Source: Bilabrum cf. latius (Eukaryota). Taken from it: a stretch of 64,000 bases of DNA. Below are positions 1 through 64,000 of this stretch, piece after piece. The DNA is taken from assembly GCA_965178125.1 (NCBI GenBank), contig OZ237746.1:1178001-1242000 (forward strand), in the 5' to 3' direction. The translations under genes were made by a program, and so were the position numbers. Positions within the stretch are counted from its first letter, which is position 1. Every line of letters begins with the position of its first letter. A model generated the notes under the pieces. That model saw nothing but the letters and a program-made list of their open reading frames with translations, did no database searches and was not told the DNA's origin.

Positions 1-3000
1 GCAAATTGCTCCCCCCACAGCTGCCGCACCGCCGCACACCTGGCACACGCCAGCCGGGCCGACCGCACGGCCTGCTGCCGCAAGAGCACAGCGGCCGATA
101 CGCTCGACTGCACCAGCTGCCCCGTCGGCAGCATGGCCGTCACCGCTAGACCCTCCTCGCACACGTGGTGGTGCCCGTGCAGGCAGGACTCGCAGGTCAC
201 GGGGGCCCCCGAGGCGAGGAAACACCCCATGTGGGGGTCTCTCGCCGCGCTGGGGGTACGGGACAGCAGCACGAGCTGCCCCGGGTTCATGTCGTTGGCG
301 GGCAGGCCACGCAAGAAGGGAAGCAAGTGCTGCCCGGCGATCCGACCCAGCAGCTCCAGAGCCTGCGACTGAACGTCCTGTTGCTGCGAGCCACTGCTGC
401 TTCCCGATGACACTGACGTATCGGCGCTACTACCACCACCACCGCCACCACCTGTGTCCCATCTCTGGACAAGTGCCCCGGCCAGGGCACCCACGGTGGT
501 GACGGGCGTGGCCGAGATTGACGCAGCCCCTTTCCTTACCACGGCCAGCGGGAACTGCTGCTGCAGGTGCTGTGGTAGCACGGTGCGCCTGGGGCCGGGC
601 TTGAGGGAGGGCCCCCCATCCCTGATGAGCTTTTCCACCGCTGCCATAGCCACCGCGTCGTTGCGCGAGTCGAAGCTGTGCAAGCCCGTCGCGGTACGGA
701 TCGGGTTGCTTGCATCTCTCAGGTCGGTGGCAGCCTCCTGCAGCAGGGACCGAGTCAGGCGGGCCATCTGCGCAAGGCCGTGCGTCAGGCGCTCCGACCG
801 ACCCGTCAATGTCGATGCGCTGCCGCTGGACGGGGCCGGAGACCCGCCTCCGCGCAGCACCGGGAGGTGACAGGCGCCGAATCGGGCGGCATGCTCCATC
901 CACAGCTGGCCCAGCAGCGAATCGTCGGCCGGAGTGCGGACGATCGCGCGCGATAGGGCGCCTCCTGGGAGACTACTAGCATCGGTGCCCGGGCCGGCCC
1001 CACGTGCGAGCGCGGTGCCCTATCGCATGCAGCTGACCGCAGGCGCCGAGACGATCCGCAGGCAGCTCTGGCCAGCAACCCGAGGCTCTCGCCCGCACCT
1101 GACCATGGCGCGCAGCAGCCCGGCATGGGAGTGCCTCGGGTCACTGGCCTCGCGCTGCACCGCGCGCTCGCCCAGGCCCGACCACACATGGGGTACACCT
1201 GTCCCGATAGACCCAGAGTCGGCGATCTGCCCGACTCCAACCGCACCGGATGGGCTGCCCCCCTCGCTGCCGGCCGCAATGATCCCCCTCAGCCCCGCCT
1301 CGGTCCCGTCCCAGCCAGGGAGACTCAAGGGCACCTCTGGTTCCATGCCTACGTGCAGCCAGGTGCTGGTCGAAGAGACCTACCCACTGCTTGAAGCAGC
1401 GCCGTTGAGATGCCGTGGCACCCCTGCCTTTCCCGCGGTGGACCCATGCAGTCCTTGAGCATCATCATCTTCTTCTCCTTGTTCGTCCTCTTCGCTGTCC
1501 TGGCTGTTCTCATCATCGTCCGCCCATTCGGCTCGTTTCTTCGCTTCGGCAATCGCCGCCACGGCCACTTCTTGGACATCAGCACCCAAGTACGGCAGCC
1601 CCTCCAGCTCCTTGACGGCAGAAACATAGCCTAGCGTGCCTTGGTCGCGATTGGGGTCATAGGGCAGAGGCTGGCCCCCTGCACGGGCCCCACCCAGATG
1701 TCCACGCGATTGACTTGTTCCCAGCGGCGGCTGGTCGCTCGTTGAGTCGGACGTGGCCGATCCCCGGTCCCATTCCACGGAGTCTCCACCTTCCCCTGCA
1801 TCGTCCTGGTTCTCGTCCCCATCTTCGTCCGATGCCAGCTGCGCGCGTCGCCGAACCGGCCGTGAGCTCCGGCGCAGGCCGGTGGGCTGCACTGGGGACA
1901 CTTCAGCGGAGTCTGCGGTGCTGGAGGCCGCTGCCGACGCGACAGACCCTGTCGCCGAAGGACTCCTTCCATCTCCCTTTCCTCTTCCCCCCGCCCCCGC
2001 CCCCGCCTTGCTTCTCGTCCTTGCCTTGCCCTTGCTTTTGCCCTTGCCCTTGCTGCGGGGGTCAACCGATGGAGCACTCACAACTGGTACGAGTCCCAGC
2101 GCGCTGCGCGCTGCATCGCCGACCAGGAAGAGGGCGTACGGTACACGGCAGGACACAAGGCCGCCGAGCTGCCGCAGCAGATCGTCCGCCGCGATAAATG
2201 CAGCGTCGGATGCGTTCCAGCTGTGGTGCGGATCGGGGCGGCGGGGGAGCGCGCGGGGTGAGCCTTCGATCATGTCCAGAGTGGAGCGGACACGGCCTCC
2301 GTACGAGACGATCTTGGGCAAGAGACGCCGCAGGAATGATTCAAACCTTGAGGGCAGCGGGTTGGAGATGCCCGCAGGGGACGCAGCGTCGGATTCATCG
2401 GCTCTCGGCCGCTTGCTCCCCGCTCGGCTGGTAGATCCTCCACCCTCTGTGCCTCCTCCTTGCAATTCCTGCAGGTGCGCCGCCACCTGGCTCGCTACGG
2501 ACCCCTGTTGGTGCCTCTCGTAGGCCCGCAGGCACAGGAGGCCGTGCATCGCGGCGTCGGCTGTCCCCAGTAGGATGGCAGAGTGCCGCCCGGGGGTGGA
2601 TTCTTCCTCGTATGTGTCGTTCCACCACTGCAGAGAGGCCCGCAGGGAGGCGAAGGCCCTTGTTAAACCCGCCCGGGACTCGAGGTCGGACCCGAGAAAG
2701 CCAGAGGATGGGGAGATGGAGATGGGCGCGCTAACGCCAGCTGCCGAGGAGCTAGGTGCAGCCACTCGTTGTTGTCCCGCTTGCAAACCTGACAGCCGCA
2801 CGACGGAGGCATTGCACTGGACCAGTGGGTCCGATGCTGCTGCAGTGTCGGGGACTTTCAGCAGCTCTCGCACCACGTCATGCAGGGAGTGCTCCGGGGC
2901 CCGCAAGGCAGCAGCAGCATACGGGGCACCATGCTCGCTGCTGCTAGCGGCGGCTCCTCCTTTCTGCCCCGACCTTCGCCTGTGCCCTGGCAGGAACATG

Positions 3001-3642
3001 GCCACAGCCGCGCAGCAGTACCCCCTCGCATCCCTGGCGTCGAGCAGCTCCAGCACCACGCGCAGCAGCACCTCGAGATATCCCATGGGAACCGGCAGGG
3101 CCAGTGCAGCAGCGGCAGGTCGGGCGAGGGAGCGCCCAGCTGGCCCTGAGGCTGCAGATGACGCCTACCTGCCCCTGCGACGAGCACGGGCGGGCTCATC
3201 GCTGCCTTCGGCCTGACCCTGGTCCCGGTCGTGGTCCTGGCGTTCTTGTTCTTGTTTTCGCCCTTGTTCTTGTTCTTGTTTTTGTTTTTGTTTTTGCTGT
3301 GCCCCGGAGGGAACACACGGGACTTGACCATCCACCTTGCGTCGCTTGTGCTTTGGTCCGGACTGACCAGCTGACTCTGCACCGGCCTTGCGATGCAGCA
3401 GCTGCTCCGCAGACACGGGCGCCAGCCAGGCATCCTTGAATGCCCCCAGCGCGCCTTTGCTCCTGATGGCCTCGGACAGCAGTGAACTGTCATCGGGCAG
3501 CAGGGAACTGTCATCAGGCAGCTCCGGACTTGCTGGGGCGGTGCCAGTTGCTGAAGAAGAGGCAGATGTAGAGGCAGAGGAAGGGCAGCTGCTAGAGCCG
3601 TGGGCGGTTCTGCCGACGGCAAGCGCTGTCCCTGTCCCTGTC

Positions 3643-3687
<45 letters not shown>

Positions 3688-5345
3688 ATGCCCGTCTCGG
3701 CCCCACCACCCAGCACAGCCTCGATCCGCGCCTGCTGCTCGGAAGAGAATTCCCCAGCATCGGCGCGCCTGGCCATCGCGCCCATCCCTGCCAGCATCTG
3801 CGCCCCCACCCTGAGCCTGCCTCCGGCAAGTCGATCGATCCTCGCAGTGACGGCAGCCCTAAGCTCGCAGCAGGCGCATACCCACCTGCCGTCATCCTCA
3901 AGCACGTCTCCATCTCTGCCATCGCCCGTTCCCCTGCCCTTTTCTTTTTGCTTCTTCTTTGTTCCCTACCTGCCAGCCTCGGCCCGGGTCCCGCCGCCTT
4001 TCATGCGCCCGTCGCACTCCTCGTGCCAGCTCTGGTAGCACTCATCACACATCACGAGCATGCCCCCTTCCCCACAGCCACAGCATGCAGCCTGGTGCCC
4101 GTCATCCCGCGAGATCCGCTCTCGACAGAGCTGTGCCGCAGCTGCCTCCACGGGCGTGTAGATCGGGAGCGAGCCACTGCCGCCAGGGCCAGCGGCGTTT
4201 TGGGTCGCCCCCGAGCCTCCAGACTTCTATGCCAATGGTTCCGATATCCCAGCGTTTGGAAATGCCGCCACAATACCTGACGCATCAGCGCTAGTTCCTG
4301 GTGTGGATCCCTGTGCTCGGTGGCTTGATGCTGCTCTTTCAGACGCAAGCAGCTCATCAGGGGCTCCACAAAGCGCTCTAACTTCACGAACGGAACTCTA
4401 CTAGAATGAAGTCAAAGGGCCGATACTGACAGCTTGCGGAAGTGGCTACACCAGCCTCTTTGCTTGCATGAGTGACCCCAGAGTGTCTAGGCACTTGCGA
4501 GCAGGAGGGAGCAGCTGCTTCAACTACTAGCGCTAAAGTTTGCCCTTAGATCTAGACGCTACTGCACCACCGAGTGGAGACTCGCTTGATACGCGCCGTT
4601 GCCATTTTTGCAGCATTTTTGAGATTGGCACCGCCTTTGCAGCTGATGCAAGCACGTGCCCCAGCGGGCTAATCAGTGTATACCGATTCTTGTGTCCTCG
4701 CTTCGGTCCGAACAACTATAGTTTGGATATAGAGTACCAGCCTGTCCCAAGTGAGTCCGCAGTTGTTGCTACTCCGCCCATGGATCGAATGCAAACGTCG
4801 GAAGCGGCTACCGTGCTCATCGCACCCGCAACATCGCACCACATCGGTAGGTACGCTTCCCATACTTCACGAGACATTAGAAGCACTTTTAAAGCCCGTA
4901 GAATCTCCTCATACCTTGCGTAACCGTAGAAAGATGGCCAAATCATGATCGACAATAAAATGCACTGCAATATGGTGCTTCTCAGAGGCTCGGCGCGGTC
5001 GGGTCGCAGGCGTAGGCTAGGGGCCGGCACCGCGTCGAGTTGCAGCATGCTACGAGTAGCACGATGGGCCCGCTGGTACCCAACGACCCACATCCGGCTG
5101 CAGATGCGCCATTTGAGAGGTTCTTGGGCTTCGAGCAGCACCAGTCCCACCGTTGGGTGGTGACAGAGGCAGGAGCGAACCGACACAGGCCCACAGTCCG
5201 CTGGCGAATGCGCTCGCGGCCACGTAGTGGGGCTAGTAGTCGTTGTCTCTGCCGATCCACCTCGGCCTCTCCGCTCACCGAGCGGTTTTAATCTTCTTCG
5301 TTCCAAGCGGTTGCAACCGGTCGTATCCGGTGGATGCGGTTGCAT
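1..5345 (-). CDS. Large PHD-finger protein, low-complexity rich; 3' end runs off the window, start uncertain
   Basis: ORFs 4716..5360, 4533..4715, 3966..4151, 3165..3905, 1380..3086 and 1020..1346 share one frame and are separated only by TAG (12 counted). The frame stays open to the window edge. The PHD motif CCGC-x8-CDEC-x4-H-x2-C...W-V-C-A-C-C is complete only if the TAG at 3966-3968 is read through. Confidence 0.75.
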
Positions 5346-5427
5346 TTTGGATCGCGACAAACAGCGCTACGAGGCGAACCAGCGCCGCACCCGCGTACCA
5401 AAGTTGTATAAGACACGTACAAACACT

Positions 5428-8400
5428 ATGGCCGCCGCGAAAGGCGGAGCAGCAAATCAAGCTCGACTCCGCCGCAAATCGAAAACTTCCAAGAAGGCTG
5501 AGGAGGATGAGCCAGAAGTAGACCACCTGGGGGGCTCTGGCCCCGTGTTCCAGTCCATTGAGCTTGCAACTGCTGATCAGCGGCCTGACTACATGCCCTA
5601 CGAACGCGTGGCATTCCCGCGTGTCACTCGAGAAGCCCAGACGAATCCAGTTGCAGAGATGGACGCGATGTGGATGGTCGGCTTCCTAGATCACGAAGAG
5701 AAGCATGGCCCGTCCGGCCCATCGGCACAAACCATGAAAGACTACGAGGTGAGTCTGACGCTCGTCGAAGCGACCAGAGGTCCCGAATGCTTGCGACCCA
5801 TCTCTCACCTGACAATACTCTCGCTCGCTGCGTTTCCCGCAGAAAGTATTCGGCGGCCGCCAGTCCAAAACGGCGGGCGAAAAAGCACTGGCTGACAAAG
5901 AGAGGGACCGCTTGAAACGTGAGAACGCGGACAAATTCCTGTCAAAGGAGGAGCTTGCCCGGCTCAAGAAGCTGGAGAGGGAGCTCAAGCGCGGCCCCCG
6001 CAAGAAACCCCGCACCCTCGCGGAGAAAACAAGGGCCAAGCTCAGCAAGAGTGCCTATTCCTCCGAGAACCGCAAGATCCGCCGCGTGCTCGCCCTCCGC
6101 TCCAAGGCCGGCAAGAAGCACCTCAAGGCCATGGGCCCGGGGGCGGGGGCCGGCTCCTCTGGTCTGAAGAAGACCGTCTTGTCCACGGGCCTGGAGAACC
6201 TGGCATACCTGGAGCGGCTGGAGCACAGGGCCGCGGCGGTTGTGCAGCGTGCCTTCCGCCGATTCATGCGGATGATATTCTGGCGCAAGTACCTGGTGGC
6301 CACCAAGGCCGCCACCACCATCCAGCGGGCCGCGAGGGGGTACATCATCCGGAGGCTGGTGCGGCAGTGGGTGGCCCGTCGGGAGTCGCTCGTCACTAAG
6401 GCACAGGCCGTGATCAGGGGCAAGCTGGCCAGGGACGCTGCCCAGCGGGCGAGGAAGTTCGACGAGGCTGCGGCGTCAGACATCCAGCGGGTGTTCCGTG
6501 GGCACATCACGAGGAAGCACTGGAGGGAGGGAAGGAGGGAGAGGGCAATCGTGAAGATACAGGCAGCGTGGAGGGGTGCCGTGGGACGCTCCCGCGCGGA
6601 CCTCGAGTACCTGCACCAGCAGGCGGTGACCATGCAGGCGGCGGTGCGGGGCTACATCCAGAGGCAAAGGTACCGCCGCGACATGGAGGACTTCGCGTCT
6701 GCCGCGTGCCGCATCCAGGCACTGTTCCGGGGGTACATGTCCAGGATGCTCCGGAACGAGCTGCTGTGGCAGCGCGAGACGGGCAGCAGGCAGCAGTGGA
6801 TGGCCATGCTGCGGGCGGAGGAGAACTGGATCGACCGCGAGATCCAGAGGAGGGTCAAGGCCAGGGCCAAGGAGAACCTCGAGACGCAGATCGCGAGGCG
6901 GCAGCACGAGTGGGCCAAGGCCTGCGACGAGGTGATGCTCTTCGAGTACGACCTGCTGAGCCTGCACAACGAGAGAATCAAGCTGAGCCCCCGGGCCATC
7001 CAGCAGGGGTGGGCCACCCAGCTCAAGGACGACGTGGACCAGCACCGCAAGTGGGTCACCAAGGCCAAGGCGAGGGCGCTCTTCCTCACGGCGAGGTCGC
7101 TCAGGTCGCTCAAGCAGCGGAAGCAGGCGGCTGACAGGGTGCTGCAGGACATGCTCGAGCACAAGCAGCTGCACGCGCAGTGGTGGGTGGACGAGCGGGT
7201 GCTGCTGTGGAGGAGGGAGAACGAGCGCAACTGGGCCGAGCGGAAGGTCGCGCTGGCCAAGCGAGCGGCGGACGAGAAGAGGAAGTGGCAGGTCAAGTTC
7301 TACACGGAGACGGGCAAGCCGGACCTGCGCAAGCCCCCGGGGCACACTTGGGACCCCTCGCTGTTCCCCCACGCGCAGCAGCGCACCCTCACCATCGCAC
7401 ACGGCGACCTGCTAGCCCTCACAAGACCTCCCGAGCAGCTGGACGGGCCCCGCAGCAGAGCGGAGGCGGAGGCCAGGCTTAGGGACTCACGGCTGCAGCT
7501 GGAGCACTACTACCAGACAGTCAACCCGGGGGGGGCGCTGCCTGAGGCCCCCCCTCGGGCGGCGCTGGAGCAGCTGTCGGGCATGGGCGTGCAGGCCACT
7601 GGGGTGGGGGCGGGGGCGGGTCAGCTGCCGGCACTGCCTGCGCCCGGCGGTGCGGGAGGCGCGGGGGCTTTAGCGGGGTCCATGGCCATAGTGCCGCACG
7701 CGAGGGGGCAGGCGGGCAGGGCTGGCGCGCCCAGCCACGGCGGTCGCAGAGGGGGGTCGGGGCACTCGATCGCTCCCACGGTGGATGCGGCGGGGAACGT
7801 CATCAGCGGGTCGGGTGCCGGTGGGGGCATGTTCGCTGGTAGTGCGGGAGGTGCTGGTGCGGGTTCTGAGGCGGGAAGCGGGCTCGGTGGCGCCTTCGCT
7901 GCTGGGCGAGGTATCTCTCAGCAGCAGTAGAGCAGGCAAGGGCAGGGACAGGGGCGAGGACGAGAGTAGCAGTACGATGGCGGGGACGGCTTCGTTGGCA
8001 GCGCGCGGGGCAGCGAGGGCGAGGGCGGGGGCAGCAGGGGGGGCATGGACGGGTACAGCGAGGGGGGCAGCACGGCGGGCTGGGAGGAGGGGTACGAGGA
8101 GGTGCCTCGGTCCTTGTTCGAGGAACAGGTGCGCAGGGCGCAGCAGGGGCTGGAGCCCATGCCCGCCTTCATGCAGAGCGGGCTGGCCACGGGGAAGCTG
8201 GGGAACATCGCGGAGGTGGACGGCGCGCTCCGCCGCAAGGCACAGGCGCTCGAGAAGGAGGCCCAGGACCGGGAGAGGATCATGAGGATGCCTCCGGGGC
8301 TGCTGGCGGCCAGGAGGGCGGAGGCAGCATCGACCATCGCGCGGGCCAGGGCCACGGGGATGGTGGGGCACACGTCGGTCGCGGGGCGCAGGGAGGAGCG

Positions 8401-9205
8401 GCGGCGTGAGATCGAGGCGGAGATGGACGACTTCAGGCGGATGGGGTCGAGGGTGCAGATGCTCACCGAGAAGCTGGGGGCCGTGTCTGGGGCGGCGGAG
8501 ACGATGCAGTACGGTGCGCTGCTGAAGCCCATGTTCGACAACATGCAGAAGCTGCTCAGGAGGCTGAGGACGGACCCCTCCACTGCTGCGGAGGAGCTGG
8601 CCATGCCGGGGGCCAAGGAGAAGAACGAGAGAGAGCGGGTGGAGAGGGAGCGGAGGGACGCAGCCGAGAGCAGGAGGAGGACAGAGGCAGACATGCGCCG
8701 GAAATAGGCGAAGCTGGCGGAGGGCAGAGCGGGCGCGGGTGTGAGGGACAGGATGGCGATGGCGAGGAGGAGGGCGGCCGGGGCGGGTGCAGGGCACGAT
8801 GGTGCGGCGGGTGGGCGACCCAGGTCGGGCCGCCGCCCGCAGCTGGCCCCATTGGAACAAAAGGAGAAGGAGAGGCGAGCGCTGCTGCAGGCGAGGGAGG
8901 AGGCGAGGGCGCTGGCGGCGGCGAGAGGCACGGGGGGCAGGGAGGCGGCCCTGGCGCTGGAGCGGGGGATGCGGCCGGGGGCGGGGGCTGCGGGGGGCAG
9001 GTCGCATGGGAGAGGGGGTTCGAAGAAGCCGAAGAGGAAGAAGAAGTACACGAGCACCATCCCGTGGTCTCTTCTGGATGAGCTTGAGGCCGAGAAGGAC
9101 CGGCTTCAGGCGGAGAAGGCCAAGCGGTTGCCGTTCGAGCGGGCGTACGACAGGGGGAGGGTGCGCAAGGAGGACGCGCTGGCGGCCATCGCGGATGAGG
9201 CGTAA
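5428..9205 (+). CDS. IQ-motif (calmodulin-binding) coiled-coil protein, ~1227 aa; join(5428..5748,5843..9205)
   Basis: Repeated IQxxxRGxxxR motifs (IQRAARGYIIR, IQRVFRGHITR, IQALFRGYMSR). Phase-0 intron 5749..5842 (GTGAGT...CTGAC...CGCAG). ORFs 5912, 8045 and 8741 are in frame, joined by TAG at 7928, 7967 and 8705. Ends at TAA 9203-9205. Confidence 0.85.
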
Positions 9206-9327
9206 GTGGAAGCGCTGGTTGTCTCTGGGGTGGTTGCGATTTTGGACCGATGCGGTGCAATCATACTGCGACTCGGAGCATATCGCTGGAGCAGCGCCTG
9301 ATCTCCCCATTCATCAGAGCGAGGGCA

Positions 9328-9816
9328 ATGGCCGCTGCTGCGCGTGTTCGCCACTTGCTGCATACGTCTCCGTTTATGGCGTCATTGGGCGTCTCGCTGA
9401 TCCGTGCAGCCCCGGGCCAGGTAATCATTGGGATGCCGTTCCGCAAGGAATTCGGGCAGCAGGACGGATTCGTGCACGCCGGCGTCCAAACAACCCTGAT
9501 GGATGCAGCATGCGGATTCTCTGCATACTCAATGTTTGGTGAAGGCGACCGCGTGCTGTCGACCGAGTTTTCGACCCACTTACTGCGGCCTGCAGCTGGG
9601 AACTACTGTGTTGCTGTTGGCGAAGTTTTGAAACCTGGGCGAACCCTGACGGTAACCGAGGCACAATTTGGGATGTTTGAATCGAACTCTGCGATGGCAA
9701 GCGCTCTTACGTCCCTCGATCCTATCGAAGAAGAACGCGTCGAGGCGAGACGACTCATTGGCAAGCCTACTTCGACCTTTCGTGGAACTATGATTCGAAT
9801 GCAGTCGCGCAGCTGA
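9328..9816 (+). CDS. PaaI/hotdog-fold thioesterase family protein
   Basis: Motifs QQDGFVHAGVQTTLMDAACG, STEFSTHLLRPA and GEVLKPGRTLTV are typical of PaaI-like acyl-CoA thioesterases. Ends TGA. Start taken at ATG 9328. Confidence 0.85.
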   Translation: MAAAARVRHLLHTSPFMASLGVSLIRAAPGQVIIGMPFRKEFGQQDGFVHAGVQTTLMDAACGFSAYSMFGEGDRVLSTEFSTHLLRPAAGNYCVAVGEVLKPGRTLTVTEAQFGMFESNSAMASALTSLDPIEEERVEARRLIGKPTSTFRGTMIRMQSRS

Positions 9817-9859
9817 TCATGGCATGGTGCGCGGTTGCATGCAAACCAGCGTGACCCCA

Positions 9860-12800
9860 TTAAGCCTTGACCGAGTTCAAGGCCCGCTGCAAAAGAGAGA
9901 ACTGCTCGTAGTTGCCCTCCACAGAGCCACAGTCCCCCCGCGCCCCGTATCCGCCGACGCCATCCGAGGATACGTAGCCGCTGATGCATTTGCACACCCC
10001 GAGTTTGGTATCTGCGAGCTAGAGACAAAGGCAATGGACGCAAGGAGAGGTGGGGTACACCGGTTCATGAGAAGCGAGGACGGCACTGCTGAGACCAAGT
10101 CGATGCGAGTGCGAGTGCGGCCACCACAAGAGCATCGTTCGCCTCACCGCAGCGACCCCTCCCCGAGCACTCCACGTTGTTGGTCGTCCCCTTGTCTTTC
10201 TCGACCACCGTCACGCTCGGCAAGGCCGCCGTGGAGCTCGTGAGGCTGCTCGCGTCTGCCATCATGAGCGGCAGGTCGCCCAGCTGGGTGACGAACTGCA
10301 CGGCCGTGTCTGCGCGGCGGGGAGGGAGGATCGGGACCGAAGCGAGGCGTGGAGGGAGGATAGAGGCAGGCAGGTCAAGATCAACGGCGGTCTCAGCCGG
10401 GCAAGGCACTCGGCTGGTTGGCAGACTCGACTCGACTCGACTCACCGGATCCCGTGGCAGAGCACACGGTCGACGTTGCAGTGGGCATGGTGACCCGCAC
10501 CACCCCGAGGGTGGGCAGCGCCTCCAGCGCGCTCTTCACTTCCGTCGCGCTGGCCCCGTGCGGGATGGCGGCCGTCCTCCTGCCCCTGAACGACAGCCGG
10601 AAGGACCCCCCGTCCCCCTGGCAGGACACGGTCTGGTTCTCCACCCCCAGCACCGACCCGAGGTACGTCACAGTGGCAGAGCCCGAGCCCGCCCCCAGGC
10701 TCAGCGCGTTGTTCCCCAGGCCCAGGTGCACCACCGCCGTCTCGTCCACGTTGGTGTAGATCCACGCCTGGAATGCCGCGGCGGCTGGTGACCCGCACGC
10801 TGCACTCGCCCCGGCCTCGAGGCTCACCAGCGCCCTTTCCACCCCCGGGATGCTCTCGATGGCCCGGAGCACGGCCCCCTCGTCCGCCCCGTGGGGCATG
10901 GTCAGCGCGGCCTGCTCCCCGCTGAAGGACCAGGTGAGGGAGCCCCCGTCGGCAGTGCACTGCACCCTGTACCGCAGGGGCCTCCCGATCCTGGCGTCGT
11001 TTCCGTAGGGGCACGTCCTCAGGGAACAAGCGGGCCCGTCCCAGTGGCCCTTGTCCCCCAGAACCTCGTCGGTCTTGTTGAAGTCCGGGTATCGCCCGCA
11101 GTGGCACCCCTGCAGCTTGTCTGCGTCCCAGGTCGAGGCCTTCCCGCGGGTGGCGCCGTAGGTCACGCGGGTGCTGGCGCGCTGCCTCGAGACCGACACG
11201 CTGGCAGAGTCTGCCTGCAGCAGGGGCAGAGACCCGAAGTCGCTCGTGAACTCCACGTCCACGGACGCGCCTCCCCCTCCCGCCGCGCACACCTGGTCAC
11301 TCCCCGAGGGCGAGACCTGCGTCACCTGCACGAAGCCCACGGTGGGCAGCTCCTCGAGCCTGTTCTGCACCGCGACGAGGTCGTCGTCCCACTGGATGGG
11401 CCGCGTCTGAGCGTGGCTGAAGGTCAGGCGGAAGGACCCGGAGCCCAGGGAACACGCGATGCGCTGCACCTCGTTGCGGCCCCCCCCGGCGTAGTCCCCC
11501 CCGAAGTGCCCCAGGAGGGCCAGCTGGCCCACGGTCTTGCAGAGCCCCCTGCCCCCGCACTCCCCCTGCGCAATCGTGGAGGGGCACCTCTTGCGCTGGC
11601 AGGCGGCCCCCTCGTACCCAGGGTCGCACTGGCAGTCCCCCGTGCCCTCGTTGCAGACGCCCCGGTTGGAGCACTCGGCGGCGTAGTGCGCCCTGTCCGT
11701 CTCCCTTGCCTCGTCGAACCACGCGGCAGACGAGGGGCAGGACCGGCGACTGCAGTCCGCGCCCTTGAAGCCGCGGAAGCAGCGGCACTGGTGCTCCCCG
11801 CCGCCGCTCTCGCAGATCCCGTTCCCGCTGCAGGCGGGGCTCCCGGTGCTCCCGGGGCAGCCGAGCGCCGTGGCCCCGTCGTGGCTTCCGCAGTCGTCCA
11901 CCGTGCCCGCCCCGGAGCCCCCGTCGCTGGGCCCGTACCCGGCCTGGCAGGTGCACGTGCCCGTGCCCCGGTCGCAGGTGCCCCTCCCCGAGCACTCCAG
12001 CGAGACCGTTGTTCCCCGGGTCAGCTCCGCGGCGGCAATGGAGGTGGCCGCGCCGTCCCGCACCGAGGTGCCGCCCGAGAGGAGCGTGTCGGCTGCCACG
12101 AGCTCGAGGAGGGGGGCGTCTCCTACCCCCGAGACGAAGGTCACGGTGGCTGTGTTCCCCGAGGAGGAGCAGAGCGCCGCGCCGCCGCCGGAAAAGGACA
12201 CGGAGGACACGAGCGGCCTTGAGAGCATGGCGTTGAGCTTGGACTGCAGGGACTCGCCCTTGCCCGTGCCCGTGGCGGGACTGGTGGGGGTCTCGTCCGC
12301 CGTCTCCGCGACAGCATTGAACGCGATGGGGTCCGAGAAGCGCCCGTAGGCCCTCGCGAGAAAGTACCCCGAGCACGTGCCCGGGCAGGTGCAGGCGATG
12401 GTCTGCTGCTCGGGGACCAGGGACAGCGCCGAGCTTGAGGTGGGGTCGTCCCCGAAGGCGCACTCCCGCTGGGAGCAGTCGTACCCGGAGTATCCTTCGT
12501 CGCACCAGCAGCCCTGCACGCGGTCTGCGTCCCACGCGCCCGCGTAGGAGGCCTCGTGCACCCACCGGTGCCCGTCGTACAGCTGGCTCGCCTGCTTCAG
12601 CGTGATGCACCGGCCGTGGCCGTTGCAGGGGTTGGTCTGCCCCCCGGGGCAGTTCAGCTTCTCGCAGGCGTCGCCGTGGTAGCCCGCCTCGCACACGCAG
12701 GCGCCGGCGTCCCTGTCGCACACTCCCTGCGAGGTTGGAATGGAGATTGGTCAAGGCACGGTGGGGTGCAGCTAGGAGGCTCGTTTAAAGCAGGAAGGCA

Positions 12801-13159
12801 CTAAACAATCGCTGCCACATTGGACAACTTTCTGTATTAATTTTGCAGTCGCCGTGTAATTTTTGCAGTCGGCTATCGCTCACGACGCCGGCACACTCCA
12901 CCTCTTGCGAGTGCAAATTGTCAGTCGATTTGGAGTACCCAACCCACGCCGGAGCTTTTGGGCACACCCTGATGGAGCAATCTGCATTTGAGTATCCATC
13001 AAAGCACTCGCACGAATGCGTGGTTGTATGTACCGAGCGCTTGTACTTGCAAACGCCCCGGTTGTAGCAGTCGCGCTTGTCGCAGGGGTATCCCACTCCT
13101 CCTTCGGAATCTTGCACCAAAACTATTAATAGCAGGAGAGAAATACGACTTAACATCAT
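9860..13159 (-). CDS. Secreted EGF/tenascin-repeat protein resembling stramenopile tubular-mastigoneme (Sig1/Ocm-like) proteins, ~956 aa; join(13159..12884,12726..10446,10309..10148,10011..9860)
   Basis: Signal peptide, multiple ECSxRGxC EGF repeats, WDADxxQGCxC and YDCSxRxCxxGDDP motifs, C-terminal SSDGxGGxGxRGDCG. Three GTGAG...CGCAG introns preserve the frame (2871 nt = 957 codons). Ends TAA at 9862-9860. Confidence 0.85.
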
Positions 13160-13368
13160 GATGCTGCCATTTATGTGTACTGAGAGGGCTGAATATATGC
13201 ACTGGATGGCGAATCGAGGGCATGCTCACTTCGGCGTTGGCGCTCTCATCACACCCCGCCAGCAGCTTTGTGCCAGTGGCCGGACTAGTCTAGGTGACAA
13301 TACCACCACTAAACGTTCTATGTCGGCAAAACGCCACCCAACGATCCAACAAGTAATGTTCGCTCTGC

Positions 13369-16014
13369 TCAGTCCGAATCCTCCATAGCGGCAGATGCGC
13401 TCGAGGCAGAGGCCTGCTGTGCCCCAGACCCCTCGCCGCCTGCGCCTGCACCTGCACCTGCCTCTGGCTTGCCCCTCGCATCCTCGCTCAGCGTGTTACC
13501 CGCCAAAATGGGCGCCTGCACCGAGTTGGAGGGCAGCATGGCAGCGGCTTCGGACACGGCCTTGCTGAAATCAGCCTCGGCCTCCTCGTGCTCCTTCGCG
13601 TGCTGCTGCTGCTGCTGCTGCTCGTCGGCATCCATCGGGGCTTGCCCCGCACCATGGCCCGGCTCCGAACTTGCCGATCCCGACCCAGCGCCGCTCTCCG
13701 ACGCACCGCCAGTGGCAGCGCCAGCGGCTGGGGCACTTGCTGCTGCAGACGAAGAGGAAGAGGACGACGAAGAAGCAGCTGCAGATGAGGATGACGATGA
13801 GGATGACGATGAGGACAGGGACGGGGATGGAGCTGGCACAGCTGCCATGGGAGCCGCAGCCGGCTCCGGCACCACCATAGAGCTGCGAGGTCCCCCCACC
13901 CCTTGCTGTGCACTGCTGGCAACCACCTCCCCATGACCATGATCCTGACCATGGGCCAGCACCGGGGCGCTGGGCTTGCTTGCTACCGAAGGCGCCTCCG
14001 TTGCCGCCACAGATGCAGTCGCTGCTCCCTGGTTTGCGTGACCTGTTCCCTGCGTTGTTCCCTGCGAATGCTGCTACGGGGATGCACCACCGCCTGCAGA
14101 GGATACTGCGCTCTTGCTCTTGCTTTCGCCCTCTCCTCCCGCCCCTGCCCCTGCCCCAGTGCCAGTGCCAGCGCTGGCTTGCACCTCCGAGAATGGGCGC
14201 TTGCGGCCGGCCCTAGCCCCACCCTGTGCCTCCCCATCCCCAGCCACAGCCACACTCATATCCATTGCCGCAGCACCTCCGCTGGCCTGTCCCATCCCCC
14301 CTTCATCTTCATCATCTGCATCCTCTCCGTCCTCCATCGCAGCGCTGGCCGCCGCACCCGACCCCGCCCCGCTGCCCTTGCCCCCTGCCCCCGCCCCCGG
14401 AACGATCCTGCCGCCCACCTGGTCCTCGTCCTGCCTGTCCTGGTCCCTGCTGTCGTCGAAGAACTCCCCCTCGTGCGCCTTTCGGTCCCCCCCGTAGGGC
14501 CTCTCGTCCGGGGACTCCCCCTTGGTGTCCTCGTCCTGGTCCCCCAGGTCCTTGATGGCCCGGGGGGCGGTCTCGTAGGGCACGCTCGGGGGCCCGTCCA
14601 GCGCCCGGAGGCTCTCCAGGAGGGCCACCCTGCACCGCTCCAGATACTCCTTGGAGTTCAGGTTCTCCATCGAGGCCGGGGTCAGGTGCAGCCGATAGTC
14701 GGGCCGGAAGTACTCCACGTAGTCGTTGGGCGGGATGGCATCCGAGATGGGGCTGTCCAGCAGCACGCTCGTCTCGTAGGCCCAGCACCTCGCCACGTTG
14801 CGGGCCGTGTACCCGCCCCCGCCCAGCACCAGGGTAGGCAGCCCGAAGGACTTGACGAATTTGACGCACTCGGCGTGCCCCTTGATGGTCATGTTCCAGC
14901 AGCCCAGCCTGTCCCCCGTCAGGGAGTCGGCCCCGCACTCGAGCACCACCGCCTCGGGCTGGAAGCGGTCCATGACCTTCTGAATGATGGGCTTGAAGAT
15001 GCTCTCGTAGCTCAGATCGTCCATTCCCTCCCGCAGCGGGAAGTTCAGCGAGTAGTGCTTGCCCTTGTTTGTGCCCACGTCGCGGATATCCCCCGTGCCC
15101 GGGAAGAAGTTCCCGTACTTGTGGAAGGACACGGTCATGACCCGGTCCGTGGTGTAGAAGGCCTCCTCCACGCCGTCCCCGTGGTGGATGTCGATGTCGA
15201 TGTACAGCACCCGCCTGTGGTACTTGAGCAGCTCGAGGATGGCCAGCACGATGTCGTTCACGTAGCAGAACCCGCTCGCCTCGGACTTCTTGGCGTGGTG
15301 CATCCCGCCGCTCCAGTTGATCGCGATATCGGTGTCGCCTGAATTCAAACGAATGGCTCCGTCCACGGACCCGCCCGTGTACAGCCGGCAATACTCGTAT
15401 AGGCCGTCAAAGGCGGGGCAATCCGTGCATCCGCCCACGTTGACTGCGCAAGGGGCGAGAAATAGAAGGGCTTCTTGTGGGATCACACTCGGATTGTGGT
15501 GCGTTTTGACAAATGAAGTACATTTGAGCGTGGACATATGCACCGGTCCTTCTCACATTTTTGCATGAGCGCCCCGAACTCGCTCTCGTTCCCAGGGGTG
15601 ATCTTGGACAGGTAGTCGATGTAGTCGTCCCGATGAAACTCAGCCATTTCGCTGTGTGTTGCCTTGTGGGGTCTCTGCAAGCAAGAACGCAGGCAATGGT
15701 CTCAAATTCGGCGGTGCGATTGCCGATCCTGGTGCGGAGCTGGAGCACCTCAGTCGGCGACGTCGAAACTCACGTAGACCTGCAGCTTGCGATACATACC
15801 GTAGCTCAGCACCAAATGGTGCGCAAGCTTCAACCTAATAGGCTTCATTGGATGCCCTGGGCCATAGTAGTAGTGGCCAATGTCCCCTGCGATACGGATA
15901 GTTGCACAGGACAGAGTCCACGCAGTCGATACATGCAGCGGGTGAAAATCAGTGTATATCGTGCAGTCCTGCCGCACCCTGGTAAAAATACGAGACTCTT
16001 CGCTTCGCAGACAT
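13369..16014 (-). CDS. Class I (RPD3/HDAC1-3 family) histone deacetylase with long acidic tail, ~780 aa; join(16014..15978,15886..15774,15674..15557,15443..13369)
   Basis: Motifs [54 protein letters not shown] and GGGGYT. Three introns restore the frame. TAG at 14074-14076 continues in frame into ORF 13369..14010, which ends TGA. Confidence 0.93.
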
Positions 16015-16150
16015 AGTGTAACGTCTAGATTAGGCCAAAGATAGGCCAAAACCGGTCGAGCATCCGATTCAAGGTAACGTGACATCACGTTTACACATTT
16101 ATGAACGTTCGCTGAGGCCACCTCACTTCGATCAAAATTACTTGTCTAGA

Positions 16151-16735
16151 ATGATCAGCGATGGACTTGCAAATAAGTTGAAGCAACTTGGTTCTTTTAT
16201 GGTCGGGTATTCAACTCATCCTGATGTAAAAAAGCAATAGGATACGCTAGGCGATCATTTGGGGACAAATATTCCATTTGTCAGGTGTGATGCATCCGAA
16301 ATGGAACGGTCTACGTGCGAGAGGGTCGGTGTATCGAACCAAGAGCATCCTCCAGTGCTTGTTGTGGCGGGGGAAGGCTATCTTGGGCACACGCCGGTCA
16401 AAGTGCTCGAGGAGGCCGCCGAGATGCCGCAGCGTGCATTGGATGCTCTGAAAGCGGCCGATGCGAAGCTGTATGGGAGAGACTCGTGTATCTGGACACG
16501 GCGTTAGATAGCAATTCTGGGTGATGACTACAAGAAGTACGTGACATCGATCGACTGCCAGGAGAATCCGAGTAGGTGCCAATCGGAAGGGGTGCAGGGT
16601 GTGCCTACGTGGTAGTTCGGCAGCGGCAAGGACAAGGTTCAGATGCCTGGTTTCCGGTTCCTGGGCGACCTGCTTCGCATCTCCAAGGAACAGACCGGCT
16701 CGCGCAGTGGCCCAGCCTCTGGGGAGGCTAATTGA
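16151..16735 (+). CDS. Protein with two tandem thioredoxin-like domains (VKOR-associated Trx type), degenerate CxxC, 194 aa
   Basis: With TAG=Gln (16238, 16505, 16613) it reads MISDGLANKLKQLG...KKQQDTLG...FVRCD...LKAADAKLYGRDSCIWTRRQIAILG...SIDC...C...GVQGVPTWQF...PGFRFLGDL. This matches the KMYG-x-WC-x-HC-x2-QK-x-LFG...VEC...GYPTW pattern. Ends TGA. Confidence 0.7.
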
Positions 16736-17458
16736 GATTGAGCCACAGGCGGCATCTGCAGATCCCAATGCAGGATGTGCGGCGAGCCACAGCCAACTAG
16801 CCCAGCTCTTTATCACACGGTGCTAGTCCTATGTGATTGATGTGCTACATGGTGCGCATAAGAGTGGCCAGCGGAACGCTTGAATCTCCTAGCACTCCTC
16901 CAAGCGGAGCAGGTGCCACGGGGTGCACTGGGTGTTGGCCTGCCTGCCTGCCTGCCTGCCTGCTTTCCTCTGGGAGATGTCACGAAGTGGCCATGGCCTG
17001 GGGCCAGGAGTTGCTGGAGCTAGTTCATGCCCACCTGTGAACTTCATCTTGCTGCTATTCTCTCAGATGGCTGGCTTTGCGTGCGCGATCGTGCCGCACT
17101 CACCATGGGAGAGTCCAATAGCGCTCGCATTTGGGGGGCATATGTGTGTGGACCATGGTGAAATCACATGGGATTTTTGCAACTTGCTGTCGTGGATAAT
17201 GTAACGCTAACTTGCATCAATTTTCTGCTACGAGGCGACCACGATGCTCGGTCCTTGGTCGCAACAGAGGTTGAACTTCGTTGAACGCCTGCTCCTGGCA
17301 GTGGTTCTAACGTCTCCGGCTTGCGGAAGCCGCCTGCGTAGTCTAAACGACGACGTACAAAATTATCAGCTCGCGAGAAGCGATTCAGCAATTCAGTTCT
17401 CGACTTGAACTTGCGAATCAGCTTGCATCTCAATCAAGCGTGCAGCTCGACCTCATCA

Positions 17459-20400
17459 ATGGCAGCTGATGCCAAGACTAGGCGTACTGGCTGCAGCACC
17501 ACAGTCGTCTATGTTTTCGCCTTTCTGGTAAGTGCAACAGATGCATGGATCATCATGGCCTATTTGAGTCATGTTGGTACGCCTTTATTGAATTGAGCTC
17601 GAGAATTCCCAATACTGTTGTGAATTTCCCCGAGGCCGCACTAATATTCGGTTCTGCTGCCTTCGGCTAGAGGGTCGGTCGTGGCAACATTGGTAGCGCA
17701 ACATGCTTAAAATCTTTCGTATTAGTCAACCATGCCACGCCATGCCGTGCCATGAATTCAAACGATGTCTCGCTGCCATGATGAAAATATTACGGAATCT
17801 GCCTTGTATTGCAGTGTTTTACCCATGTCACGGGATAGGATTATGTCTAGGGGTCACAGGGACCCATAGCATAGATTGACATGATTGCATAGGGCATCTG
17901 GAGTCATGACGTTCATGAATTTGCTCCACAGATTTCTGCCAGTGACGCTGACGCGGATGGCTTCACTGACTATGCCTTCGGCAACAATTTGCGGCACTCC
18001 TGGTCCGGAGAGGTTGTAGTAAAGCTTTCGGGAAATGATTCAAGCGCGAACACGCCGGGAGTGTTTGCTACGACCCGGGCATTCGAGCGGCAGGACTTCG
18101 GCCTTCCGCCTGCTGCTCGCCTTGGTTCTGCCGTGGAGTTCCTGGGCCGGTTCCCGTTCAGCAACAGCACTGCAACGGGGCTGGCCATTGGGGCGGCTGG
18201 GTACTAGTTTTCGAGAGGCAGTGTGGTTGTCGCGGCGCTGCAAAGCTCAGGCGCTGTGCAAAGCCACTGCCTAGTGGTGCCAGGGCAGGACGGGGTGCCC
18301 TCGCTGCCGATCGGGTCTGTCTTCGGGCGCACCATCCTAGGGGGCATGGACCTGGATGGTGACTCGGTGCTAGACCTGCTAGTTGGGACCGCGGCCAGCA
18401 AGGTAGTTGCGGTGCGGCTGGGGGCGGACGGGTGCGCCCTGGGCGGGTCTGTCCTGCCGCAGGCTGCAGGCACTGCCACGGGCGTGTTCGGGAGCAGCCT
18501 TGCGTGGATCCCGGGGGCGGCGGATTCGGGTCTGTCGCACCGTGTGGCGGTGGGGCAGCCGTTTTCCGGCATTGGAAACGATGACGACGGTGCATCGGAC
18601 TTGGACGGGGCCATCTGGATCATGCAGGTGCAAGGCACTAGCGGCAGCTGGGGCGTGAACTGGAGCGTCGTGTCTACGATCGCTCAGGAGAGAGGAGGAT
18701 TAGAATACGTCGCTAGCCCTGACCTAGGCAGCCTCACGCTCGGTGAGCGATTGTCTCCCGCGGGTGACTGGGATGGGGATGGCTGGGAGGACCTTGTGAC
18801 ATTGGACTCGAGGCACAGGACGAACACGCAGACACATCCTGACTCGAGGGGGTCGGCCATCGTGCTGCTGCTGAATGCCACTGGGCACGTGCACAGGTGG
18901 GTCGAGGTCAGCAACAGAGAGGGCGAGTTCACGTCCTCTGGATTCGACCTGGACAGGATGTGGGGGGGCGTGGACAAGGGGCCGGGGCTGCACCAGCTGG
19001 TGCTGGGGGGACATGCGGATGTGGCGGTGGTGCAGGTGAACTTCACCGGGGGCGCGTCACCCAGCCCCAGCCCAAGCACCAGCCCAAGCACCAGCCCGAC
19101 CACCAGCACCAGCCCAAGCACCAGCCCAAGCACCAGCTCGAGCCCAAGCACCAGCCCGAGCCCAAGCACCAGCTCGAGCCCAAGCACCAGCACCAGTCCA
19201 AGCATCAGCACCAGCCCAAGCATCAGCTCGAGCCCAAGCACCAGCTCGAGCCCAAGTGCCAGCACCAGTCCAAGCATCAGCTCGAGCCCAAGCACCAGCA
19301 CCAGTCCAAGCATCAGCACCAGCCCAAGCACCAGCCCGAGCCCAAGCACCAGCCCGAGCCCAAGCACCAGCTCGAGCCCAAGCACCAGCACCAGCCCAAG
19401 CACCAGCCCGACCACCAGCACCAGCCCAAGCACCAGCCCAAGCACCAGCTCGAGCCCAAGCACCAGCTCTAGTCCGAGCCCCAGCAGCAGCCCGTCCACC
19501 TCGCCCACTGCGAGCGTCAGCAGCAGCCCGTCCACGTCGCCCACTGCGAGCGTCAGCAGCAGCCCGTCCACCTCGCCCACTGCGAGCGTCAGCTCCACCA
19601 GCACTCCGCTACCCTCGCCGATCCCCGGGCTGGACGTGATTCCTGAGGTGCTGGACGAACCGCCGCCGCTGCAGGTGCCGGTCCCTGCATCGAGCGACAT
19701 GGTGGTGGTGCGTGTGAACGTGAGCGCTCGGCTGCAGATCCGGTGTGGATCGGCGGCGAATCTGACGGAGGAGCTGCATCAGCTGCAGAACGGGTCGGAC
19801 GATGGTGAGGTGGATCACTCGGGGCTGGCTGGCACGTTGCTGGGAGCGGCATCGTCTGCCCTCGCGCGCGCCAGCCTGGACGCGATCGGGATGCAGGCGG
19901 GGTGGGTGAGTCAGAATGGAGCAGCCGGGGGTGAATTAATGTCTGAGGCGTCCCATGTGCATGGAAGGGCTGTGCTGCACCAGGTGCAGGTCGACGTGGA
20001 TGATCCTATCAGTGGAACGAGCGAGGCGAGCTCGAGCACCGGCTGGGTGATGTGCGCCGTGACTCTGCGCATGTTCCGAGTAGTCAATGTGACGTTCTTG
20101 GCATAGCAGTAGGAGATGCCCACGCCTAACTCCGGTGTCTCTGGTAGGCAGCTGGCGGCGCGAGCGACAATTGGGGCGCTAGGCAATGCATCAGGTGCCT
20201 TGAACGCCACATCGCTGGCGGCTGCTTCGTCCCGCGAGATCGCGGATTGTCTCTCGGACTCGAGCAGCTCGGGGCGGTTTGCCGTTGTGGCTGCGGCAGG
20301 TGCCCCCGCGGTCTTTTCCGTGGCGGTGCGGGAGGGCAGCGGGGCCGTGCGGCTGGACCAGGTCACGAGCGAGGCAGAGGTAACTCGGGTGGCGCCCTAG

Positions 20401-22083
20401 CCGCTGCCTCGGGATGCAGATGCAGATTCTGCGCAAGATGGGGAGTTCTCTGCGCTCATCGTGCTGCTGGTAGTTGTGGGTGCAGTTTTTCTGCTGAGCA
20501 CGGGCCTGGGTTTGCTAGTGTACGCACTGTCTAGAACGGTGCGGCAAAGGAAGCGAGTCAGGGTGCGCAGCGTGACTGGTGCTGGTGACTTGGCTACCAG
20601 CGGGTCCATGCGGCAGCAGAGCAGCACAGACAGCGACACGCGCGGCAGGCCGGGCTTATTCAGCCTACGGCGCAGCGAGAACTCGAGTGTGGCCTCCTCA
20701 GAGCATGACTCCATGGGTTGGATCGCCAGCGGGCGGCGCCTCTTCGGGGGATTGGGCCCCTCCGCTGCAGGTGCTAAGGTGGAGCTGAACCGGTTCAGAT
20801 GGGGGAGGCATGGCGAGGCGACTGGTGCGCAAGGGTGCGACTCCACCGCTGGATCGGCACCCGTGGACGTGTAGGGGTTGCGCCGTGAGTTGGCCAACAG
20901 CCTGCAGCAGTCTGCACGCAGCGTGGGGACACCCGAGCCGGGGCAGGATGCGTGGGAGCTCGAGAGGAAGCGGCTGCGAGCAATGTAGGATATGTTCAAA
21001 CCGTATCACAGCACCTCCACAGGGAGCAGCCCGAAAGGGGGCGCGAAGGTGCAAATAAAAAGAGCGTGGGGGCGTGATTCCTACGGGGGGTCCATCGGTG
21101 GTGGCGAGCCCAGGGCTATCGGCGGTGGCAAAGCCGGCGGAGAGGTGCGGGGTGCGGTCGGCACAGGCCTTTGTCCTGGTATTTTGCAGGGGCAGGGACG
21201 CAGCCAATCCCAGAGCAATGCCCCAGGGCCGCCTGCTGGTCAACACGCAGCGTGGGGTGCTGGCCGATGCGGCACATCTGCGGACGGGCTCGTGGAGGGG
21301 GGCAGCAAGCAGCAGGAGATAGGGCATTAGCAAGAGAGGGTCGAGCTTGTCAAGGGGTCCGGGAGGCTCGCGTAGGTGGAAGCACGGGCCAGAGCAGGCA
21401 AGGATATCAAGGATGTCAAGGATAGCAAGAATGGCCAGCGCGCAGGCAGGTCTCAATGGCCCGTGGTACGACTGGAAGCTGGGAAGCAACGGTAGGGCGG
21501 GGGCGTGGAATTGGAGGGCAGCACGAGACGGGCGATGGACTTATCCGACGGTGGTCTCTCTGAGGACGACGACTCTCTGTTCTCTAGCCATTCCGACTCC
21601 CAATCGATGAGATAGGAGGGGCCGGGCGCTGAGGCCAGTGGAAAGAAGGGAGCCAGAGGCAGCTAGAGAAGGAGGGCACGGAGGGCACGGAGGGGTTCGG
21701 CCGACGCGAGCGGAACGCGCGACTTGCAGTGCGCTGCACCCGGTGTAGAGGACGAGGAGGACGAAGCGGACCATCGCGTGCAGGCAGCGGTTGTGGAGGG
21801 GCTCTTGCGGATGGAAACTGGGGCCACGGGGGTTACGGGGTGCACGGGGGAGTCATGGGGAACAAGGACCGGTGGCGCACCTCTGCGCTGCAATGCGGTG
21901 CATGCGTGCGTGGAGGTGCCGGTGGGCGCGGCGGAAGCCGAAGATGCCTGGTAGAGCGCGGCGAAGGTTGGTCGTGTGGCCGGGGGTGTCTCCTGGAAGG
22001 GAGGCAAGGTATTGCCCCTGGCAGGAGGAGAGGTGGAGTGGGACGCGATCTGGGCGGACCTGAAGGACCAGGCTGGTCATTGA
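17459..22083 (+). CDS. FG-GAP (integrin-alpha-like propeller) single-pass membrane protein with Ser/Pro/Thr stalk, copy 1; 5' exons approximate, main exon 17932..22083
   Basis: FG-GAP motifs ([35 protein letters not shown]), SPST stalk, TM helix near 20450-20530. ORFs 17989, 18223, 20116, 20461, 20992 and 21724 are in one frame joined by 12 TAGs. Ends TGA 22081-22083. Confidence 0.8.
19060..19600 (+). repeat. Coding tandem repeat (~12/18-bp units such as AGCCCAAGCACCAGCTCG) encoding a mucin-like SPST stalk
   Basis: Degenerate tandem array visible directly in the sequence. Confidence 0.9.
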
Positions 22084-22366
22084 AGTTTGTCCGGAGAGGA
22101 CTAATGTCGCAGCGAATTTCGCTGCTTGAAATGAATGTTGTGCATTGCATGTATGACCAGGTTTGGAATGCGTTGCAGCGCGACCAGGGGGATGCAAGCG
22201 ACCGCCGCCGGCGGACTCGGGGGACTCCTCGGAGCGGTTACAACCGCGCTGCGCTGCGGTGAAGAGAAACGGAACAAAGACAAGTCTCCACGGCGTAATC
22301 TTAACGAAAAGCTCGAAATGCGTGATTACCCCAGCGAATCACAAAGCTGACCACTTCGCGTTCCTA

Positions 22367-25300
22367 ATGGCACGATTACGGTGGTTGTTTCAGGTAGCCG
22401 TCTACTGCTGTGCAACCCTGCAGGCTCGGACTACAGTAGTCGTTTCAGCGTTAGCCGTGAGAATTACTCGCGTTGCCGCGAACCCAATGCGTATGATACG
22501 GTCTTCCCTTATAGTTTTGTTGTTTCTGTGCTAGTTTGGGCCTATCTGCGGTTTGATGAACATTGCCGCATCTGCAGCGGCTTGTGATGCCTCCTTTCTG
22601 CGCCAATTTCGCCTGATATATCAAGCTTTAGCATAGATATCCTAGGACATGAAACAAGCATCATATTTGTGTATTTGAATGTCGCCGTTTCTTCCATTTG
22701 CAGCGGCAGCTTGTTGCCGAGCCCGATTCGGTAGCAATGCTCGCCGAGGACCTGTGGCCGACTAGCCTCTAGTTTGAGTATGCGCCTCAAATCTCTGCCT
22801 ACGACTTTGATCGGGACGGTTTCGCTGACTATGCCCTGTCGTATTTCATGCACGGGACAACGAAACACGGCAGCCTCTTGCTCAAGCTTACCGGCAACTC
22901 GTCCTCCGCCGGCCAGATTGGGCAGTTTGCAGCAACAGTATCCTTGCCTGGCGGAGCCTTTTCTCTTCCCACCTTCGCCCATTTTGGCTCCGAGGCGGTT
23001 TTCCTGGGGCCACTCCCCCAGGCGGACAGCTCTACGGAGGGCCTGGCTGTGGGCGCCCCCGGGTACGACACGTTCAGGGGCCGAGTGGTGGTGTTCACGC
23101 TGAGCGCCAGCTCGGGGGCCGTGCAGGACCACTGCATGCTGCAGAGCGGACAGGGCCGCGTCCCAACGCTCCCTGCCAGCGCCTGGTTTGGCACATCCGT
23201 GCAGCCTGGCCCGGACCTGGACGGGGACGGGAGACGAGACCTGCTTGTGGGGAGCATAACACAGAGGGTGTTCGCCGTGCAGATGACCCCCGGGGGGTGC
23301 GATGGGAACGTGACCCAGCTGCCGGACCTGGGAGGGGGCATGAACCAGGGGCTGTTCGGGACATCGGTGGCCTGGTTGCCTGCAAGGGCAAATGCTGGGG
23401 CGGGGAACGGGTCTATGTTGCACCGTGTTGCGGTGGGGCAGCCATACGTGGCCGTAGGCGGGTATGGTGAGCTAGGAGTCATCTGGATCATGCAGGTGCA
23501 GGGCACTAGCGGCAGCTGGGGCGTGACCTGGAGCGTCATGTCCAAAATATCCCAATCCATCGGTGGATTCGGGCTTGCTCTAAACCAAGACGGCGTCAAC
23601 CTGGGCGTGGATCTCGCCAACATTGGAGACTGGGACGGGGATGGATGGGAGGACATGGCAGCGCTCGCACCGGGGCTAGTGACCAACACGGATACGAGCC
23701 CAAACTCGAAGGGAGCTGCGTTCGTGCTGCTGCTGAATGCCACTGGGCACGTGCACAGGTGGGTCGAGGTCAGCAACAGACATGGCGAGTTCACGTCCTC
23801 TGGATTCGACCTGGACAGGATGTGGGGGGGCGTGGACAAGGGGCCGGGGCTGCACCAGCTGGTGCTGGGGGGACATGCGGATGTGGCAGTAGTGCAGGTG
23901 AACTTTACAGGGGGCGCGTCACCCAGCCCCAGCCCGAGCACCAGCCCGAGCACCAGCCCGAGCACCAGCTCGAGCCCAAGCACCAGCTCGAGCCCAAGCA
24001 CCAGCTCGAGCCCAAGCACCAGCCCGAGCACCAGCTCCAGCCCGAGCACCAGCTCCAGTCCGAGCACCAGCTCCAGCCCGAGTACCAGCTCCAGCCCGAG
24101 TACCAGCTCCAGCCCGAGCACCAGCACCAGCCCAAGTACCAGCTCGAGCCCAAGCACCAGCTCGAGCCCAAGCACCAGCTCGAGCCCAAGCACCAGCCCG
24201 AGCACCAGCTCCAGCCCGAGCACCAGCTCCAGCCCGAGTACCAGCTCCAGCCCGAGTACCAGCTCCAGCCCAAGCATCAGCACCAGCCCAAGCATCAGCT
24301 CCAGCCCGAGTACCAGCTCCAGCCCGAGCATCAGCTCCAGCCCGAGTACCAGCTCCAGCCCGAGCACCAGCACCAGCCCAAGTACCAGCTCGAGCCCAAG
24401 CACCAGCTCCAGCCCGAGCACCAGCTCGAGCTCAAGTACCAGCTCCAGCCCGGGCAGCAGCTCGAGCCCAAGCAGCAGCTCGAGCCCAAGCACCAGCACC
24501 AGCCCAAGCATCAGCTCCAGCCCGAGCCCCAGCCCCACCAGCACTCCGCTACCCTCGCCGATCCCCGGGCTAGACGTGATTCCTGAGGTGCTGGACGAGC
24601 CGCCGCCGCTGCAGGTGCCGGTCCCTGCATCGAGCGACATGGTGGTGGTGCGTGTGAACGTGAGCGCTCGGCTGCAGATCCGGTGTGGATCGGCGGCGAA
24701 TCTGACGGAGGAGCTGCATCGGCTGCAGAACGGGTCGGACGATGGTGAGGTGGATCACTCGGGGCTGGCTGGCACGTTGCTGGGCGCGGCATCATCTGCC
24801 CTCGCGCGCGCCAGCCTGGACGCGATCGGGATGCAGGCCGGGTGGGTGACTGCAGTGGGTGAGGCCGGGACCCTGCCGCCGGTGGTTGGGACTGAAGGAG
24901 CCACAGGGCGTGCCTCTGTGGACGTGCTTGGGATCGAGGTGGATGGCGGCGATGGTGGGGCCACCGGCTGGCTGCAGTGCCGCTTGCAGCAGACCGTCGC
25001 TGCATCAAGCAACCTGACCAGAGCGAGTGCTGGCACTAGCGCCGCCGCAGAGGCTGGCCGCAGTAGCAGTACTCGGTCCCGCCGGTTGCTCAGGCCAGGC
25101 ACCGAGAGCCGAGCCGCCGCTCCGGCAAATCCAGGGAATATGACAGAGATAGGTCAGTCCATCTCCCGCGAGATCAAGGACTGCCTCTCGGACTCGAGCA
25201 GCTCGGGGCGGTTCGCCGTTGTGGCTGCGGCAGGTGCCCCCGCGGTCTTCTCCGTGGCGGTGCGGGAGGGCAGCGGGGCCGTGCGGCTGGACCAGGTCAC

Positions 25301-27083
25301 GACCGAGGCAGAGGTGCAGACGGGCGAGGTGACAGACCCAGGGCTATAGAACGATGATCCAGGCGGGAATGGCGATGATGCGGGAACGGGTCCAGCGGAG
25401 CCAGTGGTGGTGCTGGCCATCGTGGTCTCTATGTGCGCCATGATGGTGTGCCTGGGCGTGGGCGTCTACCTGCTGGCCTTCCACACGCAGAGCAGGCGCA
25501 GGGACAGGGTGCAGGAGTAGCAGCAGGGCGCGTCGCATGGTGGCAGGTCCCCTCGGCCGGGCATGTTTGACGTAATGGGTGGCCATGCAGACGGGCAGTC
25601 GGAGGCCCCTACTAAGGAGTCCGAGATGGGGACCACCCCGGGGGCTGACAACCTGAGGATAGTGTGGTCCTGGGCGTAGAATGGGGCGGATAGAGACCAG
25701 ACGGACGACTCCACCGCTGGATCGGCACCCGTGGACGTGTAGGGGTTGCGCCGTGAGTTGGCCAACAGCCTGCAGCAGTCTGCACGCAGCGTGGGAACCC
25801 CCGAGCCGGGGCAGGATGCGTGGGAGCTCGAGAGGAAGTGGCAGCAGGCGATGGAAGATCGATTCAAACCGTATCACAGCACCTCCACAGCCGGTCAAAC
25901 AAGCCAGCAGAGCCAGTTGGAGCAGATATAGACCCAGGAGCGCAGGCGCAGTGTGCTGCAGGCATGGATCAGCGGCTCGGGGCGCAGCTTAGTCTCAGCT
26001 GCGGGCGACAACTAGGGACAGGGAGAAAGCCCAGACGCAGTCGCTCGGGTGGTGGACCTGGCTCGCTAGCAGGAAAAGACAGGCGGTGGTGTGGTGCGGA
26101 TGGCCTCCTAGGGTGATCCTGCAAGTGGTCGCGGTGTGGTGAAGGGGCTGCTGCCATGGCCCACTGGGAGGGGCGGGCCTACCTTGCCTCTCGGAATGTC
26201 CCTTCCGCCGGGGGATGCCCTGCCTCGTAAGGACAAGGGCGAGGACAAGGAGGTAGGCGCAAGAGGGGCGGAAAGGGTGACAGCAATTAGGTCGAGCCAG
26301 CCTGGGGGAGCAGCGGCGGGCGATTCTTCCAGACGAGAGGGCGTGGGCGGGCAGCAGTGGAGCGCGGGAGACGGGCGGGGGCGGCAGAGCACCCGGTAGC
26401 AGCAGGGGGCAAGAGTGTTCTCTGGCGAGGTGGATTCGTTGTTCTCTGGCTCGGATGGCCCGAACTAGAGGCGACTCCGTGGACAGGTGGTACGGCCCCG
26501 CGGCACTGGCAGAGGTAAAGGCAACCGAGATCGAGGTGATGGTCCTCTGCTGCTGGCCCCTGTGTCCACCTCGGGCACGGGCAGCTGGATGGACACATCC
26601 CTCAGTGGGACCGGGATCAGTGGGGCGGACGGGAGAGGGGGCACCGGGGGCGATCTGGGCGGGACCCAACGGGGTCACGGGGCGGCTGCCAGCGCCCCTA
26701 GGCCAGGGATGGGCATGGGCATGGGCATGGGCATGGATGGGCACGGGTGTGCTCCCCGGGCGGGTGATGGGGTGGTCGGGGCTGGGGCACACGAAGCCGA
26801 TCCTGGGCAGGGGGCTATCCCAGGTGCGGGTGCAGTGGCGAGCGGCGAGGTGCTGGACCTTTGGGAGGGCAGTGGGCACGTGCACGTAGTAGGGCACGGG
26901 CACGTGTCTGCCGCAGGGAGAGGCCTGTCCATGGCCAGGATGGAGACTGCAGGGACTCGGAATTCATGGGGAACACGGACTGGGGGAGCGCCGGTGCACT
27001 GGACTGCTGTTCAGGCGGACGGCATGCACAACTAGGTTAAGGCCTGCGATGCAAGTGGGGGTGGGCCCGGGGGTGGCAGCTGA
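22367..27083 (+). CDS. FG-GAP/Ser-Pro-Thr stalk single-pass membrane protein, copy 2 (tandem paralog); 5' exons approximate, main exon from ~22704
   Basis: Same architecture as copy 1, with shared near-identical DNA blocks. TM helix [26 protein letters not shown] lies just after the TAG at 25347. About 12 in-frame TAGs. Ends TGA 27081-27083. Confidence 0.8.
23920..24545 (+). repeat. Coding tandem repeat (mostly 18-bp AGCCCRAGYACCAGCTCS) encoding an SPSTSS stalk
   Basis: Tandem array visible directly in the sequence. Confidence 0.9.
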
Positions 27084-27428
27084 TTGTGGCGACAATACGG
27101 GTGCGGGCATCGAGGCAACGGGTCCAGTCAGCATGGCCGTTGGCCATGGGCGTGCATTCGGGCCCCAGGGGCAGCACCGCTGGCGGGAGACGTGTCTACA
27201 CACTCGTCGCGCGGAGTGATCGTGCGGACGGCCAGATAATAAACTGAATACGTGCGTGAACAACATACTCTATATAATTTCAACGTTCTGAAGTCAAAGA
27301 ATTGCATGCAGTACCGCTAGTAGCGAGTGATGTGGACACGTCGCACAGAAACCAGATGCCACGCAACACGCTTGCAAGGCCGGCAACACAATCAATCTTG
27401 AGCACTTTGCTCTGAAATCTCGACAGAC

Positions 27429-29339
27429 ATGAAAAACCATTACTCGAACTCTGCTGCTATCCGCTGGACCATACTAGCGGCAAGTGTAGTGCTAATTTTT
27501 GGGCCCTATGCAGCTTACGACAACCCTACAGCGACGCAAGGATCGTTGAGGGCATGGATGGGCGGCGGGCCGTCGTTTGCAAGCAAATTCAATACATTAT
27601 TTAGTGTGTATTCGGCCCCGAACTTGGTGCTTCCTTTTGTCGGTGGGATCCTGATTGACACGGTCGGCGTGAGACCGATGCTCATTTCGCTAGCTGCCTT
27701 GGTCTGCGTGGGCTAGGCCCTCTTCTGGCTCGGAACTGAGTTGAAGATGTGGAGCATCATGTACATCGGCCGTGCTCTGTTTGGGGCGGGAACAGAGAGC
27801 CTAGCATCCGCCCAAAATACAGTCGTGTTGCTATGGTTTTAGGGCCACGAGCTAGCGCTCGCGCTCGCCATCATACTGAGCGCGGGCCGTCTCGCCAGCG
27901 TAGTAAACGACAACGTTGCACCTTTATTTGGTCAGCCACAGGAAGCGTACCTCGCTAGCCTGGGTGCATGCGGTGTCTCGCTGGCCGCGGGTTTGCTGAT
28001 CGTCTGGATCGACTGGAGCATGCGGGGATAGGGTAGGCCACTCCGGGAGGGGGAAGAAGTGGAAGAAGAGGGGGACGATGACGGTAGATCCAAACCACAG
28101 CTAGATGACAGCGGGCGTGCTCACGCCCCGATCACCACGGACACGCTGCATCAGGACGTGGGTGCAGGCGCGAGCACTGCGCTGCTGGCGGGCGAAGGAG
28201 AGAGGGAGGGGGGCCAGCCCCATGGCGGGGGCGCCTCCGGCACCGAATTGCACCCTCCGGGGAAGATGGGAAATGAAGAAAAAGAGGCCGGGTTCTGGGC
28301 CAAGCTGCAGGCGGCGCTGCGCACGACGGCCCGATTCCCATGGGCCTACTGGGCGCTGGGCCTCTACTGCATCGTGGCGTGGACCAGCGTGGCGTCGTTC
28401 AACAACGTGGCCGTGGACTACATCCTGAGGCACATCGACCCCTTGCACGCGAGCGACCCCCCGCACTCGTCATCCAAGGAGGCTGGCTTCATCCTGTCCA
28501 TCGTGTTCATCGCCACTGCCTCTGTGGCCCCCTTTGTGGGCGGTCTCATCACTGCGGCGGGGTACAGCACGCCCTTCATGCTGGGCTCCGGGGTGGTGGT
28601 GCTGCTGCTGCACCTGTTCCTCGCCGGGGTGCCCGCCCTGGCCGGACTCATCCCCCTCAAGGCCCTCTTCGCCGTCCTGGGGCTGGCCTTCGCGGTGTAC
28701 GCGGCTGCGTTCTGGCCCCTGGTGCCCCGTGTGGCTGCGTCGGGGAGGGGCGGGTGCGCGGCGCTGTGCGGGCTGTCGCTGCGGGATGTGGTCGAGGAGT
28801 AGGACTAGGACCGTGAGTCGAAGGGGGTGGCGGGTGCTTCCATCCAGGCGACCGAGGAGGGCTTGGCCACGGCCACGTCTAGTCGGGGTGGTGGGCAAGT
28901 AGGAGGAGGAGGAGGCGGCAAGGGCAGGGTGCCAGAGGGCATCGAGAGCCGTGAGGACCTCAGGGTGTCTGTGGACGAGGTGGCTGGGAGCGCCTTCGGG
29001 ACCATGGGTGCCATCCAGAACATCGGGCTGACGATCGTGCCTCAGCTGGTGGGGCTGCTGCAGCCCACCCAGCCCACGCCTGAGGGGCACGAGCACCTGG
29101 GAGGTTGCTCTAGGACGTACCAGTGCGTGTGCCTGCTGCTGGCCGGCATGGCCGCGGCGGGTCTGGCCATCGGGGGCTACATGCTGGTGTGGGAGCTGCA
29201 GGACGTGCAGGAGGCCCGGGACAGGGGGCGGGCGAGTGCCAGGGGGGGCAAGAGTGCGGCTAAGGGGGGGGGCGTGAGGGGCAGGTCGAGCGAGGGGGAG
29301 AGGGCTGCGCTTCTCGGAGGAGGCGAGGGGCAGGCGTGA
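27429..29339 (+). CDS. MFSD1-like major facilitator superfamily transporter, 636 aa
   Basis: Motifs YAAYDNP, LFSVYSAPNLVLPFVGGILID, VCVG*ALF, GRALFGAGTES, WF*GHELALA and GSAFGTMGAIQNIGL. ORFs 27429, 28059 and 28827 are in frame, joined by TAG at 27714, 27840, 28029, 28800 and 28806. Ends TGA. Confidence 0.88.
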
Positions 29340-29611
29340 GAGGGTGACCTTGGAAAGAGGGCGTGTGTGCTGCTTCGTGTGCCTAGAGAGGGCGCGCGTG
29401 ATTCATTTTGGCAATCTTAAGTCAGTCTGTGTGAGTTACGACCATGGGTGGGCAGCACCTGACCACCAGGGACCGTCAGACAGCCCTTGTCGCACCCCTC
29501 GCTACCATACAGAAACGGATGCCCCTCGCCCTCGCCCTCGCCCTCGCCCTCGCCCCCCATGGTCATGCCCCGGTCCCTCCACTCTGGAACACCGCCGGCA
29601 ATCCTGCAGAT

Positions 29612-30770
29612 TCAGATGGCCGCCTCGTCCGAGTAGGGCGCCGCGTCGTATCCTCCGCCAGCGCCCCCTCCGGCCCCGCTGTACGGGTCCACGGCCCCGC
29701 CCGCGCCCGAGGCCGGCCTGAAGTAGGCGTCGTCCTCATCGTCATCGTCCATGCCCTCGTAGTACGCGTCGGCCCCCGCGCCCGAGGCGCCCTTCCCCTG
29801 CTCGCTGCACGTGATGCAGGCGATGCAGGCACCCAGGTACCCCCCGCAGCAGCTGAGGCATGGCCTCCACACGTCCACGTTGGGCAGCATCTCGATGCCC
29901 TCCGCACCCGTGGTGGCGTGCTTGTACAGGGCGCCCACGCTGCAGTAGAGGAAGAAGAGCACCAGCGCGGCGATGAACAGACCCGCGCCGATGGGAAAGG
30001 GCCGCTTGTGCAGGATGCGGGTGGGACAGGCGCCGGCAAACTGCGCGAATGGAATTGGAGAGCAAACACCAACAAAACGAATGACAGGCACGGTATCCGC
30101 TATCCGCTGGTGAGTGAGTATGCAGCGGAGCGCATCGAATCGCACCGCATCCGCACATCCTCACGTCGATCGAGACCTGGAGCTCGTAGCGGCTGACGGG
30201 GGTGACGCTCTAGAGGACGGGCGTCTCGGCCTCAGGGACGCACGAGACGCGTATTCTCGTCAGGGGAACGGAGCCCTGGGCGCCGAGCCTGCCGCCACCC
30301 TGATACTATATTACAACACCTTCCTTTTCGCTTGAACCTAACAAGGCAGTGGTCACTGAAGAAGCGTTTCCGAACGCATTCGTGCACTGGAATCCACCCG
30401 GCCCGAGACGGAATATCCGGGCAGCCACTGGGTGCTCTACCTAGGGGCACTCTAGCTCCAAGGGCTTGCAAACAGATACTAGATACTGGTCCGATTTGCC
30501 CTGCTCGTGGAATATGAACGGGCTAGCCACCTCCAGACCGGTCCTGCGTGGATCAATCGGCATGGGGCGGTGCTTCAAAATGTACGCCAGCTAGCAGGGC
30601 GAGCTAAGCTGGATCAACGCCGCCGGACAAGATAACGTGCAGGTTTCCGCCCATGCTCACATGTTGTACCGGTACTCATCATTTACGTCAAAGGAGCACT
30701 GCGCTGCTGCCTGCGTGGCAATCCCTACCAAGCCAGCCGTTATCAGCCTATGAACGCTTAGAGATAGCAT
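29612..30770 (-). CDS. Cation-dependent mannose-6-phosphate receptor / ATG27-like type I membrane protein, 305 aa; join(30770..30661,30543..30165,30040..29612)
   Basis: Signal peptide, Cys-spaced MRH-like luminal domain, TM helix followed by GALYK...GAEGIEMLPNVDVWR, acidic tail. Two GTGAG...CGCAG introns. Three TAGs in exon 2. Ends TGA. Confidence 0.75.
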
Positions 30771-30970
30771 ACCAAACGATGCAAGCTTAATGGGCAAGGC
30801 ACCTTTGCCTCGCACCAACCGCTTCGCCTTAGCTGCTGCTATCAATGCGACCTCAGGCGATTTCTTGGGGCAAGTTTTTGGTTGCGACCGCCGGCCGCCA
30901 AGCCGTCGGCTTGCGCGAATTCGAAAGATGAGTGATAAGAAATATTTCACCGTCTACTCCGCACATCGCG

Positions 30971-33328
30971 ATGCTGAAACTTGCGACTGCAGCACTAGAT
31001 GAAGCAATCGATTTGTATGATCAGAATCCACCAGATTGCCCGACGCCCTCCGAATTGCTCCGCCAGCTAGAGTCAGGCGGAGGGGACGCTAGCCCAGATC
31101 CGTTGCAGCTAGCGTTTGCCGGCATTGCAGTTGCAGAAACGGGGCTGGATCATGTTGATCACGAGTCAGACAGAACCCCATCAACCCTCGATACCGCCAG
31201 CCGGCTGCTACTCTCTGCAGTCTCTGCGGCTAGGCGTCTTGCTGCTGAGCCCGATGGACCAGTGGCCACAGGCAAGGCTACAGGCAGGGCCCAGAAGCGA
31301 ATTCCTGTAGCCTCTCTAGCAGTAGTGCACGATATGTACGGTAATTTCCTGCTGGATAACCGTTAGGACCCGCAGGGCGCGCTCGCCCAGGCGGAGGAGG
31401 GCTTGCAGCTGGACCCGGGCAACCTCAAGCTCATGCAGCTGAAAGCAGAGGCAGCCATGGCGGCGTCTGCCGGCAAGCCAGATGCCACAGCTGGCGCGGA
31501 TGCGAGCATGCTGCTACCTCCCGATGCCCTCGAGCACCTGCTTGAGGAGCTCTCCAGCGACCGGGGAGCAGTGGCGCATGAACTCCGCGACTAGTATCCG
31601 GCACCACTGGCACCGGCATAGGAGCTCGAAGCAGTGGGTCTGGCGCTCCCCAGCACGCGCAAAGCGGCGGCCTAGGGCTAGGGCACAGCCGCCCCTGCTG
31701 CTGCGGGTCACCAGCGGCGCACCTCTGCTGGTGAGGCGGGCAGCATTTCCGGCAGTGTGGCCTCCTCGCGGGGCAGCCGGTCCACCTGGAGGGAGAGGAG
31801 GGCGAGGGCGGCGGGTGAGAGGGGGGGTGTGACGGATGCCGAGATCGGAGCGGTTCGCGTGGAGGAGGAGGGGCCAGGGGGGCAGGAAGAGGAGGAAGAA
31901 GAGGGGGAGGAGGAGGGGGGGGAGGAGGGGGGTGGCAGCACAGCAGCGGGGGGCAGCGGCGGCATGAGTGGCAGCGGGGGAGCTGAAGCTGGCACAAAGG
32001 GTGCGAAGGAGTCTGGGTCTGGGTCTGGGTCTGGGTCTGGGTCTGGGTCTGGGTCTGGGCCTGGGTCTGGGGCTGTTGAGCGGCGCGCATCGGGGGGCGC
32101 GGGCAGCTGGCGCTCGCGGAGCCGCAGGGGCCGAGGCGCGATGGGTGTTAGAAAGCGCAGCTCGGCAGCGATGGCCGCCGAGGGTCATGAGAGGTCGGCC
32201 GTGGCGAGGGCCCGTCTGCATGCCCTGGGTCCGTGCTGCCTATCGAGCGCGCTGGTGCTGCGAGGAAACAGGCTCAAGGAACAAGGGAAGATGGACGAGG
32301 CGGAGGCGACCCTCCGGCGAGCGGTGGGTGCGGATCCAGTGAGCGCGGACGCTCTGGGCGCGCTGGCTGCACTGCTTCACGCGCATCGGGCCGAGGGCGA
32401 CGGGGACAAGGAGGCGGGAAAGGAGCGCAGGCAGGCGGCTCGGCAGGCCTACGAGGCGGCGCTGGAGGTGGATCCCCACCACGCCAACAACCTGGGAAAC
32501 TTTGGCCTGTTCCTTGCAGAGGCGGAGGACGACCCATCCGGGGCCATGGAGCTCTATGAGAGGGCTCTAAAGGTGGACCCGGGGCATGGAAACACGCTCT
32601 ACCACATGGGGGTGCTGCTTGACACGCGCATGCACGACTCCAGGGGGGCCATCGAGAGGTACCAGCAGTGCGTGCGGGCCAACCCGGACCACGGGTTTGC
32701 CCACTACAATCTGGCGCTGCTGCTGGAGGATGCGGTGGAGGATTTCAACGGGGCCGAGCTGCACTACCGGCGGGCCCTTGAGCTGGGGCCGACTGACGTG
32801 TTGGCGCGGGCGGACTATGCGCAGTTCCTCGAAGCCAAGAGGGGCAGGGACGGGCCCGCGGCGCTGCACGCGGCACTGGCCGTCAGGCACGCGGCGGGCG
32901 CCGCTTGGTGGGACGCGCGGGCGACCAGGACTGAGGGAGGGAACGATTTCAGGGGACAGGCCGCTGGCGGTGTTGGGGATTGGGGCAGAGGTGAAGGCGC
33001 AGGTGAAGGCGCAGATGAAGACAGCGCAGCAGCGGCGGCGGCGGTGGTGAGGGACCCCAGCGGCGCGCAGCAGGCGGTGGGGCTGTACCTGCCCATCTTG
33101 CGGCGGGCGCGTCGAGATCGCATGCAGGTGGGTCTGGGCTCCGGGGACGCGGTGGTGGAGAGGGGGGGTCCGTCCAGCAGCAGGGGGGGGGCACAGGCAG
33201 ACTCGCAGAGCTGCTGGCGGGAGGAGGGGACTGCCATGGAGCTGCGGCTGCACTCGGACGAGTGGGTGGACGGGGAGCTGAGGGTGGTGGAGGCGCTGGC
33301 GGGGGAGGTGGGGGCGTCCATCGAGTGA
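30971..33328 (+). CDS. TPR-repeat protein, ~785 aa
   Basis: TPR units YEAALEVDPHHANNLGNFG, YERALKVDPGHGNTLYHMG, YQQCVRANPDHGFAHYNLA. ORFs 30932, 31403 and 31757 are in frame, joined by 5 TAGs. Ends TGA. Confidence 0.85.
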
Positions 33329-33390
33329 GCTGGGGGTGGTGGAGGCGCTGGCGGGGGAGGTGGGGGCGTCCATCGAGTGAGCTGGGGGTG
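33277..33390 (+). repeat. 52-bp direct tandem duplication (2.2 copies) covering the TPR gene's last codons and stop
   Basis: GCTG(A/G)GGGTGGTGGAGGCGCTGGCGGGGGAGGTGGGGGCGTCCATCGAGTGA at 33277-33328 and 33329-33380, with a partial third copy to 33390. Confidence 0.9.
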
Positions 33391-33517
33391 TGACGGCAGG
33401 TGTGCGCTGCATTGCGCTGCACCTTGACCGGCGCTGATTTGTTGTTGTTGTCCTGTATGCGTGCGCAGAGGCGGCATAGTACTGTATCCACAGGCTGTTG
33501 GTCTGGGAGCAATCTCG

Positions 33518-35578
33518 TCACGCCCCCATGAGGTCCACGATGTCTCTGGCCCTCTCCTGCATGGCTTGCTCGGTGTACCACCACAGCCCCTGCACGGCGG
33601 TGGACTGCACCCCTGCACCTTTGCTCGCCTGCTCCCTCTCCCGCTCCCGCTCCCGCTCCCGCTCCCGCTCCCTCCTCCTGTCCCTCGCGTACTCGGCGCA
33701 CCACCTGAGGTCACCTTCATGCAGCACTCCCTCGCGGGACAGCTGCGAGCCATCGCCACCACCCAGCCCCAGCCGCACGTTGCACACGGGCGACGACCCC
33801 ACTGGTATCAGCCCGGCACTGCTCTCGGAGACACCCCCACTGACACTAGCTCCCCCATCCGCATGCCCATCCGCATCCCCATCCGCATGCATCCCCCAGG
33901 CAGCACCGATGGCAGCAGCCTCGGGGTGCTAGGACCCAAACCCGCTCAGGTCATCCCGTGGGGACCCACCCCCGCCCCCCGGCACTATCATGCGGTGCAT
34001 TCCCCCGGTCCTGTCCAGCTCGACCCCCACGGCCCCCGGCCTCTGCTCCCTCCCCAGAGGCCCCCTCCAGGCCCATCCCCTGAACACCGGGTTCACGAAC
34101 GTGGTCCCCGCCGCGAGGGCCTCGATGGCCGTGGGCCCCGCCACCGGGTCGCCCATGCCCAGCAAGAAGTCGCTCCCCCGCAGCAGCCGCCTCCACGCCC
34201 CCACAGGCAGCATGCCCGCCTCGACCAGCGGAGAGGCCCCGTCTCCCTTCCAGCTCTCCCCCGGGGCCATGGTACTCACCAGACAGAACATATCTCTGCC
34301 CCCTTCCCCTTCCATTGCTTCTTCTTCTTCTTCTTTTGTTCCCTAGCCACGGCCCCACTCCGCGAGCCCTCGCAGTGCCCCTGCCTGCCTCTTCAGGTAC
34401 GACCACCGCTTGCCCCACACCACGGCGTACGACCCGCACCCGGCCCCCCGGAGCTTATCGCAGACCCCCTGCCACGCGCGATCGGCCTCAGGATCCGCCA
34501 GAGGCTCCGCTTGCCGCCCGCATGCCGCTTTCACACCTGACTTCACAGGCTCGTTGCCCGAGCTAATGGCCCAGTCAGCAGGCGGCAGCGCGAATCCCAC
34601 GGGCGTAAACCCCGCATCCCTGCCCTTCCCGCTGCGAGGCTCCCTGAAGGTGGTCAGCACCCGGCTCGCCCCCGTGTCCCGCACCACCTCCCGAAACGCG
34701 GGGTTGGAGGCTCCGTGCAGCACCCCGAAGAAATCCAGCACGAACACGCGGCCCTTGCGGGCGTAGTCCAGCACTCCCTGCCTCACTCCCTGCCTGCTCC
34801 TGTCCCTAGCCGTGAATGGGTCGAGCAGCACCGCGTGGGGGCAGTGGGCGGGCACAGCCGCCTGTTCCTACTGGCCCCGGGTAATGCGGGAAGGTAGCGC
34901 CCTTCCGCACTCCGCCACTCTCCTCGAGTCGGTCTACTCCTCCCGCACCACCTGCACGGTCCAGCCCATCCTCTCCAGCGCCTCTGTCAGCGACCGCCGG
35001 ACCAGCTTCTCCCCGCCCACGTCGCTGTGGTCCGCCTGCGGGAGGCCGTCCATCGTCCAGAACAGCGCGCGCAAGCCTCGCGCGCAGCTTAACTTGCTAG
35101 CCTCTTGACCGCCCTCGCACGGCTCAGGTGATGCGGCGGCTGGTACTGGAGCCTGCGATGACAAGAGCCGGTCGGGTGCTGGCGGGCTCGGAGATGGGGT
35201 TTCGGGCACCTGCGCCTACGCCGGCGGCGAACGTGCCGGAGGTGTGCCTTCGAAGTCAACAGGCTAATGTCCAGTCATACCATGGCCGGCAGCTGGGCTT
35301 GCTTTCAGATCCAGGCCAGTACTTGCGGCAGGTGAAGACCAGAGTCTCTCCGATGCGCCACCGAATCGAGGTACTGGCTCTCGCTGCTTTGCTATCCGGT
35401 TATAACCACCCGGTTCACCTTGGGAGACAAACGGAGCGGGCTATCCAGCAAATATACCTCGCATAGCGCTCGATCTGTGGCGCCTGACATGTGTTGAAGT
35501 GTTTAGCAGCAGGACTATTGAGCACATCACAACAACGCCTACCCCGCCAAATAGACAATAGCGCGGCAAGTTGGCCAT
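33518..35578 (-). CDS. MGAT5-like (GT18, beta-1,6-GlcNAc transferase V family) type II membrane glycosyltransferase, 686 aa
   Basis: N-terminal anchor LFGGVGVVVMCSIVLLL. Motifs FVLDFFG, AVVWGK and LLRGSDFLLGMGDPVAGPTAIEALAAGTTFVNP resemble MGAT5 VLDSFG, LVYGK and GLGFPYEGPAPLEAIANGCAFLNP. Five ORFs in one frame joined by 7 TAGs. Ends TGA. Confidence 0.75.
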
Positions 35579-35826
35579 TACAATGACAGCACAGCGGATG
35601 GTTCGACCATTGGATCTAGACAATGCAACGGAAAATGTCGCCCTAGCTGAGGGACTTTTCCCGGTTCCGGCTGGCTTTTGGCACGCAACATTGACGAGTT
35701 TGGCCCGGCGGGCCCGATTAGACTAGGCCGCCCGAGCATGATGGTAGCGGTAAATCCTCAAGATCCTTCACTAAAAATTGTTTTGATCTACATACGCATG
35801 TCTTACTACCACTTCAAGTGGGATTT

Positions 35827-38800
35827 TTACTGCTGCAGCTGCTCCTTGAGGATAAGGTCCTCGAGCGCCACACCGACCTGCTTGTCACCAGTCTCTCCAC
35901 CTGCGCCACCTGCGCCACCTGCGCCACCTGCGCCGCCCCTACCCCCAGCCCTGCCCATGCTCCTACTGCCATCGGCCCCGCTCATATCAGCTACACTACC
36001 AATCCCCGCCCTCGCCGCCACGGAAGCAACCACGATGGCCCTGGCAGAGTCCGTCCCCAGCCGATACACGAACAGCACCAGCACCTTGCCCAGCTGCACC
36101 AGCGGCTCCTGCAGCACGATGTCCACCACGAATGCAACCAGGCTCGCGACCACCCAGGCCCTCGCCTGCTCGGGGGTGAACAGGATCCCGTACAGGCAGC
36201 ACAGGTAGAACATGAAGCCCACCAGCACCAGCATCACCCCGTACACCAGCCCGATCATGAGGCCTCGGTCCCACCACGCCTCCTCCCAGTCCTGCACCTG
36301 CTGCTGCCTCCTCCTCCGGATCACCGCCCGTCGCCTCTTGAGCAGACGGGCAATCACCTGCGCAGACGTTTTGAACTTGCTGTCCTGTCCGTTGAGCGAC
36401 TGGGCCACCTCGTCACGGATGCGCACCTGCTCCGACCCGCTGCGTGCCAGGTTGCCCCGGTACCACTCGAAGACGAAGTACCCTGCAAGCACCACCAGCG
36501 CGGGCAGCACCTGCAGCCCCAGCACGGCAGCTGCGGCCTCGAGGGCGAAGGGCAGCTGCATCACCCCAAAGATAATGCCCCCAGTCGTCTGCATCACTAT
36601 TGCCGGTACCAGGGCGTACAGCGCGTTCTGTACCCACCCCCGCCTGGACAGGATAAATGCCACTGTGCCCAGCACCATCATGGCCAGACCAATCCCAGCC
36701 AGCAGAGCGATTGACCACCCAGATCCCTCCTGCTCCGCCCACACCTCTGCACTCAGCAGGTACAGCCCCAGCAGCATTCCCACGAATCCAGCCCACACGT
36801 ACACCAGCGACACGATCCCGATGGCGTTCAGCCACGGGCGCAACCAGGCCTCGGGGAGCGGCGCACGAGCGCTTCCTTGCGACCGTCCGTCCTGCATGGG
36901 GGTCGCGTCCACCGCCCCTGCCAGTCTGAGGCTCCGGAGCACCCTGCGACACGTGTGCTCGAACTCGCCCTCCAGCACGGCCCAGTTCTCCCTGGCGTCG
37001 TCTACGCCTGCTCCAGCCGCGGATGGGTCCGAGACCGGGTCCTGGGCCTGCAGGGCATCGTTGCCACCGGATGCAGCAGCCCCCGAATCTGTAGCGCCGT
37101 CCACAGAGGCCTTGGAGTGCGACTGGGCATGCTGCATGGACTCGCGCCTGGACTGAATCATCGGCGCCTGTCCGTACCCGGGCCCTCCTGCCTCACTGTG
37201 CACACGGTGCGCAAGGGCCGCCGCCAGCACGGCTGCCGCTTTCACGCCCGAGTCTTCCATGGCCCCTTCCTGCTTCTGACCACCCTCACGCGGGATGGCC
37301 GCCAGCACGGTCCGCCCCAGCCGCTCGATTGACTCGCCCATGCGCACTTCTGGATTGTCCAGCGGCCTGCCGCTCGATGCCAGCCCTGGCTTGGCCACCA
37401 CCTGCAGTAGCGCCAGCCGCACCTCCTGCAGTGACATAGCCCCGGCAGGCGGCCCAAAGCCCGCCATCCCCCTCCTCCCTCGCCGGTACACGAACCAATC
37501 CACAGCGGCATCCAGGTCCTCCAGGGAGGACACCACCGCCCGAGTCACCGCAGGAGCCGCGGCCTTGGCCCGCTGAGCCAGCACCTCCTCGCCGTCTGGC
37601 CCAGACTTCGGGTCGTCGTCACCCCCGACTGCCCCAGGAGCAAGCGCCATGCCACCGCCATTCAGGTGCCCAACACCCGCAAGCACGGCCTCAAGGGGTA
37701 CAATAGACTCCACCACCTCATGCGATCCACCGGTGGACGATGACCCCCCTTCCGTACTCGAATCGGACGCGGCCTCCTGGCCTATCTCCCCATCAAGGTT
37801 GGCGTCAGGGGCAGCCACAGGCCCGGGCTCCGCTCCATCTGACCGCCAGACATGCATCCTTGCTGTAGCAGATCCATCACCATTGTCATTCTGATTCTGC
37901 TGCAGACCTGCGGTAGACACGGGGCGGCCCGCAGCAGAGGACATGCCCTCAAGCGCCACCCCGATACCATTCCCAGCCTCCGCAATGTGTGGGTCCGGGG
38001 CGTCGGCTGGCGGGCCTTCCAAAGTGTACTTTTCTTCGTCTCGAGTTATGTAAGAAGGAGTCCGGGCCAGCGCACCGCATTCCCCTGACACCTGCAGTGC
38101 ATCCAGCGCCTCCTGCTTCCTCCTCGCCATATCTTTGGCCCGTTGCTGTCTTACTGCATACGTAACATCCAGGCTCTCGGCCCGAAAGGTGTTGATAAAC
38201 GCGAACAGACGGGGGGACAGACGCTCCACCGGAATCATAGAGGCTGCAGAGATCGCGGCCGACACGAAGCGGGCGGATACGCGCTCCGCCTCGCTGCCAA
38301 AGAAGACGGCGTTGATGGCCATCGAGGTCAGGCACGTGGCCACCAGGATCAGAAGCCGCTGCGGCCGGGTCACCACCAGGAGGTCCTCCTGGGGCGTAAA
38401 GAAGATGCTGCCCCACATGTGGTCTCTCCGCAGCGCATCAAGCCACTACTGTGTCAGATAGGCCACTACTAGCCAGAGCGTGCCTCGCTGTCGAAGGTCC
38501 GTCCACTCCTGCCTCGCATCCTCCTTGTCCTGTCGAATCGCCTCTAGTTGCGCTCTAAGGCCTTCCTCCTCCCCCTTCACCGCCGCCTCGATCTTGTCCA
38601 GGTCCACATAGGCGGGATACACGGCGTACAGCTCCTCTTCCAGCGCACCTGCTGTCTCTGCCACCCTCGTCTCGGTGGCTTCATCCACTGCCTTACCACT
38701 CATTTCCTGCAGCGGTCCACTGCCTGAAACTAGCTCACGGGGAGGACTGGGTGTGCTGGGTAACGGACTCTGACGACCACCGCCAGCACCGGCCGAGTGC

Positions 38801-41800
38801 AGCAGCTCCTGCTCTGCAGGTGTTGCCGCCTCCGAGCCCCCCTTCCTGCTCTCGCCCTCCATGGGCCTAATCGATACAGCCCCAGCACTCATGGCCAACT
38901 CCACGGCACTTGACGGAAAGCCTGCATCCCCAGCACTCGATCCACCCGTTGGCCCCGCTGCATACGCAAGACGTCTTGTAGACCTGCCCGATCCACCTGC
39001 AGCACGGCCTGCGGATTGCCCGCTTTGGGTGGCAGCGGCCTGTTTCCTTCTCTTCTGCTCCTGCACGATCTTCCAGCGGTACCTCTGCAGCACCTTAAGG
39101 TACACCTCCAGCTGGTCCTCGATGTGCAGCTGCTCCATACCCACCTGTCGTTGGATGTGCCCAAACCGAAGCATGTGCGCCTATCGCAGCTTCCGCAGCT
39201 CTGGCCTGCGATAACCCTCAAACACGGCAGACACCATCCACGAGATCCCAAATGCAAGCAGAAGCACGCCCAGCACAACCACCGGGAAGAGGTTCTCGGG
39301 CTGCAAGTAGTTCCGCAGCAGCCCGGCGTCCCCAACCGGATCCACCCGATTCACCGTGGGCAAGTCCCTTCGCACCACGGCCGCGAAATCGGACAGATGG
39401 GTAGACGCGCACACGGCCACTCGCTCTCCCGTCTGCACGTCTCGGTTCACCCTGACAAGCACCAGGCCAGCAGCCGACTCACCGCTATAGCTGCTGCCAT
39501 CCAGCCCCTGGCACACGAAATCCTCCGGCGTGGCACTTGCCTGCATTGGCACACGCACCAGGATGGGGCACTGCAGCCCTGACACCTCCGTCTCCATCGA
39601 CACACCCGCATCTGCCAGACTCACCGTGACAAACCCTGCCGGCCTCTCTTCTCTCTCCGAGGATGCAACCAGCAGGTCCTGGGGAGCTTGTGGGGACACC
39701 TGCCACTGCACCATCCGCAGGTCAATCGGGCCATCACCCTCTGCCAACAGCTGGCCAGCAGCCCCCCGCGCGTCCACACCACCGAGCCCCCGGCCATCTA
39801 CCACTGCCAGCTAGCCACCTACGTTTCCGCCCGCAGCAGTCCGGCGCACCGTCACTTCGGCGGTCCCAGGCAGCGACAACACCAGCGGGCCTTCTCCGGG
39901 TACAACGTCCAGCGACGCCGATGCAGCCACCCGCTGCATCGTGCCGTCCGTGGTGGCCCTGTATTCCGCCAGCTCATCCATCAAAACCTATGCAACGGCA
40001 ACGCTGCCACTTTGCGCTCTCCTCGTCCTCTTCCCACCGACTTGCCCACCCTCTGATTCCAGCGCCTGCTGCATGAGCCCCAGGATTTCCCGCCCGAGGG
40101 ACTGCAGTGAGTTCAACGCAGATGACGCAGCGAGTGATGTCTCCTGCTGCGAGCCAAACACCGACAACACACCGTCCAGCCCGTCGTTCACCACAGCCGC
40201 AGTGGCATTTTCTCCGCTGGCATTTTCGATCACCTTGCCCAGCAGCGACTGCAGCAAGCCCTGCAGCTGTCGCCGCGCAACCGGAGGCAGCTCACCCGGA
40301 TCCCCGAACAGGCCCGAAATCACGCTCAGCGCCTGCTCCGCCTCGTCCGGTGTGGCCGATTCCAGCTGCTCAAGCGACGACTGCAGCACCTCAACCGCCG
40401 AGCGACGAACAGCCCACACGCTCTGCAGCAGGTCCTTGCTCACGTCGCATGCCCGCCCATTCCATCCATCCTAGCACATGCACACAGCTGCGCACCCGAT
40501 GCTGTTGCCACCTGCCCTCACCACACATGCAGCATCGCTGGGAACGCGGGCGCACGCCCCGTGCCCACTGCACTCCACCGCAGGCACGCGCCCCCCCGCG
40601 GCAAGCACCCCATCCGAAGACCCAGGGCACGCTGCAAGGCCACCATCAGACGGGTTGCCGTCGATGGAAGCCGGTGGCCCGACCAGGCACTGGCCACGGA
40701 AGCACGAAGCCACGTCGCCGCCGCCTGCAGGAGCCACGCATGTCGTGGCATTGCAGCTGGATGCGCCCGTATCGGATCGCACCACCGCCCCTACCACGTC
40801 TGAGATAGTCTGCAGCGTTGCTAGCACCTCATCCACAGACTGGTACTGTGTCGCGTTGCCTAGGGCACCCACGCTGTCTGTGAGATCATCAAGGCGACCT
40901 TCAGCCACGGCTGTGGCGTTCTCCCTGCCCGCATCATCCGACACTTCCTGTCCTAGCACATGCACCAGCACAGGTCTTCCGTCCGTTCCGTACACGGACT
41001 CGACAGTGGCTCCCAGCTGGTCCCTCACCTGCACGCTCAGCACCACCGCCTGAGCCACCCCTGGCGTACTGGCCAGCGCATCCCGGCCCTCCTCCCCGGG
41101 ACCCACGCGCGCCCCTTCCAACACGGGGGACTGTGAGAATCCCCGACTCAGAGGCACAAACCGAGACCCAGACGAGCGGTCCAAGCGGGATACCAGCTCG
41201 GCATCCGCGATCGACCCGGCTCCAGCAGCTTCCGACGTGGCCAGGGCAAGCTGGTAGTACCCGAAGCGGTAAGCTAGCGGCAGGTGGGATGCCTCGTCCG
41301 TCCACCCAACAGCACGCAACTCTAGGCCTTCATCGACTTGATCCAGGAGTCGCACACTGACAACACCACCAGCTCCCGATGCACCGGGCGTGGAGGCCTC
41401 GAGGTGCCCAGAGGAAGGCGGGGCGTTGGTCTGGATTGCCACCGAGGCGGCCACGCTCCATCCAGCACTGGCACTGGAAACCACCACCTGCACCCGGTAC
41501 TGCGTCCCGTCCTCCAGCAGCGATGCCAGGATCACCGCTTGTGCCAGGGTGGGCGTCCCGCTGAAGATGGAGCCTCCAAGCGACTGGTCGCCCGATGCGC
41601 CCTGAAGCACGCTGTACGTCACCGTGGCATCTGTCGGCAGACCGTCACTGCCAGGAACACCGTCGATCACATCTCCCGTACCTGCATCTGTTAGTGTGGA
41701 ACGTACGATGAGCCGTCTCTCCGTGTTGATGAGGGCCCCACCTTCCTCCGTGGATGCACCTGCAATGAGCGAGGAACGGTCCACTTCCAGCTACACCAGA

Positions 41801-44800
41801 GGGGGCAGCTCCACCGCCTCATCTTGGACCAACGGGGACACGCCCACAGTGACGAACGCCGTCTGCGACCTGCGTCCTAGAGGGAACAGCAATCCATCCG
41901 TGGATTCCGGGTTCCTCGTCACGCTCACCGACAGGACCACCACCGACCCGGCGGGCAACGAACCCGCGGGCAGTTGCAGCTCCGGCCCACGCTGCTGCGT
42001 GACCAGCTGCGAATCTCCCCGCAGCGCTATCGGGGTTGTGACTAAAGGCAACAAGGCGGACGATCCAGCACCCGTCAGGTTCAAGCCGGGACAAGGCATT
42101 CCCTCGTCAAACGCAGCTGCCGCAGAGGTTACCTCCTGCAGCTCCTGCCGCACGATCGAGGCGTCCTGCAGCCCTTGGCGCGCCACCCTGCACTGCCACT
42201 GCATCTCCAGCTTCCGTCCAGTCACGTCCAGATCCGCGGATCCCCGGGCATCGAGCGTAAGCTCTTGCTCTGCGGCCAGCTACCTCCTAGCCCCTCCCGC
42301 GATGGCAGCACGCACACCTTCCGGCCGCACTACAAGTCGCACATCCGCTGAAGAAGACACGCTAGTGGTCTAGCCCGAGCCTAGCGACAGCCGCTACCGC
42401 ACGATAGCACGCAGCGTGTACGTCCGGCCCGCCCTCAGCGCCCCCGCCGGGAGCTGGATCGCACGCCCCCGCTGTCTCCTAAATCCGTTTAGCTCCTGCT
42501 CCGACAGCAGCCGACCAGGCAGCGAACCATCCGACACCCCATCCGTGGGCACTGCGGCTGTCATGATCCACCGCACGGGCTCCTGCTCCACGGACGCATC
42601 CACGCACGGAGACGCCTGCACCCGGGTCTGCAGCGTGAGGGGCCGCAGCGCCGACCCCTGCACCAGCTCTCCGCCCACTATGGAGATGCGAGGCACGTTC
42701 TCGGCTGATCTGCGGATGGTCACGGTTGAGCTGCCCGTGGACTCTGACAGGAAATTGGCCACGGTCACCCGCAAGGTCACATTCGACGCCTGGGAGGTGG
42801 CTGTTCGGGGGAGCGTGACTCTGGATAAGCGGCCGGCAGGTCCGCCCAGATATGTCTGCACCTGCTGCACGTCAGCTGCCTGCACACCGGCTCCGTCCAT
42901 GCCTACCAAATGCCACTGGTACGATAACGTCCTACCTAGCGTGCCGTAGGATGCCCCTGCATTGGCAGTGATGCCGTCGCATGGCCCGATGGACTGCGGC
43001 GCCTGCACCACTGCCACTGGAGCCAGCACAGCGGCCCTTGGAGGCTCAATCTGCACGCAACTCGCGCCCATAGTTCGCAGGGAGGAAGGCACAGATCGTA
43101 ATACGCCCGCTCTCAGCCGCAGCTATGACAGCGCCTGCCCCGCTGAGGTGCCAGCAGCGCCGAATTCCGGGCACGACAGCACGCCGTCCCACGGCCGCAG
43201 CGGCACCACGGCTGCTCCCGGTCCTAGGTACACGTCCAGCTGCCTAGAGGACCTGAAGGCACACCATGCTGTCTGCCCCTACACCCCCTGAGCCCGCGCC
43301 GCCAGTACCCATACCACGTTGGAGAACAGCAAGTCGCAGGGTCCCGCCTGCTGCCCCCCCGTCCCAATACTCACATCCACGTCGGAGGCGAAGGTCACCA
43401 CCAGCCGGGCCCCGGAGGAATCGAACACGGCTGACTTCACCACGGGGGCGGGTCTGCGGTCCTGCAGGACCACCTGTCCAGATGCAGTGGCATACTGCGC
43501 CCTTTGGGATAGGGGGTCCTGCAGCTACACGTCGGCCGCCCTGGTGGCCCCACCGCTCAGGGTCACACTCACACCGTGCCGGAAGCTGCCTCCTTGCACG
43601 GCTGCATCCGACGGTACCACCAGCAGTCGGCGGGGAGATTGCCAAGCACACATGGCGGCTCCTGTAGCAGCAGTGTTACCCGCCCCACTTGCCTAGAATG
43701 CCAGGAACAGCGTGGCTGGAGAGATGGGGGCTGGAGTGGAGCTGCATGGGAAGCCGCTGGATCGCACCGTCTGCACCAGGGTGGCCGAGGCTGTCTCTCC
43801 CGTCAGCCTGGCGGGCAATGCTGCCAGGACAGACCATCCTCCCATGTTTGTATCTCGATCAAACTGCACCAGCACAGCGTCTGCGACTTCAAGTATGGAG
43901 GCGGACTGCAGCACGGGGGCATCCACAAATACCGTCTCGATCCGCCGTACGGCCGGCTCGATCACCTCCTGCACATCGACCCGAGCGATGCCACCTGCCT
44001 GGGCTAGTGGGTTGCCCGTTGCACCTGAACCAATGGCCTGCTGTGTGGAGCTGTCGTACTCCGGGTCTGTGCTCGTGAAATCGAGGTTAACTGCCCCACC
44101 CAGGATCAGAGTCTCTGTCAGTTCGCTGGGCAATGTCCCCGAGGGCTGGCTCCTGAGGGTGAAGGTCACCCTCCCCTGCCACTCTGACGGCTGAATCACT
44201 CTGCTGGAGGGACCCACCACAGCCAGATACCCGGAACTGTCCCCATCGAGGAGACAATCTACCCGCACCGAGGCCGTGGGTCGACTGCCCAGAGACACAG
44301 TCACCTGGGCATCCCTGTAGGTGTACCCAGATCCACCTGCTGCGGTCTGTGTCGCTGCAATCACCACTTCCTGCGGCTGCACAGTCACCCCAACGCCATC
44401 CACCTCCCGCAGCGGCAGCACCAGAGTCGCGTTCCTCCTCCCCACAGAACCATCCGCGATGGCCAGGTAGCCCCCATCGGTGGTGCCGCCGGCATCCAAC
44501 TCAACGGACACATGCACAGGATCACGCACTGGACTGGCCACCCCATCTGCAGACGTGGTGATCATCACAGCCTGAGGGACACTCCAGTCGCTGCTCGTGA
44601 ACTCAAGCACCGAAGCAGTCACGTTGCTCTCGGCATCCGAAGGCACACCCCCCTGGTCCTGCACCCCAACTACCAAGGTCACGGTACCGGAGGGCTGGGA
44701 CGCTAGAGCCACAGCAACGAAAGCAGACTCCCCTTCTGCGATCATAGCCAAGCCCCCATTGTCGCCTGCATCACCGGCCAGCAGATACACCGATGTATCA

Positions 44801-47800
44801 CTGCTGTTGCCATCTCGGGAATCCACCCGCTGCTGCAGCCCCAGAGGCAACCCACCGGCCCCGGCCAAAGGTGCATCTCCAGGTGCCCCAAAGATGATGA
44901 ATCCGGCTTCGTCATTGTCCTCTTGTTGCACTGTGACCGTCGCCGCTGTCAGCTCATGCACACCGTCTGGTGTCTCCAGCCGCAGCTTAAACCCGAGCGC
45001 CGGGCAGTTCCCGGCCCCAGCAGATCGATCGTCTGGGAGTCGCACCTGCAGCAGCACCGGGACGTCAAAGCCCTCCCTGGTCACGGCCGTGAGCACCTCT
45101 TCCTCTCGCACCATGGCACGCAGGTCCTTGCCGCGGTGGGTCAGCGGGAACTGCGTCAGGACGGCGCATGCGGCGTCATTGCCCGGGGTGCCTGCATCCA
45201 TCGACTCGCCCAGGACGATCCTGGCCCCTTGCCCCCCCATGGGCTGCGACAACGACACGCTCAGTCCCAGCGTGCTTCCCTCCTCCGCCAGCACAAGCAG
45301 GTCGGATGCCTCCGCATACCTGCCTCCATCAGCCCCTGAGACAGCTACTGGATCCACGCCGAACTCGAACGCCCGCACCCCAACTGGGAGAGTTGCGCCC
45401 GGCGCAACCGCTCCAGCCGCCTCGATGAGTACGGCGGCGATGGGAGGCGGGCTCGCACTAGCAGCAGCTGCACTTGACGATGGTGTCGGGCTCGCACTAG
45501 CAGCAGCTGCACTTGACGATGGTGGCGGGCTCGCATTAGCGGCAGCTGCACTTGACGATGGTGGCGGGCTCGCACTAGCGGCAGCTGCACTTGACGATGG
45601 TGTCGGGCTCGCACTGGCGGATGTGGCTGCACCTGGACTCGCGCTAGGCACCGATCCCCCTATGAAAATCACGTGCACTGCTCCTCGATCATCTCCTCCC
45701 GTGTCATCCCCACGTGCACCTGCCACGATGACCGTCCTACCGAGGCCTTGCAATGCAGTCGGGGCAGCCACGCCAGAGCCTGCGTCCCAGGTAGCGCTCA
45801 GCATCGAGTCCAGCCTCGTGATCTTGGTGAAGTCCCTGACCGGGTCTGTCTCGGTGCCCGGGTTGAGATAGAGGATGTACAGGGCCCCCGAATTGGCGCC
45901 GCCCGTATCATCGGAGCCTCCGCCAACCAACAAGTCCTCCTGTCCATCACCATCAATGTCCCCGCACTTGCCCACGGCTCCAAAGCCTGACCCTGTTTCA
46001 AGGGTACCACTCGGCAGCCCTCCCTCGCCGTCACTGATCTCCTCCACAGATCCAGGGATAGCACTGCCGTCAGATGAAACCCGGAACAGCAACACGCGGT
46101 CTGGGCTCGCCCGCGCTGCAACATCCACTGGATTCCCGGCCTAGCGGGGCTCCAGGGGCACAAGCAGTGCGCTTAGCTGCATTGAACCTAAATCAACGGA
46201 CGCAAAAGCGCTCCCCGGACCCGGCGTGATCCTAGTGTGGGCCTTGACCCTGTCGTTTGCCCGCATGAAGAGCACAAATAGGGCACCGTTGTTCATGCCT
46301 CCCGTGTCATCAAACGGTGCACCCACCATGATGTCGTTCAGTCCATCGCCGTCAACATCACCAAGACTCGCCAACGACTGCCCAAAGTTATTGTTTGAAG
46401 CAATTGCGCCAGAAGGTATACCGCCGTTGAATCTATCGATCCTCTGAGTGTGCACCACCGTGGCATTGGGAAGCACGCGCATCACGAAGACCATGTCCCC
46501 GCCCTCTGCTCCTCCCACCAGTCGAGGCAGGTGGCCCTAGTCGCCGTCGGGCTGGTCAAACCGCCCAGGCACGCCGAAGAAGTTGCTGGTACGAACCGCG
46601 AGGTTAGCCCCGCCCTCTGTGATCGAGATTTTCTGGAAGTCTCTCACGGTCCCATTCCGGTGCAGGAAGAATACGTACATGGCTCCAGCATTGGTGGCAC
46701 CATCGTCAGTCGTGATGGCAGATACACCCAGCTCGTCGATCCCGTCGCCGTCCAGGTCCCCAAGGCTGGCAATGTGGGTGCCTAGCTGGTCTGAGTCGGA
46801 TAGCTGGTCGCTGGGGAATCCTCCCTCCCCGTCAGCGATCTTGACCGTAGACAGCACCGTGCCGACGGCTGCGGGTGACGGCGACGCTGACGGGGTGAGA
46901 CTGATGCTGGGCGTGGGAGTGGGGCTTGTGGAAGGGCTTGGACTGGGCACTGACCCACCGATGAAGATCACGTGGATAGACCCACGACCAGTCCCGCCCG
47001 TGTCGTCCTTCCATGCACCTCCGATCAATGTTGTCCTGCCCTAGCTGCCCAATCCGCCCACAGCAGCGGCTCTTCGCATCTCAGACCCAACCTGCCATGT
47101 CCCATTCAGCGCCGGGTCCAGCCTCGTGAGCTTGGTGAAGTCCCTGACCGGGTTCGTCGACCCACCCGGGTTAAGGTAAAGGATGTATAGGGCACCCGAG
47201 AGAGTCCCGCCGGTGTCGTCTTTTGGCGCACCCACCAGCAGGTCCTCGTATCCGTCACCATCTAAATCACCCAAGGTACTGACAGTGCCAAACTGAGAGC
47301 CTGCTTCGATGGCACCATTGGGCATCCCACCAATGCCACTTCCAATGACCTCTAATGATCCAGGTATGGCCGTGCCATTTGCAGCAATCCGCAGTAGACC
47401 GAGCGGACGGTCATCAAGCCCGATAGATATTGCTACATCAACCGGGTTTCCGGCTTGGCGGGGGGATAGCATGGTTATGTCCGTGCCGATGTTCAGACTG
47501 GCCACGTCAATGCTGGCAAACACACTCCCTGCCCCACTCGTTATCACGGTGTGGCCCCTGACCGTGTCGTTGCCCCGCATGAAGAGCACGTACAGGGCCC
47601 CATCATTTGTTCCTCCGAGGTCAGAGAACCTCGCCCCTGCGATGAGGTCGTTCAAGCCGTCGCCGTCAATATCAGTCGATAGGCCGTACGCCACGGCCCC
47701 AAAGCGGCCCTGAATGGACCCGCTGGGCATCCCGCCCTCTCCATCCGCGATCTTGGTTGTGTGCACCACCGTGGCATTTGGCAGGATGCGCATGATGTAG

Positions 47801-49638
47801 ATGGCATTTTGGCCCCTGGAGCCGCCTAGCAGCCTAGGGAGGTGGCCCTGGTCGCCATTGGGCTGATCGAGCCGTCCGGGAATGCCAAAATTGGAATCGT
47901 TGATCGCTTCTATTGCAGCGCCACCCCGCGTAGCAGAGATCTTCTGGTAGTCTCTCACAGTTCCGTTCTAGTGCAGGAAGAGCACGTACATTGCACCGTT
48001 GTCAACCGCACCATCGTCGTCATTTAGTGCCTGCACAGCCACCTCGTCGATCCCGTCATCATCGATATCTCCAATGTTGACTACCGAAGCTCCGAAAAAG
48101 TCCAGATTGCCCAATTTACTGGCTGGGAATCCTCCCTCCCCGTCAGCGATCTTGACCGTAGACAGCACCGTGCCGACGGCTGCGGGTGACGGCGACGCTG
48201 ACGGGGTGATACTGATGCTGGGCGTGGGAGTGGGGCTTGTGGAAGGGCTTGGACTGGGGCTGGAAGTGGGGCTTGGACTGGGCACCGATCCTCCTATGAA
48301 GATCACGTGCACTGCTCCTCGATCATCACTTCCCGTGTTATCCTTCTCCGCCCCTGCCACGATGGTCACCCGCCCGTCACTTCCAAGACCTTGTATGCCA
48401 GCAACAGATACCAGCCTTGAGCTCGCCAACCAGGTAGCGCTAAGGACAGGATCCAGCCTCGTGATCTTGGTGAAGTCCCTGACCGGGTCTGTCTCGGTGC
48501 CCGGGTTGAGATAGAGGATATACACAGCGCCTGAGCTCCCACCACCGCTATCATCAAGCGAAGCAGCCGCCACTAGATCCTCCTGTCCATCACCATCAAT
48601 GTCACCGCACTTGCCTACGCGACCAAAGTTGCTATCGTTCTCGATAGACCCGCCTGGGAGCCCGCCATTCCCATTGCTAATCAGCTTGATCGAGCCGGCA
48701 ATCACGGTTCCGTTTCCTGCAAGCCGAAACAAGATAATCCCGTTGATGATGTTGCTTCTAGTAGCGATATCAACCGGGTTACCGGGCAGCCTCGGCTCCA
48801 GAGCCACGATCTATGCCCCTATCCTCAGGATGTCCGCATCCACGCTCGCCAGACCCGCTCCATGCGCCGACGAGATCTTGGTAAAATCCCTGACTGTGTC
48901 ATTGCCCAGCATGAAAAGCACGTACATGGCACCCTTGTTGATACCTGCAGACTCGTCGTCACCTGCTCCCACCATGACGTCGTTCAGTCCGTCCCCATCC
49001 ACGTCCCCCAGGTCGCCCGTCACCCCCACACCGAACCAGCTGCTTGCCTGTATGGATCCGTTGGGCATCCCTCCCTCCCCATCGGTGATCTTTGTCGTGC
49101 GCACCACCGTGGCATTCGGCAGCACACGCATTACGTACAGGGCATCTTTATCCTAAGCACCGCCCAGCAGCCTAGGAAGGTGGCCATCATCCCCGTTGGG
49201 CTAGTCCAATCGCCCAGGGCTTCCAAACCTGGAACCTGCCTCGATGTCTAAGTCGGCGCCACCCCGCGTAGCAGAGATCTTGTGGTAGTCCCTCACAGTT
49301 CCGTTCTAGTGCAGGAAGAGCACGTACATGGCACCGGCGTTCGAGCCACCGTCATCATCAGTCCTAGCGGCTGCGGCCACCTCGTCGATCCCATCGCCGT
49401 CCAGGTCACCCACGTTGGCCACGATGGATCCGAAGAAGTCGTCAGTGCCCAGTTCATTGCTGGGAATGCCGTTCAATCCACTGCCGATCTTGACCGTGGA
49501 CAGCACCGTGCCGGGAGCGGCAGGGGAGGGTGAAGGCGAGGGGGTGGGCGAAGGCGAGGGGGTGGGACTGGGCGAGACCACTGCCCCAGTGCTCAGCTGT
49601 GCCCCCAGCAGCTGCAGTACCAGCAGATAGTGCAGCAT
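35827..49638 (-). CDS. Giant single-exon polycystin-1/PKDREJ-like adhesion receptor, 4603 aa: signal peptide, 3 FG-GAP propeller modules, REJ-like region, EGF, GPS, multi-TM
   Basis: Fifteen track ORFs lie in one frame. I read every gap between them and found 21 TAG, no TAA or TGA. Ends TAA 35829-35827. Motifs LTLDARGSADLD, TNAPPSSG and LPLAYRFGY (REJ), CMC*DGWNGRAC (EGF), VCASTHLSDFA (GPS), RPQRLLIL and LYGILF...W (PKD1-like TM region). Confidence 0.88.
45448..45615 (-). repeat. 42-bp coding tandem repeat x4 encoding an ASP(T/P)PSSSAAAA(S/N) linker
   Basis: CGGGCTCGCA(C/T)TAGC(A/G)GCAGCTGCACTTGACGATGGTG(T/G) repeated on the + strand. Confidence 0.85.
45650..49510 (-). repeat. Three tandem ~1.3-kb FG-GAP propeller modules within the giant gene
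   Basis: Each unit starts GTVLSTVKI and ends HVIFIGGSVPS. An identical DNA block at ~46815-46897 and ~48126-48208 gives a period of ~1311 bp. Confidence 0.85.
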
Positions 49639-50759
49639 CGAGACTGCAATCCAGATCGAACGACGTGCAGTGATGCTAGAGGCTGAAAGGTCGGTGCGCT
49701 GTGGCCTGTGGCCTCAGTCGTGTGACTCGTCGCTTGTTGGCCTGGCTTGTTGGCCTGAGGAGGCCAGCTTGCAGCAGTGCTCTGGCTCGGAAGAAGTCTG
49801 TCGGTCAATGACTTGGCGTGATGAGACCAGCGGCTTGCTAAGTACTATTCCGCTGCCGATTGAAAAGGGTTGGGAATGCAGGTAAAGACTGCGGGTGGGG
49901 GCCAGTGGGGGAGAGGGGGGGAGGTGGAGGAGGGCAGGGCTATGGAGAGCAAGTGCCGCATTCCATCCAGCAGCAACTCGCGTCTCGTTGGTCATCATAG
50001 GATAGATAGCCGACAAAAATGAAGTTTAATGCAAAGTTAACCCAGCGCGAGCCCCTGGAACGCTCGAGAGATGCGAAAGAAGCTCAACTGGGACTTCCAC
50101 GACACCGTGTCCCTGCCGTGAGCGCGGTAAATCAACCTGTTTCGCTCCTGAACGCTACTCATGCGATCCATCAACCTAACATGCAACATAGAGGGCGGCC
50201 TGTCGCTCAAAACGCTGATTAAACCGGGGCAAGTGATGGCCTCAGGATCAGCAACCGCTGCTGTTGCCTCAGATAGCAATTCCATGCCTATCTGAGCCCA
50301 GAAATGCCCGATGCACGCATCATACAACAACACAGCCCATATCATCAAAACTTGATTGCGGGAATTCGCAAATTTCCATTACAGGTGGAGAGACAAGGTA
50401 AGTGGTAGCTGCCTCGATCGGGTTAGCCAGACACCGAGCCGCATGACAAGGTCCAGGACATGCCCGCAGCGTGAAATGGAGATTTAAAACAACCAATCAA
50501 CCCCAGAGGTTCGCTCTCAAAGCTCAAATCGGATCAAAATCACGCGGAACTGCAGCCAGCAGACACTCACTCGAGTACCGAATCCAAGGCAGCAGACGCC
50601 ACACCAGCGCCAGTGCTACCAGCGTTGCAATAGGATAGGATGCGTGCAAAGCAACTGAGTTAAATACCCGCAGCTTCTAGCGGGACCTGCTTGGGACTAC
50701 GAGCCAAAGGAAGTGGGCGAGCGGTCGAGACTGGTCGCACCACTGGCAGTGGTCGCAAG

Positions 50760-51680
50760 AGCGCTAACGGTCCGACCGTGATGACCGGGCCCCCGCCTGC
50801 TTCTCATCCCTCCACACCAAGCCTCGAAGGCCAACCATGCCCGAAACGCCGACCGCTTCTTTCGCCTCGGCAGATTCTGGGCGCATAGGTGACTGAGGGC
50901 CCTCGCGCTACTCCTCCAAATCCGCCCACTCGAGTCCACCTTCATGCAGCAGCCGCCGCCCCCCCTCCCGTGACCCTGCAAGCTCATGGCATGCTGCGGC
51001 CGCTTTATCGCCTTCACGACCTCTGAGGCCGTCGCAGGCCCGCTCGCCGACCGCCCTTGCACCATCCACATCGCCCCTTGAGGCCCTCTGCGATACAAAA
51101 CGGATCCACGCCTCTCCATTGTCCCCGTTGGACGTGGCCTCCTTTCTTTTCAAGGTCGGAGTCGCGGGTAGGCTGGCTGGCGTGGGGGGGCGGGGGCTTG
51201 GTGCCCGTGGCGGGGGCATCGTCTTCGCCCTGCTCGTCGCTATCACCGCCCTGGATGGCGGCAGTGTAGGAAGAGGATGAGATAGCTGCTGTAGCCATGA
51301 TCCCATTGCTCGCCGCCTCGCCTTCCCCGTCATCCTCATCAATGCTGTCCTCATCGTCGCCCTCGTCCTCCTCCCCGTCTTCTGGTTCCGAGTCCGACTA
51401 CTCGATGCTCACCACACGACCCGAGAAGCCGCCCCCGGACTCCACGAGCGTGGTCGCCCCACCTTGCGATGGAATGCCCGCAGCAGAGAATGGGACTATG
51501 CTAGAGCTATGGCTACGACTCGCGGCGCTGGCTTGGGGCCCTGCCTCTCCGGCCCCCGCCCATGCCCACGCCCTTGCCCCAACACTAATTCCTGCCCATA
51601 GTTGCACCCCATCCTGGCCAGCGCCGCGCGGTGGCAATGACGGGATGAGCCATCCCAAGCAGCTGCCAGACCGTGACAAG
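50760..51680 (-). pseudogene. Possible frameshifted remnant of an RRP5/PDCD11-like HAT-repeat C-terminus
   Basis: An acidic tract, then EAWIRFVSQRASRGDVDGARAVGERACDGLRGRE, then QNLPRRKKRSAFRAWLAFEAWCG. The last two resemble the first and last HAT repeats of RRP5, but the three pieces are in different frames with no obvious intron. Confidence 0.35.
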
Positions 51681-52285
51681 CACCTGGCACGCTTTCGATC
51701 AGATACCCCTACTCCATCTGCTATGTGCGTGACATTGCCGGGGGCTTAGCAACCGGCTCTAGTTGGATATTACCATATAAGGCACGCTGGATTTTATCCT
51801 GAGCCTGTACTGCAGAGTGTTCAGCCTCTCGGTCTACAGTATGGATTGGATGACTGCCTGCACGTCGAGCAGTAAAGCGGGGTGGTTCACCCGCCTACGA
51901 GACAGGATGGCGCGCAGCGCCATTACAACAATGGCGAAGGCATGATGCAGCTGTAAGAGCTTCAGCTTCTGTTCCTCAAGCCTATGCTGCCTCCCAGAGC
52001 TAACATAGTGAGCGTGACTGCCTATTTTTCAGTGGATCACCTAATTATACCGCTACCAATACTCCAACGCGAGCAATCGCGCAGAACTACATGAGCAGAT
52101 GATAATGCTATGCAATATACCGTGAGCGTAGCTTGATGGGTCGAAAACCTTGCACGAAAAAGTATAAACGGCTCCGAATGCGAGCGACAATACCGCGTGA
52201 CAAATTACTACCGAACCGAGCACTAGTGCATTAAGGCCCCTGATTCACGGAGGGCATCCCTGTCAGGCTGTCACAAGTTCATCCC

Positions 52286-55200
52286 ATGTCAGGTGAGTGA
52301 CTATAAGGCATGTTGTGCTACATTCGTGGCAGTCTATTTGCTTTTGCATGCGGTTCGCTGCTCGATTTCGGACTCGCGCGGTTGGTTGAGACCATGCACA
52401 AGGCCAAGTTGAAAACATAACTTTGACTATGAAACGACATAAAATATTGGACCATTTTGCACTTCGTTGCGCAGAAGATTCTGGTGAATCCAGGGTAAGG
52501 CGCACCCAGCTTGTCCGTTCGATCGATTTGCTGATTGCACGTTTTCTATTTCTGCATGTTGCACATGTTTATGACCATCGCTTCGCAGGCTACAAGGCAC
52601 AAACGACTTTGCGATGAGAATGGATTTACTTTGACCACGCAAGATCTCTGCAAAGTGGTTCAAGACAAGAACGTGAGCCAACAAACGCGGATACTGCTGA
52701 AACTGATCCTGCTTCGGGCATCCCAGTCCGACTTCTGTTCCATTCACTTAGAAACCTGAAATTTGTTCACAGTTAAAAGTGTATCGCGATGAATTTGGTG
52801 GACTCGATGGTGTCTTGTCGGCTTTGAAAACGAACAAGGAGAGCGGGCTCACGGATGCTCAAGTCGAGGTCAACCGCAAAGTCTACGGGAAGAATGTGCT
52901 TCCGAAGCAGCAGGTCAAGACGTTCCTTGATCATCTCTTGGAAGCTCTTGCAGACTTGACACTAATCATCCTGGTGATTGCCGCGACCATCACCATCATC
53001 TTTGGTATCGCGGTGACTGGCCAACAGGCAGACTGGATTCAGGGCATCTCCATCATGCTGGCGGTCATCATCGTGTCCGGCGTGACCTCCGTGGTGAACT
53101 ACTGGCAGGACGGCGAGTTCCAGTCTCTGCGCGAGTCCAGCGAGGACCACGACGTGACGGTCCTCCGCAACGGAGAGCCCGTGCAGATCTCCATCTTCGA
53201 CCTCGTGGTTGGCGACATCTGCCGCATCCAGTACGGCGACAAAGCCCCCGGCGACGGGATCCTTGTCTCGGAGGAGGGCGTACACACAGATGAGTCCGCG
53301 CTGAACGGGGAGTCGGAGCAGATGCGCATCACGCAGGCCAAGCCGGTCATCCTGGGGGGCGCCAACGTGGACAAGGGCGAGGCGTACTATTGCGTGTGCA
53401 CCGTAGGAGTGGACACGACCTTCGGATCCATCGTTGCATCGCTCAACAGCGGGAAGGAGGAGCAGAAGAAGCGCCGCGAGGAGCTTGAGGCCGCCGCCCA
53501 GCAGCGCAAGTCGGGCCAGGTGCAGGTGGAGAAGGCATCGGACGAGTCGCAGAGCATCCCCGACAGCGAAGTGGCCTCCACGGCGCACATGACGGGCAAT
53601 GCTGCCGGCATCAAGGAGGGAAAGGACGACGACGAGGAGGGTGAAACCAACCCCGTGCTCAGCTTTGTGTACAACTACGTCTGCTGCTGCTTTTGCGGCG
53701 ATGACGATGACGACGATGACTTCGACGGCACCCCGCTCCAGCTCAAGCTCAACGTGCTGGCGGAGCAGATCGGGTACGTGGGGCTGGCCTTTGGCGCGGC
53801 GACATTTGTGGTGCTCTTCATCCGCCTCTTTGCAGAGGGCAAGGCCGACTCGGAGTGGTATGTGGAGGTCGTGGGCTACCTGGTCATCGGCATCACCATC
53901 GTGGTGGTTGCTGTGCCCGAGGGCCTGCCCCTGGCCGTGACCATCTCGCTGGCCTGGTCCATGCAGGCCATGACCCGGGACAAGAGCCTGGTGCGCGAGC
54001 TGGCGGCATGCGAGACGATGGGCAGCGCCACCGCCATCTGCTCCGACAAGACCGGCACTCTCACAGTAAACCGCATGACCGTGGTGGCGGGCTACTTCTT
54101 CGGCCGCCTCTTCGAGCAGAACAAGACCGGTATCCCTCGCGTGGACCAGCTGGGATCCGCGGAGGCGAGCAACCTGGACGCGCTGGCCCGCGGCATCGGG
54201 CTCAACTGCTCCGACGCAAGCGCCGTGACCGTAGACGAGAACGGGCAGGCCCAGTTCCAGGGCAACCGGACCGAGTGCGCGCTGCTCAACCTGCTGCAGT
54301 CCGATTACAAGGTGGACTTGGCCGCCCTCCGCGAGCGCACCAAGCACGACCAGTTCTACAGGCAGAGCTTCGACTCGGAGCTCAAGCGCATGTCTACTCT
54401 GTACGCCGTCCGCGCGGGACATGAATCCGGAAAGGTGCTGCAGTCCGTGGGCAGTGGCGCGGCTGCCCCCGCGGGGCAGGGCGAGATCGTCGGCTACCGG
54501 CTCGTGTGCAAGGGCGCGTCTGAGATCCTGCTGGAGCTGTGCACCAAGTACCGCACCATGTCGGGCGAGGAGGCCCCCATCACTGACGAGATCAGGGCCC
54601 AGATCGCGGGGCACATCAAGACGCTGGCCAAGTCCGGCCTCCGGACCCTCGTCGTGGCGGAGCGCTCGCTGTCCCTGGAGCAGGGCCTGTGCCCCGCCGG
54701 TGCCAGCCCCGCCGAGCGCGACGAAGCGTACGACGGGCGCATGAAGGACCTGGAGAAGGAGATGACGCTGCTCATGGTGGCCGGCATCGAGGACCCCATC
54801 CGACCGGAGGTGCCCGCCGCCATGGCGGCCTGCAAGCTGGCCGGCATCCGCGTGCGCATGGTCACCGGCGACAACATCGAGACGGCCCGCAAGATCGCCC
54901 GCGAGTGCAAGATCCTCACGGACGAGTTCAACGTGGCGGTCACGGGCGAGCAGTACCGCAGCATGACCACCGAGGAGCGCAAGGAGGCACTGCCCAACCT
55001 GGCCGTCATGGCACGCTCGCTCCCTGGAGACAAGCTGCTCATGGTACAGGACCTGCGCCAGATGAACGAGGTGGTGGCCGTGACCGGCGACGGCACCAAC
55101 GACGCCCCCGCGCTCAAGGAGGCCCACGTGGGCCTGTCCATGGGCATCACCGGCACCGAGGTGGCCAAGGAGGCCTCCAAGATTATCATCCTGGACGACA

Positions 55201-56120
55201 ACTTCGCCTCCATCGTGGCCACGGTCAAGTGGGGCCGGTCCGTGTTCAAGAACATCTCGTCCTTCCTGGCCTTCCAGCTGGCCATCAACGTGTCGGCGCT
55301 GACCATCACCTTTGTGATTGCCTGCACCAACGACGGCAGCACGCAGAGCTTCCCCATCACCCCCACGCAGCTGATCTACGTGAACCTGATCATGGACTCG
55401 CTGGGCGCGCTGATGCTGGCCACGTCCCCGCCGGAGGAGCGCATGATGCTGCAGGAGCCCAACAGCCACGAGAAGCCCCTGCTGACCAAGATCCTGATGA
55501 AGATGGTGCTGGCGCACGGCGTCTGGGAGACGATCGTGGTGCTTGTGCTGGCCCTGACCGAGTTCGGCAAGGACGTGCTGCTGGTGCCTGACTCCTTCGA
55601 GGTGGGGTCCCGGGAGCACAACACGGCCGTGTTCAACGCATTCATCTTCATGGTGATCTGGAACAAGCTGCACGCCGCCAAGATCCACGACGAGCTTGAC
55701 AACATCTTCGCGGAGCTCCTCACCAACACGCTGGCGCTGATCATCCTTGTGGGCATCCTTGTCCTGCAGATCATCATCATCGAGGTCGGCGGCGAGGTGT
55801 TCCAGACCGTGCCGCAAGCGTGGGACCAGTGGTTCGTGGCCGTGGCGATCGGCTTCACTTCGGTGCCCCTTGGATACCTGGTCAAGTTCATCCCGTACTA
55901 CGACGAGTACGACGTGCTGGCCAAGACCTACGGGTTCTGGGGCGAACCTGGCGCCCTCGAGGACGGGGAAAAGAAGCTTGCGGAAGCTAGGATCACGCGG
56001 ACTTCCACGCAGCTGCTGCGCGATGCGCCCTCTGCTCCATCGTCAGGCGCTGCTGGCGCTCACGTCGAGCTTGTGGATCAGCAAAGGAGCGATGGCGTCG
56101 GAGCCGCAGCATCGGCCTGA
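52286..56120 (+). CDS. P-type IIB (PMCA-like) Ca2+-ATPase, copy 1, ~1152 aa; join(52286..52292,52475..52494,52589..52672,52773..56120)
   Basis: Motifs VAVPEGLPLAVT, CSDKTGT, KGASE, MVTGDN, VAVTGDGTNDAPAL and QLIYVNLIMDSL. The 5' micro-exons are inferred from GT...AG sites and share intron phases (1,0,0) with copy 2. Ends TGA. Confidence 0.93.
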
Positions 56121-56540
56121 TGGGGAAAGAGGGCGTGCACATTATTCTTGCCGGACGCTGCTGCAGGGCAGCAGCGCGTTCAACTGTTGTGAGTTGGCAG
56201 TGCAAGTGGGGTCGCTACACGCGCAAGAATCTGCCGCGACGACCCAGGGGAAGAGTGATAGAAGGTGGCTATCATCATTGATTGCAAGCAATTCGGATTT
56301 TTGCACTGCCATTCGCACGGTCGTTCATCGTCTTCAACTTATCTGGATTGCGCTGGTGCGCGTAGATCTTCAAACACATCAAAATGCCGCACACGTGCCT
56401 TGGTGCAGCAGCAATGCACCCAGCCCGACAATAAGAACGATCCGACGATTTCGTTCACTATGGTGGCAGCTAGATGCTGCCCACGAAGCCCGCCCTGTCC
56501 ACCAAGCCCACTAATTCCGTCTCCCGGTGACGAGCGCGTC

Positions 56541-59500
56541 TCACGCAGTGCCACCGGTCGCACCCGATCCGACGCCATCGGTCTGCTTGGGCGTCTCTGG
56601 CAGCTCGATGTGCCCGTTGGACTGGCCAGCCGCAGCGGCGGACCCGCCGGACTCGTCCGCGAACTGCGCGATATCGCCGGCCTGCCCGCGCTGCACTCGG
56701 TTCTTCTCGAGCTCGGCGTCGGCCTTCTCGGCGGCACCCGGGGGCGCCCAGAACCCGTAGGTCTTGGCCAGCACGTCGTACTCGTCGTAGTACGGGATGA
56801 ACTTGACCAGGTATCCAAGGGGCACCGACGTGAAGCCGATCGCCACGGCCACGAGCCACTGGTCCCACTTTTGCGGCACGGTCTGGAACACGTCCTCTCC
56901 GCCGACCTCGATGATGATGATCTGCAGGACCAGGATGCCCACAAGGATGATCAGCGCCAGCATGTTGTTGAGGAGCTCCGTGAAGATGTTGTCAAGCTCG
57001 TCGTGGATCTTGGCGGCGTGCAGCTTGTTCCAGATCACCATGAAGATGAACGCGTTGAACACGGCCGTGTTGTGCTCCCGGGAACCCACTGCGGCGGAGT
57101 CGGGCACCAGCAGCACGTCCTTGCCGAACTCGGTCAGGGCCAGCACAAGCACCACGATCGTCTCCCAGACGCCGTGCGCCAGCACCATCTTCATCAGGAT
57201 CTTGGTCAGCAGGGGCTTCTCGTGACTGTTGGGCTCCTGCAGCATCATGCGCTCCTCCGGCGGGGACGTGGCCAGCATCAGCGCGCCCAGCGAGTCCATG
57301 ATCAGGTTCACGTAGATCAGCTGCGTGGGGGTGATGGGGAAGCTCTGCGTGCTGCCGTCGTTGGTGCATGCAATCACAAAGGTGATGGTCAGCGCCGACA
57401 CGTTGATGGCCAGCTGGAAGGCCAGGAAGGACGAGATGTTCTTGAACACGGACCGGCCCCACTTGACCGTGGCCACGATGGAGGCGAAGTTGTCGTCCAG
57501 GATGATGATCTTGGAGGCCTCCTTGGCCACCTCGGTGCCGGTGATGCCCATGGACAGGCCCACGTGGGCCTCCTTGAGCGCGGGGGCATCGTTGGTGCCG
57601 TCGCCGGTCACGGCCACCACCTCGTTCATCCGGTTCTTGAGGTCACGCACCATGAGCAGCTTGTCGGTGGGCAGCGAGCGGGCCATGACTGCGAGCTTGG
57701 GCAGGGCCTCGACCCTCTCCTCGTCCGACATGGTCCGGTACTGCGTGCCAGTGACCGCCACGTTGAACTCGTCCGTCATGATGCCGCAGCTGCGGGCGAT
57801 CTGCATGGCCGTCTCGATGTTGTCGCCGGTGACCATGCGCACGCGGATGCCAGCCTGCTTGCACACGCGCACGGCGGCGGGCACCTCGGCGCGCAGGGGG
57901 TCCTGAATGCCTGCGATGCACAGCAGGGTCAGGTTCTTCTCCAGGTCCGCGATGCCCTGGTGGTAGGCATCGTCTCTCGCCTCCTGGCTCACGTCGCTCT
58001 TGCAGGGGGCCTCCGCGGGGCTCACGCGGCGCTCGGCCACCACAAGGGTCCGGAGCCCGCGGCGGGCCAGCTTGAGGATGTGTTCCTTGAGCGTGGATCG
58101 CATCTCGTCAGTGATGGGGGCCTCCTCGCCGTTCTGCTGGCGGTACTTGGTGCACAGCTCCAGCAGAATCTCAGACGCGCCCTTGCACACGAGCCGGTAG
58201 CCGGCCACCTCGTCCTCGGGGTAGGGGATGTGGCCGGTCGAAGGCAGCCGATGCGCCACCTTGGGGTGCGGGATGGTGCTCTTGGTGTGCCCGATGTCCG
58301 ACGGGGTGTCATCCCCGTCTTCGCCGCCCGCGGCTCCCGCTGCGCCGCCGCCCGCAGCCTCCTGCTCCCCAGCTGCTGCCTCGTCACCGTCCTCTGCTCC
58401 GTCCGCGTCCGCGCCCTCTGTGTCCTTGGCAAGTTCCTCGAGGAAGGTGGGCCCGTCCTCGTCGGTCTTGGTGACCACGTACACGGTGGTCATGCGCTTG
58501 CGGTCCGAGCTGAAGTTCTCCCTGTAGAAGAGGCGCTGCTCCGCGGACTTGCGCTCGCCCACGAAGTTCACGTCCAGGTCCTTCTTGAGGAGATGCAGCA
58601 GCGCGCACTCGGTCCGGTTGCCGATGAACTGCGGGGCCTTGCCGTCGGGGTAGTTGACGGTGCCCGTGGCGTTCCATGCGATGCCTCTCACGAGCGCGGC
58701 CAGGTTGCCCGTGTGCCCGTCGCCGATCTCGGCCTCCTTGGGGGCCCCGTTCAGGTGCAGGCGACCGAAGAAGTAGCCCGCCACGACGGTCATCTGGTTG
58801 AGAGTCAGGGTGCCGGTCTTGTCGGAGCAGATGGCCGTGGCGCTGCCCATCGTCTCGCATGCCGCCAGCTCGCGCACCAGGCTCATGTCCCGGGTCATGG
58901 CCTGCATGGACCAGGCCAGCGAGATAGTCACGGCCAGGGGCAGGCCCTCGGGCACAGCAACCACCACGATGGTGATGCCGATGACCAGGTAGCCCACGAC
59001 CTCCACATACCACTCCGAGTCGTCCTTGCCCTCTGCAAAGAGGCGGATGAAGAGCACGATGAAGGTGGCAGTTCCGAACGCGATGCCCACATACCCGATC
59101 TGGGTGGCCAGCACGTCGAGCTTCTCCTGCAGCGGGGTGTCCTCCTGCTCTGCGCCCTGCAGGGAGGCCACGATCTGGCCGTACGTGGACTCGACGCCCA
59201 CGGCGCACACGAGCATCCACCCTGACCCGTCGTTGATCTGCGCCCCGCCGATCAGGTAGGGGCTCTTGTCCGTGATCTTCGCGGGGCGGGACTCTCCGTT
59301 GATCTGCGCCTCGGTGACGCTGATGCCGTGCCCCCGGATGAGGATACCGTCGCACGGGATGACGTCACCGCCGGACACCTTGAGCACGTCGCCCACCACC
59401 ACGTCGAAGATGGACAGCTGCTGCTCCTTGTCGTCGCGCATGACCGTCACCTCCCTGTTCTCCTTGGAGGCGCTCAGAGACTGGAACTCGCCGTCCTGCC

Positions 59501-60821
59501 AGTAGTTTACCACCGAGGTCACGCCGGACACGATGATGACCGCCAGCATGATGGAGATGCCCTGGATCCAGTCGCTCGAGTTGTTCGTCACCGCGAGCCC
59601 GAAGATGATGGTGATGGTGGCCGCCACGGCCAGGATCATCAGGGTCAGGTCGTTGAGCGCCTCGATCAGGTGCTGCAGGAAGGACTTGATCTCCTGTTCG
59701 GGCATGCGGTTCTCGCCGTACACCAGGCGCTGGCGGATCACGTCCGCCTCGCTCAGGCCGCGCTGCAGGTCGGCCTTGAGCTTCGACGCCACTCCGTCAA
59801 GGTATCCTAGCTATGCGTACGTCTCTGCCTGCGATTAAAAAGAAAAACGCGAGAGTAGCGTGTGCGGGCCATCGATCCGGTGTGCAGGTGCGGGGATGCC
59901 GCTTCGGCTATTCCGTGCTCGCTTTGCCCAACTATGACAACCGTTGCGAGATACAGTCTATGCCCACATCCTTATTGGCACGTCAGCCACTGGCGTGAAA
60001 CAGTGGGGCGCGAATGCATCGGGAAGGGTTGGCCCGAGTGTGGTAGACAAGTACTACGCGCTTGGACGCCCTTGTGCGCAATCAACCGTCATCAGTGGAA
60101 CGTAGTGCCCCCCAAAAGGCTTAAGTACGACATGGAACAACATTCAGTATCCCTCGCCGCAGATTGACCAAGTAGGGGGTATCCGGGAACCTGCTGGCCT
60201 ACCCACAACAGCAAACAACGAGGTCACTCTATCAATGCGGCCAAAACAGGAGCGCCTGAACTGCCCAGGCCGGCCGAGACGTATAAAATTATATCCATAC
60301 GGCATATGCCTCGGTCATTATTCCGTTTGCTTCTCTCACCGACTTGTCTGCTACCATTTGCTGGAGCTCCCTCCTGTCGACTTTGAAGCCATATTGCTGC
60401 CGCTGCCTGCGGTGCTGCTCGTCATCCTCGAGCTGCGCAACATGTTGATATCAGTACGAACAGTGTAAAAATTGCGAAGAATGTCACGTAAATTCGCACT
60501 TGGCTCAATCCGCGGTGCAACGGATCTCGCAGCATGGGGTGCTAAACCGAGCCGGGGCCTGCATGCTGCACCTCACCTATTCCTTGGTTCTTGTGTGGTC
60601 CACCACCTTTTTCTCTACGTTCACCTCTACGCCAGAAGGAGTTGAAGGGGTGAGCTCTGCGAAAGAGCTGTGCATCGCACTATTTGTCTTCGCGGTGGTC
60701 CGGCGCGCGTTTCGGCGCAGCCTTCACAAGCACTGTGGCCAGTGAACGACAATCAACACCCGTCCTATCAGTAGCAATACCACAATACTTAGCACTCACC
60801 AGATTGACCGTCGTCTGCCAT
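56541..60821 (-). CDS. P-type IIB (PMCA-like) Ca2+-ATPase, copy 2, ~1160 aa; join(60821..60800,60656..60577,60432..60340,59828..56541)
   Basis: Same motifs as copy 1. N-terminus YGFKVDRRELQQMVADKS|AETYA*LGYLDGV is homologous to copy 1 NGFTLTTQDLCKVVQDKN|LKVYRDEFGGLDGV. TAGs at 60577 and 59811. Ends TGA. Confidence 0.93.
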
Positions 60822-61044
60822 GATAAATGGGTCGAGGGATCCCTCAAAACCCAAATCAAAATGCTGCGGCTCCCGCGTCGCGTCGCTCCACCTGATTTGG
60901 TCGCAAATAAATTATAAGGTTATGAATACGTATTAACACAGCTGGTGGGATCCTGTAGCTCCCTATCGCATCATAGTAGCCAATTATAGCCGAAATTCCT
61001 TTCTCAACTGCACCATTGTGCATTTTCGGGCCCCTCGGTCGGAT

Positions 61045-63246
61045 TCACTTCGATGAGGCGCTTGGTCTCGGACCGACAGCCTCGTAGTCGAACTGACGGA
61101 AGCCCCTCTGCAGGGCCGGGGACCCCTCCCGCAGGGTAAAGTTCCTGCCCTACGCGTCCACGAAGAGCGGATCCTGCACTGCGCTGTGGCTGTCCTGGCC
61201 CTGGGCCTGCCACTGCCCGAAGGTGGTTCCGTTCGGGAACCGCAGCAGGGCCTCGTCGCCCGCCGGGCTCGTCCAGTACACGTTGTCGTCGAAGCTCGTG
61301 TTCCGGTAATCCCGGTCCGCGGTCACGGGGCCCTGAGAGGCGAGCACCACGTTCCTCCTGAAGTCGAACCCGTGGGGAAGGTTCGGCCAGGTCGGGTTGC
61401 CCCCCGCGTTGCAGCTCTTGAGGGAGGTCCCGCTGGGCTGCCTGGCGGTGAATGCCACCACGTTGTTCTCCGCCCAGTGGTTGGCCCCGCAGTGGAAGTA
61501 CACCCCCGAGTCCCCAATGTCGTGGAAGATGTTCCCCGTCACGTTCACGTCCGAGGCCTGCTCATCCGTGTAGACCCCCTCCGAGCCGTAGTTGAAGTGC
61601 CGACCCATGGACACGAGGTTCTGGTACACCTCCGTGGGCACAGAGCAGTCGTTCGGGACGGGCCGGAAGCACGTGTTGTTGTTCGACGAGATGTAGATCC
61701 CGCCGAAATCAGACAAAATGCCCAGCCCGAAATCGTGCACTGCATTGTATCGCACCCTGAAGACAGGTTCCACCGGCATGACCGGCGGCTGGCGGGCGGG
61801 GCCACGTGCATTGAGGCTTCCTTTTCCCTTCCCACGCCCGCTCGGCGTGGGCCATCCGTGCTGCCAGCCCACGAGGATGCCCCCGTAGGAGCTGTGCCCC
61901 ACATCGCAGTGCTCAACGGTGATGTTGCGCTGCCCCCGCATGCGCACCCCCGCTGGCTGCGAGAGGAAGATCCTGCCCGTGTCGTTGACCACCGAGTCCG
62001 CCACCCGAATGTCGCTGTTCTGCTCGTTCATGAGCAGGCCATCCCCGCCGCAGTCCGACAGCATCGAGCGCAGCACCCCCACACTCGTCACGTTGCTGTG
62101 CAGCACCACGCAGGCCTGCCCCGCGTGCTGCACCTGCACGCCTTCCAGCGCGATCCCCGAGGCGTCCGCCACCTCCAGCGCGCCCCGGCTGGGGATGTAC
62201 GTGCGCGCGCGGGCGTCCATGCCCCCGTCCGTGGAGTGCTGCACCGCAATGCCCTGCATGGATATGTCCGTTGCGCCGGCCTCGATGCTCACCACGGTGC
62301 GGAGGCGAGGGACCACCACCCGGGAGCTCCCCGGATCGAACCCCGGAGGAGGCAGGAAATAAAGCTTGTTCCTCCCGGCGGCAGCGTCCCAGTACCACTC
62401 CCCCGGCTCATCCAGCCCCTCCCGCGCGTTGTCCACGAGGAACCGCTGGCCCCCCTGCACGGCGTACTGCCCCACGGCGCCTAGCGTCTGGTCGCGGAAC
62501 TGCACCGTGCCTGTGGACTCGTCGACGGACTGCACGCGCGCCCAGTCCGCCGTCCACGCATTGAACACCAGCACGCTCACGTTGGCCAGGTCGTACAGGC
62601 CGCTGTGCAGGAACTGCAGCGCGGACGGCTCTACCACCATGCCGGTGCGGTCGGCGGGCGGGCACCCCGCGCTGTTGACCGCACTGCCAGCCCCTCGCTC
62701 GATTCCGTTGGAATCAGCGGATGCGCACGGTTGGAGCGGCTTGGCCCACCGCGCGGTCGAATTGGGCCCGAGGAACCGCTGGTAGGCCTCGCTCGGGTCG
62801 CTCGGGACGGTGCGAGCACGCTGCATGCGAAACCCGTCACAGAACAGCTATGTCACCTCAATGCCTGCTGGAACTGAATATTCCAGAGTTCCAGCTGGGT
62901 ATGGTGCTGGCGCTGGCACCGGGTTTGACAGCAGACTGCCGCCAGACACCGTACCTGGACCTTTCCAAACTGTCCCGGAATCTGATGCATTCAGGACGAG
63001 GGTATCTGGCAGGTAGTGGGTGCCACCCTATAGATAAATGTTAACACGACGCACGGTTGTGCTCCCCTGGGCCTCTCGCGCCATGGCTTGGGCGAGCAGC
63101 GGCGAGTCCACTGGATCCTCGCGGTTGCCTTTGGCGCCTGGCCGGCCGCTGGGCGAGACGAAAATCTCAAGGAAGCTCCCGCTGGCATGTGCGATTGGTA
63201 CAATACATAAATGTACAAGTAGCAGCACCTTGGGTAAGACACGCAT
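61045..63246 (-). CDS. Secreted right-handed parallel beta-helix protein (pectin-lyase-like fold, GH141-like), intronless, 733 aa
   Basis: Signal peptide, then IFVSPSG...GNREDP, IYL*GGTHYL, VT*LFCDGFRMQRARTV, LDEPGEWYWD, LSDFGGIY, GVYTDE and DPLFVDA*GRNFTLREGSPA...GF. Three TAGs (63028, 62848, 61150). Ends TGA 61047-61045. Confidence 0.82.
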
Positions 63247-63366
63247 CAGTGAACGGGAATGGTAACGTTGGTATGCTTCGGTTGCATCATGTGGTGCTGA
63301 CGACGAGCAACTTTCAAGAGGAGTGCCGCAGTGCTGCATGCAGCTACCTAGACTAGACTATAGTCG

Positions 63367-64000
63367 TCAGAAGTCGTCCCCACCGAGCCCACCGAGCCCG
63401 CCCCCAAACAAAGCACCCCCTCCTGATACCCCGTCCCCAACACCCCCGAACTTGCCCGCCTCGTCCTCCTCCCCCATGGAGGACCCCTCGTCCTCCTCAC
63501 CCTCGTCCTCGTCCTCGTCGCTGCTACCGGCCCCCGCCCCCGCGCGGGGAGCACCTCCTTCCTTTGGCGGATTCTTGATAACCACCTCCTTCTCCTAATC
63601 CAGCAGATGCAAAAACTTGTCTTTCTACACATCTGGTACCAAGCGCTTATCGGTGGGCGCACTGCCAGCCGCCGTCGACGAGCTCGATATCATAGTGCCG
63701 CCCAGGCCGTCCACACCGCCGGCTGCGGCAACTTGCTTCTGATGCTGACTGATTGCATTGAATAGAGCAACAACACCTTTTGTGGCAATTCGTTTCAACT
63801 ATCTCTCGAACGGCTTGTCGAGCGGGTCCGGAGGCTGATGTGCCCGGCGACGAAGCCGTTTTCGTTCCTTTGCTCGCTCCTTTTGCTCCTTCTTTTCCTG
63901 CGCAAGCTTTTCTGTTCGTTTCTCTGAAGCCGTGTGTCGCTTTGCGAGCACAGGGTCCTGCTACCCGATGTCTTTGCCGAGAATGTGCTGCATGGCAACT
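63367..64000 (-). CDS. RRP15: RRP15-like ribosome biogenesis protein (5' end outside the window)
   Basis: With TAG read through (63799, 63625, 63595) the frame reads ...FER*LKRIATKGVVALFNAISQHQK...KDKFLHLL, the RRP15 signature, then an acidic tail ending TGA. Confidence 0.8.

Follow-up and report, generated by a model that had tools for sequence, protein, structure and literature searches.

Gene content and in-frame TAG codons

The window, the whole 64-kb stretch of genomic DNA that was analysed, has a GC content of about 63%. The presence of a class I histone deacetylase, Rrp15, PMCA-type pumps and spliceosomal-type introns places it in a eukaryotic nuclear genome. The features discussed below, in window coordinates, are:

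17809-22083, plus strand, FG1, FG-GAP membrane-protein gene, 16 in-frame TAG
22698-27083, plus strand, FG2, tandem paralogue of FG1, 12 in-frame TAG
27429-29339, plus strand, MFSD1-like transporter gene, 5 in-frame TAG
29612-30929, minus strand, spliced gene for a single-pass membrane protein, introns 30041-30164 and 30543-30659
35827-49638, minus strand, FG-GAP/REJ gene of 4603 codons for a putative surface receptor of 4603 residues, ending in TAA
48277-49521, minus strand, FG-GAP module 1 of this gene, residues 40-454, TAG at 49306, 49201, 49153 and 48811
46942-48183, minus strand, FG-GAP module 2, residues 486-899, TAG at 47968 and 47041
45643-46872, minus strand, FG-GAP module 3, residues 923-1332, TAG at 46537 and 46141
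52779-56120, plus strand, and 56541-59792, minus strand, convergent PMCA-type Ca-ATPase genes, GC3 0.88 and 0.93, no TAG

The FG-GAP/REJ gene contains 21 in-frame TAG codons, no TGA and a single TAA, its terminator, while the other two frames hold 99 and 98 TGA and 10 and 13 TAA. Pfam searches identified FG-GAP (3.9e-32) and REJ (2.2e-20) domains. The product starts with a hydrophobic leader, followed by three FG-GAP modules connected by Pro/Ser linkers, the REJ domain and a multi-pass membrane tail; EGF-like and GPS-like motifs were recognised by eye. Many of the TAGs precede both the REJ domain and this tail.

Summed over 14 ORFs, 91 TAG codons were found in frame, versus 107 and 76 in the off-frames. 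Internal TGA was absent (0 versus 311 and 248 off-frame), as was internal TAA (0 versus 32 and 30). The terminators were TGA in 11 cases and TAA in two, a count in which a terminating TAG would pass unseen, since ORF ends were defined by TAA and TGA. The long open frames that continue past TAGs argue against frequent termination at this codon. TAG represents about 0.5% of codons and is nearly as common as CAA (99). Its share of TAG+CAR drops as GC3 climbs (rho −0.79, p = 0.0009), and the PMCA-type pair shows that TAG is avoided under strong codon bias. The base after TAG follows the distribution seen after other sense codons (p = 0.64 compared with CAG and 0.69 compared with all codons). No tRNA was found in the window or in six related loci, Rfam gave no match, and the eRF1 gene is absent from the window.

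It was considered whether the TAGs might not be translated at all, being located in pseudogenes or tiny introns, resulting from assembly or sequencing error, or being edited from UAG to CAG in the RNA. CAG to TAG is indeed the commonest kind of point mutation. Contigs from two sequencing runs, X5 and X6, bear on this point; these runs belong to another study than the DNA runs X1 and X2. Two GT..AG-type spliced joints in the 29612-30929 gene, visible as CT..AC ends, were present in X5 and X6 and in neither of the DNA runs. In the spliced contigs the middle exon of this gene is reproduced exactly, with its three in-frame TAGs (30210, 30306 and 30441) unchanged; the product itself had no match in Pfam or PDB. 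For the FG-GAP/REJ gene, the X5 contig pieces listed span 36724-45477 and 45847-46715 with zero differences and cover 15 of the 21 TAGs. No spliced joint removes a TAG codon. X5 was labelled 'RNA? (probably DNA)' by the run tool, and it is taken as RNA on account of its spliced joints and uneven depth. Because the spliced contigs keep TAG unchanged, editing, excision and pseudogenes are argued against. Sequence decay or error would moreover have to affect one stop codon of three, with TGA in the large gene at 0 versus about 98 per off-frame, and to recur in independent metagenome contigs and in runs of two studies. Untranslated TAGs are thus close to refuted, with hardly any probability left to them.

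Codons opposite TAG in homologous FG-GAP modules

The three FG-GAP modules, of about 415 residues each, share 60-61% pairwise identity. Their four-fold sites differ at p = 0.51-0.56, compared with 0.73 at saturation, so that the duplications are old. CAG and TAG are one transition apart, and in close relatives mutation alone favours their pairing. The preliminary description had reported that TAG exchanges with CAG or CAA at homologous positions of these modules. All of its coordinates proved correct, with every TAG in frame of the minus-strand ORF, and three of the seven TAG columns do hold Gln. The three TAGs concerned, all on the minus strand, are:

49201-49203, in the motif GRLD-x-PNG, profile position 107
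46537-46539, in GD-x-GHLPRL, profile position 112, where other modules have Gln (5), Asp (6) or Gly (1)
46141-46143, in PR-x-AGNPVD, profile position 245, a variable column with Ser (6), Leu (2) and Gln, Val, Met and Glu (1 each)

The codons of modules 1, 2 and 3, in that order, in the seven columns are:

TAG, TAG, CGG
TAG 49201, CAG 47863, CAG 46552
GAT, CAG 47848, TAG 46537
TAG, AGG, GAG
TAG, GAC, CTG
CTG, CAA 47455, TAG 46141
GAC, TAG, gap

Module 2 thus has a Gln codon in three columns where module 1 or module 3 has TAG, and module 3 adds a second CAG opposite TAG 49201. The 12 residues opposite TAG are Gln (4), Asp (3), Arg (2), Leu (2) and Glu (1). Gln makes up 1.7% of the module residues and is present in 16 of 416 columns, which gives a hypergeometric p of 0.0015 for its occurrence in three of seven TAG columns; no other residue is enriched in these columns, the next lowest being Asp (p = 0.068). 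The TAG columns are gap-free inside the conserved blocks of the alignment, which also speaks against untranslated TAGs. The match between TAG and Gln in the window modules is beyond chance, resting on three columns only, and the window alone does not cleanly separate Gln from Glu or Ser.

The alignment was extended to a pooled set of 15 modules, drawn not only from the window but also from three database proteins and from five distinct metagenome contigs that share its module architecture. This set contains 29 TAGs in 20 columns, and Gln is enriched 7.4-fold opposite TAG. Only two of its 141 conserved columns are conserved for Gln, and these hold six of the seven TAGs of conserved columns (4.8 expected if TAG is Gln; P = 6e-9 under random placement). 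Divided over columns conserved for the own residue, columns conserved for another residue and variable columns, TAG scored as Gln occurs 6/1/22 times and Gln itself 17/1/91 times. No TAG was found in columns of the 15 pooled modules conserved for Gly, Leu, Ala, Val, Pro, Phe, Arg, Ile, Thr, Ser, Asn, Tyr, Lys, Met or His. At column 107, 13 related modules have five TAG and eight Gln and no other residue. The five Gln codons for which DNA was available are all CAG, and at least four independent TAG/Gln changes are needed on the tree. The assignment of TAG to Gln made in the preliminary description is therefore supported, and it is this related DNA outside the window, with TAG in Gln-conserved columns, that decides it.

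The pattern extends to the loci themselves. Six of them (L001-L005 and L007) contain 2-10 in-frame TAGs each and no TAA or TGA over 466-1373 codons. In 21 more distant loci no TAG was present in the matched frames, and likewise no TAA or TGA. Judged from these sequences, in-frame TAG appears to be shared with environmental relatives and specific to the near ones, which are metagenome contigs bearing three different record prefixes. Near relatives in the protein databases are short fragments (P0123, 230 aa; P0157, 194 aa; P0158, 124 aa), consistent with gene breakage under standard-code calling. P0123, about 91% identical to module 3, has Gln opposite TAG 46537.

Assignment of an amino acid to TAG

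In a model scoring the residues opposite TAG, Gln was best. Glu followed, 8.6 nats behind when scored per occurrence and 1.7 behind per column; bootstrapping over columns returned Gln 1428, Glu 497, Ser 64 and Trp 11 times out of 2000. Upon removal of column 107, Glu was level with Gln. A plain emission likelihood did not separate Gln from Ser or Glu, with Ser equal to or above Gln when each column was counted once. The decisive evidence for Gln comes from one protein family; elsewhere there is a single aligned Gln position, TAG 27714-27716 of the MFSD1-like gene, which corresponds to Gln in the solved MFSD1 chain. Single PDB homologues have Gln opposite window TAGs in this one case and otherwise Lys, Lys, Asn and Glu. 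The reliable FG1/FG2 pairs (TAG-TAG, TAG-GAC, TAG-GAA and CAT-TAG) include no Gln, and column 382 has TAG where all eight relatives have Asp.

Glutamate is the meaning of UAG or UAR in some ciliates and in Blastocrithidia. As the runner-up in the model, with roughly a quarter of the bootstraps, Glu also matches column 279, where relatives have Glu in 8 of 12 cases (a sister module has CAG), one FG1/FG2 pair, one module column with GAG, and human Rrp15, which has Glu opposite one TAG. The two Gln-conserved columns, with their six TAGs, never contain GAG or GAA, however. The pooled family has no column with at least 70% Glu, and its single 67%-Glu column holds one TAG. In calibration, column sets that truly were Glu were mistaken for Gln no more than 4 times in 300 draws. 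Within the window modules Gln stands opposite Glu in 1 of 56 cases, compared with 4 of 12 opposite TAG. A glutamate meaning is consequently improbable.

A reading as serine, with termination left to TAA and TGA, would correspond to the situation in Scotinosphaera, for which an identical stop-codon pattern is reported (PMC8271138). Ser is common in TAG columns 237 (5), 245 (6), 328 (5) and 96 (4), and it came first in the plain emission likelihood with columns counted once. The calibrated model, on the other hand, placed it at −5.0 nats per column and −15.4 per occurrence, with the 64 bootstraps mentioned. No TAG was found in four Ser-conserved columns (39 Ser), where 2.6 were expected (p = 0.067, a comparison of modest power). 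Column 107 is without a standard Ser codon, even though Ser codons outnumber TAG about 14-fold in the modules. The nearest Atlas clusters of the EGF protein of the window are Oomycota and not green algae, a finding that counts only as a lead. A serine meaning is very improbable.

A codon without a dedicated tRNA, leading to weak termination or near-cognate reading, or one that is sense or stop according to position, was also weighed. In yeast readthrough, near-cognate tRNAs insert Gln, Tyr and Lys at UAG. The outliers in the present data are such one-step neighbours of TAG: Tyr in column 337, with a TAG in contig L002 and Tyr, Phe and Leu (7/4/1) in relatives, and Lys both in P0158 (about 89% identical), opposite the window TAG at codon 2038, and in MFSD1, opposite the second TAG of the transporter gene (codon 138, 27840-27842). 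The avoidance of TAG in the most codon-biased genes would fit as well. Close relatives can, however, show one-step neighbours only, so these outliers weigh little. TAG is equally frequent in and out of frame and forms 21% of Gln-type codons in the module set, its 3' context is not special, and 21 TAGs in one gene are a load that needs efficient decoding. A mixed meaning is therefore not likely, with a small share of the probability.

Comparison with known codes and implications

Taken together, a nuclear code in which UAG is Gln and UAA and UGA are stops, belonging to a GC-rich, intron-poor microbial eukaryote, is most probably what the window represents. TAG would have ceased to be a dedicated stop and would act as a regular though non-preferred sense codon, in all likelihood for glutamine, with genes ended by TAA or TGA. 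By analogy with known systems, decoding could be performed by a tRNA-Gln(CUA), which would be one anticodon change away from tRNA-Gln(CUG) and would pair with UAG and not with UAA, and eRF1 may no longer be efficient at recognising UAG.

Nuclear departures from the standard code are few. A code in which UAG and UAA have different meanings was first described in 2017 (PMC5304391). In Iotanema spirale, UAG is reported to stand for Gln and UAA and UGA to remain stops, the pattern of table 15, together with a predicted tRNA-Gln(CUA) and a changed eRF1 GTS motif (PMC5304391, PMC9161772). Iotanema and the window have in common that UAG alone is reassigned, with Gln as the inferred residue, and that UAA is still a terminator (2 of 13 in the window). 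Iotanema is an anaerobic fornicate studied by transcriptome, whereas the window is a 64-kb genomic stretch of about 63% GC with metagenome relatives.

The table 6 code, with UAR as Gln, is reported for many ciliates, hexamitid diplomonads and dasycladalean and other ulvophyte green algae (PMC8271138). Here too a stop becomes Gln, and TAG alternates with CAG and CAA at Gln positions. In table 6 codes TAA is also Gln, whereas in the window none of the 14 ORFs contains it internally and two genes end with it. UAR as Gln was rejected, since neither the window ORFs nor the related contigs have an internal TAA. Scotinosphaera resembles the window in the reassignment of TAG alone with TAA and TGA kept as stops; its TAG is Ser, whereas TAG in the window follows Gln-conserved and not Ser-conserved columns.

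The rhizarian exLh code (UAG as Leu, UAA as stop) is likewise a UAG-only reassignment. A meaning of this type was rejected for the window: the 11 Leu-conserved columns (122 Leu) contain no TAG where 7.7 were expected (p = 0.00035), and the opposite-residue model does not rank Leu within its top eight, the last of which is 11 to 24 nats behind Gln. In crAss-like and other phages TAG is reported to be recoded as Gln ('code 15', PMC9523058). Codon and residue are identical between crAss-like phages and the window; the phage recoding concerns genomes replicating in bacteria, whereas the window is eukaryotic nuclear DNA with spliceosomal-type introns.

It is conceivable, at somewhat less than even chances, that the window and its relatives form an unreported clade of GC-rich, intron-poor eukaryotes that adopted the UAG-only change to Gln separately from Iotanema, the ciliates and the green algae, perhaps related to stramenopiles, as the one Atlas lead would suggest. 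If so, UAG-only recoding would be a route taken repeatedly and no mere curiosity, and a genome-level system with public DNA and RNA runs would be at hand for reading the changes in tRNA and eRF1. A further lineage with UAG as Gln would serve as an independent test of how eRF1 drops one stop while keeping two, and of whether one anticodon change in tRNA-Gln is sufficient. For this the lineage offers a genomic assembly, relatives in environmental sequence data and public runs with the behaviour of RNA. Gene calling under the standard code fragments most genes of the organism and its relatives, and annotation and metagenome binning need table 15.

The large FG-GAP/REJ gene and the other genes of the window

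Outside the large gene encoding FG-GAP and REJ domains, the window has the gene content of a eukaryote. Its GC content is 59-68% along its length, and the further proteins encoded are a class I histone deacetylase, Rrp15, two PMCA-type Ca-ATPases, an MFSD1-like transporter, a TPR protein, an IQ-motif protein and a teneurin-like EGF protein. The principal features are the following.

13369-16100, minus strand: class I histone deacetylase, with at least three short upstream exons recognised by eye, one of them reading KRRVSYFY
16079-16735, plus strand: small ORF with two thioredoxin-like halves, for which the PDB matches (TXNDC5 and the thioredoxin-like domain of bacterial VKOR) are weak
17809-22083 and 22698-27083, plus strand: tandem paralogous FG-GAP membrane proteins with long Ser/Pro/Thr linkers
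29612-30929, minus strand: spliced gene for a single-pass membrane protein
49638 to 35827, minus strand: large FG-GAP/REJ gene, ORF of 4603 codons with ATG start and TAA end
52779-56120, plus strand, and 56541-59792, minus strand: two PMCA-type Ca-ATPase paralogues, tail to tail, with C-terminal halves nearly identical in protein sequence

With TAG read as sense, the frame of the large gene contains 21 in-frame TAG codons, no TGA and no internal TAA. The off-frames contain 99 and 98 TGA, 10 and 13 TAA, and 44 and 26 TAG codons, so that two of the three stop codons, TGA and TAA, are excluded from the frame and TAG is not. Pfam matches were obtained for FG-GAP repeats (E 3.9e-32) and for a REJ domain (E 2.2e-20, residues 2419-2597) that has a dozen TAGs upstream of it. 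Features recognised by eye in the product are a hydrophobic leader at the N-terminus, three modules of about 415 residues separated by Pro/Ser linkers, an EGF-like Cys pattern and a long multi-pass tail; it also carries an HLSDF motif, without a Pfam match, that we take to be GPS-like. At the 3′ end of the gene (35900-36300), in Gly/Ala-rich repeats, alternative letters and small indels are clustered (35914-35921 and 36175-36282) in all four runs compared, probably reflecting repeat-length alleles or assembly noise.

The N-terminal exons of the histone deacetylase lie upstream across short introns. Its tail of about 400 Gly/Ala/Ser-rich residues contains the only TAG of the gene, and no TAG at an invariant position was found in the upstream exons. 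The small ORF at 16079-16735 has three in-frame TAG codons and no Pfam match at E 0.001. The three TAGs in the exon of the spliced gene have no alignable homologue, as the exon matched nothing in Pfam or PDB; a reading of this exon by eye as ‘MRH-like’ was likewise unsupported by either database. In the tandem FG-GAP paralogues, the DNA is 93.5% identical over 185 bases around a common TAG, suggesting that gene conversion has taken place or that part of these genes was recently duplicated, and their C-terminal tails are TAG-rich and weakly conserved, yet open for hundreds of codons. Each Ca-ATPase gene is overlapped by an open antisense frame of about 1000 codons without a Pfam match, which illustrates the length of spurious ORFs in GC-rich DNA.

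Residues opposite TAG within the window

The preliminary description had reported TAG exchanging with CAG or CAA between the three FG-GAP modules of the large gene. All of its coordinates for the module TAGs were correct on re-checking, and its claim of Gln opposite TAG in three columns was borne out by codon alignment. The modules (aa 40-454, 486-899 and 923-1332) have a pairwise identity of 60-61%; their four-fold sites differ at p=0.51-0.56, with saturation at 0.73, and they are thus old duplicates, not recent copies. The eight module TAGs fall in seven alignment columns, three of which contain Gln codons.

Module columns in which Gln stands opposite TAG
TAG 49201, CAG 47863, CAG 46552
TAG 46537, CAG 47848, GAT
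TAG 46141, CAA 47455, CTG

In the other four columns the residues are R; R and E; D and L; and D. Gln is scarce, accounting for 1.7% of module residues and occurring in 16 of 416 columns, and its presence in three of the seven TAG columns corresponds to a hypergeometric p=0.0015, with no other residue enriched. Within the modules, the share of Gln was 4/12 opposite TAG, 8/34 opposite true Gln and 1/56 opposite Glu. Since CAG and TAG are one transition apart and three columns are few, the window alone is insufficient to assign the codon.

Comparisons with other genes of the window gave a mixed set of residues. Well-aligned stretches of the tandem FG-GAP paralogues yielded the pairs TAG-TAG, TAG-GAC, TAG-GAA and CAT-TAG. 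In the solved MFSD1 structure, a Gln (GQ, in a membrane helix) stands opposite TAG 27714 and a Lys (WFKGKEL) opposite another TAG; other solved structures have Lys (the VKOR-type thioredoxin-like domain) and Asn and Glu (human RRP15) at such positions. A word-indexed protein search with the N-terminus of the MFS protein returned four distant matches, the top Pfam families being generic MFS, and these had A, and T/K/K/A, at two TAG columns, which is uninformative. For aa 1900-4603 of the large protein the word-indexed search at near length gave no match, and a search for shorter proteins with aa 1950-3300 gave two fragments of a relative about 89% identical. In a profile of neighbouring residues, enrichment next to TAG is highest for Gln (1.68-fold); the likelihoods of H, R, K, E, M, Q and L were not separated by this profile. 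On window evidence alone, Gln and Glu are about level.

Related modules and the meaning of TAG

The three modules were made into a profile, and a search of 1.84 billion representatives with it yielded 36,807 matches at E <=0.001. All but three of the best 150 were repeat-level FG-GAP matches, four of which carried organism names, all bacterial. The TAG columns are variable in these matches (position 72, for example, is A in 29%, S in 23% and T in 14%) and therefore say nothing on codon meaning. The whole-module relatives among the best 150 were the database proteins P0048, P0123 (about 91% identical to module 3) and P0140. When metagenome contigs were scanned with these three and the three modules, 46 loci were found. 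Loci L001-L005 and L007, with a GC content of 0.56-0.66, share the same build of Pro/Ser linkers and modules; over 466-1373 codons each, 2-10 TAG stand in frame and both TAA and TGA are absent, while the off-frames contain 5-48 TGA. In the matched frames of the 21 more distant loci examined (L006-L027), no TAG, TAA or TGA was present. On this distribution, a small clade has the code change in common and its more distant, standard-code homologues lack it. L003 and L004 each begin with sequence that recurs at the end of the other; they have the appearance of assemblies of a single tandem module array that overlap or are circularly permuted.

Fifteen modules were pooled, three from the window, eight from distinct contigs and four from database proteins. 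L004, as a duplicate of L003, was left out of this and all other counts, as were three short partial matches from the pool. The pool contains 29 TAG in 20 columns, opposite which Gln is enriched 7.4-fold, Glu 3.2-fold and Ser 2.1-fold. Taking as conserved a column with at least 70% of one residue and at least eight residues present, 141 columns are conserved, only two of them for Gln. These two hold 17 Gln and 6 TAG, compared with 4.8 TAG expected if TAG is Gln. One TAG stands in a conserved Asp column (382) and none in columns where the conserved residue is G (533 residues), L, A, V, P, F, R, I, T, S, N, Y, K, M or H. With 29 TAG placed at random, six or more would fall in Gln columns at P=6e-9; counted by columns instead of occurrences, both Gln columns were reached (p=0.0022). 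Over own-conserved, other-conserved and variable columns, TAG is distributed 6/1/22 and true Gln 17/1/91.

Column 107 (GRLD-x-PNG, the site of TAG 49201) has TAG in five modules, Gln in eight and nothing else, the Gln codon being CAG in all five modules with DNA; on a tree made with this column masked, at least four TAG/Gln changes are needed. Were TAG to encode Ser or Glu, column 107 would have taken that residue repeatedly, yet never via its standard codons. A plain emission likelihood (Codetta-like, on the 15 modules) depended on the weighting, Gln ranking first when occurrences were counted and Ser when columns were counted, and owing to this instability it was replaced by an aligned-partner model calibrated on residue behaviour in the module family. 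Here Gln came first, followed by Glu (-8.6 nats per occurrence, -1.7 per column) and Ser (-15.4 and -5.0). Of 2000 column bootstraps, 1428 gave Gln, 497 Glu, 64 Ser and 11 Trp. In calibration, Gln was called for true-Gln sets in 218 of 300 draws and for true-Glu sets in 4 of 300.

A number of TAG sites do not fit Gln neatly. Column 382 is Asp in 8 of 8 other modules; column 337, with TAG in contig L002, has Tyr/Phe/Leu in 7/4/1; column 279 is Glu in 8 of 12, with CAG in the sister module of the TAG-bearing one. P0158, a fragment about 89% identical to the large protein, has Lys at window TAG codon 2038; its end lies immediately ahead of a further window TAG, where gene calling under the standard code would cut it. 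P0123 has Gln at TAG 46537. The Asp, Tyr/Phe/Leu, Glu and Lys outliers are one-step neighbours of TAG and acceptable for surface Gln, and with such columns the evidence for Gln is statistical, not uniform. The earlier interpretation of TAG as Gln is thus supported, through related modules beyond the window, and Gln is very probably the residue inserted.

Spliced contigs, codon usage and the genetic code

Of six runs that contain or accompany this stretch, two DNA runs (X1 and X2) and two runs of another study (X5 and X6) were compared over 30001-50000. Contigs of X5 and X6 skip 30041-30164 and 30543-30659 in the spliced gene, with skipped ends CT..AC, which is GT..AG on the minus strand. The same joints were not seen in X1 and X2, and the depth of X5 falls to 0.12 in bin 33336-34002; by both signs the X5 and X6 contigs behave as RNA. 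None of the runs listed for the stretch is on record as RNA and an automatic guess was ‘probably DNA’; it is from the spliced joints that we infer X5 and X6 to be RNA. The exon between the two introns has TAG 30210, 30306 and 30441 in frame and is matched without difference. Among the X5 matches listed, 36724-45477 and 45847-46715 are without differences or gaps and cover 15 of the 21 TAGs of the large gene; six module TAGs, from 47041 to 49308, lie outside these pieces. With TAGs unchanged in these contigs, UAG-to-CAG editing and excision of TAG are not supported.

In contigs of X1, X2 and X5, position 38447 is joined to 39058, skipping 610 bases. The ends are AC..TG, the length is not a multiple of three and the left edge lies on the TAG at 38446-38448; an assembly variant caused by repeats, or a second allele, may account for the joint.

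Over 14 ORFs (17,243 codons), TAG occurs 91 times, CAA 99 times and CAG 596 times. The share of TAG among the three drops with rising GC3 (Spearman -0.79, p=0.0009), the two Ca-ATPases and the EGF gene (GC3 0.88-0.93) having no TAG. In the position following TAG, base frequencies are like those following CAG (p=0.64) or codons overall (p=0.69), and TAG thus has no readthrough-type context. Termination is by TGA in 11 genes and by TAA in two, where ORF ends were defined by TAA or TGA, so that TAG ends would go unseen. TAG is a sense codon whose behaviour is that of a minor codon for Gln, with TAA and TGA as the stops. Its sense reading as such is close to certain; the full statement, by which TAG is Gln, no stops other than TAA and TGA are in use and TAG has a dedicated tRNA, is probable.

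UAG reassignments occur in ciliates. The window has the pattern of NCBI table 15, which is also that of the nuclear code reported from Iotanema spirale. The common UAR=Gln codes are different, since TAA too is sense there, and so is the code of the rhizarian exLh, with UAG as Leu. Scotinosphaera has the same two stops and differs in the residue, TAG being Ser (PMC8271138). By analogy with published UAG-only codes, UAG and not UAA would be read by a tRNA whose CUA anticodon can arise from tRNA-Gln(CUG) through a single change, and eRF1 would have lost efficient recognition of UAG. A change in the eRF1 GTS motif was proposed as the cause in Iotanema, and the reasoning on a single-change tRNA(CUA) is likewise found in these reports (PMC5304391, PMC9161772). 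Scans for tRNAs and Rfam families gave no match in the window or in six related loci, and neither eRF1 nor tRNA genes are located within the 64 kb.

Among the papers listed by searches of openly available full text, none was on a UAG-only nuclear code in a stramenopile or in a comparable GC-rich non-ciliate eukaryote. A published description of this code may exist; the runs date from 2025. The nearest Atlas clusters of the EGF protein are labelled Oomycota, which may serve as a lead and not as a placement, and with the Ca-ATPase as query the Atlas matches were of mixed taxa. If an independent origin of the code is true, the lineage would be of interest to specialists; the immediate practical use lies in the annotation of Bilabrum cf. 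latius and its environmental relatives.
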